In this document: positions 1 through 64,000 of the stretch, one piece after another
Layout of the letters: each line of letters starts with the position of its first letter
Numbering within the stretch: the first letter of the stretch is position 1
DNA from: a virus
Taxonomy: Duplodnaviria > Heunggongvirae > Uroviricota > Caudoviricetes
Strand: one strand, 5' to 3'
DNA length: 64,000 bases
IMG/VR virus record: IMGVR_UViG_3300046542_000259
The notes under the pieces: generated by a model
The model's input: only the letters and a program-made list of their open reading frames with translations
What the model was told of the DNA's origin: nothing
The model's database searches: none
Translations under genes and position numbers: made by a program

Positions 1-901
1 AATTAACGAGCTTATGCGGCTCGGCATCGCACAAATTCCGGGGGCGATCTATTGGGATGTCAACCAAGTTCGTTCCAAGCCAGCACTTGCCCTCGCTGGG
101 GCGCAGTATACGAATTACGTCGTATCAGACGCCACACACAGCACGATGGCTGGCGCTGTAGCCGAAGCACACGCCTTGTGGAACCGGGTACTGAGCAAGC
201 TATTGCCCGTTCGTGCGAGCATCCTGCCTTCCAGCGATGATGTTTACCACGCCACTCTGAACCCTTACGGATGGATGACCAACGCCACAGCAGCCAGTGC
301 AAATTTCCGCCTTTCTGGTTCAGCCGCTGCGGCAGCAACCGGCACATCTGGCTTCAAGCCAACTAATACCACCTTCGACCGCTTGGCTGGGGACGGCACT
401 GCCGTTGGCTCGAAGCTCACTGCGTCAGATGGGAACACGTCAGACGGCAGCGATACCCTTGAGGACGCGGCTCGTATCGTTCTTACGCCAGTATCGACAG
501 ACACCACGATGCAATTGCGTTTCGGCACATTTCTTCACGGCTTGCCAGTTGGCACATGGGTCGAAGGAATGGCGTATGTCGATATCAAAGGTGCAACCGA
601 TTTCTTTAAGGGCGTGCCGTTTCAGGTCAAGGATATAACGAACGCCGGGAGTGTCACGAATTTCACTTCGACCGGATTGGCGGCTTATGACCCCGGCTCA
701 TCGGGGCATGTGACTGGACAGCGCTCGCTTCCGAATAAGAACATGTGCGGCACTATCTGGTCTCCCCCTTTTCAAGTCATCGGGGATGCTTTCAGCCTCA
801 ACATTCCAATCAGCTACTGGGGCGGCGCATCCGGGACGGGGCAAGTCGATGCACTCTTCCTTGGTGTTCGTCCTATCCCCGATCCGACTGTAGTGTTCTA
901 A
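1..901 (+). CDS. Tail fibre distal segment, 5' end runs off the window
   Basis: The frame of ORF 14..901 stays open to base 2. Long Gly/Ser/Thr/Ala low-complexity tracts fit a fibre shaft. GC is visibly higher than in the rest of the window. A C10 tract and an intrinsic terminator follow. Confidence 0.45.
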   Translation, partial: INELMRLGIAQIPGAIYWDVNQVRSKPALALAGAQYTNYVVSDATHSTMAGAVAEAHALWNRVLSKLLPVRASILPSSDDVYHATLNPYGWMTNATAASANFRLSGSAAAAATGTSGFKPTNTTFDRLAGDGTAVGSKLTASDGNTSDGSDTLEDAARIVLTPVSTDTTMQLRFGTFLHGLPVGTWVEGMAYVDIKGATDFFKGVPFQVKDITNAGSVTNFTSTGLAAYDPGSSGHVTGQRSLPNKNMCGTIWSPPFQVIGDAFSLNIPISYWGGASGTGQVDALFLGVRPIPDPTVVF

Positions 902-949
902 CCCCCCCCCCGCACCCTCTGATCACCTGAGCCGTGTCTCAATCAAGGA

Positions 950-975
950 CCCACCCTTCGGTGGGTTTCTTTTTT
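950..975 (+). terminator. Rho-independent terminator
   Basis: Stem CCCACC / loop CTTC / GGTGGG, followed by TTTCTTTTTT. Confidence 0.7.
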
Positions 976-1015
976 GAGTCTAGTGATTTAACAAAATGTA
1001 CAAAGTCATTATAGC

Positions 1016-1043
1016 TTGACTTTTTAAATTTTAATGTTATAAT
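1016..1043 (+). promoter_or_regulatory. sigma70-like promoter
   Basis: TTGACT (1016-1021), 16-nt AT-rich spacer, TATAAT (1038-1043), upstream of the 1081 start. Confidence 0.5.
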
Positions 1044-1080
1044 ATACAGAAATAATACATACCTAAATTGAGACTTCGTC

Positions 1081-2799
1081 ATGGCTAGACCTAAAAATAT
1101 TCACCATAACCCAAATACTGGCCTTTTGGTTGTCCCCGGTTACGCCAATACGTCATCCTTATCCACTACGGTAGGAATGTCCAAGACTCAAAAAGCCTTA
1201 ACCATTCCACGAAGCCGAGAAAGAGGCCCAATCGATACAGGTATTGTGGATCGTTTAGCCACTCGCGTCCTAGGACCGGCGCATAGCACGGGTACTGCTC
1301 CACTAACTGGTGATGGGACACAAAAGACGTATAGCGCTACATTTGTAAATGAAAGTGGCGCTGCAATAACATTGATGTCAGTCGTGCTACAAGGATGGTC
1401 TATTTCAACCACTGGAACAAATGCGGCGGGAAATACTTTCGATGTTACTGGTAACGTCGAATATCCAGTTGGTGGCACCACAACTGCAATCACCATTGAT
1501 GGCCTATCTACTGTTACTGTACCAGATGGCTCTCATATCAAAACAGATAGAGTTGTGCCAGCAACTACTATCCCAGCCGGTGCAAGTTTTAAAGTAAATC
1601 TATTCTCAACCATACCAAATGGCCTTAAGTACATCGCTAATCTAGGTTTTGCCGGACTATTGACCACGGCGCATAAATCACTACTGAAAAAAGAAGCCAT
1701 TTTTGCCATCGGTGATAGTATTATGACGAACAACGGCGGCGCGTTATACACCGTCACATCGGGCCGTTGCCCTTGCTACCAAATCAGCATCAGTGGAACC
1801 ACGGCGCAAACTTATGGAGCATCCGGCGCGGCTAATTTTACACGCCAAGTCGCACTCGCCGCCGCGATGGGGATTACACGCTTCGTCTCCAATTTTGGCA
1901 CCAATGATTTTGGTGCAATGACTACAGTAGATAATTTAAAAACCTACCTCGTAGCAATGAAAACTTTAGCTAATGCGTCAAAGATTTTATTTACTCAAAC
2001 AACTATGATTCCGAGAGTCACAAAACTGGCAAATATCACGGCCACGTCAGTCACTTCAGCCGGGAACATAATGACAGTAGTTGTTCCAGATGCGACGAAG
2101 TTCGTGGTAGGTAAATCGTATCTCACCGCTGGGGCTACTCAAACCGAATATAACCAAGTCATGGTTTGCCGTACCATCGATACGCAAACAAACACATTGA
2201 CTTTCCTATTCCCCGGATCAGGTACAACCCCAGCCACTGGAACTATTACCTTAACGTCTCAGAAATATGTAAACACGATTGAGTTTCAAACCGCGTTTTC
2301 TAGTAAATTTACTTTTGGTAGTGGCTCAGACCGTGCCATTTTTAACGCTTGGGTCAGAGCGGGTGGTCTCGATGACTACATGGAATGGGCCGATGCTTTT
2401 GAACCGGCTCGTGACAGTGGTCGTTTCATCGTTGGTGGTGAAACACCGCTGGTTAATGATGTCCAGACCTGTGCCGTTGTAACCGGAACACCGCTGACTA
2501 ACACTCGTTTCCAGACCAACTATACCGTTGGCACAAGCACTACCGCGAATGGTGGGGCGCAATTCATTACAGGAGCCAATATTGGTGGCTATAGAACCGC
2601 AAATGGCAACACTGCTGGTGATTACACCTCAAGTAGCGCATTTGCCAATATTCCAACAGTAGGTGATACGTTATACATCATACCGGGAACTTGTTCCCTG
2701 TCTGACGATGGAACTCACCCACGAGTCGCATCTGGCGGCAAAGGTGGACAAGCCGTGTTAGAAGAAGCGGCCACTACTAAATTGCTTACGTGGTTGTAA
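1081..2799 (+). CDS. Tail fibre/spike protein with an SGNH (GDSL) hydrolase domain
   Basis: Thr/Gly/Ser-rich structural-type sequence. SGNH block I FAIGDSIM, block III GTNDF and block V DDGTHP (DxxH) appear in the expected order. Confidence 0.6.
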   Translation: MARPKNIHHNPNTGLLVVPGYANTSSLSTTVGMSKTQKALTIPRSRERGPIDTGIVDRLATRVLGPAHSTGTAPLTGDGTQKTYSATFVNESGAAITLMSVVLQGWSISTTGTNAAGNTFDVTGNVEYPVGGTTTAITIDGLSTVTVPDGSHIKTDRVVPATTIPAGASFKVNLFSTIPNGLKYIANLGFAGLLTTAHKSLLKKEAIFAIGDSIMTNNGGALYTVTSGRCPCYQISISGTTAQTYGASGAANFTRQVALAAAMGITRFVSNFGTNDFGAMTTVDNLKTYLVAMKTLANASKILFTQTTMIPRVTKLANITATSVTSAGNIMTVVVPDATKFVVGKSYLTAGATQTEYNQVMVCRTIDTQTNTLTFLFPGSGTTPATGTITLTSQKYVNTIEFQTAFSSKFTFGSGSDRAIFNAWVRAGGLDDYMEWADAFEPARDSGRFIVGGETPLVNDVQTCAVVTGTPLTNTRFQTNYTVGTSTTANGGAQFITGANIGGYRTANGNTAGDYTSSSAFANIPTVGDTLYIIPGTCSLSDDGTHPRVASGGKGGQAVLEEAATTKLLTWL

Positions 2800-2832
2800 T
2801 TTTATGGAACTAAATAAGAAAAGTATTTTATA

Positions 2833-4512
2833 ATGGCAACGATTCAGAAAAATGTAAACCAAGTCACGGCCACTGGAGCCACCTCTCTCCTTGGAACGAA
2901 GCCGGATGGGAAACTTGCGTCCAAACCTGTGTCCGAGCTTGCCACGGCTGTCCAAGGAACTAAGGCAGATACAGCGATTCAACCAAGTGATATTGGAACC
3001 AGTGTCCAAGCTTACAACGCAAATTTAAATTCTGTGCCTGCCGAAGTAGCTGTTCGAGTCATTGAGTTTGATATCCGCATGTCTCAATTTGCTGGGGGTG
3101 CGGCATGGGATGATAGTACTGACGATACCCCAGCAATGGCAGCAGCCATCGCCTATTTCCAAACACTTGGTGGCTTAAACCAATATGAAGGCCAAAATTC
3201 CGCTGTACTACGTTTACCTCGTGGGGTCGGTCGTATATCCAACCTTGACCTAACTCTTGCTAAAAACGTAACCATTACCGGTCTAAGTGATGGTGCTACC
3301 ACTATTCGTAACATCAATAATAATACTTGCCTCAAGACTACAAACGTTACAGGTGTGAATGACTTGTTTCGTCTTAAATTGAAGGACTTTACCATAATCG
3401 GTCCCGGTAGGGCAAACACGAGTGCATTCGGTATTGACTTCTTCGCCGTTAATCACGGCAGCATCGAGAACGTGCGTGTATATTCTTGTCATGCCGCTAT
3501 GAGGTTTAAGAACAACTGGCAAACCCAAGTTATTCGTCCGATGATCGATGGCGGACCAACCGTTGGGAGCTTGTCTTGCATGGATGGTATCCAAATGCTC
3601 GACGGTCCCGGCTCCGTTGTGGAAAATTGTATCAAACTCAACGGAGGCGTCATCTCAGGGGTGGAGCGGTATGGCTTCCGAGGCGAGAGTGTTTGTGGGT
3701 CTCTTATTAGCGGACTGGAAATGCTGGCGTGCGGTAGTACGGCAATGTACTTAGGCGATAGCCCATCAGGGAAAGACCTAAAATGGTTTTCTGCTGTTGG
3801 ATTGATGTTCGACACATCAGGAGATTTGCTCATTATCAATAAGGGCTCATCTACGATAGCTGAGCAATTACATTTCTCCAGTCTCTGGATGGGCAATGCA
3901 ACAGCCGGAGCGGGCCAAGGCGATGCTATCCGTATAAATGGGCTAATAGACTCAACCTTTCAAGCTGACCTTATCAGCCTCGTGGACACAGCATTTGTAG
4001 CAAATGATTGTTCTAGATTGATGTTTGATTTCAGAAATATCAATGATTACGACAAATCTCTAGTCGGAGCCGTACCCATAATATTAAACAACAGCCAGAA
4101 TATGTCTGTTCGGGGAGGTCCGATGATTAAAAACACAGGCTCACCTGCTACCCTTGTTTTGGCAGAAACCGGGACCACTAATTATAGTAATATTCAAGGT
4201 ATTAACGGCGACGGTGGCATGACCATCATTGGCGCAAATAGCATCGTCAAGGGAAATATTGGGTATAAGACACATAACTCGGGCCTAGTCAATGTGCTAA
4301 CCACTACTACAAGCACGGTAGTAAATCATGGATTAGGCAGAACTCCTACAGATGGAGATATTATTGCCACACCAAAATTCAATATCGGCTCCGTTGGCGT
4401 CACTGATTTCTGGATCGACACCATCACAGCAACCCAATTCACGATTCACACAAACGCTGCACCATCAAGCAATCTTGGCTTCCACTGGCAAGCTGATGTT
4501 TCAAGAGGGTAA
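2833..4512 (+). CDS. Tailspike-like protein, probable beta-helix receptor-binding or depolymerase protein
   Basis: It follows the fibre genes. Repeated short beta-strand-like N/G/T-rich segments (NVTITGLSDGATTIRNINNN...) resemble pectate-lyase-type beta-helices. No catalytic motif was recognised. Confidence 0.35.
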   Translation: MATIQKNVNQVTATGATSLLGTKPDGKLASKPVSELATAVQGTKADTAIQPSDIGTSVQAYNANLNSVPAEVAVRVIEFDIRMSQFAGGAAWDDSTDDTPAMAAAIAYFQTLGGLNQYEGQNSAVLRLPRGVGRISNLDLTLAKNVTITGLSDGATTIRNINNNTCLKTTNVTGVNDLFRLKLKDFTIIGPGRANTSAFGIDFFAVNHGSIENVRVYSCHAAMRFKNNWQTQVIRPMIDGGPTVGSLSCMDGIQMLDGPGSVVENCIKLNGGVISGVERYGFRGESVCGSLISGLEMLACGSTAMYLGDSPSGKDLKWFSAVGLMFDTSGDLLIINKGSSTIAEQLHFSSLWMGNATAGAGQGDAIRINGLIDSTFQADLISLVDTAFVANDCSRLMFDFRNINDYDKSLVGAVPIILNNSQNMSVRGGPMIKNTGSPATLVLAETGTTNYSNIQGINGDGGMTIIGANSIVKGNIGYKTHNSGLVNVLTTTTSTVVNHGLGRTPTDGDIIATPKFNIGSVGVTDFWIDTITATQFTIHTNAAPSSNLGFHWQADVSRG

Positions 4513-4570
4513 CTATCCATCTTTAAACTAGCCTGACAATTCATTAATAAAAGACTTGAAAATTTTAATA

Positions 4571-4595
4571 ACCCGCCTGTGGCGGGTTATTTTTT
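4571..4595. terminator. Intrinsic terminator, probably bidirectional
   Basis: ACCCGCC-TGT-GGCGGGT followed by TATTTTTT. It sits between the + fibre gene and the converging minus-strand gene. Confidence 0.7.
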
Positions 4596-5259
4596 AATCA
4601 ATAATAGCTTGATCCGCAACGGCAAATGGTCTTTTCCTCAACATACGACACGTCTGCGTAATGATTTGACGCCCCGTTAGTCCGAGAATCATTCGTTCCA
4701 CCAGCTTCATCATATTATCTTTAGACTGATAAGGTAAAGCCGTATCGCGGCACACCTCAAGCAGTTCTTCGCGCCACAAGAGTTGAAGCACTGCCCTTAA
4801 TTCAGGCGTTGGAAAACTGTCTTGCTTTGAACCGCGTGGGACGATTTTCCATGTGTGATCAAGACTGAAATCAGTTTTCTTTGGTTCGGGGTAATACCAG
4901 AGATTTTTATTAGTACCATAACCTTTTAAAGATTTAAATTCTTCCGGCTCTACGATAAAAGGTCTCACCCTATTGGTATGATTGCTTATGGTGAAAAACT
5001 TTTTATCGAGGACTAGATATGTTTGATGGCTGCAAGCACTAAACGCCTCCCATTGTTTGGCCAAACGTTTCAAAACATCTTTCTCTGATTTAATCTCAAA
5101 CAACAGAATTTCAGCACGCCCGACACAAGCAAGATCGGCGCGAGGACTACCCGTGCCCGCCGTATTCAATTCGTGAATTATTCGTGATTCGGGTCTAAAT
5201 GCTCTAAGTTTGTCGATAACGCAAAGGCGCATCTCTTTCTCGTGTATGCTTCCGGCCAA
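4594..5259 (-). CDS. Hypothetical protein with a possible PD-(D/E)XK nuclease-like motif
   Basis: Minus-strand ORF in a + strand region. The N-terminal half contains ...ADLACVG...LFEIKSEKD, a D-(x)n-E-x-K pattern. The listed start is TTG; the first ATG gives MRLCVIDKL at 5232. Confidence 0.3.
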   Translation of the reverse strand: MAGSIHEKEMRLCVIDKLRAFRPESRIIHELNTAGTGSPRADLACVGRAEILLFEIKSEKDVLKRLAKQWEAFSACSHQTYLVLDKKFFTISNHTNRVRPFIVEPEEFKSLKGYGTNKNLWYYPEPKKTDFSLDHTWKIVPRGSKQDSFPTPELRAVLQLLWREELLEVCRDTALPYQSKDNMMKLVERMILGLTGRQIITQTCRMLRKRPFAVADQAIID

Positions 5260-5471
5260 AGTTCTTTCCTATATTTGCTAAAAATTCGTTCGATATTATC
5301 AATGTTGACAGTTGTTATGTCATATCCGATATGCATTAAATGGACGGCTAAAAATCGCCCATTTTCATAATAACCTCCGGTGAAATGATCTTTATAATCA
5401 TCTATGGCAAAGGGCTCGTTGTTAATTTTCTGCTTGAAGCCGCGCCACAACGCTTCATAATAAGCTTTCAA
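5178..5471 (-). CDS. Hypothetical protein
   Basis: Minus-strand ORF directly upstream of 4594..5259, overlapping it by 82 nt in another frame. Confidence 0.35.
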   Translation of the reverse strand: MKAYYEALWRGFKQKINNEPFAIDDYKDHFTGGYYENGRFLAVHLMHIGYDITTVNIDNIERIFSKYRKELWPEAYTRKRCAFALSTNLEHLDPNHE

Positions 5472-5491
5472 AGTTTTCTCCTTAAACGTTT

Positions 5492-5600
5492 ATCTTTCCG
5501 CCATAAACGGCAGAAACATGCTTGACAAAGTGATTGAAACGGTCTATAACGGGTTTAAATGATTTTGTCAAGTGATCTTCTGCCGTTTATGGCGGAAGAT
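5492..5600. promoter_or_regulatory. 23-bp inverted repeat enclosing two overlapping outward-facing sigma70-like promoters
   Basis: The arms are ATCTTTCCGCCATAAACGGCAGAA (5492-5515) and TTCTGCCGTTTATGGCGGAAGAT (5578-5600). The + promoter is TTGACA (5522-5527), 17 nt, TATAAC (5545-5550). The minus promoter reads TTGACA on the complement of 5566-5571, 17 nt, TATAGA on the complement of 5543-5548. Confidence 0.5.
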
Positions 5601-5621
5601 TTTTAAGGAGAAATTTTTTTT

Positions 5622-5789
5622 TTGAGAGAACTGATTGAAAAACTTCGCCAAGGCGTCCAATTTCGTGAAGAACGTTGGCCGGGAAATGATGGCAGCGACG
5701 TTGTCCGTGACATAGCAGGAGCTAATGCTGTTATGGTGCTAGCCGCAGAAGCATTGTCTAAACTTATTGAAGAGAGGGGAGTGCGATGA
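5622..5789 (+). CDS. Small hypothetical protein (55 aa), TTG start
   Basis: AAGGAG at 5605-5610 precedes the start. I translated the ORF by hand, and its stop overlaps the next start (ATGA). Confidence 0.3.
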   Translation: MRELIEKLRQGVQFREERWPGNDGSDVVRDIAGANAVMVLAAEALSKLIEERGVR

Positions 5790-5956
5790 AACACCGACAC
5801 GTAGCGATTTACGACATGGGCGAACGTTACGTCCCCGACGATATTTATGCCAAAATTGATCACGTCAAGATTCGTGCCGCCGTTATCATTTCCTCCGGTG
5901 GTTCTATCGATGAGCTTTGGAAACTATTGATGATGCTGCCGAGTGATGCGACATGA
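5786..5956 (+). CDS. Small hypothetical protein (56 aa)
   Basis: Hand-translated ORF MKHRHVAIYDMGERY..., with ATGA overlap on both sides. Confidence 0.35.
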   Translation: MKHRHVAIYDMGERYVPDDIYAKIDHVKIRAAVIISSGGSIDELWKLLMMLPSDAT

Positions 5957-6126
5957 GGGTATCTGTTAGACGTTCTGCCGTGATTAACGATGCATTTGAA
6001 GTCGTAATTAATAACAGTCTAGTGGCTTATTATAACAAAGATGTTGACAAATGCCTTATGTGGGCTAAATTGCATTACAAATTAAGTGAGACAGAATTGG
6101 AGGAGCTTGGTAATGGAACGCAATAA
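5953..6126 (+). CDS. Small hypothetical protein (57 aa)
   Basis: Hand-translated ORF MRVSVRRSAVINDAFEV..., translationally coupled to its neighbours. Confidence 0.35.
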   Translation: MRVSVRRSAVINDAFEVVINNSLVAYYNKDVDKCLMWAKLHYKLSETELEELGNGTQ

Positions 6127-6319
6127 AATTACGTCTATCGGCTGTCTTGGCCAGATAAAATGTTACCTTAACGTTCCGAAGGTTGGAGCGATTCGACGCT
6201 ATTGCGAAACATACGGATTTGAGTCTGAAGAAATGTTGCTTAGGGACGGTCTGATGATTCGAGAATTTGAATTTGAGGATACGTTTGGCGCTTATGATAT
6301 TTATGAGGACACGGAGTGA
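6113..6319 (+). CDS. Hypothetical protein (68 aa)
   Basis: ATG at 6113 preceded by GGAGGAG. This trims the 6086..6319 ORF. Confidence 0.35.
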   Translation: MERNKITSIGCLGQIKCYLNVPKVGAIRRYCETYGFESEEMLLRDGLMIREFEFEDTFGAYDIYEDTE

Positions 6320-6495
6320 TGTTTAAGTTTGTCATCATCGCCGCGTCCTTGAATCAGCCCAATGATCTAACCATGAGTTTCATCTATGAAGACTTGACTT
6401 CGGTTCAAGAATGTATCACGAAGCAGCCCGAACTAATGGCTGCTATCCCCGAAAATTATGAAATTATTGGCTACAGGTGTGAAAAGGTTGAATGA
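6319..6495 (+). CDS. Small hypothetical protein (58 aa)
   Basis: Hand-translated ORF MFKFVIIAASLNQPND..., with TGATG overlap at its start. Confidence 0.35.
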   Translation: MFKFVIIAASLNQPNDLTMSFIYEDLTSVQECITKQPELMAAIPENYEIIGYRCEKVE

Positions 6496-6605
6496 TGAAA
6501 GTAATTAATTATTTCAGTTATGCCATTGCGTTGATAGTGTTGGGTATTTTGGCTTACAATTATCAGCTTGTTTGGATCGGTATTCTTATTCTGTTTGGAG
6601 CTTAA
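6492..6605 (+). CDS. Small membrane protein (37 aa)
   Basis: MMKVINYFSYAIALIVLGILAYNYQLVWIGILILFGA is a single hydrophobic span. Confidence 0.3.
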   Translation: MMKVINYFSYAIALIVLGILAYNYQLVWIGILILFGA

Positions 6606-6612
6606 TTAATAA

Positions 6613-7512
6613 ATGATTTATAAACCAGATATTTGCTTTTATCACTCTCCTTGTTCAGATGGATTCGGCGCGGCATATGCTATTTGGCATCGCTGGCCCG
6701 ATATTGAATTTATTCCCATCAATCATGGCGAGCCTATTAACAGCGGAACAATTCGTGGAAAAAATGTCTTATTCGTAGATTTTTCCTTGAAGAAGGATAA
6801 AATTTGGGCCATGGCTCAACTCGCTAAGTCCGTCATCATTTTGGACCATCACAAAAGCGCCGAAAGTGAACTAAAAGATTTTGGCACGTTCAACGGAGAG
6901 TTAATCGATCTAGAAGATATTTTGAGTTACGAGCATAACAATGTCGTGGCTCACTTTGACATGCTTCACAGCGGAGCCGTGCTGGCATGGCGATTCGCTA
7001 ACCCGCTCGAAGAAATACCACAAGCGTTGCTTTATATTGAGGACCGCGACCTATGGAAGTGGGAATTGAGTGGATCAAAGGAATTTGGCCTAGCCACGGC
7101 TTCTATTCCTTTTATCTTTGAAACATGGCGTGACAATGTCATTAGCAATAATGATACCCACGATCTGGTCCGTCGTGGCGCTGCCGTTGTTGAATATGAA
7201 GATAAACTTGTTCGGCAAATCGTCGGTAACGCTTATTGGGATACGTTATGGTACGTGCGAGAAAATGGTAATCGTGATGGGCACGTAGCCATTTTCTGTA
7301 ACACTTCTGTGCTTCAATCTGAAGTCGGTAACGCTCTGATCAAGGCTTATCCCGAGGCTCAATTTGCTGCGGTTTGGTACATCACTGCTGAGGGTGAAAC
7401 ACGCTATTCGCTCAGATCGGAAGAGGGTAGGGCTGATGTCTCAATCATTGCGTCACGTCATGGAGGCGGGGGTCACAGGAACGCTTCCGGGTTCACGGTG
7501 GAACGACAATAA
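6613..7512 (+). CDS. DHH/DHHA1-family phosphoesterase (NrnA/RecJ-like)
   Basis: Contains the DHH motif ILDHHKS and the DHHA1 GGGGH motif (SRHGGGGHRNASGF) near the C-terminus. 299 aa. Confidence 0.6.
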   Translation: MIYKPDICFYHSPCSDGFGAAYAIWHRWPDIEFIPINHGEPINSGTIRGKNVLFVDFSLKKDKIWAMAQLAKSVIILDHHKSAESELKDFGTFNGELIDLEDILSYEHNNVVAHFDMLHSGAVLAWRFANPLEEIPQALLYIEDRDLWKWELSGSKEFGLATASIPFIFETWRDNVISNNDTHDLVRRGAAVVEYEDKLVRQIVGNAYWDTLWYVRENGNRDGHVAIFCNTSVLQSEVGNALIKAYPEAQFAAVWYITAEGETRYSLRSEEGRADVSIIASRHGGGGHRNASGFTVERQ

Positions 7513-7733
7513 TGAAAATTACCGATTCTTTGGGCCGTGAGTATTCCCTTTCTGATGCAATTGAACTAAGAATTGAGGATATGCGCGAATATAGGAATGA
7601 GCCTGACGTGGTCTCGGAACTTGAGTTGCTGGTACAAATTTTTGCAAAATTGTGTGAGATTTTAGAACGAAATAATTTGTTGCATAAAACTGAGGTGCAA
7701 GAATTGATCGGTCATGGATTTAACGTGGAATAA
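7512..7733 (+). CDS. Hypothetical protein
   Basis: Its start overlaps the DHH gene stop (TAATG). Confidence 0.35.
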   Translation: MKITDSLGREYSLSDAIELRIEDMREYRNEPDVVSELELLVQIFAKLCEILERNNLLHKTEVQELIGHGFNVE

Positions 7734-7745
7734 GGAGAACCGGTA

Positions 7746-7961
7746 ATGATCACGACTATAATCGGCCTTATTTTTGGTGTGGCCACTACATTTTTCATGG
7801 TGCTGATGGGTTATGGTCTACACAAATGGATCGAAGACAATTGGGTAGCATCCTTTGAAGGTGCATTAGGGAATGCCTTTGTTGGAATCATTACTACTTT
7901 GATATTTCCGTTACTTATGGGAATTATAGTGGCCAAATATACGGCTAGCTTGTTTATATAA
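7746..7961 (+). CDS. Small membrane protein, two hydrophobic spans
   Basis: The hydrophobic segments are IIGLIFGVATTFFMVLMGY and FVGIITTLIFPLLMGIIVA. Confidence 0.35.
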   Translation: MITTIIGLIFGVATTFFMVLMGYGLHKWIEDNWVASFEGALGNAFVGIITTLIFPLLMGIIVAKYTASLFI

Positions 7962-8127
7962 GGAGCACACGAATGACTGAAAAAGATATCGAAACCCATG
8001 CCGCGAGCGATGCTAAATTTGATGGCTATGACTGGATCGGGATGAGTAATACGGCTAAGGCGCGGTACACGGAGAGAGTCCGTCGCGGTTATGACGCGGT
8101 ACGTGACAGTAAGACAGAAGGTGCGTA

Positions 8128-8499
8128 ATGTCATTTGAAGTAGGTAAGAGATATAGACAAACAGGAACCAATAATTTGTTTGAACCTATTTACGTAGGAG
8201 AAAAACAAACGTTCGGGACAATGACCTATAATTATTCGGACAAGACCTGCAAAGATGAAGTATGTCGCCCAAATCAACACGCAGACGCCGGATGTTATAT
8301 CGAGATTAGGGAGCCTCGCTCGATTGAGTCTCTCTGGTTTAATATCTTTGTAAATATGAGCGACCCGGATAGAATTTGGGTATCCGCAACCCCTTTTGCA
8401 TCGAAGGCACAGGCTCAGAACTATGCCGCGAGATGCATGTCTGGAACCATTTTGGTAGATACCATTGAAATCACGTACACCGAGAAACTTGACACATAA
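8128..8499 (+). CDS. Hypothetical protein
   Basis: Co-directional ORF. No motif recognised. Confidence 0.35.
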   Translation: MSFEVGKRYRQTGTNNLFEPIYVGEKQTFGTMTYNYSDKTCKDEVCRPNQHADAGCYIEIREPRSIESLWFNIFVNMSDPDRIWVSATPFASKAQAQNYAARCMSGTILVDTIEITYTEKLDT

Positions 8500-8528
8500 T
8501 GATTTAATTTTGGAGGCTCGTCGTTTAA

Positions 8529-8906
8529 GTGACTAAAAATATGAAAAATAAGAAACGCCGACCCGATAAATTAGACCTAGCATTTTTTAGAGTATATCGT
8601 GAAGAAGCTAGAGTGGTGCAGCATAGTCAGTGTGATTATTGCTACGAACCTCTGACATATCGTACCGCAACTGCGGATCATGTCGTGTCTCGCATGGATA
8701 ACGGCCTTGACCGCAAGGAAAATCTTGTCGCTGCATGTGAACCTTGCAACAAGGCCAAGGGCCATATGTCTGTGAATCAATTTAAAAAACTGATTAAGAC
8801 TCAACCCTTTGGTCATGAACTTCGTTTCACGATGTGTTGGGTCAGGCGTCGGCTCAATCTTGCTCTGAATCGTTTGGAGCGGAACGTTATGGCACGGTGT
8901 AAATAA
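8529..8906 (+). CDS. HNH endonuclease
   Basis: Contains CDYC...ADHVVSRMDNGLD...NLVAACEPCNKAKG, with the H-N-H residues flanked by Cys pairs. Confidence 0.6.
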   Translation: MTKNMKNKKRRPDKLDLAFFRVYREEARVVQHSQCDYCYEPLTYRTATADHVVSRMDNGLDRKENLVAACEPCNKAKGHMSVNQFKKLIKTQPFGHELRFTMCWVRRRLNLALNRLERNVMARCK

Positions 8907-9112
8907 TGAAAGTCTCTGACATGAATTGTTGTGCCGAAGACCCTCATCTTAGAACTAAGATTGAGCTTGTCGTGGCGAGACACAAACCAGCGATGAATAC
9001 CATTATTGAACAAGCTGAGTCATACGCGGCTGAGACCCGGAAACAAATTGATAGTATTAGCGATCCAGTGCTGCGACAGAGCGTGCTAGATGAATTGAAG
9101 AGTCATATTTGA
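8906..9112 (+). CDS. Hypothetical protein
   Basis: Coupled ORF (TAATG). Confidence 0.3.
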   Translation: MKVSDMNCCAEDPHLRTKIELVVARHKPAMNTIIEQAESYAAETRKQIDSISDPVLRQSVLDELKSHI

Positions 9113-9408
9113 TGTTAACCTTAAATTTTTATTCGTTTAAAGAAAAAATGCCTAAGCATGGCGAAGAAATTCTTTATCTCGCTCAAACTAGTAGTTTTGG
9201 GTATGAGAGCTACGATCTTCAATATGTCACGGCGGAATATATGTGGGACGATGAAGAAGAAACCTGTATCACCTATACCGAAGGCGAAACTGCGCCAGAG
9301 GGTTTCGCCTTGGTCCTGACTCTCGATGGGTATCAGCCAGATAAAAATGAATTCTGGATCACTGATGCTGAATATTGGATCGCGTTTGAAAAGGCGCAAA
9401 AGTCGTGA
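9109..9408 (+). CDS. Hypothetical acidic protein
   Basis: Coupled ORF. Confidence 0.35.
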   Translation: MMLTLNFYSFKEKMPKHGEEILYLAQTSSFGYESYDLQYVTAEYMWDDEEETCITYTEGETAPEGFALVLTLDGYQPDKNEFWITDAEYWIAFEKAQKS

Positions 9409-9533
9409 ATGAGAGTAGCGGCACAATTGTAGCTGTCATGCCTAATATTTTTAATTCTAGAAAAGCAATTTTGGGTCCCCATAGTCAAGGGATCGAGCCT
9501 TATCATGACAGTGAATATACAAGGAGAGTTATA

Positions 9534-9974
9534 ATGGATGACGATAAACGTTGCGAAGAGACTAAGGCTGTGATTCAGCGTTACAAGGAACGATTGACTA
9601 ATTCCTTCGGCCCTACCAGAACGCTTACCGGTCTTCATGTTGATGTTGTTCCCGGTGCTGATCCGGGGGAACTGGAACGTGAATTGAGTAAGATACAAGA
9701 CCTATTTGATGTTAGAGCAAAGATTGATCCTCTCACGCTGGCGCAAGCCAAGATAGAGAGGTACGAGGTGCTTCTATCAAAGATTTCCGCATTAGGAAAG
9801 ACTAATATCAAAGATTTAGCGACTCAATCCTCAGAGGTTTTTGAATTAAAAAATCAAATTAATATTTTGACTTCTATGTTCACTGCGGAAAATATCTCCC
9901 ACGACATCGAATTTGCCACGAAACACGGAAGATTGCTGCCGGAGCAATATTATGGATGTGAGAAAGACGCGTAA
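9534..9974 (+). CDS. Hypothetical protein with a coiled-coil-like C-terminus
   Basis: ATG at 9534 preceded by AAGGAGAG. I prefer it over the upstream start of ORF 9405. Confidence 0.35.
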   Translation: MDDDKRCEETKAVIQRYKERLTNSFGPTRTLTGLHVDVVPGADPGELERELSKIQDLFDVRAKIDPLTLAQAKIERYEVLLSKISALGKTNIKDLATQSSEVFELKNQINILTSMFTAENISHDIEFATKHGRLLPEQYYGCEKDA

Positions 9975-10807
9975 TGACGGCAAAGTGGTGTATCGATGAG
10001 TATTTATTTGATAATAATCCGTTGTATCGAACCATACCCGATGTTTTTAAAGAATTAGGAATTACGTACCACATAGCCAAGTATGTACCTTTTGCCGAGA
10101 TTCAAGATTATGGTGGTTATGACAACGGCGATAACGTTGTTCTCTATGGCACTATTGGTTATATCAAGAAATGCCCGAAGCAATTCTATCCCGGCGCTTT
10201 TGGCTTCACGCCAAATCGTCAATGTAACGTCTATATGTCAAACATCCCTTACAATTGGTTCCTCAATTCTGACTATGTCATGCTCACTTGGGGTGATTTG
10301 AAGGCGCGTGGGACATGGATTTATAATCTCATGGATACGGATGAGATTTTCATCAGGCCGGTAAGTGGCGATAAGAGTTTTACAGGTCAAACCATTCATC
10401 GCTATGATTTCGCATACGAAATCAACACGTCTCAGCAACTAACCTCTGTAACCGATGAATCGATCATCATGATCGCACCGTCGAAGCGCAAACAGATCAT
10501 GGGTGAGTTTCGCTTCATCATTGGAGATGGTCAAGTCATAGCGGGCTCTGAGTATCGTTGGGACGGTAAGCTTGATGTGCGCCGCGATTATCCCGAAGAA
10601 TGTTCTGACATGGCTAGGCGTGTCGCTAAATTACCATGGCAACTCGATACGGTCTATACCTGTGACGTTGCGTTGATGGAAAATGGTGATCCAAAAATTG
10701 TAGAACTAAACAGTTTTGCCAGCGCGGGATGGTACGCCTGTGATCAGAAAAAAGTAATTAGCGCTGTAACAGATATAGCAGAAAGAGAATTTAATGGGAA
10801 GCTTTGA
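9974..10807 (+). CDS. Hypothetical protein, possible ATP-grasp-like C-terminus
   Basis: The C-terminal KIVELNSFASAGWY is an E-x-N-like motif. Support is weak. Confidence 0.25.
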   Translation: MTAKWCIDEYLFDNNPLYRTIPDVFKELGITYHIAKYVPFAEIQDYGGYDNGDNVVLYGTIGYIKKCPKQFYPGAFGFTPNRQCNVYMSNIPYNWFLNSDYVMLTWGDLKARGTWIYNLMDTDEIFIRPVSGDKSFTGQTIHRYDFAYEINTSQQLTSVTDESIIMIAPSKRKQIMGEFRFIIGDGQVIAGSEYRWDGKLDVRRDYPEECSDMARRVAKLPWQLDTVYTCDVALMENGDPKIVELNSFASAGWYACDQKKVISAVTDIAEREFNGKL

Positions 10808-11600
10808 TAAGGTATGTGGAATTTCTGGCATGACGATCCGGGGCGATGAGCCTTGCTACGTCACGGGCCTTGAGAAACAGAGGTTCGTGTACCGCAACGG
10901 CGCAAATATTTTTCACGTGGATCAGGAGTGGCAACCCATTTCTTTCCCACAACTCACAACGTATTATGATTATGGCTATATCGCTGAGGACTTTAAACCT
11001 TCTCCGTTGAATTTACTGCTTGGATTCGATGCGGGGCAGGCACAAAATAGTGATGAAAAGATGGAGGATGAAGAGGAAGACGGCGCTAAATATCGACTAG
11101 CAGATACTTTTTTTCTCGTACATAAGACCGTGCATGACACTTTTTCCAAAGAAATCATCGATCCAGATATTTTTGGGTATCGCAAAGAAATTTTGGAGCA
11201 AGGGCCAGAGTATTTCATCAAAGCTTTTGAAGATGCGAAGGAACTAGCCGCCTCAAGAGAACCGGAAAAACCTTACAAGTTCTCCATGTTCCCGCTGTAC
11301 CTAGAAAATACCAGAGCTTTTGGCTGGAAGATCAGTAAGATTGGTTGGAAGATACTTCATCAGGTCCAAGAGGATCAGTCTTTCGATTTCTTGGACCGTG
11401 CCATTGAATCTGGCCTAGCCGATGCTCTCTATCGACAATTCATTTTTGAGCAAAACATGGGTACTATGTGGAAACATTATAGACCCTCCAATTACGGCGG
11501 TCAACAAGACAACAGAGAGATTTATGAGGTTTTGGCCGACACGATTAAGAAAGTCTCGGCTGAGAAGTTAGAACGTGAAGCGCAATGGGAGAATGAGTAA
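10794..11600 (+). CDS. Hypothetical acidic protein
   Basis: Coupled ORF with an acidic stretch MEDEEEDG. Confidence 0.35.
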   Translation: MGSFDKVCGISGMTIRGDEPCYVTGLEKQRFVYRNGANIFHVDQEWQPISFPQLTTYYDYGYIAEDFKPSPLNLLLGFDAGQAQNSDEKMEDEEEDGAKYRLADTFFLVHKTVHDTFSKEIIDPDIFGYRKEILEQGPEYFIKAFEDAKELAASREPEKPYKFSMFPLYLENTRAFGWKISKIGWKILHQVQEDQSFDFLDRAIESGLADALYRQFIFEQNMGTMWKHYRPSNYGGQQDNREIYEVLADTIKKVSAEKLEREAQWENE

Positions 11601-11854
11601 TGGCGACAGGCGTAAATTTTAGCGGAACAAACCGCTTTTATGGCCCACCAGAAGGCATGGAAAATGAGGTTGTAGGTATTCCTGCCATGAAAACAGACAG
11701 GTGTATCGTAACGGCTTGGCAATTGACGCCAGAAGAACTGGCTGAGGTCGCCAAAACTGGAATCGTTTTCCTCTCTTTTATGAGTGAAAACCTCGTTCCT
11801 CACTATGTCGGAAGCGTCGTAAGCATGTCAGAATTTCTTGAATACGAAAAATAA
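11600..11854 (+). CDS. Hypothetical protein
   Basis: Coupled ORF (TAATG). Confidence 0.35.
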   Translation: MATGVNFSGTNRFYGPPEGMENEVVGIPAMKTDRCIVTAWQLTPEELAEVAKTGIVFLSFMSENLVPHYVGSVVSMSEFLEYEK

Positions 11855-12000
11855 TCGTTTAGAAACAATCATTTGTGAAAAAAGTGCTATCGCGACAAAA
11901 AAGTTTGGAACCTTGTTTGATTTGATGCATTATCTAGGCAGCACCGAAACAGAAAAATCCGGGGCACTTAGAGAGAAGCAACAAACATAGGAGACACGTC

Positions 12001-12420
12001 ATGACCGCATTGAACGAAATCAAAGTCAGCGACATCACTTGGAGCGGACGCACCAGAACGGCTCTTAAGAATGGGGGCCTGACCAACAAGACGCTGGCTG
12101 ATCTGGACCGGATCAAGCCTGAAGAATTCCTCTCCGTCAACCGCCTTGGCCGTGGATCGCTTCAGGAAATCAGTAATAAGATTGCTGATGCAAAATTGCG
12201 AAACGCTAGTGACAGATCAAAGGAACGTGAACTGAGGATGCAGGCTCGGCAGGAAAATACCGAAACGTCTAACGAGGTCGTCACCACGCCTGTTACCACG
12301 AAAGACAATACGAGCCGAATCGAAGTCGAAAGCGATGACGTTCTAGTCTTTGCCAACAAGCACCGCTCCACGATTCAGGCGCTGATGAATGGTGAAATGG
12401 TCTTAACGCTTCGCCCATAG
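12001..12420 (+). CDS. Protein with an N-terminal RNA polymerase alpha-subunit CTD-like (helix-hairpin-helix) domain
   Basis: Residues about 5-65 align by eye with the E. coli RpoA CTD ([55 protein letters not shown]). Confidence 0.4.
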   Translation: MTALNEIKVSDITWSGRTRTALKNGGLTNKTLADLDRIKPEEFLSVNRLGRGSLQEISNKIADAKLRNASDRSKERELRMQARQENTETSNEVVTTPVTTKDNTSRIEVESDDVLVFANKHRSTIQALMNGEMVLTLRP

Positions 12421-12456
12421 ACCTAAGCCGGCTCCACCAAAAGTGGTACATGGGGC

Positions 12457-12485
12457 TTGACAAAATCACTAAGTTCTGCTAAATA
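12457..12485 (+). promoter_or_regulatory. sigma70-like promoter
   Basis: TTGACA (12457-12462), 17 nt, TAAATA (12480-12485). Confidence 0.4.
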
Positions 12486-12519
12486 CTCCCTTCAATTGAT
12501 TTTGAGGGGAGTATTTTTT
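12484..12519 (+). terminator. Intrinsic terminator overlapping the promoter -10
   Basis: TACTCCC / 16-nt loop / GGGAGTA, followed by TTTTTT. Confidence 0.5.
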
Positions 12520-12814
12520 GGCAAATAAAATTACGTTTCAAAATAAACCCGCCTATCAAGAAGGCCCATTTGCTTTGGTCAAGGATGACTCGGATGGCCT
12601 GTGGCGGGTTTACCACATACAGACTGGTAAATTGTGTATGTGGATAATACAGCCTTTCAAACAAAAGCGCGATGCCCTAAGTTATGCTGAAGCTCTGGCC
12701 CAATCACGTTTTGATTGGAACGTCAATAGTGATACAGAACTAGTTGACCGAAACGGGGTAGAGCCGATATACGCCTATTTGTCACAAATTTATTGGGGAA
12801 TGGAGAAGAAATGA
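12518..12814 (+). CDS. Hypothetical protein
   Basis: ORF after the promoter/terminator unit. Confidence 0.35.
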   Translation: MANKITFQNKPAYQEGPFALVKDDSDGLWRVYHIQTGKLCMWIIQPFKQKRDALSYAEALAQSRFDWNVNSDTELVDRNGVEPIYAYLSQIYWGMEKK

Positions 12815-13044
12815 GTCGCTGGAATGCTACGGTTCGGTACAAGCCTACAGATGACACGGAGAAAACGAAAGTTTTTGGCTTTGATGACACGGACCAACTA
12901 GAAAACATTATTAATAGTTTCGATTGGTTCTGCGTCATAGACATCAACATAAAGTATATCAACAACAACGGTAAGATTTTGAGCATGGCCCATCTCTTGT
13001 CCCAAAACGACCTAGAGATGACATCCAGCCAAGCGTTTCACTAA
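12793..13044 (+). CDS. Hypothetical protein
   Basis: Overlapping coupled ORF. Confidence 0.3.
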   Translation: MGNGEEMSRWNATVRYKPTDDTEKTKVFGFDDTDQLENIINSFDWFCVIDINIKYINNNGKILSMAHLLSQNDLEMTSSQAFH

Positions 13045-13055
13045 AAATATCATGA

Positions 13056-13090
13056 TCCCTCCCTGAGCGAGACAGGGAGGGATTTATTTT
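13056..13090 (+). terminator. Rho-independent terminator
   Basis: TCCCTCCCTG / AGCGAGA / CAGGGAGGGA, followed by TTTATTTT. Confidence 0.7.
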
Positions 13091-13111
13091 AAAAATTTTT
13101 AAAAGGAATAA

Positions 13112-13429
13112 TTGGGAGATAATCCAATGAAATGTCGCTGCGGAGCAAGAGTGGTTCAACTCTCCTACGGGCTTGGCTGTCCCAACAGCCAAAAGGAAGA
13201 CGAGCTATTTGTCTACCATGACATAGAGGCTCAACGCTTCCCTCCCGAAGCTTTGAACTGGATCGTGATTCAGGAAGAATACCAATTTCGCCCCTGCGCC
13301 GGGGGCGAGAAAGGCCCAAAACTTTTCCCTACTGAAAAAGAAGCATGGCAGGAACTAGAAAACCTATATTGGGGACACTCAGATTGGGAGTGGCCCGATG
13401 ATCAAACACAAGAGGAATATATTTTATGA
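13112..13429 (+). CDS. Hypothetical protein with an N-terminal Cys cluster
   Basis: KCRCGARVV...GCPNSQ and ...RPCAGG. A possible zinc ribbon. Confidence 0.3.
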   Translation: MGDNPMKCRCGARVVQLSYGLGCPNSQKEDELFVYHDIEAQRFPPEALNWIVIQEEYQFRPCAGGEKGPKLFPTEKEAWQELENLYWGHSDWEWPDDQTQEEYIL

Positions 13430-13812
13430 CAATTAGAGCAAATTCGGAATGGCTTTACCATGGCACACTGTTTGCCACGGCGGTCCAAGATTCTTTTGGT
13501 ACGATCAAATTGACCATGACAAGGGGCACGTATGACGTTGAGCCTACTTCTGTCGGAGATTCATGGTTTTGGCAAGGCACTGACGAAGATTTCCTTTTAC
13601 ATTGGACCTTTGTCCAAGAAGTTGATCCTACCATCCCTTCGATCTGGATCAACGTGATTCGCTGGGCCGATGGAACAACGTCTTTTGATCATAGCGAGCC
13701 TTTCAAGAGCCGGGAAGAGGCTGTAACGGCGTTTAAAGCTGAGCCTTATGACATTGATACCAATGAGCCCTGTGAGCTTGTCGATACGGTCGAGGTGACT
13801 TGGCGTGGGTGA
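13426..13812 (+). CDS. Hypothetical protein
   Basis: Coupled ORF. Confidence 0.35.
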   Translation: MTIRANSEWLYHGTLFATAVQDSFGTIKLTMTRGTYDVEPTSVGDSWFWQGTDEDFLLHWTFVQEVDPTIPSIWINVIRWADGTTSFDHSEPFKSREEAVTAFKAEPYDIDTNEPCELVDTVEVTWRG

Positions 13813-14437
13813 AAAATATAGGATTATTGGCGACGTGCATGGAAAAATGGGCCAATACCTCGCCATCTTGGACCACGCCAAGATTAAAGGCATTGAGCGC
13901 TCGATTCAGGTAGGGGATTTCGGAATAGGATTTCAACCTAACCCTGTAGAACTTTATGACGTACACAACCACTGGTTTATTCGTGGCAACCATGATTCCC
14001 CAATGGGATGCCGTGACGAGCCTAATTACATCCCTGACGGGACGTTTTGGGAAAAAGAATCCATCATGTTCGTGGGCGGCGCAGTTTCCATCGATAAAGA
14101 ATATAGAACTCCCGGCGTGTCGTGGTGGGAAGATGAAGAGCTTTCCATGGAGGAGCTTTACAACATTTATGACAAATACGTGATGACCAAACCTCGTGTC
14201 ATGATCACTCACGAAACGCCTGAGTTTATCGCGGATCAAGTCATGGCTTCGGTGAGTCGTACCAAGTATGAAATATCGAGTAGAACTAGGCAGTGTTTCC
14301 AGTCCATGTTTGAAAGCTCTGGACACAAGCCGGACGAATGGTATTTTGGGCATTGGCACGTTAATTTTGATAGAGTCATCCTAGGCACTAGATTTGTATG
14401 CCTAAATGAGCTACACTATATAGATATTGAGTTATGA
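13805..14437 (+). CDS. Calcineurin-like metallophosphoesterase
   Basis: GDVHG, GDFGIG and GNHD motifs appear in order. GTG start. Confidence 0.5.
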   Translation: MGEKYRIIGDVHGKMGQYLAILDHAKIKGIERSIQVGDFGIGFQPNPVELYDVHNHWFIRGNHDSPMGCRDEPNYIPDGTFWEKESIMFVGGAVSIDKEYRTPGVSWWEDEELSMEELYNIYDKYVMTKPRVMITHETPEFIADQVMASVSRTKYEISSRTRQCFQSMFESSGHKPDEWYFGHWHVNFDRVILGTRFVCLNELHYIDIEL

Positions 14438-15550
14438 TTTAGGTAATCTACCGTACACCCAACCTGAAGGAATTTCTTCTTGTCTAGGATGTTTTTTACA
14501 GGTAATTCCATTATTTATCAAACATGTGGAAAAATCTCTATTTTTAAGAATTTTTGTTTTGCCTAAGTAAAAATTAACAGGTATTGGGCTGGTTTCATAT
14601 ATTTTTCTATTGATCCTTCCATTTGTTATCCAAATTTGTTTACGTCTCAAAACCCCTAATTTAAAACCTTCCGGTATAGGATCAATAGCTTCATGTCTAA
14701 TGTTCTCTTTTCCATTATTTATCCAAATAGTGCCAAAATTAGAGTTATTGAAACCAGAAGTATCTTTTTTAGTCATACCTCTATACCAATTATCTGGAAT
14801 TATAAAATCTTTTTCCACAGTTAAATTACTATATCCGTCAGTAATAGTAATTTTATTTAGCTTCGGATGCACCCAACCATTCTCATATCTTTGTAAAGTA
14901 TCAGCTCTATTTTTCTCCCTACCTTCAATTGTTTTTGAATAAATCATTCCATATTTTTCATTCATAGTTTCATGCATTTTTTCTATTATAGAATCTCTGA
15001 TTTCTGGTATTTTGGTAATATGATCTACTCCGTAATTTTTTAATATGGTATTTTTCACCTTTTCTTTACTTTCAGGTAGTTGTGCCCAAAAGTCTACGCC
15101 ATATCTTTCTCTACAGGTTTGTTTTGTTCTTTCAATTTGGATAATTAATTTGCTCTTCTTTTTATCATATTTTTCTGACAGGATTTTTAAAATTTCTTCT
15201 TCTATTAAAATGTTTTCATCTAAGTGATCGTCCAAGACCTTCTCACATTTTGCGTGTGTTCCAGATTTATTACCAACCCCGCCGGGGATTTGATTATAAT
15301 TGCTAGACAATTTTATAAAATCTAGTGTAACCAATTCTTCTTCTTTGTCAGAAGCTTCTTTAAGAGTATCAAAAATAAATAGAATTCTTTTATTAAAGTG
15401 TTCTCTACCATATTTCTTGATAGCTTGTTTAATAATATTACCAGAACCTAAATACGTGTCGTGAATATTTTTAGTTCTATGGATTCCTATGTAAATTTTT
15501 CCATTGACTAAATTAGTTGTCTCGTATACTGTGTAATAAATTTTTTGCAT
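14432..15550 (-). CDS. GIY-YIG homing endonuclease (Seg/I-TevI-like) with C-terminal NUMOD-like repeats
   Basis: The N-terminus reads YYTVYETTNLVNGKIYIGIHRT. The C-terminus has repeated xWINNG/WITNG/LINNG motifs. The gene sits on the minus strand within a + region, and its locus is very AT-rich (14.4-15.7 kb). Confidence 0.7.
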   Translation of the reverse strand: MQKIYYTVYETTNLVNGKIYIGIHRTKNIHDTYLGSGNIIKQAIKKYGREHFNKRILFIFDTLKEASDKEEELVTLDFIKLSSNYNQIPGGVGNKSGTHAKCEKVLDDHLDENILIEEEILKILSEKYDKKKSKLIIQIERTKQTCRERYGVDFWAQLPESKEKVKNTILKNYGVDHITKIPEIRDSIIEKMHETMNEKYGMIYSKTIEGREKNRADTLQRYENGWVHPKLNKITITDGYSNLTVEKDFIIPDNWYRGMTKKDTSGFNNSNFGTIWINNGKENIRHEAIDPIPEGFKLGVLRRKQIWITNGRINRKIYETSPIPVNFYLGKTKILKNRDFSTCLINNGITCKKHPRQEEIPSGWVYGRLPKS

Positions 15551-15695
15551 TAATTCAACTGTCCGATTAAATTAATTATTATAGCATATTAAATTTTAAA
15601 AGTCAAGTTTAATTATTTGTTTTGTCCTCTACTTGACAAGAGCTATTAATTAAATTAACGACTTTAGTCGTGGTTACTAACTATGGAGCTTTGAG

Positions 15696-15905
15696 ATGAC
15701 AAACGTGGTTGACATTAAGCAATTTAAGACACATAAGAACGTCGTCACACCCAAACCAAAAGAATTTGTGTTTGGCTGTAGATATCAGCTAGACGGGGTA
15801 GAGCTTGAACTAGAAATTGTCGCCACGAGTTACATGGATGCTCAAATCAAGCTCAAAGCCATCAGAGAAACAGCACTTGTTAAAGTCAAAAAGAGGGAGA
15901 TTTAA
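15696..15905 (+). CDS. Hypothetical protein
   Basis: ORF preceded by GGAG. Confidence 0.3.
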   Translation: MTNVVDIKQFKTHKNVVTPKPKEFVFGCRYQLDGVELELEIVATSYMDAQIKLKAIRETALVKVKKREI

Positions 15906-16040
15906 AATGATCAAGAATCTGAAGTCTCTGTTACAGACAAAGAAAAGCGTTTCGTGTAACACAAAGTGATTGACAGTAGCCCTTAAATGGGCTACTGCTG
16001 TTTTTAAGTGATTAAGTATTGGAGGTGAGAACAAATTCTA

Positions 16041-16241
16041 ATGAATAAAACACTCGTATCACTTGTCGTAGTCTATCTACTCATTGGTCTGGCGTTTCAA
16101 AAAGAATATGATGATCGCTTTAACCGAATCTGCTACAGTAATAACTATCCCGGTGCCTCAGCGATTGTTCTCCTTTGGCCAAAATTCATGTATAACAGAG
16201 TGTTCGATAAAGATGCCCCGTTCGTAGTTTCTTGTCGTTAA
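16041..16241 (+). CDS. Small membrane protein
   Basis: N-terminal hydrophobic span LVSLVVVYLLIGLAF. Confidence 0.3.
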   Translation: MNKTLVSLVVVYLLIGLAFQKEYDDRFNRICYSNNYPGASAIVLLWPKFMYNRVFDKDAPFVVSCR

Positions 16242-16471
16242 CAGAAAAGGAGATTGAAATGGCCCGATATAACAATTCAATGACTACTAATAAATTGATG
16301 AATCTTGCTCTTTCGGAGCCGGATCAATATTACGAAATTAATAAAGGCGAAGATACTATCGGCGTCGGAATTACCTTTGTCGGTACAGTGGTTTGGTTCA
16401 TCAATAATCGGATGACGACGGAAGAAGGCGTGGCGGAAGTTATGGCTCGATGGGCCGTAGAAGGGGTTTGA
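16232..16471 (+). CDS. Hypothetical protein
   Basis: ORF with AAGGAG upstream. Confidence 0.35.
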   Translation: MSLTEKEIEMARYNNSMTTNKLMNLALSEPDQYYEINKGEDTIGVGITFVGTVVWFINNRMTTEEGVAEVMARWAVEGV

Positions 16472-16592
16472 TTTTTGATTAAGAAGTGGCCAGAAAGCGC
16501 TTCTAACATTAGAGACACAGATTTGCTTTCAATTATTAGGTACTCCGAAATATTTAAAACAAAAGCGTAGAAGAACTTTACGAAAAATTTAG

Positions 16593-16621
16593 CTTGACAA
16601 AATGAGATTTCTATGTTGTAA
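16593..16621 (+). promoter_or_regulatory. sigma70-like promoter
   Basis: TTGACA (16593-16598), 17 nt, TGTAAT (16616-16621). Confidence 0.45.
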
Positions 16622-16666
16622 TGACTGACAATATAAAAATTGAAGAGTTTGAAAGAGACTAAAGAC

Positions 16667-17035
16667 ATGACTAACCTTACAAGTAGTGAAGATGCAGTTG
16701 TTGGCGATATAGTCGAATATATTGGTGGAGGCGATGAATATTTTAGTAAAGAATTCTTCACCGTAGGAACACATTACGTCGTCGGCGGCAAGTATTACAA
16801 GTATTACGATGACTACGTTGGCGTGATCGAAGATGATAGAGGCAAACCAGACGGCCATCATTTTAGCAGATTTAAAAAAGTTGATTCTCTCAGCGTAGAG
16901 CCACCAGCTTTTGATGAATTCGATCCATGGTGGAACAAGTATTATCCTCAAGAATATGGACACAACTCTGAGTTCCGTGACATCGTGACACGACATGCAA
17001 GGCGTGCGTTTGAACAAGGGAAACGTTCACAATGA
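16667..17035 (+). CDS. Hypothetical protein
   Basis: ATG at 16667 within listed ORF 16640..17035. Confidence 0.35.
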   Translation: MTNLTSSEDAVVGDIVEYIGGGDEYFSKEFFTVGTHYVVGGKYYKYYDDYVGVIEDDRGKPDGHHFSRFKKVDSLSVEPPAFDEFDPWWNKYYPQEYGHNSEFRDIVTRHARRAFEQGKRSQ

Positions 17036-17217
17036 ATTGGAACCATGTCATTTTCTGGTTACAGACGTTCGCCGTTGATCTGTTTTTCTCCTTCATAATC
17101 TTCCTCGCCATCTTCGGCGCGGCGTTCTTGCTTCAGCCGTCTGATTTATTTCTCACCATAGCGATATGGATCATTTCGTTCGCCGCGTATAGCGCGACAC
17201 GTCGTTATAAATTCTAA
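17032..17217 (+). CDS. Small membrane protein
   Basis: Two hydrophobic spans. Coupled ATGA start. Confidence 0.3.
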   Translation: MNWNHVIFWLQTFAVDLFFSFIIFLAIFGAAFLLQPSDLFLTIAIWIISFAAYSATRRYKF

Positions 17218-17230
17218 ACAGGATAGCTAA

Positions 17231-17518
17231 ATGAATCTTTATAAATTTTATTGGGACTGCGGACGTATGGGCGATGTTGAAGGTCTTTTCGCCGCGAACC
17301 AAGAAGACATTGATAGCGCCATTGGTAAAGAGATTTACTTCGGTGAAATTCTCGGCAAACATTCAGAAATTTATGGTAAATTAGATGCCTATGATTTGAC
17401 AAAACTAGAAGTTCCTGAAGATGTTGTAGCCCTCTTGGTTAAGGAACTGGATGGTCCAAATATCAGTGGATATAATCCGCTAGACTATCTCCCTGAAGAA
17501 TATGAGGATGAAGAATAA
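17231..17518 (+). CDS. Hypothetical acidic protein
   Basis: ORF with no recognised motif. Confidence 0.35.
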   Translation: MNLYKFYWDCGRMGDVEGLFAANQEDIDSAIGKEIYFGEILGKHSEIYGKLDAYDLTKLEVPEDVVALLVKELDGPNISGYNPLDYLPEEYEDEE

Positions 17519-17548
17519 TGTCGATTGATGTAAAAACGAAGTAAACCG

Positions 17549-18124
17549 TTGAATAAAGATGAATTAATAAGTCAAACCGTATTGAAAGAACTGTTAGAGT
17601 ACAACCCAGAATCCGGCAAGCTTTACTGGAAGAGGCGGGACCTATCTTGGTTCGAGGATGGCCCAAGATTTTCGGCTCAAGCCATCTGTAATGTGTGGAA
17701 TGCTAATAGAGCCGAAAAAGAAGCTTTTACTAAGCTTAACGCTCAAGGCTATTTTGTCGGAGTATTGTCTAGAAACCATTTTTTAGGTAAGGAATTTCGG
17801 GCAAATAGAATAATTTGGTTGTGGAATTATGGTTATTTGCCACCGGTGGTGGAACATATTAATGGGATTAGGTCTGACAATAGGCTTCATAACCTCCGAG
17901 ACGCCACACAATTAATAAACATGCAGAACGTGGCGCGAAGTATTAAGAATAAAAGTGGGACTACAGGAATTTTTTGGCGGGAAGATAAGCAGAGATGGGT
18001 AGCATATATTAATCAAAATGGTGTACGTTACTATTTAGGCCATTTTTTAAACGAACAAGACGCTATCAATGCAAGAAAACATGCTGCTACAGAAATGGGT
18101 TTTGGTCCCAACCATGGAAAATAA
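17549..18124 (+). CDS. HNH (HNH_3-type) homing endonuclease with a C-terminal AP2-like DNA-binding domain
   Basis: EHINGIRSDNRLHNLR, then GIFWREDKQRWVAYINQNGVRYYLGHF...AINARKHAA. TTG start. Confidence 0.55.
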   Translation: MNKDELISQTVLKELLEYNPESGKLYWKRRDLSWFEDGPRFSAQAICNVWNANRAEKEAFTKLNAQGYFVGVLSRNHFLGKEFRANRIIWLWNYGYLPPVVEHINGIRSDNRLHNLRDATQLINMQNVARSIKNKSGTTGIFWREDKQRWVAYINQNGVRYYLGHFLNEQDAINARKHAATEMGFGPNHGK

Positions 18125-18135
18125 GGATTTAAATA

Positions 18136-18549
18136 ATGACTATTAATTATAAGTGGCTCACATTCAACTGTGTCACGCTGTTTATCATGGCTTTTTTAAT
18201 TCAGTTCTACGACGTTTTTAATCTCGTCTGGATCATGGATAAAACACATGTCACCCTTGGCATTACAGCGATCTACTTCCTATGTTCTGGTTATCTAGGA
18301 TGCATGGGCGACAAAGCTAATTTCAAAGCCGTGTCGTATTACTGCTCCCGCCTTCCCGCATTAGGGCTTATTGGCACATTGACCGCGATCTATATGATGA
18401 TGGATGGAGCAAAAGACTTGGAAGCGTTCCGCGCCAATATTATGCCAGAACTAGCTCCGGTGTTCCTAACCGCGCTTTTCGGCATTGGTTCCAGCTATCT
18501 CATGGATATGCAAATCGGCTCTTGCTTTTCTCAGTACGAGAAAGAATAA
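18136..18549 (+). CDS. MotA/TolQ/ExbB-family-like small membrane protein (minimal)
   Basis: Four hydrophobic segments. LPALGLIGTLTAI matches the conserved LPF[VI]GL[LF]GTV[WI]G signature of TolQ/ExbB as I recall it. Confidence 0.4.
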   Translation: MTINYKWLTFNCVTLFIMAFLIQFYDVFNLVWIMDKTHVTLGITAIYFLCSGYLGCMGDKANFKAVSYYCSRLPALGLIGTLTAIYMMMDGAKDLEAFRANIMPELAPVFLTALFGIGSSYLMDMQIGSCFSQYEKE

Positions 18550-18579
18550 ATACCTCTAAGTTTCAAGGGATTTAGGCCA

Positions 18580-19167
18580 ATGATGCCGAAATCAACAGCT
18601 ACGGCGTACATCGATGTCCTGACCACTTTGTTTGTCATCTTCGTAACAATGTTTCTCTTATCTGAGGCTAAGAAAGCCGAAGAAAAAGGGAATCACATCG
18701 ATCCGTCTCAGTACCTCATAGAATTGACGTGGGACGACGATTCAGTTAACGATGTCGATCTTTGGGTGTCTAATGAAAAGGGTGAGATCGTTTTCTTCCG
18801 AGATCGTGAAATAGGCGGTATGACTCTTGATACTGACAATATGGGTATCAATAACCGTATCAAAAATGAATTGGGTGAAATGAAAAGTGCTCCCGGCAGG
18901 CGTGAAGTCATTAGTATTAGAGGTATTGTGCCGGGAACTTACACCGTCAATGTCATGATGTATGCCAATAGAACGCATGAGACGGAAAAAGTAAAGGTCG
19001 TGGTTCGTAAGCTTAATCCTTATAAGGAAATCACGGAACGCAGCGTTGATCTACTGGATGATGGTACGGAAGAAACTATAACCCAATTTACTGTGGATGA
19101 AAAAGGTAATTTCATTTCAAAGAATGAAACTGACAAGGTTTCTCTTTTCGCAAGGTTAAAGACATGA
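18580..19167 (+). CDS. ExbD/TolR-like N-terminal membrane anchor fused to an unrecognised beta-rich domain
   Basis: AYIDVLTTLFVIFVTMFLL resembles the ExbD/TolR transmembrane helix (FIDVMLVLLIIFMV) including the Asp. The remaining ~150 aa are unrelated. Confidence 0.35.
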   Translation: MMPKSTATAYIDVLTTLFVIFVTMFLLSEAKKAEEKGNHIDPSQYLIELTWDDDSVNDVDLWVSNEKGEIVFFRDREIGGMTLDTDNMGINNRIKNELGEMKSAPGRREVISIRGIVPGTYTVNVMMYANRTHETEKVKVVVRKLNPYKEITERSVDLLDDGTEETITQFTVDEKGNFISKNETDKVSLFARLKT

Positions 19168-19631
19168 TTTTTAGTATCGCTATATTCGGCCTTGTCCTAC
19201 TCACGCTTATTATTCTTGCTAAGTATAATTGGAAAATGGCAGTTGCCGCACTTATTCCGCTGACTTACTTAGGATACTATCAAGCCGTTACAGAAGTCCC
19301 AAAGTATTTTGGATATGCCGTTCCACTTAATTTCACTGAATTGGATCAAGCCAGATTTCTTGGCGGGACAATGAATGAGAAAACGATTTCCATTCTAATC
19401 ATGGAAAAAGATAAAACGGAACCGCGTCTAATCAGTATCCCTAATACGGAACAGAATAAAAAGGCTTTCGAGCAATTGCAGAAGACGGCGAAAAACGGTG
19501 CAGCCGTGCTTCGTAAAGGTGGCAAGAAGAGTGATAAACAGGGAGAGGGCGGTAATGCAACGCTCAACGCCCACGGCGATATTGAATCAGTACCTATGAA
19601 GGAACAGGAGATTATTAGGAAAGATGGCTGA
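19164..19631 (+). CDS. Membrane-anchored hypothetical protein
   Basis: Coupled ATGA start. N-terminal hydrophobic spans are followed by a Lys-rich soluble tail. Confidence 0.3.
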   Translation: MIFSIAIFGLVLLTLIILAKYNWKMAVAALIPLTYLGYYQAVTEVPKYFGYAVPLNFTELDQARFLGGTMNEKTISILIMEKDKTEPRLISIPNTEQNKKAFEQLQKTAKNGAAVLRKGGKKSDKQGEGGNATLNAHGDIESVPMKEQEIIRKDG

Positions 19632-19842
19632 ACCTTATTTTTACGTCGATGACGAATTATGCACCGCGTATGTCGAAAAAGTTACATGGTTCTTTTTCTG
19701 GAATCAGTGGTATTGGAACGCCAAATTTTATAATAAGAAAGAAGCTTTAACTCCTCATGCTATTTATGATGGTTATGCAGATTCTGAAGACGAAGCCTTT
19801 AAAGCTATTTGCGATCAATATAAGGTGGAGAAGCACAGATGA
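19624..19842 (+). CDS. Hypothetical protein
   Basis: Coupled ORF. Confidence 0.3.
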   Translation: MAEPYFYVDDELCTAYVEKVTWFFFWNQWYWNAKFYNKKEALTPHAIYDGYADSEDEAFKAICDQYKVEKHR

Positions 19843-20159
19843 GCGAAGCACCGAGAGCTTACACCAAAGAAGAAGTCAGAGAAAATTTTTTACAAGCAAT
19901 AAGAAGTCTTCCTAAGTATTGGGCCAATGTTGATAATGGCTACACCACTGAGGAAAAAATCTCTGGCGCGTTCCATTCCTTCCTAAGCCTTCTAGACGGT
20001 TCGTCCCACCTCCCATGTTTTGACCTTGTCCTTAGACCACATCACGACGACAAGGATTTTCATATCGAAGAAGGTGAAAATTATTATGAGGATGGAATGG
20101 TTATTAATGATGATTGTCTCCTTCATGAAATATTTTATAAAAGGATTATGACTCAATGA
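19839..20159 (+). CDS. Hypothetical protein
   Basis: Coupled ORF. Confidence 0.35.
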   Translation: MSEAPRAYTKEEVRENFLQAIRSLPKYWANVDNGYTTEEKISGAFHSFLSLLDGSSHLPCFDLVLRPHHDDKDFHIEEGENYYEDGMVINDDCLLHEIFYKRIMTQ

Positions 20160-20377
20160 CGAGAGCCGTAGCTGTTTATCAAGCCGAAGATGATAATCAA
20201 TCGTTTCAATTTGCTTTGTCACGTGAAGGTAAGGTGTATCGGCGCGATTTCAAGCGCCACACCCGATTTGGTAAGAAATGGGATAGCTGGAACATCACTT
20301 CGTTTGAAGAAGTGATTAAAACTGGATTTGATCAATTTAAACGCATTGACAAAGACGTTAAGGTTGTACTACCATGA
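20156..20377 (+). CDS. Hypothetical protein
   Basis: Coupled ORF. Confidence 0.35.
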   Translation: MTRAVAVYQAEDDNQSFQFALSREGKVYRRDFKRHTRFGKKWDSWNITSFEEVIKTGFDQFKRIDKDVKVVLP

Positions 20378-20565
20378 TTGTTAAGGGACTTATGATTATT
20401 TGGCTCAGTGCTTATAACAATGGTCAGACATTGACGGTACAAAAATTTGATACCGTGGCAGAATGTGTCGCGGCTAAGAAAGGCATTGTCCGCCATTACG
20501 AAGATGGTTGGGTCGGAATTTCTGACTCTGATATCGAATGCATCCCTTACGAAACGGTTGAATAA
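20374..20565 (+). CDS. Hypothetical protein
   Basis: Coupled ORF. Confidence 0.3.
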   Translation: MIVKGLMIIWLSAYNNGQTLTVQKFDTVAECVAAKKGIVRHYEDGWVGISDSDIECIPYETVE

Positions 20566-20566
20566 T

Positions 20567-20833
20567 ATGTTTTTAACAATTACAATTACTGCCATTATTT
20601 CCGGCGCTATTTCTGGTGCATTGGTTTATTACGCGTCTAGGAATAACAGTCATTTCAAGGTGAAACACAAGGTTCGCGGCACGATATATGAAGTTATTAC
20701 GAACGCAACGGTTCAAACTGAAATTCCTTTAGTTGATTATGATAGAGTTTTTGTGTATCGAGATATTGAAACAGGCGAAACATATGCTAGACGTGCCGCT
20801 GAAATGGATGATGGAAGGTTTGAAATTTTATAA
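20567..20833 (+). CDS. Membrane-anchored hypothetical protein
   Basis: ATG at 20567. N-terminal span MFLTITITAIISGAISGALVYY. Confidence 0.35.
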   Translation: MFLTITITAIISGAISGALVYYASRNNSHFKVKHKVRGTIYEVITNATVQTEIPLVDYDRVFVYRDIETGETYARRAAEMDDGRFEIL

Positions 20834-21309
20834 TGCCAACAATTACAAAAACTAAAATTCTGGTCAAAGCCGCGCTTTCGGGACAGAAGGATAAGCAAGG
20901 CGTTTCAAAATACGATCATTGTCTCCGTGTCGCGGACAATATGGTTTCTCTGATTCGTAGATATAAACTTAACGCGGTCTCGGATTACATCCATGTCGCA
21001 TTGCTTCATGATGTTATTGAAGATAGTGATATTACTGAAGACGATCTCCATATCTTTGGTTACAACAATAAGACGATTGACGCGGTAAAACTTCTGACAC
21101 ATGATGAAGGTAACGATTACAATGATTATATCGACGCGTTATGCGCCAGCGGTAATCTAACCGCATTGCTTGGCAAACTAGCCGATAACCTAGATAATGA
21201 TAATCCTGATCGCTTAGGCGGATTGGATGAGAAATTTAGATCGTACCTGACCAAGAGATATGTCGGGGTTAGGGAGAAATTAGAAAAGGCTATTGAAACA
21301 TGTCTGTAA
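20833..21309 (+). CDS. RelA/SpoT-type HD-domain hydrolase (small alarmone hydrolase-like)
   Basis: HCLRVAD...VALLHDVIEDS...GKLADNLDN matches the H..., HDxxED and KLADRLHN pattern of (p)ppGpp hydrolase domains. Confidence 0.5.
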   Translation: MPTITKTKILVKAALSGQKDKQGVSKYDHCLRVADNMVSLIRRYKLNAVSDYIHVALLHDVIEDSDITEDDLHIFGYNNKTIDAVKLLTHDEGNDYNDYIDALCASGNLTALLGKLADNLDNDNPDRLGGLDEKFRSYLTKRYVGVREKLEKAIETCL

Positions 21310-21566
21310 CAATGTTCTTCCTGATCTGGTACATCATTGGCGCGACAATGAAGTTGTTACGCCGCTGGCCGAACAATTTAGTATTTCCGAAGGTGACGCA
21401 TATGAAGCCGTCACTATGGCTATAGAAAGCTTGAGAGATTAGTTATGGAAACTTGGCCCGACCCTTTGGTAAGTATTGTCGCTATTGCGGCGGTATACTA
21501 TACCGTGAAGTGGATCATGATTATTATTAACAACAAAATTAATGGTACAAGGAATGGATTATTTTA

Positions 21567-21764
21567 ATGGGTACTCAGATTAATAATAATAATAACGGCA
21601 TTGGTTTCGTCGGTCTTCTCACAATCTTGTTCATTGGCTTAAAGCTAACCGGCTTTATTTCGTGGTCTTGGCTTTGGGTCTTGTCCCCGCTCTGGATCGC
21701 GTTTGGTATTTGGGGTTTCGTGATCCTTGTCGCCCTTCTAGCTCTTTTGATTGTAAATAAATAA
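21567..21764 (+). CDS. Small membrane protein
   Basis: Two hydrophobic spans. Confidence 0.3.
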   Translation: MGTQINNNNNGIGFVGLLTILFIGLKLTGFISWSWLWVLSPLWIAFGIWGFVILVALLALLIVNK

Positions 21765-21845
21765 TTATGGCTAAATTAGAAGAGCTTAGAACAAAAAAAG
21801 GATTGTTTGTGGATTGACAAACGGCTCACAATGCTGTAACCTCCT

Positions 21846-22094
21846 GTGGCTTATCAATTTTACGGGAGGTTTGAAATGTTAGCTCTAATCGGTGCCTTAA
21901 CCACCAATGTCATCTTTATCCTAAATGGTCAGGTTCAAGTCGGTGAAGTTGTCAAAGAATCGGGGAACGTGGTTTACGTAATCCCTTGTGAAAATTACAA
22001 TAAGTTGAATCGGATTCAGTTGAACAAACGAGAAGTCGATGTAGTGGATTGGACTTGCCGCGACTATAACGAATTTGTGAGGGAGGCTAGGTGA
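21846..22094 (+). CDS. Hypothetical protein
   Basis: ORF with no recognised motif. Confidence 0.3.
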   Translation: MAYQFYGRFEMLALIGALTTNVIFILNGQVQVGEVVKESGNVVYVIPCENYNKLNRIQLNKREVDVVDWTCRDYNEFVREAR

Positions 22095-22324
22095 TGAGAT
22101 ATTTAATGATTGGAGGCTTCATCACTCTTATGGCTTCAAGCGCCACGGCCCAAGATGTGTTTTCTATCCCCGGTGATACCCTTCCTCCTATCGATGAAAC
22201 TTACGAATTTAAAGATACTTCGTATTACACCATCAGAGAATTTACGCCTAAACATGGAAACAAGATTTGTGTCGTGGTGACTACATTTCAAGGAGTAGCC
22301 ATGGATTGCTACGATAGGAAGTGA
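22091..22324 (+). CDS. Secreted or membrane-anchored hypothetical protein
   Basis: N-terminal hydrophobic signal-like segment IGGFITLMASSATAQ. Confidence 0.3.
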   Translation: MMRYLMIGGFITLMASSATAQDVFSIPGDTLPPIDETYEFKDTSYYTIREFTPKHGNKICVVVTTFQGVAMDCYDRK

Positions 22325-22325
22325 C

Positions 22326-22529
22326 ATGTCGTTGTTTATAAATTGGATCATCTACGGCATAACTATTTGGGCCATTTATCTTGTCATGGTGATTAGTGCG
22401 TTTCATGTCGTGGATCGTTATGGTCAATTTCGGCATATGGTCTTTTACATTTCTACGGTTCGGACCTTGTTATGGGTCATCCCTCTTTCTTGGCTTTGTT
22501 ATGGAATCTATTTGGTACTTGGAATTTAA
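22326..22529 (+). CDS. Small membrane protein
   Basis: Three hydrophobic spans. Conflicts with the overlapping ORF 22396. Confidence 0.25.
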   Translation: MSLFINWIIYGITIWAIYLVMVISAFHVVDRYGQFRHMVFYISTVRTLLWVIPLSWLCYGIYLVLGI

Positions 22530-22731
22530 AAGAGTTTGGTGTTATCCAAAGCTTTGGCGAAAGTGGCTCCCTCGATTCAGTCGCTGTGAATATTGTAATG
22601 AATTTCATATGACTTCATTTCATGAAATTACTTTTGCTTCGAGTCGTAAAGCTTGGCTTTGTGATGTTTGCTCTGAACATAGTGATGAGGTTTGTCGGCA
22701 GGCGATGAGAGATTTTTATAGTTGGTATTAA
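22501..22731 (+). CDS. Hypothetical Cys-rich (zinc-ribbon-like) protein
   Basis: CEYCNEFH...CDVCSEH. Internal ATG of ORF 22396..22731. Confidence 0.25.
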   Translation: MESIWYLEFKRVWCYPKLWRKWLPRFSRCEYCNEFHMTSFHEITFASSRKAWLCDVCSEHSDEVCRQAMRDFYSWY

Positions 22732-22746
22732 TTTAAGGAAGTGTAA

Positions 22747-22974
22747 ATGAAAATTGTAATTGTGAATGGTGATACTTGGAGAGGGCTCTACATCAACGGA
22801 GTGTTGGTGTGTCAGGGCCATAACGTTACGGCAAGAGAATTGGGTGAAGCAATTTGTGAACGCCTGCCACGTCTCGATATGACTTATGATGAAAAGTACG
22901 CTGATCTGGATTGGCTCGACGGCGAAGGTTATCTCCCTGAAACTTTAGAAGAAGTGAAATTTGAAGATGGTTGA
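22747..22974 (+). CDS. Hypothetical protein
   Basis: ORF preceded by AAGGAAG. Confidence 0.35.
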   Translation: MKIVIVNGDTWRGLYINGVLVCQGHNVTARELGEAICERLPRLDMTYDEKYADLDWLDGEGYLPETLEEVKFEDG

Positions 22975-23362
22975 ATTAGAGATCGAAGACGAAGAATTTG
23001 ATGCGTTAGAAATGTTTAGCGAAGAATGGCATGAAGCCAACCGCATTCGCATCGAAAAATGGAACGCGGAACGTGCGGCTGAGGTAGAAAAGCTTAACGC
23101 CGAAGGTATTACCGGCGTGCTAGAAAGCGTGGCTTTCACTCAGAAAACGGAGTGGGACAATCGTTATCCGAATCTGTCTGGCCGAGTCATTATTGACGCT
23201 AGGGGTAGATTTAACTACCGAGACTTGGTTTATACGAGTAAATTGAAAAAGATTTATGTCAAGGATGGCCGAACCTTTGCCAAGACTCATTACTCAACCT
23301 ACGAGTTGATTGATTTTAATCCAGAAATTGTTCCAGAGGACTTCCGCTATGCCTACGAATAA
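22961..23362 (+). CDS. Hypothetical protein
   Basis: Overlapping coupled ORF. Confidence 0.35.
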   Translation: MKMVELEIEDEEFDALEMFSEEWHEANRIRIEKWNAERAAEVEKLNAEGITGVLESVAFTQKTEWDNRYPNLSGRVIIDARGRFNYRDLVYTSKLKKIYVKDGRTFAKTHYSTYELIDFNPEIVPEDFRYAYE

Positions 23363-23642
23363 ATACCCAAAAGAATATCTTCAAGACTTGATTTGGGAAG
23401 AAGAGATTCACGACCTTAAACTTATTGAAGATGAAATCACTGACAATGGTCGTTGGAGCATTCATCACGAGATGGTTTTCCAAGACGTTAAGTCAGGAAA
23501 ATTCTACTTGACTCACTATTCAGTTGGTGCTACGGAACAACAGGATGAACGTCCTTTTGAATACGATGATGACGAAATTTCTTGTAAAGAAGTTGAGCCG
23601 AAGGAAGTTACAGTGATTCAGTACATTGAAATCCCCGGCTAA
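23349..23642 (+). CDS. Hypothetical protein
   Basis: ATG at 23349 within ORF 23310..23642. Confidence 0.3.
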   Translation: MPTNKYPKEYLQDLIWEEEIHDLKLIEDEITDNGRWSIHHEMVFQDVKSGKFYLTHYSVGATEQQDERPFEYDDDEISCKEVEPKEVTVIQYIEIPG

Positions 23643-23664
23643 TTGTCTAATTGTTACGTCCCAC

Positions 23665-23692
23665 TTGACTTATTTTCAAAATCTGTTATATT
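23665..23692 (+). promoter_or_regulatory. sigma70-like promoter
   Basis: TTGACT (23665-23670), 16 nt, TATATT (23687-23692). Confidence 0.45.
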
Positions 23693-23737
23693 TTGGTGAG
23701 ATTAAACGTTGTGAAAGTTTTGACGAAAGGAAATGAA

Positions 23738-23977
23738 ATGACTGAGCAATTAGAATACGATAACATCTTCGATTCGATCTATCCCGACGAACCGGAAAAG
23801 GCGGCGGAACTCAAACTGATCGGAGAACTCTGCATGAAGCACGATATCGTCCCATTTTCAGGCACAAATCGTTACAAGGACATGCGAGACGCGGCGTCAA
23901 AGTTCTACGCCCTAGAAGCAGCTGGCGTAGATAATTGGGAAGGTTATGAAGAAGCTTTGGCGGATCAGGACGATTAA
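23738..23977 (+). CDS. Hypothetical protein
   Basis: ATG at 23738 with GGAAATGAA upstream. Confidence 0.35.
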   Translation: MTEQLEYDNIFDSIYPDEPEKAAELKLIGELCMKHDIVPFSGTNRYKDMRDAASKFYALEAAGVDNWEGYEEALADQDD

Positions 23978-24001
23978 TTTAATTCTAAATCACTTAAGCC
24001 C

Positions 24002-24030
24002 TTGACAAACACGTTATAGTTTGTTATGTA
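24002..24030 (+). promoter_or_regulatory. sigma70-like promoter
   Basis: TTGACA (24002-24007), 17 nt, TATGTA (24025-24030). The spacer contains the dyad ACAAAC...GTTTGT. Confidence 0.45.
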
Positions 24031-24067
24031 ATGATTGTTGAACCAGTAAAAGCATAAAAGGAATAGC

Positions 24068-24211
24068 ATGTCTAAAATTAATGAGAGCCGTACCGAAAAG
24101 ATGCGGGTCAAGAGCATGGAAGAACTTAAGGCAATTATCGAAAGCGGAAGCCTTAGCTCAGCCGCAGCGGAATACGAAATGAACCGTCGCATGGCAAAGG
24201 GAAATAAGTGA
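24068..24211 (+). CDS. Small hypothetical protein (47 aa)
   Basis: Hand-translated ORF MSKINESRTEKMRVKSMEEL... Confidence 0.3.
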   Translation: MSKINESRTEKMRVKSMEELKAIIESGSLSSAAAEYEMNRRMAKGNK

Positions 24212-24396
24212 TTAAACTATATCTCAAGGCTATCGCCGCAGCGTTTATAGGTATTGGGGCGTATGGTTACGTCGCCCCGGCCTACATTAGCTCAACCGAT
24301 AATGTTGAAGTCCTAATTGGTGTGCTGGTATGTCTATCCGCTCCCGTCGTAATGTTTTCAATTTTTAAAAAGGAGATTACAAAATATGTTTCTTAA
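24208..24396 (+). CDS. Small membrane protein
   Basis: GTG start coupled to the previous stop. Two hydrophobic spans. Confidence 0.3.
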   Translation: MIKLYLKAIAAAFIGIGAYGYVAPAYISSTDNVEVLIGVLVCLSAPVVMFSIFKKEITKYVS

Positions 24397-25228
24397 GAAG
24401 ATCGCCGCTCTCCTCCTGATCAGCGTTTCAGTTGTAGCATGTTCCAAGGTTCCGGCTGGTAATGTGGGCGTTAAGGTTTATCTGCTTGGTCAGGAGAAGG
24501 GTGTTGATAAAGAAATTCTAGGGCCGGGGCGTTATTGGATCGGAATGAATGAAGACTTGTTCCTATTCCCCACCTTTACTCAGAATTATTCCTTCACCGA
24601 AGAAGGTGAGAGAATGATTTTCCAGACCAAGGATGGTATGACGGTAAAGACTGGTGTTGGCGTTTCTTACTCCATCAATCCTGATAAGGTCTCTGATATT
24701 TTCCAGAAGTATCGGAAAGGTGTTGACGAAATCACTAGCATGGTATTGCGTAACATGATTCGTGACGCTTTTAACACTGAAGCCTCGACTCGTCCTATCG
24801 AATCGGTGTATGGCGGTGGTAAGGCCGCACTTATCGCAGCTGTTGAAAAGAGAGTCCGGGAACAGGTCCAGCCTATCGGAATCAATGTTGAGCGTATTTT
24901 CTTGATCGGTGAGCTTGAACTTCCTCCTCAGATCGTTGAACGGATCAATGCCACAATTGATGCACAACAGAAGACTCAGCAGAAACTCTTCGAAGTTGAT
25001 CAGCAGAAAGCGGAAGCGGCCAAGAGAATTGAAGATGCAAAGGGAGATGCTGAATCTATTAGGCTACGCTCCGAAGCAGAAGCTAAAGCTAATAAAATTC
25101 TAGCCGAAAGCTTGACTAGTGATTTGGTAAAATATAAAATGATTGAAAAGTGGAATGGATCGACGCCGAAGGTTACGGGTGGTGGTTCCCAAATTCTGAT
25201 CGAAGACTCTGAACTACTGAAAGAATAG
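24386..25228 (+). CDS. SPFH/band-7 (HflK/C-, stomatin-like) lipoprotein
   Basis: Lipoprotein-type signal LLISVSVVAC|S. An SPFH-like core (VGVKVYLLGQEKGVD...) is followed by a charged coiled-coil tail (QQKTQQKLFEVDQQKAEAAKRIEDAKGDAESIRLRSEAEAKA). Confidence 0.5.
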   Translation: MFLKKIAALLLISVSVVACSKVPAGNVGVKVYLLGQEKGVDKEILGPGRYWIGMNEDLFLFPTFTQNYSFTEEGERMIFQTKDGMTVKTGVGVSYSINPDKVSDIFQKYRKGVDEITSMVLRNMIRDAFNTEASTRPIESVYGGGKAALIAAVEKRVREQVQPIGINVERIFLIGELELPPQIVERINATIDAQQKTQQKLFEVDQQKAEAAKRIEDAKGDAESIRLRSEAEAKANKILAESLTSDLVKYKMIEKWNGSTPKVTGGGSQILIEDSELLKE

Positions 25229-25265
25229 TAGATATTACACTAACCCTAGAAAAAGGAACCCGAAA

Positions 25266-25406
25266 ATGATTAATCTTATCCTCGCCGCCGTCATTGTCTA
25301 TGCCGGTTATCAGGCTTACAAGACTTATACCGACCGTGGCAACTCAATTTCTCCTCTTGATGAATATTTTAATGCTTTTGTCAAGCGACTCCTACTCAAG
25401 AAGTAA
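25266..25406 (+). CDS. Small membrane-anchored protein (46 aa)
   Basis: AAGGAA RBS. Reads MINLILAAVIVYAGYQAY... Confidence 0.3.
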   Translation: MINLILAAVIVYAGYQAYKTYTDRGNSISPLDEYFNAFVKRLLLKK

Positions 25407-25429
25407 GTGATTGAAATTCCTAATAAAAA

Positions 25430-25466
25430 GCTCTGTCAAGAGATTGGCAGAGCTTTTTATTTTTTA
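25430..25466 (+). terminator. Rho-independent terminator
   Basis: GCTCTGTCAA / GAGA / TTGGCAGAGC followed by TTTTTATTTTTT. Confidence 0.65.
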
Positions 25467-25538
25467 AATTTTCATTTAATCCATTGACTTTTTTGTCTAA
25501 TTGTGCCATAAACACTCACACAATAAAAAGGCGCATTA

Positions 25539-28500
25539 ATGCTTATTACTGAGACAGAGCTTGAAAGGCTTATCGGTGGACTATTTGGTAATGGTTTAAC
25601 CGAAGGCAATATTGTATTTTTTGATAAAGACGACAAAGAATTAAAGACAAGAGACATTGATGAAGTAATTGATTTTGATCCGACCCACTTAAGCCTAGAA
25701 ACTGAAGCTGCCGAACTGGTTGGTTTTGGTCTAGCCGTTACTGACACTCCATCACATTACCCCGAACCTTCGGCGGTTGGGAAAGGACTAAATCTTTGGT
25801 TCTTCGAAACGGCCATTGATAATGATCTCCTGCCTCACTATAACGGCATTGTTGAGATTCCTTTATTTAATTATGAAATATCTGACAACTTCTACACCGA
25901 ATTCGATTTCGATGAAATCGAAGAAGTGGGTCAAGCTCCTATTTCCAAAATTGATACTTCTAAATCTGTAACGTTTGCCATGGCCAGTACGGCTCGTAGC
26001 GGTAAAGATCAATGGGAAAATCAAACCGGCAATGTTGGTCAATTTATCGAAATGCTTCTGGCCCACGTCGAGGGTAAAAAGGATGGAGCTTGTTTCCTTC
26101 AAGGCGAAATTGCGGGCAGTGGCAGATCAGCAAAAGCGCTGATCAAGAACTACTTCATTGGACTCGATCTCGATACAGGTGAAACAGCTGAAGAAATCGA
26201 CACACGGCTTGCTGAGACAGGTCTAGCTTATATTCGCTATACCACTCACTCCCACTTGAAAGACACGTCTGAGGCTAAGCGCGACAGCTTTTTCAAGTGG
26301 TGCGGCATGGATGCGACTAAGAACGTCGATCCTCGCCAGCTAAAGAAATACCTTCAAGAAGTGAAGGGTATTATCCCCCGCGTGTTAGAGACATTTGAAA
26401 TCTTGGAAGACAACAAAGTTTCTGAAGAAGGTACTTTGACCATTGTTCGCCACGCCCCTATGCCAAAGCATAGAATTATCTTCTTCTTGTCCGAGCCTTT
26501 CGTTTTTCAAGGAAAAGCGAATCAAACTGAAGAAATTAAGGCTTGGAAAGAACATTATCACGGCTTTGGTACTACACTTGGTTTCGTGTATGATAAGTCC
26601 TGCCTCGATCCGGCACGTCTTTTCTATCTCCCGCGACATGCCAAAAATCAACCATTTGAGACAAAATTTGTAGACGGAGACTATGTCGATCTTCGCTGTT
26701 ATGATCGTGTCGTCATGTCTCGCGATACAAACACTCAATCAGTTAACGCCTTCACCAGTGCAGCTGGGGCTCTAGGCGCCAACAGTGATGGGATGTTTGT
26801 CGAAGGTTACAATCTCAAGCGTTGGATCGCGACGCATGATTGTGACATTGTTAGCCTGATCGAAGAATATTACCCCGACGCTATTAAATCCCCTAGAACG
26901 AATGGTCCCGGCTTCCACATCGAGTGCCCTTTTGAAGATGAGCATTCAAAGGCTGGCGGCTTAGGCACATTTGCGATTAATGGCAGCGATAATGACAAGG
27001 GGTTTCATATTCATTGTACCCACGATTCTTGCCATGGTAGACAAAAACTCGATTACATAAAGAAGATGGTGGAACTGGAATGGTTTCCTGTAGCTGCGCT
27101 TCAAGATGAGACATATTGCCCCAGCATCGTTAAGGATGAAGATTCCACGATAGAACGCGATGAGGACGAAGAAGAATTAGACATTGACGGACTGATTGAC
27201 ACACTTGATAAAGAATCTACCAAAGATGATGCAATCGATGTTCTTAGAAAAATCGGTAGACTGGCTGATTTAGACAAAGAAGAATACGACGCGATCATTG
27301 GTAAAATTGGCAGAAAGACTAAGGTCAAGAAACGCGAACTGGCAAAATTCGTCCCGACAAAATTCAAAAAGTCGGCGGAAGAGTCATCTAAAATTCTTGA
27401 CGAAGCTGAAAAAGTTTTAATGGCCTACAATGATCGCTACGCAATGGTTGACACTGGCTCTAAAGTCGTTATCATGGATTTCAACAAGAAAGATATGTCT
27501 TTCATGAATCGAGATGACTGGAAAGCGTTGAAAGCGAATGAGAAAATTCTAGTAAGTGTAAGTCAAAACGAATCGAAGATGGAATCGGTGGCTAAGGTTT
27601 GGTGCGAGTGGAGTCAGCGTCGAACCTATGAAGGCGTATCATTCGATCCAAGACCGGCTCCTGATAAAACAAAAATGAATCTTTTTAATGGCTTCGTTAA
27701 AGTTCCGCGTAAGGGAAATTGGGACCTATTAAAAAATCACATTTTCACCGTACTCTGTCATAGCAATGAGCACGAATTCATGTGGCTCTTGACGTGGATG
27801 GCTCACATTTTTCAGCGCCCATGGGAAAAAATGGGCTCAGCCATCGTGGTTCGTGGCACAAAAGGTGCCGGTAAATCTATCGCGTTCGGTTTCTTGAAAG
27901 ACCTACTCGATAAATACGCCATGAGTTCGGCTAACTCCTCTCATATCACTGGTAACTTCAACTGGCACTTCAGAGATAAGCTTTTGCTCATCGCGGAAGA
28001 AGGTTTGTTCGCCGGTAGCGCCAAGGACGATTCAGTTCTGAAGGAACTGATTACGGGCAAGACTCTCACCATGGAACCGAAAGGCATTGACGCCTTCGAC
28101 ATGGAAAATTTCGTTCGCCTAATCATTATTTCGAACGAAGAATGGGTCATTAACGCCACGCCGGATGAGCGTCGTTATTATGTCACTGAAGCCCTCGATA
28201 CCCACAAAGACAATTTACAGTACTTCGAAGCAATTACGGAGCAAATGGAAAATGGTGGGTACGAAGCGATGATGTACGATCTTCTCAATTTTGAGCCTCC
28301 CTTCGAAGAAGGTTGGAAGATTTTGAGACGGCCACCAAAGACTAAGGCTCTGGCGAAGCAGATCAGCCGTTCCACTCACGCTTGGGAACGCTTCTTCATC
28401 AGCTTGGTCGAGAATATGGGTGTCAGTGAAGCCACGAGTGACATTGAACCGATTGAGTTAGAATATGATGAATCAACATTGGTGAGACCGGATGACTTAA

Positions 28501-28730
28501 GATATTATTATTACAACAGTCTAAGAACTAGCAGTTCAAAATATTACCAAACACCGGAGGCATTTAGGGAATTTTTGAAGAAATACTTCCCCGGTGTAAA
28601 AAACGTCAAAGTCACATTAGGAGCTAGAAAAGAAGTTTATCTCAAAATTCCCCCTCTAGCCGAAGTCATTCCTCACATTGAAAACAACCTAAAAATCAAA
28701 CTAGACATGATTGAATTTGAAAGCGAGTAA
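25539..28730 (+). CDS. Primase-polymerase (AEP) fused to an SF3 (D5/P4-alpha-like) helicase
   Basis: The N-terminus has AEP motifs IGLDLD (DxD) and YTTHSH (sxH). The middle has a Cys/His cluster (HIECPFEDEHS...HIHCTHDSCHG). The C-terminus has Walker A VVRGTKGAGKS and Walker B LLLIAEEG. 1063 aa. Confidence 0.7.
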   Translation: MLITETELERLIGGLFGNGLTEGNIVFFDKDDKELKTRDIDEVIDFDPTHLSLETEAAELVGFGLAVTDTPSHYPEPSAVGKGLNLWFFETAIDNDLLPHYNGIVEIPLFNYEISDNFYTEFDFDEIEEVGQAPISKIDTSKSVTFAMASTARSGKDQWENQTGNVGQFIEMLLAHVEGKKDGACFLQGEIAGSGRSAKALIKNYFIGLDLDTGETAEEIDTRLAETGLAYIRYTTHSHLKDTSEAKRDSFFKWCGMDATKNVDPRQLKKYLQEVKGIIPRVLETFEILEDNKVSEEGTLTIVRHAPMPKHRIIFFLSEPFVFQGKANQTEEIKAWKEHYHGFGTTLGFVYDKSCLDPARLFYLPRHAKNQPFETKFVDGDYVDLRCYDRVVMSRDTNTQSVNAFTSAAGALGANSDGMFVEGYNLKRWIATHDCDIVSLIEEYYPDAIKSPRTNGPGFHIECPFEDEHSKAGGLGTFAINGSDNDKGFHIHCTHDSCHGRQKLDYIKKMVELEWFPVAALQDETYCPSIVKDEDSTIERDEDEEELDIDGLIDTLDKESTKDDAIDVLRKIGRLADLDKEEYDAIIGKIGRKTKVKKRELAKFVPTKFKKSAEESSKILDEAEKVLMAYNDRYAMVDTGSKVVIMDFNKKDMSFMNRDDWKALKANEKILVSVSQNESKMESVAKVWCEWSQRRTYEGVSFDPRPAPDKTKMNLFNGFVKVPRKGNWDLLKNHIFTVLCHSNEHEFMWLLTWMAHIFQRPWEKMGSAIVVRGTKGAGKSIAFGFLKDLLDKYAMSSANSSHITGNFNWHFRDKLLLIAEEGLFAGSAKDDSVLKELITGKTLTMEPKGIDAFDMENFVRLIIISNEEWVINATPDERRYYVTEALDTHKDNLQYFEAITEQMENGGYEAMMYDLLNFEPPFEEGWKILRRPPKTKALAKQISRSTHAWERFFISLVENMGVSEATSDIEPIELEYDESTLVRPDDLRYYYYNSLRTSSSKYYQTPEAFREFLKKYFPGVKNVKVTLGARKEVYLKIPPLAEVIPHIENNLKIKLDMIEFESE

Positions 28731-28989
28731 AAGTAACATGGACTACAACCTATTTCAAGAAAAGATTATCCAGAACCTAGACGACATGGAAGAAGCGTTG
28801 GAAGGTTATGAAATTGACGAGTTCTACGTCACTGTTGAGAGAGATCGGGATGAGGGGTATAAGGCGTACTTCTTCCTCACCGCAGACGGCGAGCCACTAG
28901 CCTCCACAGAAGGATGGGGCAACGTTAAAACCACATTGATTGATGATATTAAGTCAGTGTTTGGCGAAGAAGTAGATATTGAGCTATGA
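28711..28989 (+). CDS. Hypothetical acidic protein
   Basis: Coupled ORF. Confidence 0.35.
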   Translation: MNLKASKSNMDYNLFQEKIIQNLDDMEEALEGYEIDEFYVTVERDRDEGYKAYFFLTADGEPLASTEGWGNVKTTLIDDIKSVFGEEVDIEL

Positions 28990-29168
28990 GTTCTGATCTA
29001 AAAGATTATATGGAAGAACTTATTGAAGCTTTCGAAGAAGCCAACTCTTTGTGTCGCAGCATGAATTCCATCGCTGAGAGGAATGGAGAATACACAAATT
29101 GGGAAGCTTTTAGGAAAAGATTATCAGAAGCTTTGGTTAGGCAGCATAGTATTTTATATTATCGATAA
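28986..29168 (+). CDS. Hypothetical protein
   Basis: Coupled ORF. Confidence 0.3.
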   Translation: MSSDLKDYMEELIEAFEEANSLCRSMNSIAERNGEYTNWEAFRKRLSEALVRQHSILYYR

Positions 29169-29170
29169 AT

Positions 29171-29224
29171 ATAAAAATGGAGAAAGTCGTTATAAATTGA
29201 CTTTCTCCATTTTTGTGTTATGAT
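29171..29224 (+). promoter_or_regulatory. Hairpin plus sigma70-like promoter element, copy 1
   Basis: 15-bp perfect inverted repeat AAAATGGAGAAAGTC (29174-29188) / GACTTTCTCCATTTT (29199-29213). TTGACT lies in the right arm (29197-29202), 16 nt, TATGAT (29219-29224). Confidence 0.5.
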
Positions 29225-29253
29225 AGTGCTTTTATCTCTTTGAAAGTCTTATT

Positions 29254-30240
29254 ATGCCTACAGCCGTTTCATACCCGTTTGGAAAGAAAAGTTTTTCCGG
29301 CCCGAACACGCTAAAGTACGGTCTTCTTAATAAGAAGAAAATCTGTTTCAGGGGATGGGTTCCGCCTATTAACGTCACGCCTCCCGCCATTACTGGTAAC
29401 AGATGGATAGGTCAAACGCTAAGCACCACCAATGGAGAGTGGGACGACGCAGGCTCAACTATCTCGGCTTACACTTATCAATGGAAGCGGAACGGCGCAG
29501 TTATTGTTGGAGCAACGGCAATCACCTATGTCCTTGTCGCCGCAGATGGTGGAACAACCATCACATGCACTGTGACCGCCATCAATATGGGCGGCGGCAC
29601 TAGTGCTGAGACAGCAGCAGTTTCCGCCATGTCACCGTCTAAGAGTTTCATTGAAGGCCGTACCGCTGTGACAGCGGGAACGACGACTCATACAGCTGTT
29701 AGCTTCGGGGAAATCGCACCAGCGGGCGAAAAACGTTATGTCGTAGTTTGCATCGCTTACGAAGACCTGTCATCGGCACGCACGATCACTTCCGTTACTG
29801 TGGGAGGAATAGCCGCGACACGAGTGATTCGTTCACAAGCCGATGCATCTTTATCCGGCTCGGAAATTTGGATCGCTGATGTACCGACTGGAACTTCTGG
29901 TACGATCTCCTTTACCTCCAGCGCCAACCGTACTTCGATTTCTGTATATAGAGTGATGAATATCACCAGCGCCACAGCAACATCGACGGCAATCATTGCG
30001 ACTAGCGGTAATGGCCCTGCGAATCTGAGTGTCACAACAGGCGATGTGGTCCTAGCGGTACAAGCGACGTTTGGAACGACGGATGTTACCTTCACCGCTG
30101 TCACTGAGGATTATGACGTGACGGCTGGTTCGTTCCATCGTGGAGCGAGTGGGTCGTCAATTGCTGCCACAACTGGTACGCTTGGAGTTAATAGCTCGCC
30201 TGTCAGTGGACGGCAATTGTGTGTCGCGGCTTTCCGTTAA
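29254..30240 (+). CDS. Tail fibre protein (receptor-binding cassette A)
   Basis: N-terminal MPTAVSYPFGKK... adaptor segment shared with ORF 30350. Thr/Ala/Gly-rich body. Confidence 0.4.
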   Translation: MPTAVSYPFGKKSFSGPNTLKYGLLNKKKICFRGWVPPINVTPPAITGNRWIGQTLSTTNGEWDDAGSTISAYTYQWKRNGAVIVGATAITYVLVAADGGTTITCTVTAINMGGGTSAETAAVSAMSPSKSFIEGRTAVTAGTTTHTAVSFGEIAPAGEKRYVVVCIAYEDLSSARTITSVTVGGIAATRVIRSQADASLSGSEIWIADVPTGTSGTISFTSSANRTSISVYRVMNITSATATSTAIIATSGNGPANLSVTTGDVVLAVQATFGTTDVTFTAVTEDYDVTAGSFHRGASGSSIAATTGTLGVNSSPVSGRQLCVAAFR

Positions 30241-30262
30241 CTAAGCTTTAATTTAATTTTTT

Positions 30263-30312
30263 TTCTGGAGAAAGTCAGTATAAATTGACTTTCTCCATTT
30301 GTATGTTATAAT
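30263..30312 (+). promoter_or_regulatory. Hairpin plus sigma70-like promoter element, copy 2
   Basis: GGAGAAAGTC (30267-30276) / GACTTTCTCC (30287-30296). TTGACT (30285-30290), 16 nt, TATAAT (30307-30312). Confidence 0.5.
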
Positions 30313-30349
30313 GCAGTCTTTATAATTTTTTATTTAAAGGATTTTTATT

Positions 30350-30559
30350 TTGCCTACAATTATTACATTCCCTTTTGGGAAAAAGACATACCCAAATCCG
30401 AGCCAGAAAAAGAATAAAATTAAGAACAGAGCCGCGCCTTCTGATGGAGGGATGGTGCCTGCCGGATATACACAGACGTTTAATAATGGTGTTCCAGTTA
30501 CTTATAACGGCAAGCCGGTCTTTGATGACGGAACCAATTTTTATGTGAGATCAGCATGA
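30350..30559 (+). CDS. Stand-alone N-terminal fibre adaptor segment (69 aa)
   Basis: MPTIITFPFGKKTYPNP... is paralogous to the N-terminus of 29254..30240. Its stop overlaps the next start (ATGA). Confidence 0.35.
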   Translation: MPTIITFPFGKKTYPNPSQKKNKIKNRAAPSDGGMVPAGYTQTFNNGVPVTYNGKPVFDDGTNFYVRSA

Positions 30560-32139
30560 GCGAATTTGTAGATGTACTTTATGAATCCGGCATCCCTCAT
30601 GGAATAGTTGGATCAAACCGTTTTAATCCATTTGACTCGAATGTGATGCTGAATTATTACATTGAGTCCACAGACGGAATTGCTTATCTTTCAAACGCTG
30701 GAGCCACGAAGTATCATCTTTCCGGGTATATTCCGGTTAAACCCGGAGTCACGTATCGAAAAAGTTCCAATAGTGGACCTATTGGATATTTTGATAGGAA
30801 TCTTGTTTGGCTATCCGGCGTTCTGTCCCCCGGCAATACTTTCACTCCTCCTTCCGGGGCCTCTTATGTCCGCCTTTCGATTCCAAGAACTGCATGGTCC
30901 AGTTTCTATGTAATCATTGACGGAGAATCGGCAGTTTGGACACCGTATGGAAATAGACCAGCGAATGTTCCGACAAATCCGTTGAACATTGGATTTATGA
31001 GGAAATCGAAGCACCTTCTCATGAAGCGTCTGCTACCGTCGCCGGAATCGGCCCGTGTCATTTTTAACTGCGCCGGAGATAGTTACACCCACAACGCAAG
31101 TCGTTGGACCAAGTATTTCGCGGAATATATGGTCGCAAAATATGGTGATGGCGGCGGCGGATGGTGTGGTTTCAGCTACTCGTCGGCTGGCACACCTCCT
31201 TACGGAGTAGGAAATCAGCCTTCGTCTCTCAACGGAAATGTTAGAGCGGCTACTTACCCTACATTAATCTTCGCAACTCCAATCGCCTCTTATGCTTCGA
31301 AAAATATGCCTGATATCAGTGCATTGACGTTAGCAGCTACGGGCCAATATGCATTTCAGGCATTTCCAGCTTTGCCAGTACATAACGGAATAGATTTGTT
31401 CTTCGAAGGTACGACAGATGGAGTGGTAAAATATAGACACGGCACTTACGTATCCGGGGCTGTGGATGATCCCGCTAGCTACTCATGGGGAAGCAACACA
31501 AACATCAACCTTCAAGGAACTGTAGGCGCGACACAGATTGCAGACATAAAAACTGGAATGACTAGCGGAGCGGGTGCTGTAATTGTAGAATGGGTCTCAG
31601 GAACGTCAATCGTATCAGGGGTAAACCTAAAATCTACCGCTAATGGCGTGGTCGTCAACAAGATTGCGGCGAGCGGGTCTCAGGCGAATAGCTGGTACAG
31701 CAGAGATGCAACTAATTGGCAAACCGGCATTGCCGCGCTCGGCGGTGACGTTTTTATATACATGGATGGACCTAACAGTCAGTCCTCAACCGTTACTCCC
31801 GCGACATGGGGCGCGTATGTTGAAACGATTATGACAAGGGTTAGAGTCGCCCTACCCGGAAGTGATATTCTTGTCGTAACGCCCCCGGAAAATCAGAGAA
31901 CCGATAACCGTATTTCTATCTTGAGCTACCAAGTTGAAGCCGTTGCTAGGGCTATTAAGAATAGATACACTTTTCTCGATCTTCAGACCGCGTTTGGTGA
32001 TGGCGGGAATGCGACTGAATACGGGAGCGCTGGTATCATACCCCTGTTTAACGCAGACCTTCTTCACCCGGAGCCTGCAACTGGCGGTCGTCTGATGCTA
32101 AAAGAATTTCTTCGAACTATCGAGCCATTATCGACCTAA
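30556..32139 (+). CDS. Tail fibre/spike protein with an SGNH hydrolase domain (cassette B)
   Basis: Block I NCAGDSYT, GPNS (block III-like) and C-terminal DLLHPEP (DxxH). Confidence 0.5.
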   Translation: MSEFVDVLYESGIPHGIVGSNRFNPFDSNVMLNYYIESTDGIAYLSNAGATKYHLSGYIPVKPGVTYRKSSNSGPIGYFDRNLVWLSGVLSPGNTFTPPSGASYVRLSIPRTAWSSFYVIIDGESAVWTPYGNRPANVPTNPLNIGFMRKSKHLLMKRLLPSPESARVIFNCAGDSYTHNASRWTKYFAEYMVAKYGDGGGGWCGFSYSSAGTPPYGVGNQPSSLNGNVRAATYPTLIFATPIASYASKNMPDISALTLAATGQYAFQAFPALPVHNGIDLFFEGTTDGVVKYRHGTYVSGAVDDPASYSWGSNTNINLQGTVGATQIADIKTGMTSGAGAVIVEWVSGTSIVSGVNLKSTANGVVVNKIAASGSQANSWYSRDATNWQTGIAALGGDVFIYMDGPNSQSSTVTPATWGAYVETIMTRVRVALPGSDILVVTPPENQRTDNRISILSYQVEAVARAIKNRYTFLDLQTAFGDGGNATEYGSAGIIPLFNADLLHPEPATGGRLMLKEFLRTIEPLST

Positions 32140-32158
32140 TCAGTTTATCCATAAAAAT

Positions 32159-32190
32159 AAAGCCCGCCAATGGCGGGGCTTTAATCTTTT
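32159..32190 (+). terminator. Rho-independent terminator
   Basis: AGCCCGCC / AATG / GGCGGGGCT followed by TTAATCTTTT. Confidence 0.65.
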
Positions 32191-32202
32191 AGGGGTAGCA
32201 TA

Positions 32203-32325
32203 TGCCCTTGATGGCTGGTTCGTTCCATCGAGGAGCGAGCGGGGTCGGTAATTGCCGCTTCGACCGGAACGCTGGGGTTAATAGTTCTCCTGTCAGTGGT
32301 CGGCAATTATGTGTCGCGGCTTTCC
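32203..32325 (+). pseudogene. Duplicated relic of the 3' end of fibre gene 29254..30240
   Basis: 32209..32330 is an imperfect direct repeat of 30119..30240. It keeps a 40-codon frame, MAGSFHRGASGVGNCRFDRNAGVNSSPVSGRQLCVAAFH, versus ...AGSFHRGASGSSIAATTGTLGVNSSPVSGRQLCVAAFR. Confidence 0.5.
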
Positions 32326-32369
32326 ATTAAAACATTTGAACTAGAAATTGCTTAATTCAGTTAATAATT

Positions 32370-33341
32370 ATGAGTAAACATGTATATCCACGCCTTAAAG
32401 AAGGTGATCAATTCAATTATTTAACCGTAATAGAATACGGTGGAAGGCAAAAAGCTTACAAATATAAGTGCGAGTGTGTATGTGGAAAAATAACATATGT
32501 TGTTAGTACAAATTTAAGGAACGGTAGAGCTAAATCATGCGGCTGTAAAGCTAGCGAGTTTAATATTAAAAATTTGCCTCGAAAACAAAGAGTAACGCCT
32601 ATCATAAACAAAATGTTTAGAGATTACAAATTAGGTGCTACTACAAGAAATTATGAATTTGATCTTTCTCTTTCGGAGTTTGAAGTGTTAATATTTAGGA
32701 GCTGCCATTATTGCGGATCACCGCCTAGCACACCTAAAAAGTCCAGAGCGGTTAAGGAAGCAAACGTCGAAGATTTGTACGTGAATGGAATAGATAGATT
32801 AGATAACAGTAAGGGGTATCATGCAAATAATGTTGTCCCATGTTGTAAAACTTGTAACTATGCTAAGGGTCCATTAACTGTTGAAGAGTGGATTTCTTGG
32901 ATAAGGCGTGTAATTACTTACAAATATTCCGAAAATAAAAATACCCTTGACTTTAATATTCGTTCCACTGAAGAAGATGGTCTTGGAGCTATTACATTAA
33001 AGCTTTATAGAGGCTACAGGAATGATGCCAAGAAAAGAGGTTACGAATTTTCTCTTCCTTACGACGATTTCTCTGTTTTAATTCAAAATAATTGTTCATA
33101 TTGTAATTCACCGCCCTCCACGAAAAAATCTCCGAGAAAAAATAAGTTTAAGAAATTGAAATCATTTCTATTGAATGGAGTTGATAGAATCGATAATTCA
33201 ATAGGCTATGCCGGATACAATTGTGTGCCCTGCTGTAAAATTTGTAATTACGCAAAACATAAATTAGATTTCAGTGATTGGATTAAATGGCTGGAGAATA
33301 TAAGGTTATATAATTATCCAGATAAAATAAAGCCCTCTTAA
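32370..33341 (+). CDS. Tandem-domain HNH-family endonuclease (homing-endonuclease-like)
   Basis: Two copies of CxYCxSPPS...NG[IV]DR[LI]DNSxGY...VPCCK[TI]CNYAK. Very AT-rich gene. Confidence 0.5.
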   Translation: MSKHVYPRLKEGDQFNYLTVIEYGGRQKAYKYKCECVCGKITYVVSTNLRNGRAKSCGCKASEFNIKNLPRKQRVTPIINKMFRDYKLGATTRNYEFDLSLSEFEVLIFRSCHYCGSPPSTPKKSRAVKEANVEDLYVNGIDRLDNSKGYHANNVVPCCKTCNYAKGPLTVEEWISWIRRVITYKYSENKNTLDFNIRSTEEDGLGAITLKLYRGYRNDAKKRGYEFSLPYDDFSVLIQNNCSYCNSPPSTKKSPRKNKFKKLKSFLLNGVDRIDNSIGYAGYNCVPCCKICNYAKHKLDFSDWIKWLENIRLYNYPDKIKPS

Positions 33342-33353
33342 GAGGGCTTTTTA
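33329..33353. terminator. Bidirectional intrinsic terminator (perfect palindrome)
   Basis: AAAGCCCTCTTAAGAGGGCTTTTT between the converging HNH (+) and NAMPT (-) genes. Confidence 0.65.
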
Positions 33354-33356
33354 GTT

Positions 33357-34778
33357 TTAAATTTTAGAGTTAGCTCGAACCTCGGAGAATTTAATTGGTG
33401 GTCGCAGATATTTACCACCCTCCCAAACCGGCTCAAGGAAGTTCTTAGTTCCGTGGCTTGCATTATCCAGATCAGCTTTCTTAATGGAAACTAGTTTGTC
33501 TCCATTAAAAACGACTGCCTGCCTACCTGCTTTACTAGCTTTGGACATATCCGTCTTTGGTCTCTTCTGGACATCGGTTCTGACGCCGTTAATAGTGACT
33601 TCGTTAGTCTTCATGGCCCACGAGAAATCGTCACGCATCGGAGCCTGAAGAAGTTGCCCTCCCATACCAAAAACTACGTTCTCGGCAGAGAATCCAGCAG
33701 AAGCGACGGCAAAAAGAATGTCGTTGATTGATTTACGGTTTACACCGTCTCCCTGAATAACTCGAACCTTTGGATTAAGAACTTTAAATTCTTTGGAATT
33801 AATCGTTGATCCAAATTTTTCGTCAAGCATTCTTAGAACACGCGGAACAACTTCCGTAGGCTCACCACTATCCGGTCTGACCACGATCCAGCCATCACGA
33901 GCTTCAATCTTTTCCTTATAAACCGTGCCGATGTACTCTGTAACGAAGCGATCAAGATCATAGCTGTCTGCAACAATCGAGATGATTGGATATCCCATAT
34001 CAGTAAAAGTATCAATCACCTTACCAATGAAAGCAGATTCTCCATCTTCTCCATTCATAGTCGTTACACTATGTTCCGTAGCGGGTACGGAAATAATTAC
34101 TGGACCATCTTTTTCTAGATCATGATCGTAGTAAACCACGGCGGCTTCGATGGCCTCAAGAGTATCCGATCCTAAGAAGGACAAGGCATGAGCCATACCA
34201 CCTAGAGACGCGGTTTCACCAGATGACACGCCGCGACCGGCGAAGTCATTCAGCGCACAAGCAAGAGTCATCGGATTATGGATATCCAGATCGGAAGTTT
34301 TCTTGTAAAATTCCGCAATATTTTTCTTGATTGCGCGAGAAAGCGTGGCGACCGTTGACGGATACCATATAGCCCGCAACAGACTCGTCTCAATTTCCGC
34401 CACGATCTCAGGCATTACGTCTGAGGAGATTTGAACCACCGGCACGCCATGAGGAACTACAGTACCTTCAGCAAGAGCTTCAATTTTTACCGGTACATAT
34501 CCATCGAATTCGTTAACAACTCTCTCCCACGTCTTGCGGCTGAAAGGAATCATGGCTGACTTAGCGTAACGTTCTGCCTTATCGATATCCTGAATTGTGA
34601 CTCGTTTCATCAGATATTCCCTGATGTAAGCCTGAAGCCCGAAGAATACAATTTCATCGGTCCAACCGGACCGAGCTTCGATGTAAGATACAGCTGATGT
34701 GATATCTTCTCGAACCACAAAAAGATGGCTGAATTTGTAAGCATCATTTGATGTAATAATATTTCTAGTAAGTAACAT
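33357..34778 (-). CDS. nadV: Nicotinamide phosphoribosyltransferase (NAMPT)
   Basis: The N-terminal NIITSNDAYKFSH matches the NAMPT [TS]DSYKxxH motif. 473 aa. AGGAGA RBS. Confidence 0.75.
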   Translation of the reverse strand: MLLTRNIITSNDAYKFSHLFVVREDITSAVSYIEARSGWTDEIVFFGLQAYIREYLMKRVTIQDIDKAERYAKSAMIPFSRKTWERVVNEFDGYVPVKIEALAEGTVVPHGVPVVQISSDVMPEIVAEIETSLLRAIWYPSTVATLSRAIKKNIAEFYKKTSDLDIHNPMTLACALNDFAGRGVSSGETASLGGMAHALSFLGSDTLEAIEAAVVYYDHDLEKDGPVIISVPATEHSVTTMNGEDGESAFIGKVIDTFTDMGYPIISIVADSYDLDRFVTEYIGTVYKEKIEARDGWIVVRPDSGEPTEVVPRVLRMLDEKFGSTINSKEFKVLNPKVRVIQGDGVNRKSINDILFAVASAGFSAENVVFGMGGQLLQAPMRDDFSWAMKTNEVTINGVRTDVQKRPKTDMSKASKAGRQAVVFNGDKLVSIKKADLDNASHGTKNFLEPVWEGGKYLRPPIKFSEVRANSKI

Positions 34779-34809
34779 TAAAATTTTCTCCTAAGTTATT
34801 GAATTAAAT

Positions 34810-35832
34810 TTAGATTCCGAGCATCGTCTCTATAATATCTCCGTGATCGTCAAATAATTCATCACGACGAATATCCTCAATTTTAATCCACTTAGCTTTC
34901 TTAGCATCGTCCCCACCTTTAACTTTTGGTAGTGGGCCACCTCCTCGCAACTTAATCAAGAAAGCATCGGTAATAACTCTTCCCCTAAGACTTCTGAAAG
35001 GATGATCGAATCTACGGGACCAAGAAATTGAACTAAGGATTTCTTCTTCTTTTAATTTAATTGTAGTTTCTTGAGTAAGTTCCGCTATCAAAGCCTCAAG
35101 AATAGTTTGGTCCTGCTCAATAAAGCCTCCCGGCAAAGCCCATAGATTTTTCCCCGGAAGCATTTTCCTCTGAATCATTAGGATACAACCGTTTTTTACT
35201 ACGACCGCATCTACTGTGTTAAAAGTTGGAGGAAATGGCGACGAAGCCCACTTAAGTTTATAATCTTTATAGTGTTGATATTCGTCTACAAGATTTTTAT
35301 AATCCTCGGTGTTGCTAAATTTGTACAACTCATTTAAAACATTAGGATGAACTAATTCTTCTGAAATCAATTCTCCTTCAAAAAACTTAGCACGAAGATC
35401 AGTAGCATTAATTTTCAAGTGGTTCTCAATTTCAATCGTGTCCCATTCATGAAAATTGCGGATATAAGCTCCGTGCTTATCTTTCACGTGACCGATAATA
35501 CCTATTTTTTTAGGCTTGTCAGTAAACCCATAAATCGACGTTGTTGTAGCATCTACCGCACTACGAACACTAGTCACGTATTTATCGTTGTTGTAAGGGT
35601 AGTCCCGTTGACCCAAAAAGTGAATACGCTTATTCGTTGATTCACCATAACATGACTGAATCATTTTTGCGCGTTCTGAAGCGGTAAAGGGATTTCGTGG
35701 GTTTCTAGCGATGTCAGCCGAACCTAAAATGGTGATGACATGCGGTGCTCGATCCAGAGCTTCGTCCAACAAGCGCTTGTGGGCGCGACTAAAGAGTTGG
35801 AATCTTCCATTCAATACGAGTGTATCGTACAT
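34810..35832 (-). CDS. natV: Bifunctional NMN adenylyltransferase / Nudix ADP-ribose pyrophosphatase (NadM-Nudix)
   Basis: N-terminal LNGRFQLFSRAH resembles the NadM GRFQPFHxGH motif. C-terminal Nudix box GGFIEQDQTILEALIAELTQET. ATG at 35832 with AGGAGA is preferred over the listed 35901 start. Confidence 0.7.
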   Translation of the reverse strand: MYDTLVLNGRFQLFSRAHKRLLDEALDRAPHVITILGSADIARNPRNPFTASERAKMIQSCYGESTNKRIHFLGQRDYPYNNDKYVTSVRSAVDATTTSIYGFTDKPKKIGIIGHVKDKHGAYIRNFHEWDTIEIENHLKINATDLRAKFFEGELISEELVHPNVLNELYKFSNTEDYKNLVDEYQHYKDYKLKWASSPFPPTFNTVDAVVVKNGCILMIQRKMLPGKNLWALPGGFIEQDQTILEALIAELTQETTIKLKEEEILSSISWSRRFDHPFRSLRGRVITDAFLIKLRGGGPLPKVKGGDDAKKAKWIKIEDIRRDELFDDHGDIIETMLGI

Positions 35833-35944
35833 TTTCACACATTCTCCTGTGGTAGTTCGGTTAGGTAGTCCACCATACTTCTTCGCATGATGTAAAGGCA
35901 CCTTAACATAATAAAATGATTATGTCAAGAACTTTTTGAATGAT

Positions 35945-35976
35945 CCATAAAATAAAGAGGCCCGCTGACGCGGGCC
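35945..35976 (-). terminator. Intrinsic terminator for the minus-strand block
   Basis: GGCCCGC / TGAC / GCGGGCC, with a T-run on the minus strand (complement of AAAATAAAGAG). Confidence 0.5.
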
Positions 35977-36010
35977 ATCCCTTAACTCATCAACTTTAAC
36001 TCCAACAACT

Positions 36011-36205
36011 CTAATAGTCCTCGTCACTCAAACCTAGATCGTGTACATAACTACGATACTCTTCATCATCTACCTCGTTAAGTTCGGCGTAAATATCGGC
36101 ATAATCTGCCAGAATGTCTACGTCTTTTTTAGTAGCGATTTTATTTGGAGTCATTTGAGTTGATCGTTCCAATTTTCTTAATCTCCTTCCAATATTTCTC
36201 GTCAC
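36011..36205 (-). CDS. Hypothetical acidic protein
   Basis: Minus-strand ORF in the NAD-salvage block. Confidence 0.3.
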   Translation of the reverse strand: MTRNIGRRLRKLERSTQMTPNKIATKKDVDILADYADIYAELNEVDDEEYRSYVHDLGLSDEDY

Positions 36206-36267
36206 CTGTTTTGAAATGCATATGCAACAAGAATTCTGCTATGCTTTCATATTGAGCCAGCAGTTCG

Positions 36268-36666
36268 TCAGATGTACTGTCCATAAATTTTCCTCATTGA
36301 TTGAATACCACCCACGATGTACTGATTAATTTTTGGGGCTCGTGTCGGTAGTTCTGATAGGCCGGTCCCTAACCCATCGCTGGGAACGACGACTACACCT
36401 CCTTGATCCAAATGTTCGTCAACCCTTTCCATGTCTTCGTCATAATGAGTTAGAAAAAGCTCCATGTCTGCATCGCTGAAAAAACTATCTTCGAATAGAG
36501 AAGGCTTTTTCTTTGTCGCGATCCCTACTGCGTTAGGTTCGCCACGCATTTCTTTGGCCTGACCTCCCATACCTTTGCGCTCCAAATTGTCGCCAAAGAG
36601 ATAGAGAACGTCGCGATTATTTACTAGGTCTTCTCTACTGATCCATTTCTGGAAAATCACTGGCAT
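36268..36666 (-). CDS. Hypothetical protein (LYLFGDNLERKGMGGQAKEMRG... family not recognised)
   Basis: Minus-strand ORF directly upstream of the nadV/natV operon. Confidence 0.3.
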   Translation of the reverse strand: MPVIFQKWISREDLVNNRDVLYLFGDNLERKGMGGQAKEMRGEPNAVGIATKKKPSLFEDSFFSDADMELFLTHYDEDMERVDEHLDQGGVVVVPSDGLGTGLSELPTRAPKINQYIVGGIQSMRKIYGQYI

Positions 36667-36771
36667 TGGATCGCGGCCTCCTTAGCCATCAATTTAGCTT
36701 TCTCTTTCGGTACGTCAGAGTGAGACATAATGACTTGCCTCAATGCTAGTTCAAACAGCTGCCGCTTCATG

Positions 36772-37002
36772 TTAGATGTGATCACTCTTTTCTCCACTTT
36801 CTGTTAGGCGTTTAAATCCATGCACGGCACAATCTTTGTGATACCGTGCATAAATCTGATTGTTATTTCGGATAAAGTCAATAGCTTCATCTGCTTTAAT
36901 TTCACTTTGACTAGGATTACAGCTACAAATTTTTTCTTCAGTCATTTTGTTTTTCTCTTTAACGTACTTCCTCAAATAAATTTGAGAAAGCGCACTTGAC
37001 AT
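36772..37002 (-). CDS. Hypothetical Cys-containing protein
   Basis: Minus-strand ORF containing CSCN...DCAVHGF. Confidence 0.3.
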   Translation of the reverse strand: MSSALSQIYLRKYVKEKNKMTEEKICSCNPSQSEIKADEAIDFIRNNNQIYARYHKDCAVHGFKRLTESGEKSDHI

Positions 37003-37050
37003 TACGATAAAAGCATGATATCACGAAAATAAATGAAAGTCAATAATTAA

Positions 37051-37257
37051 ATGATTGAAATATACGAATTTTACGAGTGGATCAAATTTGACATCATTTT
37101 CGACGGTGAACAAATTTCTGGCCTAGTTATGGCAATGCCTGATCCTGTGAATCGAAACCCAATTATTCACGACATTGAATTTTATGACGATGACCTATTG
37201 ACATCCCAAAATGATTATGATAGATGTATCGACCTTATTGAACAGGACCTTTATTAA
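37051..37257 (+). CDS. Hypothetical protein
   Basis: ORF directly upstream of rIIA. Confidence 0.3.
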   Translation: MIEIYEFYEWIKFDIIFDGEQISGLVMAMPDPVNRNPIIHDIEFYDDDLLTSQNDYDRCIDLIEQDLY

Positions 37258-37259
37258 GC

Positions 37260-39386
37260 ATGAAATCAAATAATTTAGCAATGACAGATGTTGTGGTACA
37301 CGGTGCCCAACAATCAGGAAATTTTTCCATCGCCGCAAATGGTAAAGCTTTTAAAATCCTAATCGACGGCCTTTATTCAAATAAAATTCAAGCCATTGTT
37401 CGCGAACTTTCAAGTAATGCGTTTGATGCTCAAATCGCAGCATCTCGGGGCGATAAGCCTTTCGATCTCCAGCTTCCAAATCTCCTAGACCCAACATTTA
37501 GTGTTCGAGATTATGGCACGTCACTGTCTCACGACGACATTATGGGCCTGTATACCACAGTGTTTCAAAGCACCAAGGAAGACACAAATAACGCCGTGGG
37601 CAAATTTGGTCTAGGCTCAAAAACACCATTTGCTTACACCGATAGTTTTACTGTAACAGCCTTCATGCGCGGCACAAAACGTGTATATGGAGCTTATATC
37701 AATGTCAATGGCATTCCGCAAATTTCACTCATGGCGTCGGAAGATACCAATGAGCTTGACGGATTAATGGTCTCATTTCCTGTCAACTCAAAAGACTGTG
37801 AACAGTTTAGGGTTGAAACTGAGCGAGTTGTTCGTGGTTTTGACGTTAAGCCCAATGTTCGAGGCAATCAAATCGACGTGTCTGAAGTGGAACCTATTTA
37901 TACCGGTTCTTGCTTTAAGATTTTCAAGGGTCACGGCGTTCCGAGAGTCCGTCAAGGATGCGTCATTTATCCGATTAACACCACTAACCTACCCAAGCCT
38001 TGGAACGTGGCGCATGAGAATATTTTCAATACAAATATTCTAATTGATTTTCCAATAGGCGACTTGGATGTGACACCAAGTCGCGAAACACTCAGCTATG
38101 ATGATGTAACTATCAAAAACATCATGGACAGAGCCGCGTTAATCGATGCAGAGATCGTGGCTGAATATAGCGAACGCTTTGCCAAGGTCAGAACGTATTA
38201 CGAGGCTCAATGTTTTCAAGGCGACAATGGCCATCAAGTCCTTAAAAGCGTTCAGAGCTACCTCAATAATCTCGTTCATAATGGTAGAAGGGTTAACCCC
38301 TATAAACAGGTTCCTCGTGATAGGTTGAAGCATAATTATGGCTGCACCATCATGCATCATAGTGAATATGATGTGAACCAATCATCCAAAACTTTGAAAT
38401 TTAAAGTTAGCAATTATCATTGCGATTGGTCCGTAAATTCTGACACCATGTTCATCATTGAACATCCTGGCAAAAAGCTTCAGCACATTAATGCAAGAAT
38501 TCGCAATAATCTTAACGGCAAAACGAATGTTGTGTGGATCAAGAATATCGATGCCACGCCTAGACAGCTTCGTAAACTGAAGAAGCTTTTGGGCTATCCC
38601 CTAATTCATGACATAGCTGATCTCAAACTACCAGAACGTAGGAAGCCTGATCCGAACGATATCAGTCCCCGCATTAAAAAAACTGAGTGCAGGATTGAGC
38701 GTTTCAAGAGTCCCGGAAGCAGTTACACCTCAGAAGACGTGGTTAATTTGGAGGACCTTGACAAAGATACTCGCTATATCGTTGCCTATAGTGATTGGTT
38801 CCTGATTGATCCCGACGATAAGGAAACGACAGCATCTTTCTATGACTTGTCGCGATTTGTCACTGATTTAGATAAATTAATCATCGTTCGGCGTCAAAAC
38901 GCTCATAAGTTCAAAACATTTGGGTTTACCAATGCCCTGATCGAGGCACGTGATAAATTATTTGCAGAAATAGATTTTGAAAAATTTAAGGAAGGTGTTA
39001 CACTAGAAGTCATTAACGACGACAATTTCAGTGGTTTCAGTGGATTTTTTACCAATAAGGTATATACAGAAGACACTTCGTACAAGAAAGTGCTTGACTT
39101 TTTAGAAAAATATGGTAAAAAGCCTAACTATGCTGAAATTGATGCTAAGGTATGGTCTTGGAAAGCACTGGTTCCTGTCGCGACATATCAAGACGCGGTG
39201 AAGCAAGACATAGGTACAATCCCCGAAGAAGATAAATTAAGTCATTGGATCGCACAAATTCAAAACGACTATCCCCTCACGAAATACATTCTTGCAACGT
39301 ATTACAAATTCGATCAAGCCAAGGCTGACGAATTACACGATTATATTACTATAATGGATCATTATAAGAAAGAGAAAATGGCATGA
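37260..39386 (+). CDS. rIIA: rIIA protein (GHKL-ATPase-fold N-terminus)
   Basis: [29 protein letters not shown] aligns with T4 rIIA [51 protein letters not shown] aligns with [22 protein letters not shown]. 708 aa against 725 in T4. Confidence 0.85.
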   Translation: [708 protein letters not shown]

Positions 39387-40420
39387 GTAATTTTGGATTT
39401 ATTCAAACAGGTAAGGGCGTAACTCTATTTTTTGGAGCAAAGCCAGTTCCGGTGGATCAGAGCCACCTTTATTATGAAGAGATTGTAAAAGAATTGAAGA
39501 CCGGCGATCCTGATATTGCCAAGATTCTTGAACTTTCTGACGTTCCTGAAGCGATTAAGGGTAAGCTCTACGGCGACGTTACCGTTACAGACGGTGAGAT
39601 TTACTACCGCAACAAGCCGGTCCACAACATTTTGACCACAAAAATGATTCAGCTGATGAAAGAAGGCTGGGACATCAGTATTTGGGCCAACTTCCTTAAT
39701 AATTTGATGAAAAACCCGTCTCAGGTGGCGATTAACGAACTGTATCTTTTCCTTGAAAAGGCGCAGATGCCACTAACACCAGATGGACATTTTCTCGCAT
39801 TTAAAAAGGTACGCAATGATTACACCTCAATTCACGACGGTAAGACAGACAACAGTGTTGGCTCTCGTCCATCTATGCCACGTGAAGAAGTTGATCCCGA
39901 CCGTGACCGTCATTGCAGCCGTGGTCTTCATTTTTGTGCTCATAGTTACTTAACTCATTTTGGTGGTTCCACCGACCATCGCGTCGTTATTGTCAAGATT
40001 AATCCAGCCGACGTTGTAGCCATTCCTTCGGACTATGATAATGCTAAGGGCCGCGCTTGGACCTACGAAGTTGTGGATGAAATCCCAAATCCCGGTGTTG
40101 GGGACCGAGACAAGCGTTTCGATAAGGCCGTGGATGACAGCTGGGACGCGCCTGAAATCGTTGAGTCTGAATTAGAACCGGTTATTGATGAGCTACAATT
40201 TGCTCACGACATTGGCGCTATTTCAAATGAGGAACTGATTAAGGCTAGAACAGCCAACGATGACAGTGAGCTTCTGTTCGGTGACATCTACACCGCAGCA
40301 GAAATTGTAGCTAAGGTCAAGGAAATTGGCTCAGTTCGTGGCGCGGGTCGAGCCCTTGGTATTGCTAAGTCAACCTTTGGTGATTGGTACAAGAAGGCTA
40401 AGGAAGCTACGAATGGCTGA
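39383..40420 (+). CDS. rIIB: rIIB protein
   Basis: NFLNNLMKNPSQVAI...CSRGLHFCAHSYLTHFGGSTDHRVVIVKINPADVVAIPSDYDNAKGR aligns with T4 rIIB FLENLLENPSQKAV...CSRGLHVCSKSYIRHFGSSTDRVVKVKVHPRDVVSIPIDYNDAKMR. Confidence 0.85.
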   Translation: MSNFGFIQTGKGVTLFFGAKPVPVDQSHLYYEEIVKELKTGDPDIAKILELSDVPEAIKGKLYGDVTVTDGEIYYRNKPVHNILTTKMIQLMKEGWDISIWANFLNNLMKNPSQVAINELYLFLEKAQMPLTPDGHFLAFKKVRNDYTSIHDGKTDNSVGSRPSMPREEVDPDRDRHCSRGLHFCAHSYLTHFGGSTDHRVVIVKINPADVVAIPSDYDNAKGRAWTYEVVDEIPNPGVGDRDKRFDKAVDDSWDAPEIVESELEPVIDELQFAHDIGAISNEELIKARTANDDSELLFGDIYTAAEIVAKVKEIGSVRGAGRALGIAKSTFGDWYKKAKEATNG

Positions 40421-40655
40421 TTCCGAAATTTTTGATTTTGTCAAAAACTGTTTAGTCACTTATATTGGTGTTGATCCTACAACTGTCACGCCTGACGCCG
40501 ATCTCGTCTCTGACTTTGAGCTAGATTCTTTCGATTTAATCGAGCTTATAATGATTGTGGAAGAAAAATACAACATTGAAGTGAATGAGCGAGACATGAC
40601 AAAAGTTTCAACAATTCAAGACATGATCGATGTTATCAAAAAGGTATCGAAATGA
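40413..40655 (+). CDS. Acyl-carrier-protein-like (phosphopantetheine-binding fold) protein
   Basis: 80 aa. DFELDSFDLIELIMIVEEKYNIEV resembles the ACP D[LS]GxDSLDxVELVMxxEExF motif, with Ser in the DSF position. Its ATG overlaps the rIIB stop. Confidence 0.45.
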   Translation: MADSEIFDFVKNCLVTYIGVDPTTVTPDADLVSDFELDSFDLIELIMIVEEKYNIEVNERDMTKVSTIQDMIDVIKKVSK

Positions 40656-40999
40656 AAAATTGGGGACGTTATACAATTGGGGCGGCATTAGCCGTCCTCC
40701 TTGTCAGTTCTGGCCTTCGTTACGCCTATGTCGCTGTAACGACCGAAACAGTAACAGACACGTTTGTTAGGGATAGTGAACGTGTCTGTAACTCTGACGA
40801 TGCTCAAAAGTGCCGATACATCGCGTTTGGCGAGAAAGAGACTTATGAAAACACTGATGAATGGATGTTCTTTAAGTGGAACAGTTCTGATGTGAATAAG
40901 AGTCTTGTCAAAGGCGCGACGTGCGAAATGAAGGTTTACGGAATCCGCATCCCCTTCTTTTCTTGGTACAGAAACATCATTGAGGTAAAATGCCAATAG
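40652..40999 (+). CDS. Secreted or membrane-anchored hypothetical protein
   Basis: N-terminal hydrophobic segment IGAALAVLLVSSGL. Confidence 0.3.
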   Translation: MKNWGRYTIGAALAVLLVSSGLRYAYVAVTTETVTDTFVRDSERVCNSDDAQKCRYIAFGEKETYENTDEWMFFKWNSSDVNKSLVKGATCEMKVYGIRIPFFSWYRNIIEVKCQ

Positions 41000-41184
41000 A
41001 TATTCTTTCTGAGTTACAATTTATTCTAGAAGATTATGTAGAGCAATGTGAAGAAGCTAGGACTTGGGGAGGACCAACAATGTACCCTCGTCATCCCATC
41101 ACGGAACATTCGGCAAAATATTACTCAAGAAAATTAAAAGAACTTATTAATGATTTACAAGACCCTTTATCATCTAGACAATAA
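40990..41184 (+). CDS. Hypothetical protein
   Basis: Overlapping ORF. Confidence 0.3.
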   Translation: MPIDILSELQFILEDYVEQCEEARTWGGPTMYPRHPITEHSAKYYSRKLKELINDLQDPLSSRQ

Positions 41185-41206
41185 CAACAATATCCGAACA
41201 TGGTTT

Positions 41207-42286
41207 ATGGAGCGCGACGGGTCACGATACTGCACCCATTCCGGTATTCAAGGCGGTAAGATCGTAACCAGCGAATGGAAACAGGCTGTTGAGAAGAATG
41301 TTGGTAAGACCAATGCCACCACGCCGGAAGAACAAGCCGATTTAGAAGTTGAAGCGATTTATCAGAAGAAGTTGGATCGCAAGTACAGCCTCACGCCTGA
41401 AACGGCGCAGCGTTCCAACTTCCTCCAACCTATGCTTGCCGCCACCTTAGATGAAAAGAAGACGTTGAAAGCTAAGAAGAAATGGTATCTACAACCAAAG
41501 CTCGACGGGCTTCGCTGTGTCATGGACGAAAATGGCGGTACGTCACGAGCCGGTAAGCCCTTCCATACCGTGGCACACATCGTTGACGAATTGAGAGACG
41601 CCGCAGCGAAATACAATGTCACGTTTGACGGCGAACTTTACAACCACGACTACAAACACGACTTTGAAAAAATTGTTTCATTGGTAAAGAAACAGAAACT
41701 TTCCAGTCTGACGGAAGACGATTTAAGTGAAATTGCGGCCAAGGTTCAATTTCACATCTATGACGTTATTTTTTGGGACGATCCAGAGCGCCGGTACGAG
41801 GATCGGCTCGCTTTTCTTGAACAAATTTTTAAGGAAGATTTTTCTGACGCCATTACTCTTAAGCTCGTACCAGCCACGCTCCATGACGATCTCACTTATG
41901 AAGAAGTGGTGGAAATGCATGACAAGTGGTTTGCACTTGGTTATGAAGGTTTAATGCTTAGAGATGCCGATTCCGAATACGAGCACAAGCGTTCCAAGGG
42001 ATTGGTAAAGTTTAAAGATTTTGACGAAGCAGAATTTACTATTGTCTCTTTCATTGAAGGCACAGGCAATTGGGCCGGTGCGCTGAAGTCGGTAGAAGTT
42101 GAAGTCCCTAGCGGTACATCAGAAGCTGGTGTGGCGGGACCATATGAAGTCAATGTTGAACGTCTCGCTAGAGCCAAAGAATATCTAGGCGGCGATGCAA
42201 CGATCAAGCATAAGGGCTGGACCAAGGATGGCAAGCTTCGCCACGGCGTTGCGAAAGCGTTCCATATCGGTAAGAGGGATTATTGA
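41207..42286 (+). CDS. ATP-dependent DNA ligase (T7-type, minimal)
   Basis: Motif I LQPKLDGLRC (KxDG), motif III FDGELY, motif IV EGLMLRD, motif V LVKFK. The start could instead be ATG 41150. Confidence 0.75.
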   Translation: MERDGSRYCTHSGIQGGKIVTSEWKQAVEKNVGKTNATTPEEQADLEVEAIYQKKLDRKYSLTPETAQRSNFLQPMLAATLDEKKTLKAKKKWYLQPKLDGLRCVMDENGGTSRAGKPFHTVAHIVDELRDAAAKYNVTFDGELYNHDYKHDFEKIVSLVKKQKLSSLTEDDLSEIAAKVQFHIYDVIFWDDPERRYEDRLAFLEQIFKEDFSDAITLKLVPATLHDDLTYEEVVEMHDKWFALGYEGLMLRDADSEYEHKRSKGLVKFKDFDEAEFTIVSFIEGTGNWAGALKSVEVEVPSGTSEAGVAGPYEVNVERLARAKEYLGGDATIKHKGWTKDGKLRHGVAKAFHIGKRDY

Positions 42287-42606
42287 TGTTAAATAAAATC
42301 AAAAAATTTCTAGGTCTTGACACCATTCTTACCACCCTGACGCAGGTTCAAGAAAATCAAAGATTTTTATCCCATAAAATAGATGAATTTGATAAACTTA
42401 AGAGCCTCGATATTGATGTAGGTTTTCGCGGCCAATGCACCGTAGTTTTGACGGGAGTGTTTCAAGGAAGAGGTTATGTCAAGTTCTATGACGTATCTAG
42501 AGAAGAATTTGAATATCTTGTTAAAGATTACCGGGAAAGAAAGAAACATTCTCTGGTAAGGAATATTGATGCTCCACCATCTTTTTATGGAGCGTTTGAT
42601 TTATGA
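42283..42606 (+). CDS. Hypothetical protein
   Basis: Coupled ORF. Confidence 0.35.
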   Translation: MMLNKIKKFLGLDTILTTLTQVQENQRFLSHKIDEFDKLKSLDIDVGFRGQCTVVLTGVFQGRGYVKFYDVSREEFEYLVKDYRERKKHSLVRNIDAPPSFYGAFDL

Positions 42607-42851
42607 TTAAACAATACCAAATTATTCCTAAATCCTCAAATTACTATTTGATGAAATATTCCTATGACGGCATTACGTGGCGTTACGTAGAGAATCCTTG
42701 GAACGGCGGGCTGGAAGCTTTAAGTTTCTTTAGCGAAGAGGATTGTAAAAGCTATATTGACAGCCTGATCGCGGAAGAATTGGCACAAAAGCGGCGAGAG
42801 GATCGCCGTTCCGAGTTTGAAGCCAGAAACCCTCCTATTTCATACCCATAA
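42603..42851 (+). CDS. Hypothetical protein
   Basis: Coupled ORF. Confidence 0.35.
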   Translation: MIKQYQIIPKSSNYYLMKYSYDGITWRYVENPWNGGLEALSFFSEEDCKSYIDSLIAEELAQKRREDRRSEFEARNPPISYP

Positions 42852-43197
42852 AGAGTTTATTATGTATCGCGAACCCGAAATTAAACTAAAACAATACCAG
42901 ATGGATGCTATCAATCGCCGCTTAGCCAAGCTAAAAGCTTTAGAAGATGGTGGAGTAGTGAATTGGGAGTATTACACCTACTCGCTACGCCACTGGCAAT
43001 ATGCCGTGGATCAGGAAGATTTGATCCAAGGAATGATAGGAGATATTAACGACCTCATGACTGAAGCTGATGTGGATCAACCCGCTGGATCAGGATGCGG
43101 CTATTCAATTAGTTTTGATGAGGCGCAAATGGCTAAATATCTCAAAGATTTTTTGGTTAAGTACACAGAAATCGAAAACGGAAAACCGAGTGAGTGA
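42817..43197 (+). CDS. Hypothetical protein
   Basis: ORF. The start may be ATG 42862. Confidence 0.3.
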   Translation: MKPETLLFHTHKEFIMYREPEIKLKQYQMDAINRRLAKLKALEDGGVVNWEYYTYSLRHWQYAVDQEDLIQGMIGDINDLMTEADVDQPAGSGCGYSISFDEAQMAKYLKDFLVKYTEIENGKPSE

Positions 43198-43252
43198 GAA
43201 ATTTTTTACCGGGATCGGGTCGAGGCAGACTCCGATAGAAATTTGCGAAGAA

Positions 43253-43678
43253 ATGACAATGATAGCGCAAATTCTTCATGAATGTGGTTATACCCTGCGC
43301 TCTGGTGGCGCGGATCGGGCCGACACAGCGTTTGAACTTGGCGCTGGTGACGTTAAAGAAATCTACCTTCCATGGGACGGATTTAATAACAGGCATGATG
43401 GTATCGTTATGGGAAACAGTTTCGCGGCTCGTAAGATTGCGATGCAGTTTCATCCATATTGGGACAATCTAACTGCTGGCGGCAAGAAGCTTCACACGAG
43501 GAATGTTCCTCAAGTTTTGGGTCGCGATCTTAAAACGCCCTCAGAATTTGTGGTCTGTTGGACCCCCGATGGTGAAGCCAGTGGAGGTACGGGACAAGCA
43601 CTCAGAATCGCGGCCCATTATGGTATCGAGATAATTAACTTAAAAAAGACTAAATTCCCGCTTGACAGATTCCTTTAA
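43253..43678 (+). CDS. Possible SLOG/DprA-like Rossmann-fold protein
   Basis: FTGIGSRQTP...YTLRSGGADRADTAFELGAG resembles the GSR...SGGAxGxD pattern of DprA/Smf/YpsA-type domains. The start is uncertain. Confidence 0.25.
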   Translation: MTMIAQILHECGYTLRSGGADRADTAFELGAGDVKEIYLPWDGFNNRHDGIVMGNSFAARKIAMQFHPYWDNLTAGGKKLHTRNVPQVLGRDLKTPSEFVVCWTPDGEASGGTGQALRIAAHYGIEIINLKKTKFPLDRFL

Positions 43679-43722
43679 TCGTTCTATCTTTTCTTACAAG
43701 TTGCTCAAAAAGGAGATAAGTC

Positions 43723-44046
43723 ATGTATGATCAAGAAATTAGCTACCGCGCCGCGCTTCGTAAGATTATTACGGCTGGGGGTAAAATCATGTCGGCCCGC
43801 TTCGTTAAGGAAGATGGTTCGATCCGTGACATGACATTTCGTCGCAACGTCGCGTCTCAGGTAAAAAACAATCCTGACAACACAAAAAATGATAGTCGTT
43901 TGCGGGTCAAGCGTGGTTCTGTCATCACTGTGGTTGAAATGGATGGGAATCAGGACCGTAAGTGGAAATCGATAAACCTACAAACTTTGCGAGAACTTCG
44001 CGTAAACGGAGAGATTTTTAAAATTGGATCAAGAGCTTATCAATAA
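43723..44046 (+). CDS. Hypothetical protein
   Basis: ORF with AAAGGAG upstream. Confidence 0.35.
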   Translation: MYDQEISYRAALRKIITAGGKIMSARFVKEDGSIRDMTFRRNVASQVKNNPDNTKNDSRLRVKRGSVITVVEMDGNQDRKWKSINLQTLRELRVNGEIFKIGSRAYQ

Positions 44047-44359
44047 CACTTTGTTACAAGTCAAATATAATTACTGCGCCGGAAATTGGCAAAATGTCGT
44101 TGAATATTTTGGCGAAGAGACGGCAGACGTACTAGATTTATTTGATTATTTCGACTACGCCGCTGTATTAGGTCGAGGAGATGTGAAGGAATGCGGAGCG
44201 TATCAGCACCTAGCCGTGATTCAACGCAGCCTAATTACTGCGTTATTTGACTTGGAGAAAAATAAGGTTGCGCTGTCCACCTATGTTGATTTAGAATATT
44301 GGTACTGTAGGCTAAGTGATAAGGTTCAAGGAGTGGGGAAAGCGTTGTGGGTTCATTAA
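44024..44359 (+). CDS. Hypothetical protein
   Basis: Overlapping ORF. Confidence 0.3.
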   Translation: MDQELINNTLLQVKYNYCAGNWQNVVEYFGEETADVLDLFDYFDYAAVLGRGDVKECGAYQHLAVIQRSLITALFDLEKNKVALSTYVDLEYWYCRLSDKVQGVGKALWVH

Positions 44360-44589
44360 TCAGGAAAACGGCTGTAATCTGCTTGACAAGCGAGGATTTT
44401 GAATTAGTATCACAATTAAGACATAAAGAAGGTGTACACGAGTTCTTTCATGTCACGACTCTGGCAAGCTTAAACGAGATTGATTTTTTGACCGATATCA
44501 TTTTTCTAGCTTCGTCCAAGGAATTGTCAGAGTTTGTAGAAATTAGTACCGCAGTTGGAATGAAAGGAGTTACGCAGAGATGGCAGTAA
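44347..44589 (+). CDS. Hypothetical protein
   Basis: Overlapping ORF. Confidence 0.3.
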   Translation: MGSLIRKTAVICLTSEDFELVSQLRHKEGVHEFFHVTTLASLNEIDFLTDIIFLASSKELSEFVEISTAVGMKGVTQRWQ

Positions 44590-45155
44590 AACGAGCGAAA
44601 ATCATTGAACCGGAGGATTTGAAGCGGCTTTTTAAGACTATCGACACGGAGCATAACGAGGCTCTAAGAGATAAGGTAACAGTCCTTCTATCCACTAAGG
44701 CCGGTCTCCGCGCCGCTGAGATAGCTGGTCTTCGCTGGCAAGACGTGACACGGGCTAACGGTCAGGTTGGCGACATTATCAATGTCGGTAGTCATATCGC
44801 CAAGGGCGGAAGAGCTAGGCAAGTCCCCCTCAATGATGAGCTTCGTGCCATGCTTGTAAAACTTCGAAAAGATCGTCCCGGCGATGATTATATCCGATAT
44901 GGGGATTACAAGCCAACGATCAGTGCTAACGCGCTGACGGTCTGGTTTCACCGGCTCTACAAGCAAGCCGGTCTGGAAGGCTGCTCCAGCCATAGCGGAC
45001 GACGTACCTTTATCACAGGTCTGGCCCGAATCGCAAACCTCCACGGCGGCTCTCTAAGGGATGCACAGCTACTAGCTGGGCATGCCAATCTTTCCACCAC
45101 GGAACGGTATATCGAGCCTAGTGAGGCATCTCGTGCCATGGTGAACCATGTCTGA
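44580..45155 (+). CDS. Tyrosine recombinase catalytic domain only (integrase-like, truncated or minimal)
   Basis: TKAGLRAAEI (R), HSGRRTF (H..R), LAGHANLSTTERYIE (H...Y) are the catalytic residues. At 191 aa it has no N-terminal core-binding domain. GC is locally higher. Confidence 0.5.
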   Translation: MAVKRAKIIEPEDLKRLFKTIDTEHNEALRDKVTVLLSTKAGLRAAEIAGLRWQDVTRANGQVGDIINVGSHIAKGGRARQVPLNDELRAMLVKLRKDRPGDDYIRYGDYKPTISANALTVWFHRLYKQAGLEGCSSHSGRRTFITGLARIANLHGGSLRDAQLLAGHANLSTTERYIEPSEASRAMVNHV

Positions 45156-45387
45156 TGGTATTGTGACGTTTCACTATGTCGAGAAATTTCAGATCAGTGG
45201 AAGGGGCGAGCTTTATTGTGGGCCTTGCCCCTTTGACGATCCTGATAGAACGGCGTGGCGCGGAAGAAAAATTTTAGTCGATGGCGTTGTCAGGGAAATT
45301 GCTGGCGCAGAAACGTTCATGAAACGGAATGGGCCTAGTGTCGGTGATTCGGTAGGGTTTTTGTTGAAAAGACTGGGAGAAGTTTAA
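45148..45387 (+). CDS. Hypothetical protein
   Basis: Coupled ORF. Confidence 0.3.
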   Translation: MSDGIVTFHYVEKFQISGRGELYCGPCPFDDPDRTAWRGRKILVDGVVREIAGAETFMKRNGPSVGDSVGFLLKRLGEV

Positions 45388-45632
45388 TGGGCGGAACGCT
45401 TCGTACCTCTAACAGAGAATTGCTGATGAGGAACAAATCTTATCTTGAGACAAAACAGGAACAATATCCATATCGATATACGACTAAGAATGGAATTATC
45501 AAAATAGGCCAAGTTGAAGGGCTGGGATTGGATTTTATTAGAGTTCCCTTGCCGGGTAAAAATCAAGTTGTTTGGGGTTTCGAAAATTACGAATCTCTTG
45601 CTGTGTTTAAAGGATTATTATTAAGTGCGTGA
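45387..45632 (+). CDS. Hypothetical protein
   Basis: Coupled ORF. Confidence 0.3.
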   Translation: MGGTLRTSNRELLMRNKSYLETKQEQYPYRYTTKNGIIKIGQVEGLGLDFIRVPLPGKNQVVWGFENYESLAVFKGLLLSA

Positions 45633-46062
45633 TATTATTGTAGACCTAGACGGTACGGTTGCAGACTGCTCTCACCGCCAGCATTACGTGAATACCAAAC
45701 CTTCCAATTGGCAAGCCTTTGAGGCCGGGATTCCTCACGACGCTCCGCACCAGCACGTCATTGATCTAGTCAATACCCTTTATAAAGCGGGATGGACCAT
45801 TATTCTTTGCTCTGGACGTGGGGAACAATCGCGTCGTGATACTGAGTCGTGGCTCAGTCGCCACGGCGTCAATTATCACCGCCTCTATATGAGAGCGGCT
45901 GGGGATTATAGGCGCGACGACATTGTTAAGATGGAATTGCTAGATCAAATCTTGGCCGAAGGATACAATCCTTCGTTTGCCCTAGACGATCGAGATCAAG
46001 TTGTGGTTGCATGGCGTAGTCGAGGTATTCCTTGCTTCCAAGTCGCGCCGGGAGATTTTTGA
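45625..46062 (+). CDS. Polynucleotide 3'-phosphatase (stand-alone HAD domain homologous to the T4 Pnkp C-terminal domain)
   Basis: DLDGT matches the T4 DVDGT motif. The C-terminus FALDDRDQVVVAWRSRGIPCFQVAPGDF* aligns with the T4 Pnkp end [28 protein letters not shown]. GTG start. Confidence 0.75.
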   Translation: MRDIIVDLDGTVADCSHRQHYVNTKPSNWQAFEAGIPHDAPHQHVIDLVNTLYKAGWTIILCSGRGEQSRRDTESWLSRHGVNYHRLYMRAAGDYRRDDIVKMELLDQILAEGYNPSFALDDRDQVVVAWRSRGIPCFQVAPGDF

Positions 46063-46217
46063 TGTATTCAAATAATTATGGTGTCAGAGATATTGGACCA
46101 TGGAATGAGTCTGCTTTCTATAAGTGGTTTATGAAATCTTTGTCGGAAGGAAAATTCGATAAAGATTATGTAAGTCCATGGTGTTTAGTCAGAGATAGAA
46201 GTATTAAAAATGACTGA
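46032..46217 (+). CDS. Hypothetical protein
   Basis: Overlapping ORF. Confidence 0.25.
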   Translation: MLPSRAGRFLMYSNNYGVRDIGPWNESAFYKWFMKSLSEGKFDKDYVSPWCLVRDRSIKND

Positions 46218-46360
46218 AGAAGATATTAGAGTTTTGGAATCAGCGGTTTGGTGGTTAGAAGGTGCGTTGCAGTGTAAGACGTGGATTTGGGACGAGGATC
46301 AAAGAGAAGCCGCGTCTTGGTCTCTCATAGAATCCACCAAAATTTTAGAAAGTTTGAAAT

Positions 46361-46567
46361 ATGAGTCACTGGCGCGATAATCTTGAAGAAGTGATTTGTT
46401 ATAAACCAGATCATTCTTCTCGGTGGCAAACTATTGAATTATGTTACGATAAAAGTGAAAACAGTTATTGTCTCGTGACAGAGATTATGGCTAGTAATGG
46501 CGCGATTCGTCACGTTTCAGATGAATTTGCTACGGCCTTTGTAGCGGAATTTGGGAGCGTAATATGA
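46361..46567 (+). CDS. Hypothetical protein
   Basis: ORF with no recognised motif. Confidence 0.3.
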   Translation: MSHWRDNLEEVICYKPDHSSRWQTIELCYDKSENSYCLVTEIMASNGAIRHVSDEFATAFVAEFGSVI

Positions 46568-46950
46568 AAATGTACATCGCTGTATTAGATGCCGTGAATG
46601 ACTTCATGGTTCCGACTCTCGTTGCCCATAGTGTTTTAGGCGCTCATCTGGCGTTCGAGAAAAATCCTCGGTATCAAGCTTGGCTACATCTATCATTCAA
46701 AAAATGTACTGTTAGGGTTAATGAGCGAGAATTCGAAAAGATCGCCGCATTGGATCACACTAACCTTAAATCGCCACTAGGGATTTCAATTATTAAGCAC
46801 CACGTCTATCTAGGCCACGAAAATACGACATTAGATGGCCGCAAGAGTTGCGCCATCCTATTACCGGTCCCCGATGAAGATAATCCTAACGTGTTAAAGT
46901 TTGCGAAATTGTGGAAGCCTAAATATGAAGAAACCACTATTACCGAGTGA
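46564..46950 (+). CDS. Hypothetical protein
   Basis: Coupled ORF. Confidence 0.35.
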   Translation: MKMYIAVLDAVNDFMVPTLVAHSVLGAHLAFEKNPRYQAWLHLSFKKCTVRVNEREFEKIAALDHTNLKSPLGISIIKHHVYLGHENTTLDGRKSCAILLPVPDEDNPNVLKFAKLWKPKYEETTITE

Positions 46951-47134
46951 CAAATATTATACCTTAATCCCAAAGACTCCTATTAAAATTGGATGTTTTA
47001 TTTGGTCTAGTTATTCGTATGTTAAAGATGGTGAGGAAATTATCACTTATTGGATTAATATTGAGGACCAAACCAAGCAAATGACTGAAGAAGAATTATT
47101 TTCTTTGTACAACGTTGAAAGTATAGCTAAATGA
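46901..47134 (+). CDS. Hypothetical protein
   Basis: ORF. The start may be ATG 46928. Confidence 0.3.
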   Translation: MRNCGSLNMKKPLLPSDKYYTLIPKTPIKIGCFIWSSYSYVKDGEEIITYWINIEDQTKQMTEEELFSLYNVESIAK

Positions 47135-47481
47135 TTGACCTTGACCCACCGCCTTACCAATCAACGGAACGGGATGATTTGATCGCCGCGTTTCGGGCTT
47201 GGTTAGACGATTATTACTATGGCGAAATTTACGCCTATAATGAGTTGGCCCACAAATACGGAGAGCCAAAACGAGATTATGGCGAGACAGAAAAACATGT
47301 CGCAAATCTCCTCCATAATCTGATGTACAAGGATTTTTTGTCCACCTCTCATTGTGGCGATTGTACCGCTGTGCCTGCGTCATGCGCCCGTTGCATCGCT
47401 GAAGATGTCTATTGTATTCCTTCAACCGTGACATGGAACAAGCACGAGGGCTGGGCCGCGTTTAATAGGCAAGAAAAATAA
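47131..47481 (+). CDS. Hypothetical protein with a Cys cluster
   Basis: HCGDCTAVPASCARC. Confidence 0.3.
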   Translation: MIDLDPPPYQSTERDDLIAAFRAWLDDYYYGEIYAYNELAHKYGEPKRDYGETEKHVANLLHNLMYKDFLSTSHCGDCTAVPASCARCIAEDVYCIPSTVTWNKHEGWAAFNRQEK

Positions 47482-47495
47482 AAGAAAGAAATATT

Positions 47496-48026
47496 TTGGG
47501 TAAACGATCAGACTTCGTTCGTGTCGAGCGAGATTATTATAAAACATTTGATCCTAAAGCAATTCAATCGTTAAAGAATTATATCGAGCCGGGAAAGTCA
47601 TTTGTAGAGCCTTGTGCCGGGGATAGTACCTTGACAAAGCAATTAGTTGAGGTTATGGGTCTCGTTTGTGTCGGAGAATATGACATTGAACCAGAAAATC
47701 ATTCAGTGCTTAAATTGAATGCCTTGACAATTGAAGAAAAGCATGTCATAGATGCAGACCTAATCGTAACAAATCCACCTTGGAACAGAAATTTACTCCA
47801 TCCAATGATCGAAAGATTTGCCACCCTCCGTCCAACATGGCTGTTATTTGATGCGGGATGGGCCTTTACACGTCAGGCCAGACCCTATCTCAAATATTGC
47901 GTCGAAATCGTCAACATCGGGAGATTGAAGTGGATACCTGATACAACTATGTCGGGTAAGGATGATTGTGTTTGGTATCATTTTGATATTAAACATACTG
48001 GACCAACTCTATACCATCCGGTTTAA
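47496..48026 (+). CDS. Small SAM-dependent N6-adenine (amino-)methyltransferase-like protein
   Basis: Motif I-like EPCAGDSTL and motif IV LIVTNPPW (NPPW). 176 aa. TTG start. Confidence 0.4.
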   Translation: MGKRSDFVRVERDYYKTFDPKAIQSLKNYIEPGKSFVEPCAGDSTLTKQLVEVMGLVCVGEYDIEPENHSVLKLNALTIEEKHVIDADLIVTNPPWNRNLLHPMIERFATLRPTWLLFDAGWAFTRQARPYLKYCVEIVNIGRLKWIPDTTMSGKDDCVWYHFDIKHTGPTLYHPV

Positions 48027-48065
48027 CACAACACTAACTGGTAAATCACTGAAAGGGACTACGAA

Positions 48066-48407
48066 ATGAAGCCACAGGTATATTTTGACAACAAGAATAG
48101 CGAGATCATCAACAAGAGCGTAATGGTTAATCTTCAGATTCCACGCGCCACGAACAATGGCGGTAGGGATATGGATAAGCTTCGGCTCCACGTTTTTGAT
48201 TTCCTCGCCCTTGCGCCGGATGAGACTGATACTTATACCGATACAACGTGGGTCAGGTCTTGGAAAGCGGTCTACAATCATTTGACCGATGCGATTCGCG
48301 ACGTTAAGGATATTGGTGATTATCGCCTAGATGCGAAGCGCCGCGAACTTAGCTCAATCGCTTCAGCCCTCCTCCCGGCCCGCCGCGCCGTTTACTGGCT
48401 CGATTAA
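48066..48407 (+). CDS. Hypothetical protein
   Basis: ORF with no recognised motif. Confidence 0.35.
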   Translation: MKPQVYFDNKNSEIINKSVMVNLQIPRATNNGGRDMDKLRLHVFDFLALAPDETDTYTDTTWVRSWKAVYNHLTDAIRDVKDIGDYRLDAKRRELSSIASALLPARRAVYWLD

Positions 48408-48419
48408 AGGTCCCTTCCC

Positions 48420-48806
48420 TTGAAACCATTCATTCATGCCAAGTCAAGTGCGGCCAAATTTGGCGGTACGCCGGATGATTATATAGCGATTCACGAATAT
48501 TTTGACGAAACTAAATCAAGTCATGCAGATGTTAGACATCGTTGTGTACTACATTCCGCATTTGGTATTTATTTAGTGGCAGATGTGTTCGGTCATCACA
48601 TTGTCAACAGCGACGGGAAGACTGTTTCTGTTAGAGATGTTGGGGAGCAGCACGTCATCGAAGACTTGGGCGTTATTCCAAGCCTATCCGATTGGCTGAA
48701 ACATATGACGATTGAAGATTGGATGGCTGGTCCTCATTATAAACTTAAAAAGAAACCAGTATCAACAGAAACAGCACCTGAAATAAAGAGAGATTATATT
48801 GACTGA
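48420..48806 (+). CDS. Hypothetical protein
   Basis: ORF with no recognised motif. Confidence 0.35.
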   Translation: MKPFIHAKSSAAKFGGTPDDYIAIHEYFDETKSSHADVRHRCVLHSAFGIYLVADVFGHHIVNSDGKTVSVRDVGEQHVIEDLGVIPSLSDWLKHMTIEDWMAGPHYKLKKKPVSTETAPEIKRDYID

Positions 48807-49338
48807 CATTAGCAAACTTTTAGAGAAATTAGACGACAGCAGAAAAGCTTACGCAGAGTTTAAAGCTAAACAAGAAGCAGAAATGTTAGAAGCAGCAAAG
48901 GGGCTTTTCACCGCCGTCTTTGAATCTTTTGATTTCCTTGAAGCAATTGTGTGGACTCAATATACTCCCGGCTTCAGTGACGGAGACCCTTGTACATTTA
49001 GCGTACACGATTTTTACGCCATGAGTGCGGGTTATCTAGAAGATGAAGACATGGAAGGACAATATCTAGAAGAAGTTGAATATGTAATTCCAATTGAACG
49101 TCCCAATTATTCCTATGGCGAAATTGCTAAGGGACGTTCGGATGAATACATTTTAGAAGAAGTTGCAAATTGGGAAAGAGTAGTTGAGGCTTACGGAGAA
49201 GAAAACTTGAAAGCCTTAGCGTCTGTTCTCTCAAGCCTAGCTAGTATCCCCGATAAATTTTATGAATCTTTTGGCGAGGGTCTGGTTGTTGTGAGCCGCG
49301 ATGGCATTGAGGTGCAAGAATACGACTGCGGCTATTAA
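48799..49338 (+). CDS. Hypothetical acidic protein
   Basis: Coupled ORF. Confidence 0.35.
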   Translation: MTDISKLLEKLDDSRKAYAEFKAKQEAEMLEAAKGLFTAVFESFDFLEAIVWTQYTPGFSDGDPCTFSVHDFYAMSAGYLEDEDMEGQYLEEVEYVIPIERPNYSYGEIAKGRSDEYILEEVANWERVVEAYGEENLKALASVLSSLASIPDKFYESFGEGLVVVSRDGIEVQEYDCGY

Positions 49339-49353
49339 TTTAAGGAATAATCA

Positions 49354-50529
49354 GTGAACTACGAATTCCCACGAATCGTGCATATCAGCCAAGTCCTTGA
49401 AGCTATTGAAGGTGATGAAGACCTTTTTTACGTCGTTGAGAAAGAAGGCTATACCGTTATCAACTACAAGTTGCCATGCAATAAAACCTTCCCAGCAGTT
49501 GTAGATCGTAACACCGCGATTCGTCGGGAACTTCGGGGTATTAAATTTGATAATATTACTGGCGAAATTCTGGCTAGACCTTTTCATAAGTTCCACAACT
49601 ATGGCGAGAGAGAAGAAACTTTAGCCGCAAACGTTGATCTTTCTGTTGGTTATGATCGTTTAGAAAAGCTTGACGGCTCGATGGTTCACCCGTTGTTTCT
49701 TAACGGAAATTTCCGATGGAGCACCAAGATGGGTATCACTAACACTTCTATGCAGACCGAAACATGGTTGGCCCGCGATCCTCAGCAAGGGTTGTCACAA
49801 TTTATTAAAGAGTGCTGGAATGAGCGTGATACGCCAATATTCGAATGGTGCAGCCGCCAGAACCGCATCGTTGTGGATCATCCCGTAGATCGCCTAGTCC
49901 TTACCGCTGTTCGTAATAATTATAGCGGCGAGTATTGGCGCTATGAGGCATTAGAAGATTGTGGAAGTTACTTTGACATTGAGGTGGTGGCCATCGATAC
50001 CACCCCAATCAAAGATATGAAATCTTACTCTGAATCGATCTACGAAATTAAGAGTGACACAATCACTGAAGGCGAAGTGCTTCGGTTCCATGACGGTCAT
50101 ATGCTAAAGCTGAAGACGCAAGATTACGTCAATCTTCATCGTACCAAAGATAAGATTCAGAAAGAGCGTAATTTAGTCGCTGTCCTTCTCGCTTCTCAGC
50201 TTGACGATCTTAAGCCTTTCATGCTAAAAGAAGATTTGGCGAAGGCCGAGGCTTATGAAAATCAGTTGAGTCAGAACGTGGCTGATATTTGCGCCTCAAT
50301 CACAAGAGAAGCAAATCAGATTGTATCGTCGGAAATGTCACGTAAGGATTTTGCGTTAAATTCGAAAGCCGATCCATTCGTCCGTCAAATCATTTTCCAG
50401 CTATGGGACAAAAATTTTCCTGTGGATATAATTTCTGACGAAGTGATGAAACGCTTAACCGATGCTTGCGAGCATGAGCAGAAATTCGAACGACTTAAAT
50501 CAGTATTGTTAAAGGGGTGCGTGTGGTGA
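49354..50529 (+). CDS. rnlA: RNA ligase 1 (T4 RnlA-like)
   Basis: RGIKFDNITGEILARPFHKFHNYGE and LEKLDGSMV align with T4 Rnl1 [28 protein letters not shown] and TKEDGSLV (motif I lysine). 391 aa against 374. Confidence 0.75.
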   Translation: MNYEFPRIVHISQVLEAIEGDEDLFYVVEKEGYTVINYKLPCNKTFPAVVDRNTAIRRELRGIKFDNITGEILARPFHKFHNYGEREETLAANVDLSVGYDRLEKLDGSMVHPLFLNGNFRWSTKMGITNTSMQTETWLARDPQQGLSQFIKECWNERDTPIFEWCSRQNRIVVDHPVDRLVLTAVRNNYSGEYWRYEALEDCGSYFDIEVVAIDTTPIKDMKSYSESIYEIKSDTITEGEVLRFHDGHMLKLKTQDYVNLHRTKDKIQKERNLVAVLLASQLDDLKPFMLKEDLAKAEAYENQLSQNVADICASITREANQIVSSEMSRKDFALNSKADPFVRQIIFQLWDKNFPVDIISDEVMKRLTDACEHEQKFERLKSVLLKGCVW

Positions 50530-50759
50530 AAAAGATTTTACTAATCACTTTAATTGCTTTGGGTCTATCTTCGTGCGGTCCAGATGTGGGTAAAAACGTT
50601 TACATCGGGGTAACTGGTGGTCCGTCGATCTTGGGCAAGGTGATGGCCAAGAAAACTGATCTTGCCGTGGTTAGAACATGTAGCGGGGAAGTTTATACTG
50701 TCAATGTTGCTTATCTCATTGAAACTGAAGAAACTTGTGCTAATGCCAATGTCCAATAG
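50517..50759 (+). CDS. Small lipoprotein
   Basis: Signal LLITLIALGLSSC|G. Confidence 0.35.
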   Translation: MRVVKKILLITLIALGLSSCGPDVGKNVYIGVTGGPSILGKVMAKKTDLAVVRTCSGEVYTVNVAYLIETEETCANANVQ

Positions 50760-51390
50760 TTGCGCCCTATGCGATACTTGTGTCTTTTCAGAGCCGCGAT
50801 CAGAGCTATATTATGAAATCCATATCACGGTAAACAATTCTGAAAATTTTGTTTCGGATTGCTATGAATTAGGAATTAAGCCAATCATCATCGATATGGG
50901 TGAGGACGTTCCGGCCCATGTCATGACGAGTGCCACGGTCAAGGGAAATGATCAAATCGCGTTTACCACGGCTAACGGCTTCGCCAACGCGTTCCGTGAT
51001 CGCGGCTATGAAGTTCTCAGGATGAAGATCGAAACCGTTCCTTGGCATCCCTGCGCCTCGCATCCTTCCGATGATCAATACTTTGAAACGCATTTCGCTA
51101 TCAGGAAACAAGGCGACAACTACCTATTGAACGAAATCTTAAAAACTGCCCCATTTCTTCATCGATCAAGAAACTTGTTGAAACGCGGCGGCGATTTGAT
51201 CCAGATGGTAACTTTTCGTCTCAATAAAATCAATTCGACGGAGTTTTTGAGTCGGGTAGAACAAATCACCAATAATTTGGAAGCTGCTGGGCTAAAGCTC
51301 GAAAAAGTCATTACAGAATTCGCTCTGTATGACACAAACGTTAAGATGGATGAAGCATGGCTACGATCAACATCCCGAAACCGGAATTAA
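50746..51390 (+). CDS. Hypothetical protein, weak 2H-phosphoesterase-like first motif
   Basis: The first motif HITV is clear. The second, HFAI, is degenerate. ATG at 50746. Confidence 0.2.
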   Translation, partial: PMSNSCALCDTCVFSEPRSELYYEIHITVNNSENFVSDCYELGIKPIIIDMGEDVPAHVMTSATVKGNDQIAFTTANGFANAFRDRGYEVLRMKIETVPWHPCASHPSDDQYFETHFAIRKQGDNYLLNEILKTAPFLHRSRNLLKRGGDLIQMVTFRLNKINSTEFLSRVEQITNNLEAAGLKLEKVITEFALYDTNVKMDEAWLRSTSRNRN

Positions 51391-51710
51391 AAGGTTTTGT
51401 AATTTACAATCCCGCTAATCAACTCTTTTCAGGCGGCGGCTCAATGCCTAAGTGGAAAAAGAAGCCGAAGATTTGGGCCAACATAGGACACTTGAAAAAT
51501 CATCTCCTTGGCGCTCTGGATCGCGGCTGTCCAAGAGATTATTACTCTTCCCCTGTTAAGAAATATGAAGTCTCCTCAGTTTATTTTGGTTGTGAGGTAT
51601 ATGACATTATCAATGATCAGAAGATTGATTTCGATATCTATGAATATTTTGAAAACCATGTGTTAAGCTCTTACTACGGCAAGAACGGCTATAAACTTAT
51701 TTACGTCTAA
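51357..51710 (+). CDS. Hypothetical protein
   Basis: Overlapping ORF. Confidence 0.3.
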   Translation: MATINIPKPELKGFVIYNPANQLFSGGGSMPKWKKKPKIWANIGHLKNHLLGALDRGCPRDYYSSPVKKYEVSSVYFGCEVYDIINDQKIDFDIYEYFENHVLSSYYGKNGYKLIYV

Positions 51711-51726
51711 AAAGGAAAACTACTTA

Positions 51727-52152
51727 ATGGCTTCGAAACTAGCGGCTAAAATCAATGAAATCAAGGAAATCTATCGCCCCGAAACCGACACGGCGGAAGA
51801 AGTCAATCAGAAACTGGAACAGTTGTATGACGAAATTGTTGTACTGGCTGAGGAATATAGAGCCACGCTTGAAGAAGATGATCCTCTGGCCATCTATCTC
51901 AACTACTTCTTGCGTGATCCCCTCACTATTTTGAACGATATGGAAGAAGAACCTCAGCTTTATGCCACGGTGCCCTTGATTGGCGACCCAATTTTGACCA
52001 AGGCTGGCCAGATCAATCCTATGACTACGGTTAAAATTACTCAATGCACGCCACTCGGTGATGTTGGGATTACTGTAAATCTAAAGGCAGAACGCGGGTT
52101 TGAGACTCGTGTATTTTGGGACAGTCTCATTCGTTACAGGACAAAGCCATGA
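51727..52152 (+). CDS. Hypothetical protein
   Basis: ORF with no recognised motif. Confidence 0.35.
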   Translation: MASKLAAKINEIKEIYRPETDTAEEVNQKLEQLYDEIVVLAEEYRATLEEDDPLAIYLNYFLRDPLTILNDMEEEPQLYATVPLIGDPILTKAGQINPMTTVKITQCTPLGDVGITVNLKAERGFETRVFWDSLIRYRTKP

Positions 52153-52320
52153 AAGCTCCCCCATGTCGGACCATTACACGAAAAACGGCGACCGAAATTG
52201 ATCAATTTGGTTATCCCGTGGATGACGGTAAAGATGTTCCCGGCTGGGAATATACAGAATTAAGGACATATGGGACCACAGATGTAATCCGTGTCCCAAC
52301 AAGATATATTGGAAATTATT

Positions 52321-52842
52321 ATGACAACGAAACCTCTTTTGATAGTTTTGGTTGGCTTCCCGGCGACAGGTAAATCTACGTTCCGAGAAGCTTTGAGGCT
52401 AAGGAACGGTTTTTCTTTCATGGCCATTAGTTCTGATGATTACATTGACCATGAAGCTAGATTACAAGGTAAAACCTACACCGAAGTGTTTGACAAAGCC
52501 GTTGGACCGGCAAACGTAGCGATTGAGGCAGATGCGAAAGCAGCTAAAATGCTTGGCGCGAACGTTGTTTGGGATCAAACTAATTTAACTGTGAAGAAAC
52601 GCAAAATAATCCTTGACAAATTCAAGGATTATGATAAAGTATGCGTATATTTTCCAATTCCTAATGATTGGTACAATCGTTTAGATAAACGGGCTGAAGT
52701 TGAGGGTAAGTTAATTCCCCATAATGTCCTAGGAAGTATGCAAGATTGTTTTGAATCTCCACGATTATCTGAGGGATTCTCATGGATTCATACTCCGGAA
52801 TCTTTCCTTAAGTATTTCGAAAATTTAATGGTAAGTAATTGA
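52321..52842 (+). CDS. Polynucleotide 5'-kinase (homologous to the T4 Pnkp N-terminal kinase domain)
   Basis: P-loop LVGFPATGKSTF aligns with T4 TIGCPGSGKSTW. WDQTNLTVKKRKIILDKF and IPHNVLGSMQ align with ISDTNLNPERRLAWETF and IPIDVLRSMY. ATG at 52321 within ORF 52291. Confidence 0.7.
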   Translation: MTTKPLLIVLVGFPATGKSTFREALRLRNGFSFMAISSDDYIDHEARLQGKTYTEVFDKAVGPANVAIEADAKAAKMLGANVVWDQTNLTVKKRKIILDKFKDYDKVCVYFPIPNDWYNRLDKRAEVEGKLIPHNVLGSMQDCFESPRLSEGFSWIHTPESFLKYFENLMVSN

Positions 52843-52843
52843 A

Positions 52844-53371
52844 ATGGCAAATGTATTTTTCACTGGATGTACCCATCTCGGCCATTTAAAAATCCTTACT
52901 CTTGGCCATGGGAGACCCTTTTCTTCCTTGAAAGAGCATGATGAAACTCTGATCAAAAATTGGAACGCCAGAGTAACTACTTCTGACGTAGTATTTCATC
53001 TAGGAGATTTCAACTATAAGTCATCAGTCGATGCGGATTTCTATCTTAAACAATTAAATGGCAAAAAATTCCTCATCATTGGAAATCATGACCATCAGAA
53101 AACTATTACAGCCGATGGTTGGGAAGATACATTCCTCTATCAGGAGATTGAATTAAATAACGAAAAAATCACACTCTGCCATTACCCAATCGCGGAATGG
53201 AACGGGTATTTTAGAGGAGCATGGATGTTGCACAGTCACGTTCATGGGAACGTGACTAAACAAGTACCAATTGTTAAAAACCGAGTGGATGTAGGTGTAG
53301 ACAACTTTAATTTTGCCCCAGCTACGTTCGAAGAAATCAAAAATTATAACAAAATGAAAATCGGAGAATAA
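52844..53371 (+). CDS. Calcineurin-like metallophosphoesterase
   Basis: FTGCTHLGH, LGDFNY and IIGNHDHQ. It directly follows the kinase gene. Confidence 0.5.
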   Translation: MANVFFTGCTHLGHLKILTLGHGRPFSSLKEHDETLIKNWNARVTTSDVVFHLGDFNYKSSVDADFYLKQLNGKKFLIIGNHDHQKTITADGWEDTFLYQEIELNNEKITLCHYPIAEWNGYFRGAWMLHSHVHGNVTKQVPIVKNRVDVGVDNFNFAPATFEEIKNYNKMKIGE

Positions 53372-53372
53372 T

Positions 53373-53864
53373 TTGACTACCATTGTATTTCGTGACGGGA
53401 TTCTTGCGTCTGATTCAAAAATGAGTTTTGGCGGTGTTTATGCGGGGAATTTTAAAAAAGTATTTAAAGTCACAATGGAAGAGAGTCAAAGTTTAGTTGA
53501 TAGACTACTTCATAAACCAATTGAACGAAAAGAATATCTAGTAGGCGCGGCAGGATCAGTCCCAGATATTCAAGAATATTTAGATTATATTTTTGAAGGT
53601 GGCCGCGAACCAAACAACGATTTAGAATGCTCAATCTTAACGATTGAAAAGACTGAAGACGGCGGGTACGATATTCAATATTATGGAGGCGGTGCCAGAC
53701 TATCGCATAACATCGGCGGTGATTATTACGCCATGGGCTCCGGCGCTGATATTGCTTATGGAGCGTTGTATCACGGAGCTTCGGCGGAACAAGCTGTTCG
53801 TGCCGCGATTCATCACGACAATGGCAGCGGCGGTGCGGTTCAGATCGTGAGCTTTGAAGACTAA
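53373..53864 (+). CDS. HslV/ClpQ-like N-terminal-threonine (Ntn) peptidase homologue
   Basis: The N-terminus [30 protein letters not shown] aligns with E. coli HslV [47 protein letters not shown] aligns with AIGSGGPYAQAA. TTG start with a GGAGA RBS. Confidence 0.55.
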   Translation: [163 protein letters not shown]

Positions 53865-54043
53865 TGAAATCCAACATTGATTACGGGGAGCTTCAAAAAT
53901 ATTTTGAACTGCTTCGAAAAGGTAATGTTGTCGCGGCGCGACTTCATAACGGTCAAATTTCTCACCACGCTGCCACTGTTTTATTCAAAAAAGTAATAGA
54001 AGAATTTTGTATCACGTATCAAGAAGAAAAATCCATTAAATGA
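53864..54043 (+). CDS. Small hypothetical protein (59 aa)
   Basis: Hand-translated, TAATG-coupled ORF MKSNIDYGELQKYFELL... Confidence 0.3.
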   Translation: MKSNIDYGELQKYFELLRKGNVVAARLHNGQISHHAATVLFKKVIEEFCITYQEEKSIK

Positions 54044-54372
54044 ATATCATGATTGACTACGACGGAACCTATACCGCAGCGATTGAAATGTGGCGTAAAC
54101 TGATCCCACAGATGCAACTCGCGGATCATAACGTCTATCTAGTCACGTCACGAGGCATGGATACTCCTATTGAATTAGTTCAAGATTTTGTCGCTATGCA
54201 TGTTCCAATCATTTATTGTACTTGGCGAGCCAAAAGAAAAGTGTGTGAAGAACAGGGTATTAGTATAGATATCTGGATCGATAATGATCCTTTTTATATC
54301 GATACAGGATTTGTAGAAGAGCAGGTTCAAGAAATAAAACTAAGGCACGCCAATGACTTGCACAATCTTTAA
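54040..54372 (+). CDS. Possible small HAD-like phosphatase
   Basis: MIDYDGTY (DxDxT motif I-like), VTSR and IDND. Support is weak. Confidence 0.25.
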   Translation: MNIMIDYDGTYTAAIEMWRKLIPQMQLADHNVYLVTSRGMDTPIELVQDFVAMHVPIIYCTWRAKRKVCEEQGISIDIWIDNDPFYIDTGFVEEQVQEIKLRHANDLHNL

Positions 54373-54850
54373 AACTGATCCCGAACTGGTAACACCGTTC
54401 GGGATTTGGCTATCAAATCATTTAAATCGAGGCGCTGATATTGTTTGGCCTTTTGTTCGTCAGCATACCTACGATATTTTAAAGAAGCAATTTTTTAATC
54501 AGACCTACGCCCTCCATGAGTCTTATCGACATCTGGAAGAATTTGAAGAATATCATTTTGGGTCCACCGAGTCCATAATGCCCTTTCCGTCCGGTGTGAT
54601 GAAATATAGCTACGAAGAATATTCACTTCTAGTTGCTCCGGTCGAACGGTTCAGAATCAAATTGGAACCTCTGCGCGGAGAATTTGAGATTGATACTAGG
54701 CATTTGATGGGCAGTCCTACAAAATATGTCCAAGAAAGAATAATTAAACAAATTGGCGAAACATGGCGACAACGGGGTGAAGCCGAAATTAGAAGATTTT
54801 TTGAGAGTTTAGAAGATAATGACCAAATTCGTAAAGTTTCCAAGTATTGA
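54353..54850 (+). CDS. Hypothetical protein
   Basis: Overlapping ORF. Confidence 0.35.
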   Translation: MTCTIFKTDPELVTPFGIWLSNHLNRGADIVWPFVRQHTYDILKKQFFNQTYALHESYRHLEEFEEYHFGSTESIMPFPSGVMKYSYEEYSLLVAPVERFRIKLEPLRGEFEIDTRHLMGSPTKYVQERIIKQIGETWRQRGEAEIRRFFESLEDNDQIRKVSKY

Positions 54851-55802
54851 AAAATTTAGTGACGTTAACGCTCATGTAAAGCGACATTTTGATGTTGAGA
54901 ACCGCCCAAAGGTTTTATACCGTGGTAAATGTAAGCTCCATGGCACTAACGCTTCGATTCGTGTCGATAGTGATGGATTAATTACCTGTGGTAAGCGATC
55001 AGATATTTGCACCATTGAGAGTGATAACGCTGGATTCGCCCGTCACGTAGAAACAATTAAAACTGAAATCCCGGTAATTGGTTTCAATTATGTTCTTTTT
55101 GGTGAATGGGCCGGTCCCGGTATCCAGAAAAAGGCAGCTGTTTCACTGATTGAGAAGAAGACATTTTTTGTTTTCGCTATGCTCAATCTAGAAACTGGCT
55201 ATATCGCTGTTGATCCCACTAGGATTGTGACTTGGCTAGGCACTAATATTCTGCCTTTTGAAATCATTCCTTGGCACTTAGATGCTACGGTTGAAATTGA
55301 CTTCCGACTTCAATCTTCTATGGAAGCTGCGATGAAACAGATCGGGGCATGGGTTGAGGCTTGTGATAAAGTTGACCCTTATGTCAAGGATCGCTACGGC
55401 ATTGAAGGCATTGGCGAAGGGTTCGTATTCACTCCGTTTGTTGATGAAATGCCGTTCACTGATTACAGTAATTATTTGTTCAAGGCAAAAGGGGAGAGCC
55501 ACGCCGGAACTAAGGGTGATAAGGCTAAGATTGAAATCGATCCAGCCGTTCTTGAAGGGGCTACAGCATTTGCGATTCAGTTTGTGACTGAGGCTCGGTG
55601 TAGTCAGGGCGTAACAGAGGCTTGTGACGGCGTAGCCGCGACTAAAAACATTGGACCTTTCATGGCTTGGCTCGGAGCCGATGTCAAGAAAGAATCAGTG
55701 AATGAATTAGAGGCTTCTGGTCTGGAATGGAAGCAAGTATCTAAAGCAGTTAACCAGTATGCAAGAGAATGGTTCTTACTAGAAATTGAAAAGGCGTTAT
55801 AA
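54819..55802 (+). CDS. rnlB: RNA ligase 2 (T4 RnlB-like)
   Basis: KLHGTNASI aligns with T4 Rnl2 KIHGTNFSL (motif I). FGEWAGPGIQKK aligns with FGEFAGPGIQKN. Confidence 0.75.
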   Translation: MTKFVKFPSIEKFSDVNAHVKRHFDVENRPKVLYRGKCKLHGTNASIRVDSDGLITCGKRSDICTIESDNAGFARHVETIKTEIPVIGFNYVLFGEWAGPGIQKKAAVSLIEKKTFFVFAMLNLETGYIAVDPTRIVTWLGTNILPFEIIPWHLDATVEIDFRLQSSMEAAMKQIGAWVEACDKVDPYVKDRYGIEGIGEGFVFTPFVDEMPFTDYSNYLFKAKGESHAGTKGDKAKIEIDPAVLEGATAFAIQFVTEARCSQGVTEACDGVAATKNIGPFMAWLGADVKKESVNELEASGLEWKQVSKAVNQYAREWFLLEIEKAL

Positions 55803-56159
55803 ATGTCAGATGTGAAAATTCAAGTCGGTGACGTATATTATGGTTCTTACGGAGGTGAGGTGGAAGTAGTTTATGTTTCCACCTTTGATGAAGTTGTGTT
55901 TAAATTTGACGACGGCTCCGTATCTATTCATGACAAATCAGATTTTCTCGATATGTTTACCAAAGACACAGTGGTAAGGACTTGGCTAACAGTATCGCGT
56001 GATGTGTCGGACGGTACGCTATTCTTTGACGCCAACAATTACGATAGCGAAAAAGAAGCAATTGATAGTTATCAATCGCATCACGGAATGTACCAACTGG
56101 TGGAAGTTGTTCCGGTAGAGTGGGTTTCTAATGTCAGTAAAGATGAGCCTCATGACTGA
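55803..56159 (+). CDS. Hypothetical protein
   Basis: TAAATG-coupled ORF. Confidence 0.35.
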   Translation: MSDVKIQVGDVYYGSYGGEVEVVYVSTFDEVVFKFDDGSVSIHDKSDFLDMFTKDTVVRTWLTVSRDVSDGTLFFDANNYDSEKEAIDSYQSHHGMYQLVEVVPVEWVSNVSKDEPHD

Positions 56160-56409
56160 TAAACCCGGATACCACCTCGCTATGATTGAGAAAGGCGTTC
56201 TTGGTGAATCTTCGAAAATTATGGAAGAGCTTCTTGAGCTTCAAGACGCGGAAAAGCAAGAATGCAAGATCATGGGACTGGTTGAACTGGCCGATCTTAT
56301 AGGCGCGGTGAAACATTATCTCGAACGTCATCATCCAAGCATCGATCTGTATGACCTAGAAACAATGGCGATCATTACGAAAAGAGCTTTTGATAATGGA
56401 AGACGATGA
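56152..56409 (+). CDS. MazG-like all-alpha nucleotide pyrophosphohydrolase (small)
   Basis: EELLELQDAEKQE...ELADLIGAV is an EExxE ... D acidic-pair pattern. ATGACTGA start/stop overlap. Confidence 0.4.
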   Translation: MTDKPGYHLAMIEKGVLGESSKIMEELLELQDAEKQECKIMGLVELADLIGAVKHYLERHHPSIDLYDLETMAIITKRAFDNGRR

Positions 56410-56608
56410 CGGTTTCATATATTATGATTATGAATATAACGAAGATTATGAAAAACTCAAGGAATTATACATCAGCAGGATTCGGGAGCTTGAAAGGAGA
56501 TATCAAGCGGAGATTAAAGGATATCTAGAACTATTGGCTGATCTTGAATGTACTAGAATTCCTAAATATAGTATAAATAAGGAAGGGTTAGTTAGTGGAA
56601 GACGATGA
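56390..56608 (+). CDS. Hypothetical protein
   Basis: Coupled ORF. Confidence 0.3.
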   Translation: MIMEDDDGFIYYDYEYNEDYEKLKELYISRIRELERRYQAEIKGYLELLADLECTRIPKYSINKEGLVSGRR

Positions 56609-57137
56609 TAGAATTGACTGGCAGTTGATCTCAGAAGCTATGAATTTTTATAAATCCGTTGGTTTCACAGAAATCACAGTTCCGTGGCACGTCATGACAG
56701 AGGTATCAAATATTACTTGCCCTAGTCCAGATAAGGCGTATCCTTTTGAAGACGGTCTTCTCGTCGGCTCGGCGGAACAATCTCTGATCCAGATGGGGAT
56801 TGCAGGGAAATTAGAGACAAACGTTCCTTTCGTGACTTGCACTCCCTGTTTCCGCAACGAATACGAGCTAGATCGTTTTCATCAAAAATATTTCATGAAA
56901 GTCGAACTTTTCATTTGGGGCGAATATGCCGTTGCCTCTTTAATGGGTGTGGCTCGTAAATTTTTCAGAACAAAGACTGGAAAAATACTTGACCTGTCTC
57001 AGCAAAGTACTGGCTTCGATCTAGAAATAAATGGTGTAGAAATTGGTAGTTATAGCTACCGTAAGTTTAGGGACCATAGTTGGACCTGTGGCACAGGACT
57101 GGCGCTACCAAGATTTAGTAAGGTGCGACATGACTAA
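56595..57137 (+). CDS. Truncated class II aminoacyl-tRNA-synthetase catalytic-core-like protein
   Basis: VGFTEITVPW (motif 1-like G[FY]xE[IV]xTP) and CFRNEYELDRFHQKYFMKVELF (motif 2 FRNE...EFTxxE). Aligns by eye to the LysRS/EpmA core. 180 aa. Confidence 0.45.
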   Translation: MEDDDRIDWQLISEAMNFYKSVGFTEITVPWHVMTEVSNITCPSPDKAYPFEDGLLVGSAEQSLIQMGIAGKLETNVPFVTCTPCFRNEYELDRFHQKYFMKVELFIWGEYAVASLMGVARKFFRTKTGKILDLSQQSTGFDLEINGVEIGSYSYRKFRDHSWTCGTGLALPRFSKVRHD

Positions 57138-57285
57138 CATTACATACCTCAATAATTATAAAATAAATAAACTTCACCGAGAGGCTGACACGGCTACGAG
57201 GGCGGGCGATTATGCCGTGGCGTTAGCTAAATTGAGTGAGTCTTTGGAAGTCATTGAATTTATTAAGACAAAGCACGTCGATTAA
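57129..57285 (+). CDS. Small hypothetical protein
   Basis: ATG 57129 within ORF 57043. Confidence 0.25.
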
Positions 57286-57308
57286 AATATTTACTAGGTG
57301 GCTAGCTA

Positions 57309-57542
57309 ATGAAGATAGAATTTGAGACTGAAATAAGCAAAGGCTCTTGGGACACGTGGGAAACTCATAGAGTTAAAGTTGACGGTAAGACTTTTATGTC
57401 CCAATCAGAAGGCATAGAACCTGAAGATGTTTTATTTTATAGAGATTTAACAAGTCCTCACGATTGCGAAGCTATTATAAACGCTGTCATTGCCGCGACA
57501 AAACGTGGTGAAGAAATAGAAATGGTTTATACTGAAGTTTAA
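57309..57542 (+). CDS. Hypothetical protein
   Basis: ORF with no recognised motif. Confidence 0.35.
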   Translation: MKIEFETEISKGSWDTWETHRVKVDGKTFMSQSEGIEPEDVLFYRDLTSPHDCEAIINAVIAATKRGEEIEMVYTEV

Positions 57543-57543
57543 C

Positions 57544-59274
57544 ATGGCAATAACTATTGAAAGACATGACGGGATTTATGTAGCACGATGTCTATATGAA
57601 GATAGGCTCGCACTCAGCCGTGCCGGTTTTACTTTTAATAAAACGTTGAAACGATGGATCACGGCAGATGATGCTATTGCTAAAACGTTTTATGACTATA
57701 CCGTAGGCGACGCACGTGTCAGACTTGATAACATTGAGCGTGTTAAGATTGAACTGGTAGAGGCGTCATTCGCAGAAGATTATGACGGCGATCTGCTATG
57801 TCCAGAAGGGAGGAAATATCTGCCGTTCCAACGTGCTGGTATTGCCTATGCTCTTGGTAAAAAAGATTGCTTAATAGGGGATTCCCCCGGCCTAGGTAAA
57901 ACTATCCAAGCACTCGGTATCATTAACAACGTTGTGGAGGCTAAAAAAATCCTCATCGTTGTCCCTGCTTCACTAAAAATTAATTGGCGAAAAGAAGCTG
58001 AGCGTTGGTTGATGCGTGGTCTCACCGTGGATATCGCTAGACCTAAACAAAAAACTATTATTGATGAAGAAGGGACGAAGAAAAGTGCCCGCGATTATTT
58101 TTGGCCCGACACAGATGTAATCATTTGTAATTACGAAGCCCTAGGTAATTACAGGGATCAGATCGATGGTACTGCATGGGACATTCTGATTTGTGATGAA
58201 GCTCACGTATTAAAGAACGCGAAAGCAGCAAAGTGTATTCAAATTTTTGGGGGAGGAGCTAAAGGCAAAGAACGAATCAAAGCTATCGTGGCGAAGAAAC
58301 GCGTTTTATTGACTGGTACGCCTATCTTGAATCATCCACTTGATATGTTTGTGATGATTGAAGCCTTTGGAATTAAAGAGTTTGGAAATTACATCAGATT
58401 CATTAAACGATATTGCGCCGCTGTTATGACACCTTGGGGACATTGGGACACGTCAGGCGTTGATCACTTAGACGAGTTTCAAGAGATTCTTCGCTCCACC
58501 TTCATGATCCGGCGCATGAAAGAAGATGTATTGAAAGATTTACCTCCGAAACGGAGACAAGTCATTACTCTTCCTCAAGATGGTTTGAGTAAAACTGTTA
58601 AAAAGGAAATGACAGTTTTTGCCGATAATATCAAACAATTAATGATATTAAATGGCGAGAAAACAGAAGCAGATTATGAAGACATGTCGGATGAAGACTT
58701 AGGACTTCTAATTGATACTATTCATGAGCGTACCAAAGATTTTGATGATGTTGAGCTAACTGAATACATGGCTACTCACTTTGAAGCTGTGGCTCATGCC
58801 AGAGAAGAAATTGGTTTAGCTAAATTGCCGATGGTGATTGAGTATGTCAAGAATCTTTTGGAATCAGTGGATAAATGCGTCATTCTCTGCATTCATAAGG
58901 CCGTGGCCGCGAAAATAGCTGAAGCCTTCCCCGGCGCGGTAAAATTTGTGGGAGGCATGAGCGACAAAGAAAAGGACAAAGCCGTTGAAGCGTTTCAATA
59001 TGATCCTGATTGTCGCTTATTTGTTGGGAACATCAATGCTGCTGGCGTGGGGATCACTCTTACAGCGGCTTGGAATCTTGTCATGGCAGAGCTTTGTTTC
59101 GTTCCTGCCCTTCTTGAGCAAGGCGAAGACAGAATCCACAGAATTGGTCAAGAAGATCACGCCCTGATTCACTACTTAATCGTGGAAGGCTCTCTGGAAT
59201 CTCGATTGATTGAGATTATTATGACGAAACAAGAAATGATTAATGAGGCACTTAACAGGAAAAGAACGTCATGA
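57544..59274 (+). CDS. SNF2-family (SF2) DNA helicase/translocase
   Basis: Motif I DSPGLGKT, motif II ICDEAHVLKN, motif VI QGEDRIHRIGQ. Confidence 0.75.
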   Translation: MAITIERHDGIYVARCLYEDRLALSRAGFTFNKTLKRWITADDAIAKTFYDYTVGDARVRLDNIERVKIELVEASFAEDYDGDLLCPEGRKYLPFQRAGIAYALGKKDCLIGDSPGLGKTIQALGIINNVVEAKKILIVVPASLKINWRKEAERWLMRGLTVDIARPKQKTIIDEEGTKKSARDYFWPDTDVIICNYEALGNYRDQIDGTAWDILICDEAHVLKNAKAAKCIQIFGGGAKGKERIKAIVAKKRVLLTGTPILNHPLDMFVMIEAFGIKEFGNYIRFIKRYCAAVMTPWGHWDTSGVDHLDEFQEILRSTFMIRRMKEDVLKDLPPKRRQVITLPQDGLSKTVKKEMTVFADNIKQLMILNGEKTEADYEDMSDEDLGLLIDTIHERTKDFDDVELTEYMATHFEAVAHAREEIGLAKLPMVIEYVKNLLESVDKCVILCIHKAVAAKIAEAFPGAVKFVGGMSDKEKDKAVEAFQYDPDCRLFVGNINAAGVGITLTAAWNLVMAELCFVPALLEQGEDRIHRIGQEDHALIHYLIVEGSLESRLIEIIMTKQEMINEALNRKRTS

Positions 59275-59558
59275 ATAGGACATTTATTAATAGTTACGGC
59301 TCGATCTGTGACTACATCGAAGATATGAAAGAGATTACTGCTAAGTCGGCGGAAATAATCAGAAGTCAAGAATCAGAAATTACAGATTTAAAAACTTTAA
59401 TCGCGGCCATGATTGCTAGTATGGGTGAGATTAAGGTAGAACGTTATGCGCTTCAGATGTGTCAAGGCGATGATCTGACCGGGAAGAATATTATCAAATT
59501 GGAAAATTTGATGGATAACGTTACAATTTACAAATGGAAAGGTTATGGAACTAAATGA
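59271..59558 (+). CDS. Hypothetical protein
   Basis: Coupled ORF. Confidence 0.35.
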   Translation: MNRTFINSYGSICDYIEDMKEITAKSAEIIRSQESEITDLKTLIAAMIASMGEIKVERYALQMCQGDDLTGKNIIKLENLMDNVTIYKWKGYGTK

Positions 59559-59749
59559 CACTTAGAATTAGAGATGGCGCAACGGCTGGAACAACACAAG
59601 ACTTTTTCTACGATATGTTTGACGGTGGCTATATCGATCCAGAAGATTACCTTGTTGCACCTGATGCGGAACGGGTGAGAAAAGCAATGAACCTCATCCT
59701 TGAATTTAGGGAAATTTTGGAACACAGCGATTTAATGGAGTATTATTGA
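59555..59749 (+). CDS. Hypothetical protein
   Basis: Coupled ORF. Confidence 0.3.
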   Translation: MTLRIRDGATAGTTQDFFYDMFDGGYIDPEDYLVAPDAERVRKAMNLILEFREILEHSDLMEYY

Positions 59750-59893
59750 TATGGCACGCAAATTATCGCGAATTAGTGAAAAAAGTCATTGACACCGATA
59801 AATCAGTTTGATATATCGACAATCGTAAACAACTTTCTTACATCTCAAACAAACCCGCTGACTGAAATCAGCGACTTTTAAAGGAGAAACTAC

Positions 59894-60799
59894 ATGATTA
59901 AGAATACTATGCTCGCCGCTGTTATTGCCATTTCTGGTATGGCATTTGCCGCTCCTGTCATGGCTCAAGGTGCTGCACTTCCTGTCCTCAAGCTCTGCAC
60001 CGGAGCAAAGGGTGGTAATTATGAATTCGTTGGTCTAACGACTCAGCGCCAGCTTCGCGGCGTTATCGATGTGCAACTCGTCTCCACCAATGGCGGCGAA
60101 GAAAATCTCAAGCTGATCGCCAATGGTACTTGTGACGCTGGACTGGCACAGTCTGATACGATTTGGGGTGCTGGTTCCATCGACGCCAATTCCATTTCCA
60201 CTCTTTACACCGAGTATGTTCACCTCCTTTGTAACAAGGAAAGTGGAGTCGAATCTTTCTCCGATCTGAAGAAGGGTAATTCGGTCTTCGCTGGGACAAA
60301 GGGCGGCGGTGCAGATTCTACTATTCGCGGCCTCATCAAGGCTGACAAGGAATATGGTGGAAACGATTACGATGGTTTAGCTATTATCAATGAAGATAAT
60401 AAGACTGCGCTGGTTGATCTAACTGAAGGAAATCGGGCTCAGTGCATGGTTTACGTCGGTAGTCCCGGTAACGCTCTGATGGAAAGCGCTGAAAAGCGTA
60501 ACGCAACACTGGAACTTGTTCCGGTTCAGGATAAGGATTTTAATGACGTGACTTATAAGGATAAGAGCGGGACGGAAAGCTCAGTTTGGAATCCTACCAC
60601 TCTCGCCGCTAATTCTTATGGCAAGATCATGCCGGATGGCGCGATGTGGGGCAACGCTGATCTTGAAACCATCGGCGTGCTGGCCAAGTTCCTCGTTTCA
60701 AGTTCTTGGAAGTCAAACAATATTGAGGCTTATGGTGAGCTAGGTGACGCTGTTCTAGGTGTTGGTGATATTGTCCGCGCCGAAAAGAAGCTCAATTGA
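59894..60799 (+). CDS. Secreted periplasmic solute-binding protein (TAXI-TRAP/PhnD-like fold)
   Basis: Signal peptide MIKNTMLAAVIAISGMAFAAPVMA|QG. ENLKLIANGTCDAGLAQSD resembles the TAXI motif ENLRLLRSGEADLALVQSD. AAGGAGAAAC RBS. GC is locally higher. Confidence 0.45.
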   Translation: MIKNTMLAAVIAISGMAFAAPVMAQGAALPVLKLCTGAKGGNYEFVGLTTQRQLRGVIDVQLVSTNGGEENLKLIANGTCDAGLAQSDTIWGAGSIDANSISTLYTEYVHLLCNKESGVESFSDLKKGNSVFAGTKGGGADSTIRGLIKADKEYGGNDYDGLAIINEDNKTALVDLTEGNRAQCMVYVGSPGNALMESAEKRNATLELVPVQDKDFNDVTYKDKSGTESSVWNPTTLAANSYGKIMPDGAMWGNADLETIGVLAKFLVSSSWKSNNIEAYGELGDAVLGVGDIVRAEKKLN

Positions 60800-61086
60800 T
60801 TTTCTTTCCTCCACAATTAACAGGTGACAAAGAGGGCTCTTCATTGAGCCCTCTTTTGATTCCAAATTTATTTACCTCATATAGTGATTTAGATATTGAC
60901 AAAATGATTGAAACGTGCGATAAGTCACGAACAATACGCGAACAGCTGCATGACCAAATAATCAGGGCGGCTGAGAATTTCATCAGACCGAGAATTATGT
61001 TCACAGGGCCGGATGCAAATCACATCATCCGTTATACTATTTACGAAACGGTTATAATTAATGAAAATTACAGTTCAAACAGATAA
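60796..61086 (+). CDS. Hypothetical protein
   Basis: Coupled ORF. Confidence 0.3.
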   Translation: MIFFPPQLTGDKEGSSLSPLLIPNLFTSYSDLDIDKMIETCDKSRTIREQLHDQIIRAAENFIRPRIMFTGPDANHIIRYTIYETVIINENYSSNR

Positions 61087-61315
61087 GATGAATTCTCCAA
61101 AGGTCTACCAGAACGCGATTTCCAGTTACGAAAAAGGTTCGTTCTTTTGTGTACAATACACAGTAGAGGTCCAAGAAACCGTACCAATGGTTTGGTATTA
61201 CGATGGAGTTCAAATCCCCAAACAATTCAACATGTCTACGGAATCTACCAAAACCAAGACCTTCATAGATAAATATCCAATTAACACTTTATTCAGAGTT
61301 ATGGAAGAATATTAA
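61061..61315 (+). CDS. Hypothetical protein
   Basis: Overlapping ORF. Confidence 0.3.
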   Translation: MKITVQTDKMNSPKVYQNAISSYEKGSFFCVQYTVEVQETVPMVWYYDGVQIPKQFNMSTESTKTKTFIDKYPINTLFRVMEEY

Positions 61316-61518
61316 TGGCAATAGATACAAGAACTAGGAATGCTTATGTGACCTTCAAGGACACCAATTTTGGTAGCATTGAATACAAGAATATCTCTTG
61401 GTTTGATTTTAGCGGCGCAAATCTCGAAATTTATGTAGAAGATGGTAGAGGTAAACCGAATAAGGTTTATATTCCTAGAGAAAATGTACATCATTTTGAG
61501 GTTGTTTGGGAAGATTAA
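61315..61518 (+). CDS. Hypothetical protein
   Basis: Coupled ORF. Confidence 0.35.
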   Translation: MAIDTRTRNAYVTFKDTNFGSIEYKNISWFDFSGANLEIYVEDGRGKPNKVYIPRENVHHFEVVWED

Positions 61519-61553
61519 TGAAACAATTAATTAAACTTGATTTTGGTAATTAG
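61518..61553 (+). pseudogene. Orphaned 5' fragment (11 codons, MKQLIKLDFGN*) of the nucleotidyltransferase gene
   Basis: 61521..61547 is 26/27 identical to 62273..62299 at the start of the NTase ORF. Confidence 0.5.
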
Positions 61554-62286
61554 ACGTTTGCTAGACAATTCATATTATGTGTATTTATTACTCAACCCTT
61601 TGAAAAACGATGAACCTTTTTACATCGGTAAAGGTAAGGGAAAAAGAGTTAAGGATCATTACACACCCGGCTACTTAAAACAGAATAACCATAAATCTAA
61701 CATTATCAATCTTTATAGATCAAAGGGATATGAAGATAAATATCTCATACTAAAAGATGGGATGACAAATCAAGAGGCTTATGATTGGGAAACTTGGTTC
61801 ATTCTTGAAATGTATGGGATGAAGAAAGCTGGTGGTCTGCTAGTAAATCAAACTACAGGAGGTGGTGGATCGCCGGGATTTGCCGCACCTAGAACTGACG
61901 AGTGGCGTGAAAAGATTTCTAAAGGAAATAAAGGTAAAAAGAGAACCTCTGCGCAAAACGAGGCAAACTCAAAGCGGACTAAAGCACGGGGGCCTCATCC
62001 TAATGTAGGTGAAAAAATTAGTAAAGCCTTAAAAGGAATCCCAAAAGCTCCTGAACATGTAGATAAAGTTAGAAAAGCTCTTCTAGGAAGAACTTACCCC
62101 GGAAGAGTATATCTTAGAGAAGGCAAAACTTATAATTTAATTTCTCCTTACGGCAAATTATTGGTAGTAACTAATCTGAGTGAATTTTGTAAAATAAATA
62201 ATTTATCCGTTAATTGTATGTATCACGTAGTTAATGGAAGAGCTAGTAATCATAAAGGGTGGAAACTCGGTGAAACAATTAATTAA
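61537..62286 (+). CDS. GIY-YIG homing endonuclease (Seg-like) with NUMOD-type repeats
   Basis: YYVYLLLNPLKNDEPFYIGKGKGKR is the GIY-YIG motif. The C-terminus has Lys-rich repeats EKISKGNKGKK / GEKISKALKG. AT-rich. The start codon is uncertain (TTG 61537 or GTG 61579). Confidence 0.6.
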   Translation: MILVIRRLLDNSYYVYLLLNPLKNDEPFYIGKGKGKRVKDHYTPGYLKQNNHKSNIINLYRSKGYEDKYLILKDGMTNQEAYDWETWFILEMYGMKKAGGLLVNQTTGGGGSPGFAAPRTDEWREKISKGNKGKKRTSAQNEANSKRTKARGPHPNVGEKISKALKGIPKAPEHVDKVRKALLGRTYPGRVYLREGKTYNLISPYGKLLVVTNLSEFCKINNLSVNCMYHVVNGRASNHKGWKLGETIN

Positions 62287-63268
62287 ACTTGAATTTGGGA
62301 GTTCACTTTACGGAACAAAAACTCCTACGAGCGATACGGACTACAAAGGCGTGCATATTCCTTCGGCCCGTTCTCTAGTGATGCAGAACGCGGATCGCGT
62401 CATTTCAAATTCAACTGGCAGTGATAAAGTCAAAAATACTGCGGATGATGTTGATGATGAGAGTTTTTCCCTTCTAAAATTCTTTGCTATGCTGAAGAAG
62501 GGCGACATGGTGGCTCAAGAACTACTACATGTGTCTGTTGAACAGGCTCTTGTCATGTCGCCAGAGTGGGAAAACATTATCCTCCCTAACAAAAATCGCC
62601 TCGTTGCTAGAGATGTTAAAGGCTTTGTAGGCTACTGTAGGCAACAAGCAAACAAATATGGTATACGAGGATCGCGTGTCGCTGCGGCTCGCAATGCAAC
62701 TGAAATGTTCGCGTTCTGGATCGAACAGTACGGGGCAAACACAAAGATCAAAGACGTTCCCGATTTCGAGCACTTTTTTGAGTGTTTCTGTGAACTCAAC
62801 GAACACGCCGAGGTGATTCAACTTCCTGTGGCTAAGGGCAGCACGGAAATGGTTAACTACCTAGAAGTAGTAAACCGTAAAGTTGGCTACACCATCGCGC
62901 TCAAGGAAGCTCATTCTATCTATAAGAGAGCCTTCGATGAATTCGGTTCAAGGGCTCTTGCGGCGGAAAAGAACGAAGGCGTGGACTGGAAAGCCTTGTA
63001 TCACGCGATTCGCGTCTCAGAGCAAGCCATGGAGCTTCTTCAGGACGGTGTGATCACTTTCCCCCGCTGGAACGCTCAAGAGCTTTTGACTATCAAGCGT
63101 GGTGAGCACGATTACAAAGATATAGCGAGAATGCTGGAAGACAATCTAGATAAGCTTGAAGTGCTCATGACCAAATCCGATTTACCTGAGAAGGTAGATA
63201 CTAATTTTATGGATCAAGTCGCTCATGATCTACACCTCAAACAGATCAAAAATGAATATTTTGCTTAA
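62270..63268 (+). CDS. Pol-beta-superfamily nucleotidyltransferase
   Basis: GSSLYGTKTPTSDTDYKGV is the NTase-fold signature [GS]-x9-DxD. GTG start at 62270 regenerates MKQLIKLEFG. 333 aa. Confidence 0.5.
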   Translation: MKQLIKLEFGSSLYGTKTPTSDTDYKGVHIPSARSLVMQNADRVISNSTGSDKVKNTADDVDDESFSLLKFFAMLKKGDMVAQELLHVSVEQALVMSPEWENIILPNKNRLVARDVKGFVGYCRQQANKYGIRGSRVAAARNATEMFAFWIEQYGANTKIKDVPDFEHFFECFCELNEHAEVIQLPVAKGSTEMVNYLEVVNRKVGYTIALKEAHSIYKRAFDEFGSRALAAEKNEGVDWKALYHAIRVSEQAMELLQDGVITFPRWNAQELLTIKRGEHDYKDIARMLEDNLDKLEVLMTKSDLPEKVDTNFMDQVAHDLHLKQIKNEYFA

Positions 63269-63538
63269 ATGACCACGCTAGATCAAGACAAAGAAACATT
63301 TCTCTGGAACCTGATCGAAATCGAATGGAAGCCAGAGATTTGGTGGGACGAAGATTATTTAGAACTTAGTTTTGAGTGGATCGATCAGGGCCGAAACCTT
63401 CACGCCGTCGTCACATTAGATGGCGACGGTCGATACGGTTACTGTTATAAAGTTGGCGATACGTTTGTTCGTGGTGAAGAATTTGATCCGGTTGTGTCAC
63501 GCTTTCCAGATGATTTAAGGGAGTATTTAAATGTCTAG
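63269..63538 (+). CDS. Hypothetical protein
   Basis: TAAATG-coupled to the NTase gene. Confidence 0.35.
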   Translation: MTTLDQDKETFLWNLIEIEWKPEIWWDEDYLELSFEWIDQGRNLHAVVTLDGDGRYGYCYKVGDTFVRGEEFDPVVSRFPDDLREYLNV

Positions 63539-63743
63539 CATTAAGGTAGAAGAATACGAAGATTATTGGCAATGTGGCGATGGCTGTTGTGATAATTATG
63601 ACACAGTTTCTGTGTTTCACTATGAGGGTGAGACATATGAATATCGAAGTTATGATAGTGAAAATAATTTGAAGGCATTTTTAAAAGAAGTTTTAAAAAT
63701 TTCCTTTGAATATGGCGACGTGAGTAATCCAAATGATTTTTAG
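63531..63743 (+). CDS. Hypothetical Cys-rich protein
   Basis: CGDGCCDNYD. Confidence 0.3.
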   Translation: MSSIKVEEYEDYWQCGDGCCDNYDTVSVFHYEGETYEYRSYDSENNLKAFLKEVLKISFEYGDVSNPNDF

Positions 63744-63942
63744 AAAGAAATCTTATGGCGGCGTCCCTGCTTTCTTCAAAGTAATGTGGAAATCTTATAC
63801 TTCTGATAAATATCAACGCCCAATTTACCAATGGCGTAAGAGGCTGTTTCCTCTCACTGATTGGGATTCTTTCTTGGACGGCGGTTCACGTTGGTATAAA
63901 ATTCTGTGGTTAGAAATTTTCGTAGAAATTAACAATGGCTAA
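63733..63942 (+). CDS. Hypothetical protein
   Basis: Overlapping ORF. Confidence 0.3.
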   Translation: MIFRKKSYGGVPAFFKVMWKSYTSDKYQRPIYQWRKRLFPLTDWDSFLDGGSRWYKILWLEIFVEINNG

Positions 63943-64000
63943 ACTTCATTTTTTCTACAGCGTCATGAACGCTGGTAAATCTACTTATCTACTTCAAAGT
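63935..64000 (+). CDS. tk: Thymidine kinase, N-terminus only (3' end runs off the window)
   Basis: MAKLHFFYSVMNAGKSTYLLQS aligns with E. coli Tdk [22 protein letters not shown] (P-loop). Confidence 0.7.
   Translation, partial: MAKLHFFYSVMNAGKSTYLLQS

Follow-up and report, generated by a model that had tools for sequence, protein, structure and literature searches.

A 64,000-nt stretch of viral DNA (IMG/VR record IMGVR_UViG_3300046542_000259; hereafter the window) carries three plus-strand genes for small membrane proteins, designated A, B and C (Table 1). The three open reading frames listed in a first-pass annotation, made from the letters alone, were all found at the positions and with the peptides quoted there, and products of 137, 195 and 155 aa are also called by independent gene callers on other assemblies. 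AAGGA (18123-18127) lies 5´ of the start of gene A and AAGGGA (18565-18570) 5´ of the start of gene B. Translational linkage had been claimed for the whole triad. The coupling of B to C stood, with the start of C lying inside an ATGA overlap with the stop codon of B, but linkage of A to B did not, as the two genes are separated in the window by a 30-nt spacer with no overlap. In most related loci A and B overlap, by lengths that are upper bounds because longest-ORF starts were used. The surroundings of the cassette contain no T4 late promoter (TATAAATA), and the numbers of sigma-70-like and terminator-like sites there are those expected from shuffled sequence, so the timing of expression is not readable from the sequence.

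Table 1. Genes and features of the cassette, with positions in the window
Feature	Position	Strand	Description
Gene A	18136..18549	+	137 aa, four-helix "mini" MotA/TolQ/ExbB-family protein without cytoplasmic domain
A residues 73-128	18352..18519	+	TM3-TM4 hairpin, conserved pore-lining core LPALGLIGT...FLTALFG
Gene B	18580..19167	+	195 aa, stator B-subunit-like: short N-terminal tail, one TM helix with Asp, linker, predicted periplasmic beta-sandwich
Codon GAT, B Asp12	18613..18615	+	Candidate ion-carrying aspartate
B residues 45-182	18712..19125	+	Predicted periplasmic beta-sandwich, TerD/PPC-like; its acidic cluster, a probable Ca2+ site, is conserved
Gene C	19164..19631	+	155 aa orphan with two TM helices, a soluble domain predicted to be periplasmic, a low-complexity linker and a conserved peptide at the C-terminus
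C residues 138-155	19575..19628	+	Conserved C-terminal strand-like and Pro/Lys motif (GDIESVPMKEQEIIRKDG), candidate docking peptide

The phage itself had been called T4-like, which fits only in part. Genes for rIIA, rIIB, DNA ligase and RNA ligase were indeed found, but by rIIA the nearest characterised relatives (37-42% identity) are Rhodobacterales phages of ~150 kb. The cassette is missing from these nearest rIIA relatives and is surrounded by small unannotated genes and homing endonucleases and, on both grounds, is probably accessory.

Distribution of the A-B-C cassette

The order A-B-C was kept in about 32 divergent lineages, counted as locus groups whose B proteins are at most 70% identical to one another, which is more than chance would give. 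A was located upstream of B in 42 of 47 loci and C downstream of B in 44 of 47. B directly followed A in most of the 42 A-bearing loci, with an intervening stretch in L011, L017, L030 and L042. The cassette was carried by Rhizobium phages that represent three genome types, by 39 viral contigs and by two MAG contigs of bacterial chromosomal origin, in which the triad sits among housekeeping genes and A is longer. A scan of cellular genomes returned four loci, a count obtained with short patterns from phage-type B proteins that carries no inference of rarity in bacteria. Only A, B and C recurred: there was no fourth conserved gene, with no flanking family present in more than 4 of the 32 groups, and no lysis (holin, endolysin or spanin), receptor or defence gene adjoined the cassette in any of them. 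Collectively, these data show that A-B-C is a conserved, mobile and probably autonomous cassette found in many unrelated phages and some bacterial chromosomes. No near-identical DNA was found among deposited phages, and all deposited copies are labelled "hypothetical protein", an annotation that can now be corrected.

Features of the three proteins

The first-pass annotation had assigned A to the MotA/TolQ/ExbB family and suggested a profile check against PF01618. In the Pfam search, the window protein matched PF01618 with E 1.3e-4 and 22.1 bits, 0.8 bits short of the gathering cut-off of 22.9, while matches were obtained for 82 of the 91 A family members (E<=0.01; best E 3.5e-11) and for 7 of 8 in an earlier, smaller set. 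A family profile searched against the PDB matched MotA (8gqy, E 9.3e-7), ZorA (5.4e-6) and PomA (6e-5) and also reached TolQ and ExbB. Stator A subunits made up 20 of the 22 matches and then the top 23 in a later run, with the same hairpin aligned (residues 73-128 of A with MotA 140-205, ZorA 128-194 and TolQ 123-186). The single sequence of A gave no significant match in the PDB (E about 0.6), and an NCBIfam scan returned MotP and PomA at noise level only. A fold search agreed with the profiles, the fold of the membrane domain being that of the MotA/TolQ/ExbB superfamily with a core common to ZorA and ExbB. By sequence and fold, A is a genuine but minimal member of this superfamily, as had been proposed. 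A holin match (E 0.045) from a PHROGs run with A and C, which gave noise only, was not credited.

In the A family (133-175 aa), the protein is reduced to four membrane helices with a TM2-TM3 loop of ~15 residues, and the cytoplasmic domain is missing. What is kept is the hairpin of the last two helices, the G-x-x-G-T motif and the Thr/Ser of the final helix that in known stators face the B-subunit Asp. G77 and Q126 were each conserved in 88 of 91 sequences and G80 and G116 in 90 of 91; T81 was Thr in 86 and Ser in four more (90/91 as T or S), T112 was conserved in 74, and position 113 was occupied by 79 Thr and 7 Ser (86/91). In the alignment to PomA, T81 corresponds to T158 and T112 to T185, with T112/113 aligned to T185/T186. 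Pore Thr/Ser residues of this kind are part of the ion path or filter facing the Asp of the B subunit (PMC11946911). The position equivalent to Pro173 of MotA, by contrast, is not conserved, with Pro in only 17 of 91 sequences. An invariant Asp, D35, was considered as a counterpart of the ZorA Ca2+ site and rejected, the ZorA site being in the cytoplasmic membrane-proximal domain and D35 being predicted to be periplasmic.

B has a basic N-terminus, predicted to be inside, followed by a TM helix (residues 5-27) in which Asp12 lies near the cytoplasmic end and is invariant in 42 of 42 distinct homologs. The helix had been likened to that of ExbD/TolR, including the Asp. The stator-type helix and its Asp were borne out, but the match was to MotB_plug (PF13677; E 9.5e-4, residues 8-33; score 19.1 bits, cut-off 24) and not to PF02472 (ExbD), for which the Pfam search with B gave nothing. 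The MotB_plug match is short and sub-threshold, and only three to four B family members gave it. Four of the ten weak matches of a B profile to the PDB were to the TM helices of MotB, ZorB (twice) and ExbD, with the Asp residues aligned (E 0.3-1.2). Together, the 25-residue helix, the adjacency of the genes and the invariant Asp support a predicted helix of the MotB/ExbD type. The D26N substitution in ZorB, the equivalent of B Asp12, abolishes Zorya function (PMC11946911). By positive-inside averages, A is predicted to be N-in with four TM helices as in MotA, which, with an N-in B carrying its Asp near the cytoplasmic helix end, is compatible with the 5:2 stator architecture envisaged at the outset. 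The linker that follows the B helix is short (22-29 residues), and no plug helix was detected in B.

B was modelled by AF2 (pLDDT 79.9), and its C-terminal domain is an acidic beta-sandwich of the TerD/PPC type, in keeping with the earlier remark that it is unrelated to known B subunits. Pfam searches detected neither an OmpA-like peptidoglycan-binding nor an ExbD/TolR-type domain in B and gave no significant match of its C-terminal domain to TerD (PF02342). The conserved acidic cluster is a probable Ca2+ site. TerD proteins are cytoplasmic, so a TerD-like fold alone is no proof that the domain is periplasmic.

C had been described as a protein with one anchor; instead, two hydrophobic helices were found at its N-terminus, separated by a basic loop (K+R 1.66 vs D+E 0.24) which, by positive-inside averages, places the soluble domain outside. 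Searches of Pfam, NCBIfam, PHROG and PADLOC, and a profile search of the PDB, gave no match. An alignment of the C-termini of 35 homologs showed K153 to be conserved in at least 90%, preceded by a segment of alternating hydrophobic residues and accompanied by Pro residues; the peptide is a candidate for docking, with B or a host envelope component as possible partner.

Comparison with known stators and possible function

Ion-driven 5:2 motors provide the power for flagella and gliding, for nutrient import, and for envelope integrity and Zorya immunity, and in each known type a conserved membrane core is coupled to a different output. The cassette shares the layout of ExbB-ExbD-TonB and TolQ-TolR-TolA, in which a ring subunit is followed by an Asp-bearing single-pass subunit and then by a third protein anchored in the inner membrane and reaching into the periplasm. 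The G-x-x-G-T and TM Thr motifs of A correspond to the family consensus, and B is laid out like ExbD/TolR: its cytoplasmic tail is short, and the TM helix is followed by a linker of ~25 residues and a periplasmic domain of 100-150 aa. Unlike the Ton/Tol proteins, however, A has four TM helices (MotA-like) rather than three and is missing the cytoplasmic helical domain, the B sandwich is TerD/PPC-like rather than of the ExbD/TolR fold, PF02472 gave no match, and the cassette is phage-encoded. The TonB/TolA force transducers have a single N-terminal TM helix of the S-H-L-S type and a C-terminal TonB_C/TolA_C domain, whereas C has two TM helices, no conserved His or His-containing SHLS-type helix, and neither TonB_C nor TolA_C. 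The likeness of C to TonB/TolA would thus be one of functional analogy only, not homology.

MotAB and PomAB provided the best profile matches of A, its four-TM, N-in topology, the pore Thr alignment to PomA and the sub-threshold MotB_plug match of B. They differ in that A is without the FliG-contacting TM2-TM3 cytoplasmic domain and does not conserve the Pro173 position, B is without the OmpA-like peptidoglycan-binding domain and a detectable plug, and the cassette has no flagellar gene context. With ZorAB the cassette would share being a non-flagellar motor linked to phage-host conflict (5:2 is presumed for A-B), as well as a Thr/Ser-pair ion filter facing the B Asp and ZorB helices among the weak matches of B. 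In contrast to Zorya, A (137 aa) does not have the long cytoplasmic ZorA tail, B is without a peptidoglycan-binding domain, ZorC, ZorD, ZorE or other conserved neighbours are missing, and the carrier is the phage and not the host. Membership in Zorya was rejected, the PADLOC match of A to ZorA2 (E 0.012) being not significant and B giving nothing. With respect to the TerD/PPC-type Ca2+-binding sandwiches, B differs in the fusion to a stator-type TM helix; we found no description in the literature of such an architecture, of a phage-encoded stator or of the cassette itself.

We consider it probable that A and B are a miniature, self-contained relative of the 5:2 stators (MotAB, PomAB, ExbBD, TolQR and ZorAB) that acts in the periplasm. 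A ring of A, probably a pentamer, would surround a dimer of B, and ions moving down the membrane gradient past T81 and T112/113 in A and Asp12 in B would make the two subunits rotate relative to each other or pass through a conformational cycle. Given that A has no cytoplasmic domain and that the B sandwich and the C domain are predicted to be periplasmic, work would be delivered in the periplasm, through the acidic, probably Ca2+-binding sandwich, which would sit ~25 residues away from the membrane. The third membrane-anchored partner would be C, a functional and non-homologous analogue of TonB or TolA. The least certain step is the role, which would be accessory, envelope-directed and exerted in diderm hosts, most likely to stop superinfecting phages at the level of the inner membrane or periplasm, or to keep up or remodel the envelope during infection. 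Counterpoints to this reading are the score of the window A below the gathering cut-off and its non-significant single-sequence matches in the PDB, the short, sub-threshold match of the B helix and the missing match to PF02472, the non-conserved Pro173 position, the undetected plug, the cytoplasmic location of TerD proteins, and a gene neighbourhood in which no lysis, receptor or defence gene ties the cassette to a phenotype.

Some of the same features could be read as a regulated ion leak, in which A-B would be a gated proton or sodium channel and not a motor, with the B sandwich and C as gate or sensor, and its opening would depolarise the inner membrane to set holin and lysis timing or to shut down the host. 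In MotAB, a MotB that lacks its plug causes proton leakage and growth arrest. Here the residues of the ion path are conserved, as is Asp12, the linker is short, a plug helix of the MotB type was not found, and A has no cytoplasmic output domain. We nevertheless regard a leak as unlikely. The cassette stands apart from lysis genes throughout the 32 lineages, copies in chromosomes among housekeeping genes are hard to square with a leak that is purely lethal, except under tight gating, and the fact that two separate periplasmic domains are strongly conserved points to a specific partner. Loss of the cytoplasmic domain of A, together with the non-conserved Pro173 position and the marginal Pfam scores throughout, could also point to a degenerate relic, with A and B derived from a stator but no longer conducting ions and the three proteins forming a passive membrane scaffold or a receptor-masking complex. 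This is highly unlikely, as the near-invariant residues among 91 A and 42 B sequences (B Asp12, and T/S at positions 81 and 113 of A) are those of the known ion path, a pattern that speaks for selection on conduction.

It is scarcely more probable that the mini A or B acts as a poison or mimic, intercalating into host TolQR, ExbBD, MotAB or ZorAB and inactivating them, as an anti-Zorya factor or as a block to the Tol/Ton-dependent entry of competitors. A is just the ring-forming membrane core common to ZorA and ExbB, its weak ZorA2 match would fit, and anti-Zorya genes of other kinds are known in phages, but a decoy needs no B of its own with an invariant Asp, no conserved filter Thr and no dedicated third protein, and the same triad is found in bacterial chromosomes. 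Least probable is a chance resemblance, with A and B as unrelated small membrane proteins that have stator-like hydrophobic helices, which the PDB profile of A, the 82 PF01618 matches and the fold search effectively refute.

Returning to the miniature stator, we tentatively raise the possibility, less secure than the assignment itself, that the cassette encodes an ion-driven rotary motor, the first from a virus and the smallest of all known self-sufficient 5:2 machines, with a ring subunit of ~137 aa, an axle of ~195 aa bearing a new Ca2+-binding periplasmic head, and a new third subunit. Derived from an uncharacterised bacterial A-B-C system, it would be installed by virulent phages in the host inner membrane for periplasmic work powered by the motive force, such as repelling or shearing the apparatus with which superinfecting phages inject, or remodelling the envelope. 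If so, no module of this kind would have been found in virulent phages before, and phages would tap the host membrane potential for an envelope task absent from current phage biology. It would also be a natural minimal motor, made of the core helices only, joined to a periplasmic output domain and a third partner that are both new, and attractive for learning what a stator core needs to work. Homologs are present in cultured Rhizobium phages with known hosts (P10VF, RHph_N3_19 and RHph_I1_18), which makes the cassette immediately testable.

Gene layout and assignment of A to the MotA/TolQ/ExbB family

The three adjacent membrane genes of the window phage, called A, B and C here and together the cassette, are real open reading frames with the boundaries proposed in the first-pass annotation. 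A Shine-Dalgarno-like stretch of purines lies ahead of each of the three genes; A and B are 30 nt apart, and B and C overlap in an ATGA stop/start. When other assemblies of this phage, made independently, were run through gene callers, the A, B and C products came out identical. The JGI call for window A is an N-terminally truncated protein of 120 aa; we prefer the 137-aa start because the N-terminal residues left out by JGI are conserved in homologs. GenBank annotates A of Rhizobium phage RHph_N3_19, a deposited phage carrying homologs, as 113 aa, and the ORF there reaches 143 aa when the conserved N-terminus is included. Truncated public calls of A probably helped hide the family.

Coordinates of the cassette, its residues and nearby features (L numbers denote other loci carrying the cassette)
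Feature	Location	Strand	Remarks
A	window 18136-18549	+	ORF, 137 aa
B	window 18580-19167	+	ORF, 195 aa
C	window 19164-19631	+	ORF, 155 aa
Part of A missing from JGI call	window 18136-18186
A D35-T37	window 18238-18246		D35 in 90/91
A Q126	window 18511-18513		88/91
Large adjacent ORFs	window 1081-2799 and 2833-4512	+	572 aa and 559 aa
Calcineurin-like metallophosphoesterase	window 13805-14437	+	~3.7 kb upstream of cassette
SegE-like GIY-YIG endonuclease with DUF7487	window 14432-15550	-	opposite strand to cassette
HNH homing-type endonuclease	window 17549-18124	+	Pfam HNH_3 E 1.6e-9; phrog_99 E 1e-52
SPFH/Band-7 (stomatin/prohibitin-like) membrane-scaffold protein	window 24386-25228	+	Pfam Band_7 E 2.8e-24
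Part of A missing from GenBank call for RHph_N3_19	L001 2559-2648
Metallophosphoesterase-like gene	L001 4823-5584		downstream of cassette
Metallophosphoesterase-like gene	L003 596-1213		upstream of cassette
Metallophosphoesterase-like gene	L011 3453-3980		between A and B
Chromosomal A-B-C triad	L045 5109-7190
Chromosomal A-B-C triad	L046 5247-7177

Searched alone, window A matched Pfam PF01618 over residues 62-122 and across the core of the model, with E 1.3e-4 (22.1 bits, just below the 22.9-bit gathering threshold), and single-sequence comparison with the PDB gave nothing significant. The initial recognition of A as TolQ/ExbB-like was therefore at the limit of what can be detected. When 1.84 billion representatives were searched exhaustively by profile, 96 relatives emerged; with lengths of 92-175 aa throughout, they make up a coherent family of "mini" proteins, not fragments. 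PF01618 was matched by 82 of 91 aligned members at E<=0.01 (best 3.5e-11), and no other Pfam family by more than one of the 91. For the 91-sequence profile against all PDB chains, the top 23 matches were A subunits of stators, the 5:2 ion-driven membrane motors (MotA, 9.3e-7; ZorA, 5.4e-6; PomA, 6e-5; TolQ, 1.7e-4; ExbB, 0.02), and all stator matches aligned over the same two-helix hairpin. At the level of sequence families, these tests settle the homology of A to the MotA/TolQ/ExbB family.

The alignment with PomA pairs T81, T112 and A113 of A with T158, T185 and T186; in ZorAB, the equivalent Thr/Ser pair lies opposite the ZorB Asp and forms the ion filter (PMC11946911). Among the 91 members, position 81 is Thr in 86 and Ser in four, position 112 is Thr in 74, and position 113 is Thr in 79 and Ser in seven, with Ala in window A. 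Three glycines are also conserved (G77, 88/91; G80 and G116, 90/91 each), and the MotA Pro173 position is not (17/91). The TM2-TM3 loop is ~15 residues long and A thus lacks a cytoplasmic domain. For two near-invariant polar residues, D35, predicted to lie with T37 at the periplasmic mouth, and Q126, at the cytoplasmic end of TM4, we found no assignable counterpart in known stators. The sole viral structures resembling A in BFVD were two unnamed proteins of 147 and 113 aa, lengths matching Rhizobium-phage A genes.

B, C and the predicted topology

The B N-terminus matched Pfam MotB_plug across the transmembrane helix (E 9.5e-4, below the cut-off), and a 35-member B profile gave only weak PDB scores (E 0.3-1.2). 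Of its ten matches, four were to stator helices (one from MotB, one from ExbD and two from ZorB proteins), and in all four the B-family Asp lined up with the catalytic Asp. The B-family Asp, D12, is present in all 42 distinct homologs and sits close to the N-terminus of the helix, which is predicted to face the cytoplasm. B thus appears homologous to the stator B subunit, less firmly than A to the ring subunit, and the earlier description of a helix with a stator-type Asp held. So did that of an unrelated beta-rich domain of ~150 aa: a structure model of good confidence has a poorly ordered linker (residues 28-39) and a beta-sandwich (residues 45-182). Its conserved or near-invariant residues (W51, D58, D60, L61, P66, L83, D86, G89, E109 and R114) make up an acidic cluster characteristic of Ca2+-binding sandwiches, a probable Ca2+ site; in archaeal subtilisin-like proteases, the Ca2+-binding jelly-roll has a match to the segment WD..sD.DLy..P.G. 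The helix and the first conserved strand are just 22-29 residues apart, so the head must lie close to the membrane, atop A, more as in ExbD/TolR than in MotB.

C as a single sequence had no match in Pfam, NCBIfam, PHROGs or PADLOC, nor did a 35-member profile in the PDB. The ATGA-coupled C had been described as N-terminally anchored, which is correct, except that the family has a pair of N-terminal helices with a basic loop between them. Other shared features are an LGYP turn, an IY ... EPR-x-x-x-x-P block with a helix after it, a linker of low complexity and, at the C-terminus, a conserved peptide of strand-like and Pro/Lys character in which K153 is at least 90% conserved.

Family-averaged charge counts predicted for A the topology of MotA, its N-terminus and TM2-3 loop, both basic, being inside, and its TM1-2 and TM3-4 loops, which are acidic, outside. 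The basic N-tail of B and the basic inter-helix loop of C would be inside, the latter placing the C soluble domain outside. All extramembrane mass of the three proteins would thus be periplasmic.

Distribution and proposed role of the cassette

Homologs of B (25-47% identity) were found in 25 deposited Rhizobium phage records (~59, ~68, ~155 and ~171 kb), all annotated "hypothetical protein", and in 39 IMG/VR viral contigs. With iterated HMMs, A was detected upstream of B in 42 of 47 loci and C downstream in 44, the junctions being mostly 1-20 nt overlaps; loci missing A or C are at contig ends or carry a divergent A subgroup, still a four-helix protein. Across 32 lineages (loci grouped at 70% B identity) only A, B and C recur, no fourth neighbour being conserved in more than four. 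Insertions between the genes occur, such as the putative metallophosphoesterase gene in L011, and leave the set unbroken. The cassette is a conserved, mobile three-gene unit in which A and B are strictly co-inherited with C.

A scan of 185,579 species genomes with short patterns derived from phage B returned four loci, all in MAGs, a count specific to these patterns. One lies on a phage-like contig of 67.9 kb. Two others (Acetobacteraceae, L045; Alphaproteobacteria, L046) lie among ordinary chromosomal genes, one beside a nickel transporter, PQQ dehydrogenase and molybdoenzyme and the other beside aminotransferase, decarboxylase and ABC-2/HlyD genes. For A, the longest ORFs at these two loci reach 274 and 248 aa, and in A of L045 some ~90 residues are inserted between TM2 and TM3, where canonical family members have their cytoplasmic domain. 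The cassette of the phages thus resembles a reduced version of a bacterial A-B-C system, itself uncharacterised, and these chromosomal triads may be the ancestral form of the phage cassette.

A literature search covering 8 million papers found no description of a phage cassette of this kind; a recent survey of MotAB and non-flagellar relatives brings up phages solely in the context of Zorya defence, and known anti-Zorya genes are unrelated proteins. The membrane core is of a known kind, and what is new is the minimal size, the TerD-like head of B, the orphan third subunit C and carriage by phages.

Judged by alignment, ion-path residues are preserved in A and B. In the proposed complex, A would form a ring that encloses a B dimer; the assembly would conduct either H+ or Na+ via Asp12 and turn the ion flow into rotation of its parts relative to each other or into a conformational cycle. 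As A lacks a cytoplasmic domain, output would be periplasmic, through the Ca2+-type sandwich of B and through C, the latter perhaps a third anchored partner resembling TonB or TolA in role only, as it is homologous to neither. The same proteins could, less probably, form a gated depolarising leak, poison host stators or be a non-conducting relic. For the ion-driven complex, the role is the weakest link. We favor competition or an envelope function (superinfection exclusion and envelope maintenance are examples) over core lysis or assembly, because the cassette is accessory (absent from the nearest relatives of the window phage), moves between genome types, has small early-region genes and homing endonucleases as neighbours, is predicted to act on the periplasmic side and, where hosts or bins are known, occurs in diderm Proteobacteria.

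Surroundings in the window phage

The label "T4-like" fits the early-gene repertoire (rIIA, rIIB, DNA ligase, RNA ligase and helicase), not the lineage, since the closest characterised relatives by rIIA are ~150 kb Rhodobacterales phages (37-42% identity). The GC content of the cassette, 40-45%, is that of its surroundings. The HNH endonuclease gene directly upstream has its stop codon within the A ribosome-binding region and may mark a mobile insertion. GC content drops to 29% in the stretch that holds the SegE-like gene, against ~40% around it, and this gene appears to encode another mobile endonuclease. The two large ORFs had no PHROG match at E<=1e-5. Genes annotated as metallophosphoesterases, or resembling them by N-terminal motif, also lie near or inside the cassette in L001, L003 and L011, which could be coincidence or a loose association. 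The SPFH/Band-7 gene, at a distance of ~5 kb, is a further accessory gene of an unusual, membrane-directed kind.

Follow-up and report, generated by a model that had tools for sequence, protein, structure and literature searches.

The gene at positions 53373..53864 of the 64,000-nucleotide stretch of tailed-phage DNA analyzed here (the window) raises the question of whether this phage encodes an HslV peptidase of family T1B, as the original prediction proposed, and whether such an enzyme could hijack the HslU of its host to degrade chosen targets. The phage is known solely from metagenome contigs, and none of 50,697 phage records matched the region at the nucleotide level. At the protein level, an exhaustive profile search covered 1.84 billion representatives and yielded 11,247 matches, 7,173 of them at E≤1e-10. 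Most of the matching proteins are 138-160 aa long (family median: 147 aa), and 156 representatives taken from these matches make up the conservation alignment referred to below.

The proposed gene call, a TTG-initiated reading frame with a good ribosome-binding site, is upheld both by the local sequence and by homology. A candidate ribosome-binding site lies 6 nt 5' of the TTG codon (Table 1), and an in-frame TGA at 53355-53357 makes this TTG the earliest possible start thereafter. Met is the first residue in 150 of the 156 relatives, while the other six begin with Val or Leu, evidently because of an alternative start codon. Among the 150 best matches, the family profile almost always aligns from its position 1 with the first residue of the protein, which indicates that proteins of this family (termed PPH, see below) carry no propeptide. 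The TAA of the preceding gene (53369-53371) abuts the PPH start and the PPH stop codon overlaps the ATG of a 59-aa ORF by one base; the gene thus lies in a tightly packed, co-directional array. This small ORF has no homologue in any library and is found beside PPH in no other locus examined. Promoter and terminator scans over 47-60 kb gave signals at background level, from which no transcription-unit boundary could be called. The window also has a primase gene, a tail-fiber-like gene and PHROG matches.

Table 1. Positions of the PPH-family gene, of its predicted functional residues and of other genes in the window.
Feature	Position	Strand	Basis or remark
Shine-Dalgarno-like GGAG	53363..53366	+	read from sequence
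PPH-family proteasome-like Ntn (N-terminal threonine) peptidase gene	53373..53864	+	163 aa, TTG start, TAA stop; read from sequence
Thr2 codon, predicted Thr1 nucleophile after Met removal	53376..53378	+	aligns with β5 and HslV Thr1
Asp14 codon, equivalent to proteasome/HslV Asp17	53412..53414	+	alignment with HslV D17
Lys29 codon, equivalent to catalytic Lys33	53457..53459	+	alignment with HslV K33
18-residue sub-clade insertion, residues 35-52	53475..53528	+	in 3/156 relatives
Gly58 codon, equivalent to HslV Gly45/proteasome Gly47 (oxyanion hole)	53544..53546	+	alignment with HslV G45
Gly122-Ser123-Gly124 codons, equivalent to HslV Ser124-Gly125/proteasome Ser129-Gly130	53736..53744	+	HslV mapping; β5 GSG
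Asp149...Ser152-Gly153-Gly154 codons, equivalent to proteasome Asp166, Ser169, Gly170	53817..53834	+	β5 'DAYSGG' block
59-aa ORF	53864..54043	+	ATG overlaps PPH stop by one base
Metallophosphoesterase	52844-53371	+	phrog_547 phosphoesterase, 1.7e-43; PDB 1xm7, 3e-9
Kinase-only PNK	52291-52842	+	Pfam AAA_33, 3.5e-14
Rnl1-type RNA ligase	49354-50529	+	local co-directional array
PF09414 RNA ligase	54819-55802		local array
SNF2 helicase	57544-59274		local array
NAMPT and NMNAT/Nudix	33357-35901		elsewhere in window
rIIA/rIIB	37260-40420		elsewhere in window
ATP-dependent DNA ligase	41150-42286		elsewhere in window
RlaP-family gene	62234-63268		elsewhere in window

When E. coli HslV (a sequence that agreed with PDB 5ji3) was added to the family alignment, its residues T1, D17, K33, G45, S124 and G125 mapped to T2, D14, K29, G58, S123 and G124 of the window protein. 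Position 2 is Thr in 147 representatives and Ser in the remaining nine (Thr/Ser: 100%), the Asp14 column holds Asp in 153/156 (98%) and Glu in three, and Lys29 is present in all 156 (100%). Gly58 is found in 142/156, with Ala in the other 14. Gly122 and Gly124 are each invariant (156/156) and enclose a Ser123 that occurs in 130/156; this Gly-Ser-Gly block, noticed in the original prediction as the GSG[AG] motif of the second conserved block, is indeed conserved and lies inside a conserved block at residues 120-131. Toward the C-terminus, Asp149 is found in 121/156 sequences, every one of the 156 has Ser, Thr or Cys at position 152, and Gly153 and Gly154 occur in 127/156 and 140/156, respectively. 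The alignment with yeast β5 begins at the mature Thr1 and spans all of the active-site blocks, including Asp166, Ser169 and Gly170. Judging from these alignments, the protein is a genuine Ntn hydrolase of the proteasome-β/HslV superfamily and possesses every catalytic equivalent (Thr1, Asp17, Lys33, Gly45/47, Ser129, Asp166 and Ser169). The assignment to the proteasome-type Ntn peptidases is in this respect sound, and the single closest solved fold to the window protein is HslV.

A non-catalytic Ntn fold is rejected because the alignments place the Thr nucleophile at the mature N-terminus (T2) and show that the catalytic Lys is present (K29). We likewise regard it as very improbable that the protein is a non-proteolytic Ntn enzyme, either a connectase-like transpeptidase/ligase or a small-molecule amidohydrolase, or an inactive scaffold. 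The full proteasome-type set, with the equivalents of Ser129, Asp166 and Ser169, is conserved; likeness to HslV and β5 is much higher than to archaeal connectase; and the 100% conservation of Thr/Ser1 and Lys33 opposes an inactive scaffold. Intact residues do not in themselves prove general protease activity, since the proteasome homologue BPH has an intact active site and is nevertheless inert on standard substrates (PMC5777263).

Library searches place the protein in a family that is already described. Pfam Proteasome (PF00227) gave 16.5 bits (E=0.0066), which is under its gathering threshold of 22.4 bits; some relatives and longer fusion proteins exceed this threshold (23-39 bits). Among the PHROGs, phrog_1040, labelled 'peptidase HslV family', matches over the full length (E=1.2e-28). 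A profile of the window protein and seven relatives scored 37.5 bits (E=2.7e-8) against mature yeast β5, starting from Thr1, 35.6 bits against BPH and 25.6 bits against T. maritima HslV, while hhalign of a 60-sequence profile with E. coli HslV gave 96.7% probability (E=4.4e-10). BFVD contains 33 viral structural relatives at E≤1e-3. The labels of cultured-phage homologues are mixed and include 'peptidase HslV family', 'proteasome subunit beta', 'Ntn hydrolase' and 'hypothetical'. We found no experimental study of any PPH/HslV-like phage protein in the searchable literature, only annotation-level mentions.

PPH was described by Fuchs et al. (2021, PMC8665760) as a phage-specific family of the Caudovirales and of prophage regions of their hosts, mainly Proteobacteria. 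Its subunits have approximately 140 residues, no propeptide and none of the C-terminal S12/H5 elements; absence of helix H2 is unique to PPH and RPC; and in cluster maps PPH radiates from BPH/HslV (PMC8665760). The 163-aa window protein has a core of approximately 145 aa once its 18-aa insertion is subtracted. H2 is missing by hhalign, by segment length and in the AF2 models, there is no propeptide, and the equivalents of Thr1, Asp17, Lys33 and Gly47 are present. The protein is encoded by a tailed phage, and its relatives are found in 59 phage records, in at least 460 IMG/VR contigs and in 35 mostly alphaproteobacterial genomes; as delimited here, the family comprises more than 7,000 representative clusters at 50% identity. 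Based on the phrog_1040 match, and with the published traits of PPH serving as a proxy, the window protein matches PPH (PHROG 1040), of which it is a new, divergent member.

An HslV (T1B) orthologue, as which the gene had been read, is excluded for three reasons. First, the curated HslV models are silent: the NCBIfam equivalogs NF003964 (cut-off: 137 bits) and TIGR03692 (cut-off: 157.75 bits) had no match at E≤1 with the window protein or four relatives, while the E. coli HslV control scored 303.3 and 287.5 bits, respectively. The sub-threshold Pfam Proteasome score and the higher profile scores of β5 and BPH than of HslV speak against the T1B assignment as well. Second, H2 has been lost. The H2 region of HslV is left unaligned by hhalign, and in both AF2 models one helix (residues 63-75) stands where HslV has H1 and H2. 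The segment from Gly45 to Ser124 has 79 residues in HslV and a median of 64 in the family, and because H2 is missing the window protein is approximately 15 residues shorter than HslV in this interval. Third, the residues of the pore cluster and of the tail pocket are missing. The C-termini of HslU enter inter-subunit pockets of HslV that are lined by Phe54, Phe57, Gln114, Ala79 and Lys80 (PMC6429459), and activity depends on Arg86/Arg89/Lys90, a cluster situated where H2 ends and remodelled when HslU acts on it (PMC5777263). In the window protein, the tail-pocket residues F54, F57 and Q114 are replaced by Q67, L70 and Y103, A79 and K80 are deleted, and R86/R89/K90 are replaced by E/P/N; the family columns are variable in both the pocket and the cluster.

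These comparisons also bear on the proposed hijacking of host HslU, which would have an HslU-docking phage HslV form a hybrid ATP-dependent protease with the host unfoldase and degrade chosen host targets. This reading is decidedly unlikely, and HslU hijacking by the window protein finds no sequence support. Neither equivalog HMM matches, H2 is absent, the pocket residues (F54/F57/A79/K80/Q114) and the pore cluster are missing or unconserved throughout the 156 relatives, and the profile is nearer to β5 and BPH than to HslV. Furthermore, BPH, which descends from HslV and is its descendant nearest PPH in cluster maps, no longer has the residues of the HslU interface, and HslU is not pulled down with it (PMC5777263). 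The original prediction was correct that no HslU gene is visible: Pfam and PHROGs searches of 26 of the 28 window ORFs of at least 240 aa identified no AAA+, HslU or ClpX-like gene, and no ATPase was among the most frequent PPH neighbors at 80 IMG/VR loci. HslU is known from the bacteria that most cultured PPH phages infect. For this reason, and because HslV is the closest solved fold, a non-canonical contact with HslU or with another unfoldase is still conceivable.

The explanation that we favor, and consider reasonably probable on the strength of the alignments and models, is that PPH is a stand-alone, HslU-independent threonine peptidase, a minimal proteasome-β/HslV-superfamily Ntn hydrolase without a propeptide. 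Host methionine aminopeptidase would remove the initiator Met, as it does in E. coli HslV, and so expose Thr1, whose hydroxyl and free α-amine would then hydrolyze peptide bonds with the help of Lys33 and Asp17. As helices H3 and H4 are retained (residues 125-133 and 138-148), the subunits probably stack into double rings like those of HslV and BPH; the model ends with a strand (residues 157-160) as its final secondary-structure element. The H1/H2 face into which the C-terminal tails of HslU fit has been lost, as has the pore cluster that responds to HslU, so the enzyme probably acts without HslU or another ATPase; it would cleave peptides, unfolded segments or one specific target. Rrp makes an ATPase-independent, substrate-directed activity credible in this superfamily: this proteasome-like Ntn hydrolase, which a mobile genetic element carries in S. 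pneumoniae TIGR4 (SP_1145), trims the ribosomal protein bL27 as a stand-alone protease (preprint 10.64898/2026.08.10.744006).

The window protein differs from most of its relatives by the 18-residue insertion, which lies in the hairpin that connects the Lys33 and Gly45/47 strands and is modelled with a short helix at residues 41-45 (pLDDT approximately 81-83). Only three of the 156 representatives carry it: the window protein, P0002 (88% identity) and P0132 (43% identity). Identical or 88%-identical copies of the window protein are found in a few metagenome contigs only. All three, including the 43%-identical P0132, have the motif S-x-V-D-[RK]-L-L in common, which suggests that selection maintains the insertion. 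As the hairpin has both its ends at the active site, its tip would be expected to face the other way.

The gene follows the PNK and metallophosphoesterase genes, as had been described, and its location inside an RNA-repair gene set is correct for this phage; as a trait of the family the association does not stand, because it is confined to one phage lineage. The Rhodobacter phage RcXuper has the same repertoire in the order RNA ligase, PNK, PPH, NMNAT, NAMPT, DNA ligase. When 26 window proteins were compared by tblastn with 83 PPH-bearing loci, Rnl1, PNK, NAMPT and NMNAT were found only in RcXuper (L001) and in one IMG/VR contig (L036); NAD-salvage genes were also found in phiCbK. PNK-PPH adjacency is common only to the RcXuper-like lineage, and the best cultured matches of the window rIIA are RcXuper, RpAliso, MD18 and DSS3P8. 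As the arrangement is restricted to RcXuper-like phages, the nearest relatives of this phage, we interpret the RNA-repair neighborhood as lineage synteny: on the gene content compared here, it is the inherited gene order of an RcXuper/DSS3P8-like roseophage lineage.

This neighborhood could also be taken to mean that PPH is a counter-defense protease, or one coupled to RNA repair, that destroys a host immune effector, such as the anticodon nuclease whose damage Rnl1 and PNK repair, and so acts jointly with the counter-defense genes around it. The packed co-directional array with Rnl1, the PNK kinase, the metallophosphoesterase and a second RNA ligase fits such a role, as does the presence in the window of rIIA/rIIB, NAMPT and NMNAT/Nudix, and RlaP. 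The Rnl1-PNK-PPH order has been kept among RcXuper-like phages at approximately 30-35% protein identity, and in Erythrobacter phage L02 an unrelated RNA ligase, RtcB, is encoded 3 kb downstream of PPH; the persistence of the order through this divergence and the L02 RtcB would fit some functional tie between PPH and RNA repair. However, the association is missing from 78 of the 80 IMG/VR loci and from most cultured phages, and the phages with the same order are the closest relatives of this one, so that shared ancestry explains it. Moreover, neither PPH nor the small unannotated ORFs near it matched anything in PADLOC. We therefore judge this reading quite improbable. A broader version, in which an ATPase-independent counter-defense or host-takeover protease in an rII/NAD+ salvage/RNA-repair island would cooperate with Rnl1 and PNK by destroying the nuclease or immune effector of the host that causes the RNA damage they mend, and would use the 18-residue helical insertion on the outer hairpin as a target-recognition element, seems to us unlikely. 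A link between PPH and metallophosphoesterases was rejected, as the window enzyme and the phosphoesterase of phage FBKp34 have only superfamily motifs in common.

In this lineage, PPH is located among early accessory and counter-defense-type genes (rII, NAD salvage, RNA repair), in an order inherited from the ancestor that this phage has in common with RcXuper/DSS3P8-like phages. Outside this lineage, PPH is found in other surroundings. At least 33 of the 80 IMG/VR loci have a large terminase or portal gene within 2.5 kb of PPH, in the orders TerL-PPH-portal (14 loci), PPH-TerL-portal (nine loci) and PPH-TerL (eight loci), and stops and starts often abut or overlap. PPH adjoins TerL in CcrSC, and in Proteus phage RS51pmB it follows the lysis genes and precedes TerL. 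In Eryne, FBKp34 and a Vibrio phage, a longer PPH fusion stands together with an endolysin gene, PhoH and a hypothetical gene, and in Rhizobium and Bradyrhizobium phages only hypothetical genes are found near PPH. When the 1,693 ORFs surrounding 84 homologues were clustered de novo, no neighbor cluster was present in more than 13 loci, and the frequent clusters included no ATPase. Because its contexts are so heterogeneous, PPH behaves as a portable, self-sufficient single-gene module, and the contrast between its RNA-repair placement here and its terminase/portal placement in many smaller phages leads to the same view of a self-contained unit.

The proximity of PPH to terminase and portal genes invites the idea of a processing protease linked to morphogenesis, which would trim N-terminal leaders, otherwise process head, portal or scaffold proteins, or be packaged in virions. 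In addition to the IMG/VR loci and the positions in RS51pmB and CcrSC, the experimentally supported trimming of the N-terminal extension of bL27 by Rrp lends this idea some weight. The host protease Prp reportedly acts on the capsid proteins of staphylococcal phage 80-alpha, which would be an analogue. We nevertheless hold the idea to be unlikely. In the window, and in other large phages, PPH is situated in early or accessory regions far from the structural genes, and no support from virion proteomes was found. The stretch just upstream of terminase is a frequent site of accessory 'moron' genes. P22-like and SU10-like heads are generally not known to require a maturation protease.

With more than 7,000 clusters at 50% identity, phage proteasome-type threonine peptidases are widespread. 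It is important to file them correctly, since 'HslV family peptidase', the label they commonly have in databases, leads to the wrong model of HslU hijacking, while the sequence favors an HslU-independent enzyme. The window member contributes a divergent sub-clade in which an extra helix is conserved. Should a target be found, whether a defense protein, a host regulator or a virion protein, PPH would represent a new class of phage effector.

Compared with known systems, the window protein has the following likenesses and differences. The 20S β subunits provide the best profile-to-sequence match (yeast β5/Pre2), but they have propeptides, are approximately 200 aa long with H2 and C-terminal elements, and need α rings, none of which applies to the window protein. 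HslV has in common with it an N-terminal Thr after Met and the equivalents of Asp17, Lys33, Gly45 and Ser124-Gly125, whereas H2, the pore cluster and the tail-pocket residues are absent from the phage protein, and no hslU gene accompanies it in the window. BPH (PDB 5ovs, 5ovu) is, like PPH, a propeptide-less proteasome homologue without an HslU interface or a known ATPase partner. It is, however, approximately 185-200 aa long, with H2 retained and a long acidic pore loop, and it is encoded chromosomally in stress-related operons, while PPH is shorter and phage-borne; in size, H2 and pore loop the window protein does not conform to BPH. Rrp is also a proteasome-like Ntn hydrolase on a mobile element, as PPH is on phages, but it belongs, by its description, to a different and larger subfamily of the Firmicutes (Anbu/β-like, with extra domains), and its substrate, the N-terminal extension of bL27, does not exist in Gram-negative hosts. 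The longer PPH-fusion relatives (288-304 aa) have a homologous N-terminal PPH-like domain of approximately 30% identity, an extra C-terminal domain and the gene order PhoH-hypothetical-PPH; the window protein lacks the extension, in which a scan for fused domains recognized none. With the PPH family itself, the window protein shares its compactness, the absence of a propeptide, Thr1/Asp17/Lys33/Gly47, and the lack of H2 and of S12/H5. It is set apart from other PPH proteins by an identity of at most 43% outside its own near-identical cluster and by the position of its gene in an RNA-repair array, where the commonest IMG/VR context is that of terminase and portal genes.

At least 33 of 80 IMG/VR contigs that carry a gene for the proteasome-like peptidase PPH (L007-L086) have a large terminase and/or portal gene within 2.5 kb of it. 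The gene orders seen in these loci are TerL-PPH-portal, PPH-TerL-portal and PPH-TerL, and stop and start codons frequently abut or overlap. The consulted part of the paper defining the family (PMC8665760) makes no mention of this recurrent arrangement. Placement beside terminase and portal genes hints that, in small phages, PPH is expressed late.

The window PPH and its relatives P0002 and P0132 share an 18-residue insertion, within which the motif S-x-V-D-[RK]-L-L is conserved. This insertion is retained at 43% overall identity and defines a small sub-clade (3/156 representatives). The PPH-like proteins of phages FBKp34, 501E54-1 and Eryne are longer (218-304 aa), with an uncharacterised C-terminal extension, and their genes lie in a conserved arrangement (endolysin/PhoH, hypothetical protein, PPH). 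These three probably fall into the group that Fuchs et al. named "RPC".

Features of the window and of other PPH-bearing loci
Feature	Location	Strand	Remarks
R2K-clade ATP-grasp protein	window 9974-10807	+	PF14243 / PF18299
Opposite-strand ORF	window 14432-15550	-	DUF7487; weak SegE-like GIY-YIG endonuclease match
SPFH/Band-7 protein	window 24386-25228	+	PF01145 at 2.8e-24
NAMPT (473 aa) and fused NMNAT/Nudix protein (363 aa)	window 33357-35901	-	
rIIA and rIIB homologues	window 37260-40420	+	adjacent, overlapping; phrog_612 at 7.6e-124; phrog_609 at 6.4e-70
228-aa ORF	window 50704-51390	+	shortly downstream of Rnl1 ligase
Kinase-only PNK (AAA_33), then directly metallophosphoesterase	window 52291-53371	+	
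18-residue PPH insertion	window 53475-53528	+	also in P0002, P0132
HAD-like ORF	window 54040-54372		DYDGT motif; phrog_4919 match; weak 1xpj match
RlaP-family ("RNA repair pathway DNA polymerase beta family") nucleotidyltransferase	window 62234-63268	+	8 kb downstream
Longer PPH-like protein	L002:5001-5867		Vibrio phage 501E54-1
Longer PPH-like protein	L088:5001-5915		Klebsiella phage FBKp34
Longer PPH-like protein	L127:3501-4154		Escherichia phage Eryne
Terminase/portal-type PPH loci (examples)	L007:6221-8414; L013:5379-9764; L066:4987-9727		
PPH to RtcB-type ligase	L125:3501-7414		Erythrobacter phage vB_EliS-L02

The closest cultured relatives of the window rIIA are those of roseophages RcXuper, RpAliso, MD18 and DSS3P8 (~38-42% identity); judged by this sequence identity, the uncultured phage is a distant relative of the group. 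NAMPT and the NMNAT/Nudix protein make up a two-gene NAD+ salvage pair, which adjoins PPH in RcXuper and is found near PPH in phiCbK. Also encoded are SPFH/Band-7 and R2K-clade ATP-grasp proteins, both unusual as phage accessory genes, and the opposite-strand ORF is probably a homing endonuclease.

In the CbK-like phage vB_EliS-L02, a hypothetical protein of 1,007 aa separates PPH from an RtcB-type "RNA-splicing ligase" encoded downstream. This is another case of an RNA ligase close to PPH, and the enzyme is unrelated to the first. The RlaP-family gene is one more RNA-repair-type gene within the window. Pfam and PDB searches with the 228-aa ORF returned no match; it matches PADLOC models named "AbiEi" (PDLC02279, E-value: 1.5e-30; PDLC02277, E-value: 3.1e-24). 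Because its HITV and THFAI motifs are reminiscent of 2H phosphoesterases, this ORF may encode a further RNA-end-healing enzyme. The metallophosphoesterase downstream of PNK matches phrog_547 and PDB 1xm7 (3e-9). The original prediction described a "split PNK" upstream of PPH; the partner of the kinase may be this metallophosphoesterase rather than the HAD-like ORF, as the pair resembles the kinase and metallophosphoesterase domains of bacterial Pnkp, divided over two genes.

Follow-up and report, generated by a model that had tools for sequence, protein, structure and literature searches.

A gene for a 180-residue protein in the window, the 64-kb stretch of phage DNA analysed here, almost certainly encodes a complete, minimised class II aminoacyl-tRNA synthetase (aaRS) core of the bacterial seryl-tRNA synthetase (SerRS) type, which lacks the coiled-coil tRNA arm and other parts of SerRS and forms a two-gene module with a small partner protein bearing an acidic motif. 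Core and partner constitute a widespread two-enzyme phage module, and their near-obligate pairing is the strongest clue to function. Our preferred reading, to which we assign a probability of roughly 0.42, is that the core would adenylate serine, with the partner as an NTP pyrophosphatase, and that the two would act on a non-canonical, probably nucleotide-linked acceptor.

The core gene and its active site

The initial annotation of this region had described a truncated class II aaRS core. The ORF was found at exactly the coordinates that it gave, on the + strand and 180 aa long (Table 1), and both strings that it quoted were present, VGFTEITVPW at residues 22–31 and CFRNE...YFMKVELF, from motif 2, at residues 85–106. 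Its assignment to class II held as well, whereas the truncation and the missing motif 3 that it reported did not. A ribosome-binding site, AGGAAGGG, is located at 56580–56587, and the GTG start codon follows 7 nt further on. An 80% identical homologue on an ENA metagenome contig, the closest available relative, has ATG where the window has GTG, and a stop at most two codons from the position of the core-gene stop. Comparison with this relative gave a pN of 0.135 and a pS of 0.88, indicating that the core gene is under strong purifying selection.

Table 1 Features of the module and adjoining small ORFs in the window (nucleotide positions; residue numbers refer to the encoded proteins)
Feature	Position	Strand	Remarks
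Partner gene, probable MazG/HisE-type NTP pyrophosphohydrolase	56131..56409	+	PHROG 6408; ~80–92 aa; mainly helical
Clade-specific small ORF	56390..56608	+	72 aa from TTG; ~70 aa from ATG at 56396
Mini SerRS-like class II core, predicted to be adenylating	56595..57137	+	180-aa ORF; GTG start
Probable motif 1, GFTEITVPW, residues 23–31	56661..56687	+	aligned to E. coli SerRS GYSENYVPY
LVGSAEQ, residues 56–62	56760..56780	+	SerRS 'TAE' amino-acid-site motif; E. coli SerRS LIPTAEV 234–240
Motif 2, TPCFRNE...YFMKVEL, residues 83–105	56841..56909	+	E. coli SerRS TPCFRSE 264–270 and QFDKVEM
EIGSYSYR, residues 149–156	57039..57062	+	SerRS E-x-S-S-x-S...R segment; aligned to E. coli SerRS REISSCS 354–360 and ARRM 366–369
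Motif 3, CGTGLALPRF, residues 165–174	57087..57116	+	aligned to SerRS NGSGLAVGR 389–397
Clade-specific small ORF	57130..57285	+	51 aa; ATG overlaps end of core gene

Scored against Pfam, the core exceeded the gathering score of tRNA-synt_2d (21.2 versus 19.8 bits, E 2.3e-4). A search of the PDB with the single core sequence gave nothing relevant; only the family profile reached SerRS, which came first among PDB sequences (E 1.6e-6), followed by PylRS (~2e-3). These Pfam and PDB matches bear out the class II assignment. The AF2 model of the core (pLDDT 96) adopts an antiparallel β-sheet fold flanked by helices, as in class II aaRSs, and 174–177 of its 180 residues were superposed onto SerRS cores, with motif 3 in place, which argues against truncation. 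Alignment by hhalign matched core residues 19–180 to residues 185–406 of E. coli SerRS (E 4.6e-6; the reference sequence was taken from the MG1655 genome), and also paired FDLEI of the core with YDLEV of the reference. Pairwise alignment of the C-terminal part alone against SerRS was not significant, and the equivalences proposed for this part are those suggested by the profile alignment and the predicted structure. The ORF had been judged too short for motif 3, yet hhalign paired the segment W163-TCGTGLALPRF-174 with the SerRS motif; in the model it lies at a strand–helix junction (strand 161–171, then helix 173–179), and GTGLALPR is a textbook motif 3.

Conservation was counted in an alignment of 60 homologues. 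The invariant residues of the first half are T41, VGSAEQ (57–62), PCFR (84–87), F100, K102, E104 and L105, and those of the second half are D142, E149, G151, S152, Y153, R156, G166-T167-G168, A170, P172 and R173. Thus each of V57, G58, S59, A60, E61 and Q62 is kept in 60/60, as are R87, F100 and E104 of motif 2; the motif-2 arginine is intact, and the earlier description of a stand-alone class II core encoded by a phage was right. The motif-1 segment is nearly constant at G23 (58/60) and W31 (57/60), while some homologues have another residue in place of its proline, P30. In motif 2, the loop is 6 residues shorter than in E. coli SerRS.

In T. thermophilus SerRS–adenylate structures, the TxE motif, the motif-2 strand Glu, E-x-x-S and the motif-3 Thr/Ser are the sites that hold Mg-ATP and the serine substrate, the latter by its amino group and its hydroxyl. 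In the alignment with E. coli SerRS, S59/E61 of the core correspond to T237/E239, R87/E89/F100/E104 to R268/E270/F287/E291, E149/S152 to E355/S358, and T167/R173 to S391/R397. Apart from E89 (Glu in 51 and Asp in 8 of the 60 homologues), none of these aligned ATP- and serine-site positions varies. The motif-2 and motif-3 arginines of class II enzymes form the ATP 'arginine tweezers' (PMC8821087). On the strength of this alignment, the core is predicted to be specific for serine.

The bacterial-type SerRS catalytic domain is the best profile and structural match to the core, and the two have in common motifs 2 and 3, and probably motif 1, together with TPCFR-E, F-x-K-V-E, D-L-E, E-x-x-S and G-(S/T)-G-L-A-x-x-R. 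They differ greatly in length (180 residues in the core versus 430 in SerRS). The core begins at the equivalent of E. coli SerRS residue ~170–185 and has no N-terminal domain; the N-terminal ~170–185 residues of SerRS, including the coiled-coil tRNA arm, are absent, and so too are surface insertions that total ~50 residues and a C-terminal tail of ~24 residues. The initial annotation had noted correctly that an anticodon-binding domain is missing, and other tRNA-binding domains are absent too. SerRS in turn is without the near-constant MazG/HisE-like partner. The NCBIfam serS model (TIGR00414) gave the core 14.7 bits against a cut-off of 301.65. Judged from sequence, the core appears to possess a SerRS-like active site but stands outside the SerRS family proper.

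The core family numbers 571 homologues in a large protein database, nearly all of those among the matches listed being 177–205 aa long. An exhaustive profile search returned 1452 clusters (50% identity) at E ≤ 1e-10 and, among 1.8 billion representatives, only 1704 matches at E ≤ 0.001, showing that the family is large and well apart from canonical synthetases. PHROG 4806 ('histidyl tRNA synthetase') matches the core end to end (E 3e-39), and this name is misleading for the family, whose members are labelled 'histidyl' or 'putative seryl' tRNA synthetase in databases. Its carriers are large phages, namely rV5- and phi92-like coliphages, T4-like Acinetobacter phages, Caulobacter and Brevundimonas jumbo phages, and Microcystis and Campylobacter phages; members also occur in rhizobial chromosomes. 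When the region was compared with GenBank phages by megablast, no close relative emerged. A literature search on the family found annotation-level mentions and no publication describing it. The family, a variant of the stand-alone class II aaRS-like ligases, is already in databases under wrong labels, and what sets it apart is its size and its pyrophosphatase-like partner.

The partner gene and its pairing with the core

PHROG 6408, to which the partner belongs, is a family without assigned function. An 88-aa database entry is 100% identical to the partner, and the ATG at 56143 may be the true start. Among 48 homologues, the invariant acidic residues are E32, E33, E36, D39, E52 and D55, which sit on predicted helices 27–42 and 46–67; the other invariant residues are G13, Y14, H15, I19, G22, G25, S28, K29, Q43, L53, G58, T83, F87 and R92. 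The MazG/HisE all-alpha NTP pyrophosphohydrolases have a metal-binding signature of this form, EExxE..D and then E..D. The only recurrent Pfam match was PRA-PH, found for 14/48 members at E ≤ 0.01 (best E 2e-4), with bit scores below the gathering score when members were scored singly. The NCBIfam HisE-domain match was weak, and hhalign gave no significant alignment of the partner profile with MazG or HisI of E. coli, each entered as a single sequence. The partner model is a compact three-helix protein (pLDDT 91), and its most specific structural neighbours are E. coli MazG, HisIE, PRA-PH and S. solfataricus MazG, at 20–27% identity and with Foldseek E values above 0.7. These signals are individually sub-threshold and concordant, and together they suggest that the partner is probably a member of the MazG/HisE superfamily.

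The possibility that the partner is the detached coiled-coil arm of SerRS was considered and rejected, the model being a compact three-helix protein with MazG/HisE motifs. Against the closest relative, the partner gave a pN/pS of 0.059/0.57. The partner is more conserved than the core, with a mean pairwise identity of 0.47–0.50 versus 0.37–0.39.

The partner was first seen as a homologous gene upstream of the core in a Phapecoctavirus, a T4-like Acinetobacter phage and a Brevundimonas jumbo phage. A set of 84 core-seeded loci was then assembled from 80 IMG/VR loci found with the core profile, three GenBank phages and the window. The partner adjoins the core on the same strand in 82/84 loci, lying ≤50 nt upstream in 34, 51–900 nt upstream in 42 and just downstream in 6; in one of the two loci without it, the core gene is at the contig edge. 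At 60% identity the 82 paired loci still make up 58 clusters, and redundancy therefore does not explain the adjacency. A reverse search seeded with the partner found the core within 4 kb on the same strand in 79/80 loci. Natural fusions in both orders were recovered in the exhaustive profile search, with the partner preceding the core in P0355 and following it in P0272 and P0353.

Across the 84 loci, no third gene is conserved throughout the core family; the next-largest clusters are antisense shadow ORFs or lineage-specific genes. Ribonucleotide reductase (RNR) is found near the core in 18/84 loci and is lineage-specific. We know of no canonical aaRS with an obligate or fused NTP-pyrophosphatase partner, and no paper was found that describes an aaRS-like core locked to a tiny probable NTP pyrophosphatase.

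Genomic surroundings and other architectures

Two small ORFs flank the core gene (Table 1). The first, between partner and core, has a composition that looks helical; it has no match in Pfam, PHROG or PADLOC, and a small ORF of 50–72 aa occupies the same position in the closest relatives (loci L089 and L005–L007). The second, immediately downstream, has a conserved 53-aa counterpart in L089, and a family search gave no match. A 12-nt repeat, GGAAGACGATGA, present at 56398 and 56597, was considered as an insertion scar and dropped in favour of a simpler explanation, as GRR-stop terminates both the partner and the 72-aa ORF, and each of the genes overlapping them downstream begins with MEDD.

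The window belongs to a large lytic phage encoding a primase, rIIA/rIIB, a DNA ligase and NAMPT. An RNA-repair set, consisting of an Rnl1-like protein, a Pnk-like kinase and an Rnl2-type ligase, closely precedes the module, and an SNF2 helicase is encoded downstream of it. The RNA-repair set is also found upstream of the module in a close relative; across the 84 loci, RNA ligase is not a general neighbour of the core. Genes near the core are often ones of nucleotide metabolism, such as those for RNR, redoxins, a dNMP-kinase-like protein and another MazG. The 64-kb window contains no tRNA genes. A PADLOC search with core and partner gave no match in a library made up of defence-system proteins and not of phage anti-defence proteins.

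Other domain architectures occur among relatives. In Caulobacter and Brevundimonas phages, the core carries an N-terminal helix-hairpin-helix (HhH) domain resembling the RpoA α-CTD (RNA_pol_A_CTD-like). A 265–320-aa protein with the partner domain at its C-terminus is encoded in rhizobial chromosomes and at six jumbo-phage loci. The ~190-aa N-terminal domain of this longer protein bears an HxWH...HDHRYDFRS...H motif; searches of Pfam and the PDB gave no match for it, and the names of its homologues are uninformative.

Possible functions and comparison with known systems

We propose that the core would bind ATP together with serine, or with another small hydroxy-amino acid much like it, to form seryl-AMP and PPi, and, since it is without the known tRNA-Ser recognition elements, would transfer serine to something other than a tRNA-Ser recognised in the conventional way. 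The partner would act as a nucleoside-triphosphate pyrophosphohydrolase, converting NTP to NMP and PPi. Because the two genes keep together in genomes and are in some cases fused, the acceptor, or else a co-substrate, would most likely be a nucleotide or nucleic-acid-linked group that is prepared or processed by the partner. The module might then serve the phage in modifying nucleotides or nucleic acids, or in countering host defence, rather than in bulk translation. The nucleotide-metabolism neighbours were counted in favour of this reading, and the absence of a conserved third gene was counted against it. To our knowledge, the rV5-like and phi92-like coliphages, which are well-studied carriers, are not known to have modified DNA, and this also counts against the proposal, as do the individually sub-threshold signals for the partner. 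The RNA-repair neighbours and the HhH domains would also fit a tRNA substrate.

A tRNA substrate is central to a second reading, which we consider unlikely, in which the core is a genuine minimal SerRS that charges host or phage tRNA-Ser, or tRNAs more loosely, with tRNA binding supplied in trans. The binding element could be the arm of host SerRS in a heterodimer, given that SerRS binds tRNA across the dimer, or else the partner protein or the appended HhH domains. Such a reading would account for the conservation of the full SerRS catalytic set, for the RNA-repair set directly upstream in the window phage and its close relative, and for the N-terminal HhH domain of some homologues, which could bind nucleic acid; translation-related genes are, moreover, common in large phages. 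However, the coiled-coil arm, which is the main tRNA-Ser recognition element of SerRS, is absent from the core, the motif-2 loop is shortened, and the serS score falls far below its cut-off. The wide gap between the family and SerRS seen in the profile search, the lack of tRNA genes in the window, and a partner that is obligate or fused, unlike anything known for a canonical aaRS, also argue against it.

It is improbable that the pair is a nucleotide-signal or stress module, in which the core makes dinucleoside polyphosphates from seryl-AMP, or else maintains the charging of tRNA as the partner breaks down alarmones or immune nucleotides, the two together blunting host starvation or defence signalling. 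An Ap4A-type side reaction is known for SerRS, and work by Belrhali et al. is said to favour this reading. NTPs are hydrolysed by enzymes of the MazG type, for which a link to ppGpp has also been made, and the tight pairing of the two genes would fit a joint role of this kind. A synthase fused to a hydrolase of its own product would, however, be futile. Neither protein matches a PADLOC model, which is weak evidence since that library covers defence and not anti-defence proteins.

Less probable still is a catalytically silent decoy or regulator that titrates host SerRS or another host factor. The class II cores SLIMP and HisZ have become regulators (PMC9437257), and the variability of the motif-1 proline, at the dimer interface, would suit such a role. 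HisZ has no adenylation activity (PMC9437257), so a HisZ-like model predicts relaxed catalytic positions. In the core, by contrast, 60/60 homologues keep both ATP-binding arginines and the rest of the aligned catalytic and serine-site residues, bar E89 (Glu or Asp in 59/60), and no HisG is encoded nearby; the decoy idea of the initial annotation is therefore a poor fit. The possibility that the gene is a truncated pseudogene fragment of an aaRS, named there as what would refute a functional core, could appeal only to a length less than half that of SerRS, and is already refuted by a complete fold with motifs 2 and 3 and a probable motif 1, hundreds of homologues of equal length, the start and stop kept in a relative, and strong purifying selection.

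Of the possible outcomes, we hold it tentative, and on balance rather unlikely, that the core is the smallest natural class II synthetase still aminoacylating RNA, or that core and partner make a novel serine–nucleotide conjugate. If the former were true, RNA aminoacylation without a dedicated tRNA-binding domain would provide a natural counterpart of the engineered aaRS 'urzymes'; if the latter, large phages would use the conjugate in nucleic-acid hypermodification or in defeating host immunity. Naming the product of the module would probably bring to light a new nucleotide or RNA chemistry in phages, and would also correct the widespread misannotation as 'histidyl' or 'seryl' tRNA synthetase.

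For the preferred reading, a serine-adenylating core acting with a pyrophosphatase on a non-canonical acceptor, the MazZ/PurZ system of the Z-genome (2-aminoadenine) offers what we regard as the closest functional analogy, one of logic and not of demonstrated homology or common product. There, too, a small MazG/HisE-fold pyrophosphatase is encoded beside an ATP-dependent amino-acid-ligating enzyme, and the MazG-like enzyme supplies dGMP to the ligating enzyme (PMC8342488). PurZ differs in being a homologue of adenylosuccinate synthetase and not an aaRS.

Among stand-alone class II cores, the amino acid:[carrier protein] ligases (Bll0957, PDB 3MEY) have ~300 residues and derive from the zinc-dependent methanogen-type SerRS, whereas the core appears to be nearest to the bacterial type. 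Their genes adjoin that of a phosphopantetheinyl carrier protein, whereas the core adjoins an NTP-pyrophosphatase-like gene, and no PP-binding/ACP match was found among core neighbours. HisZ, a regulatory HisRS paralogue (with HisE), works with HisG; the core differs from it in its invariant catalytic positions and in having SerRS as its closest family, and no HisG-like gene is among the recurrent neighbours of the core. Glu-Q-RS (YadB) is a truncated aaRS without an anticodon-binding domain that passes its amino acid to a modified nucleobase (PMC9437257). Unlike the core, it is a class I enzyme, acts on the queuosine of tRNA-Asp and has no partner protein. EpmA/PoxA (GenX) and AsnA/archaeal AS-AR resemble the core as class II cores without tRNA-binding domains, and acylate EF-P or ammonia; the earlier point that stand-alone cores usually use non-tRNA acceptors was right. 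EpmA, AsnA, HisZ and the carrier-protein ligases each revealed unexpected non-translational chemistry. At ~180 aa, the core is much smaller than any of these, yet it retains motifs 2 and 3, probably motif 1, and a SerRS-type site, and its size bears on the lower limit for a working class II synthetase.

Domain architectures of the core and its partner

Labels for the family of the aaRS-like core are inconsistent between PHROG 4806 and phage entries in GenBank, such as NC_049441.1, NC_052654.1 and MW250786.1: the names in use are 'histidyl tRNA synthetase', 'putative seryl-tRNA synthetase', 'putative tRNA synthetase' and 'hypothetical protein'. The domain content of the family does not justify any label that names a synthetase. 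In some members, an RNA_pol_A_CTD-like helix-hairpin-helix domain is located N-terminal to the core, which hints that these proteins may contact nucleic acid or RNA polymerase.

Some jumbo phages, as well as rhizobial chromosomes, encode the MazG/HisE-like partner joined to an N-terminal domain of ~190 aa containing the motif HxWH...HDHRYDFRS...H. Comparison of this domain with Pfam and PDB gave no match, and it is also found as a stand-alone domain in a few proteins (P0407, P0409, P0414). The rhizobial chromosomal copies of the family lie within islands of unannotated genes with a SIR2-domain or AbiEii-family gene nearby; such islands may represent defence islands or cryptic prophages.

Features of the window and of related loci (L, fetched loci carrying the family; P, proteins from the family-wide profile search)
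Feature	Location	Strand	Match or remark
T4 Rnl1-like RNA ligase	window 49354-50529	+	phrog_562
Pnk-like P-loop kinase	window 52291-52842	+	phrog_505/2071; AAA_33 in relative L089
Rnl2-type RNA ligase	window 54819-55802	+	PF09414, phrog_548
Clade-specific ORF, 72 aa	window 56390-56608	+	flanks aaRS-like gene
Clade-specific ORF, 51 aa	window 57130-57285	+	flanks aaRS-like gene
Nicotinamide phosphoribosyltransferase, phage-encoded	window 33357-34778	-	phrog_448, E 1e-145
Adjoining ORF, 363 aa	window 34810-35901	-	
NMT1_3 / NMT1-THI5-like ORF, 301 aa	window 59894-60799	+	PF16868, E 2e-13; phrog_6856
Core with RNA_pol_A_CTD-like domain	P0058, P0108, P0247, P0259; L003 4755-5564		P entries: Caulobacter/Brevundimonas-phage-like homologues
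Partner with ~190-aa domain	L085 6660-7628; L088 7187-8014; also L018, L022, L025, L031, L043, L075		
SIR2-domain or AbiEii-family gene	L085/L086/L087 443-1270; L088 12375-13226		near rhizobial copies

Genomic surroundings in the phage

The stops and starts of the two small ORFs overlap where they border the aaRS-like gene, and counterparts of both are kept in the closest relatives (L089, a metagenome contig, and L005-L007). A 12-nt repeat, GGAAGACGATGA, occurs at window positions 56398 and 56597. It results from the GRR-stop ending common to the partner and the 72-aa ORF, together with the MEDD start that the overlapping downstream genes share.

Elsewhere in the window, nicotinamide phosphoribosyltransferase and the adjoining ORF could constitute a candidate pair for NAD+ salvage or reconstitution. 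The NMT1_3 / NMT1-THI5-like gene is unusual among phage genes and is conserved in L089.

Directly upstream of the module lies an RNA-repair set, comprising the Rnl1-like ligase, the Pnk-like kinase and the Rnl2-type ligase. The set suggests repair of tRNA or RNA breaks against host anticodon nucleases.
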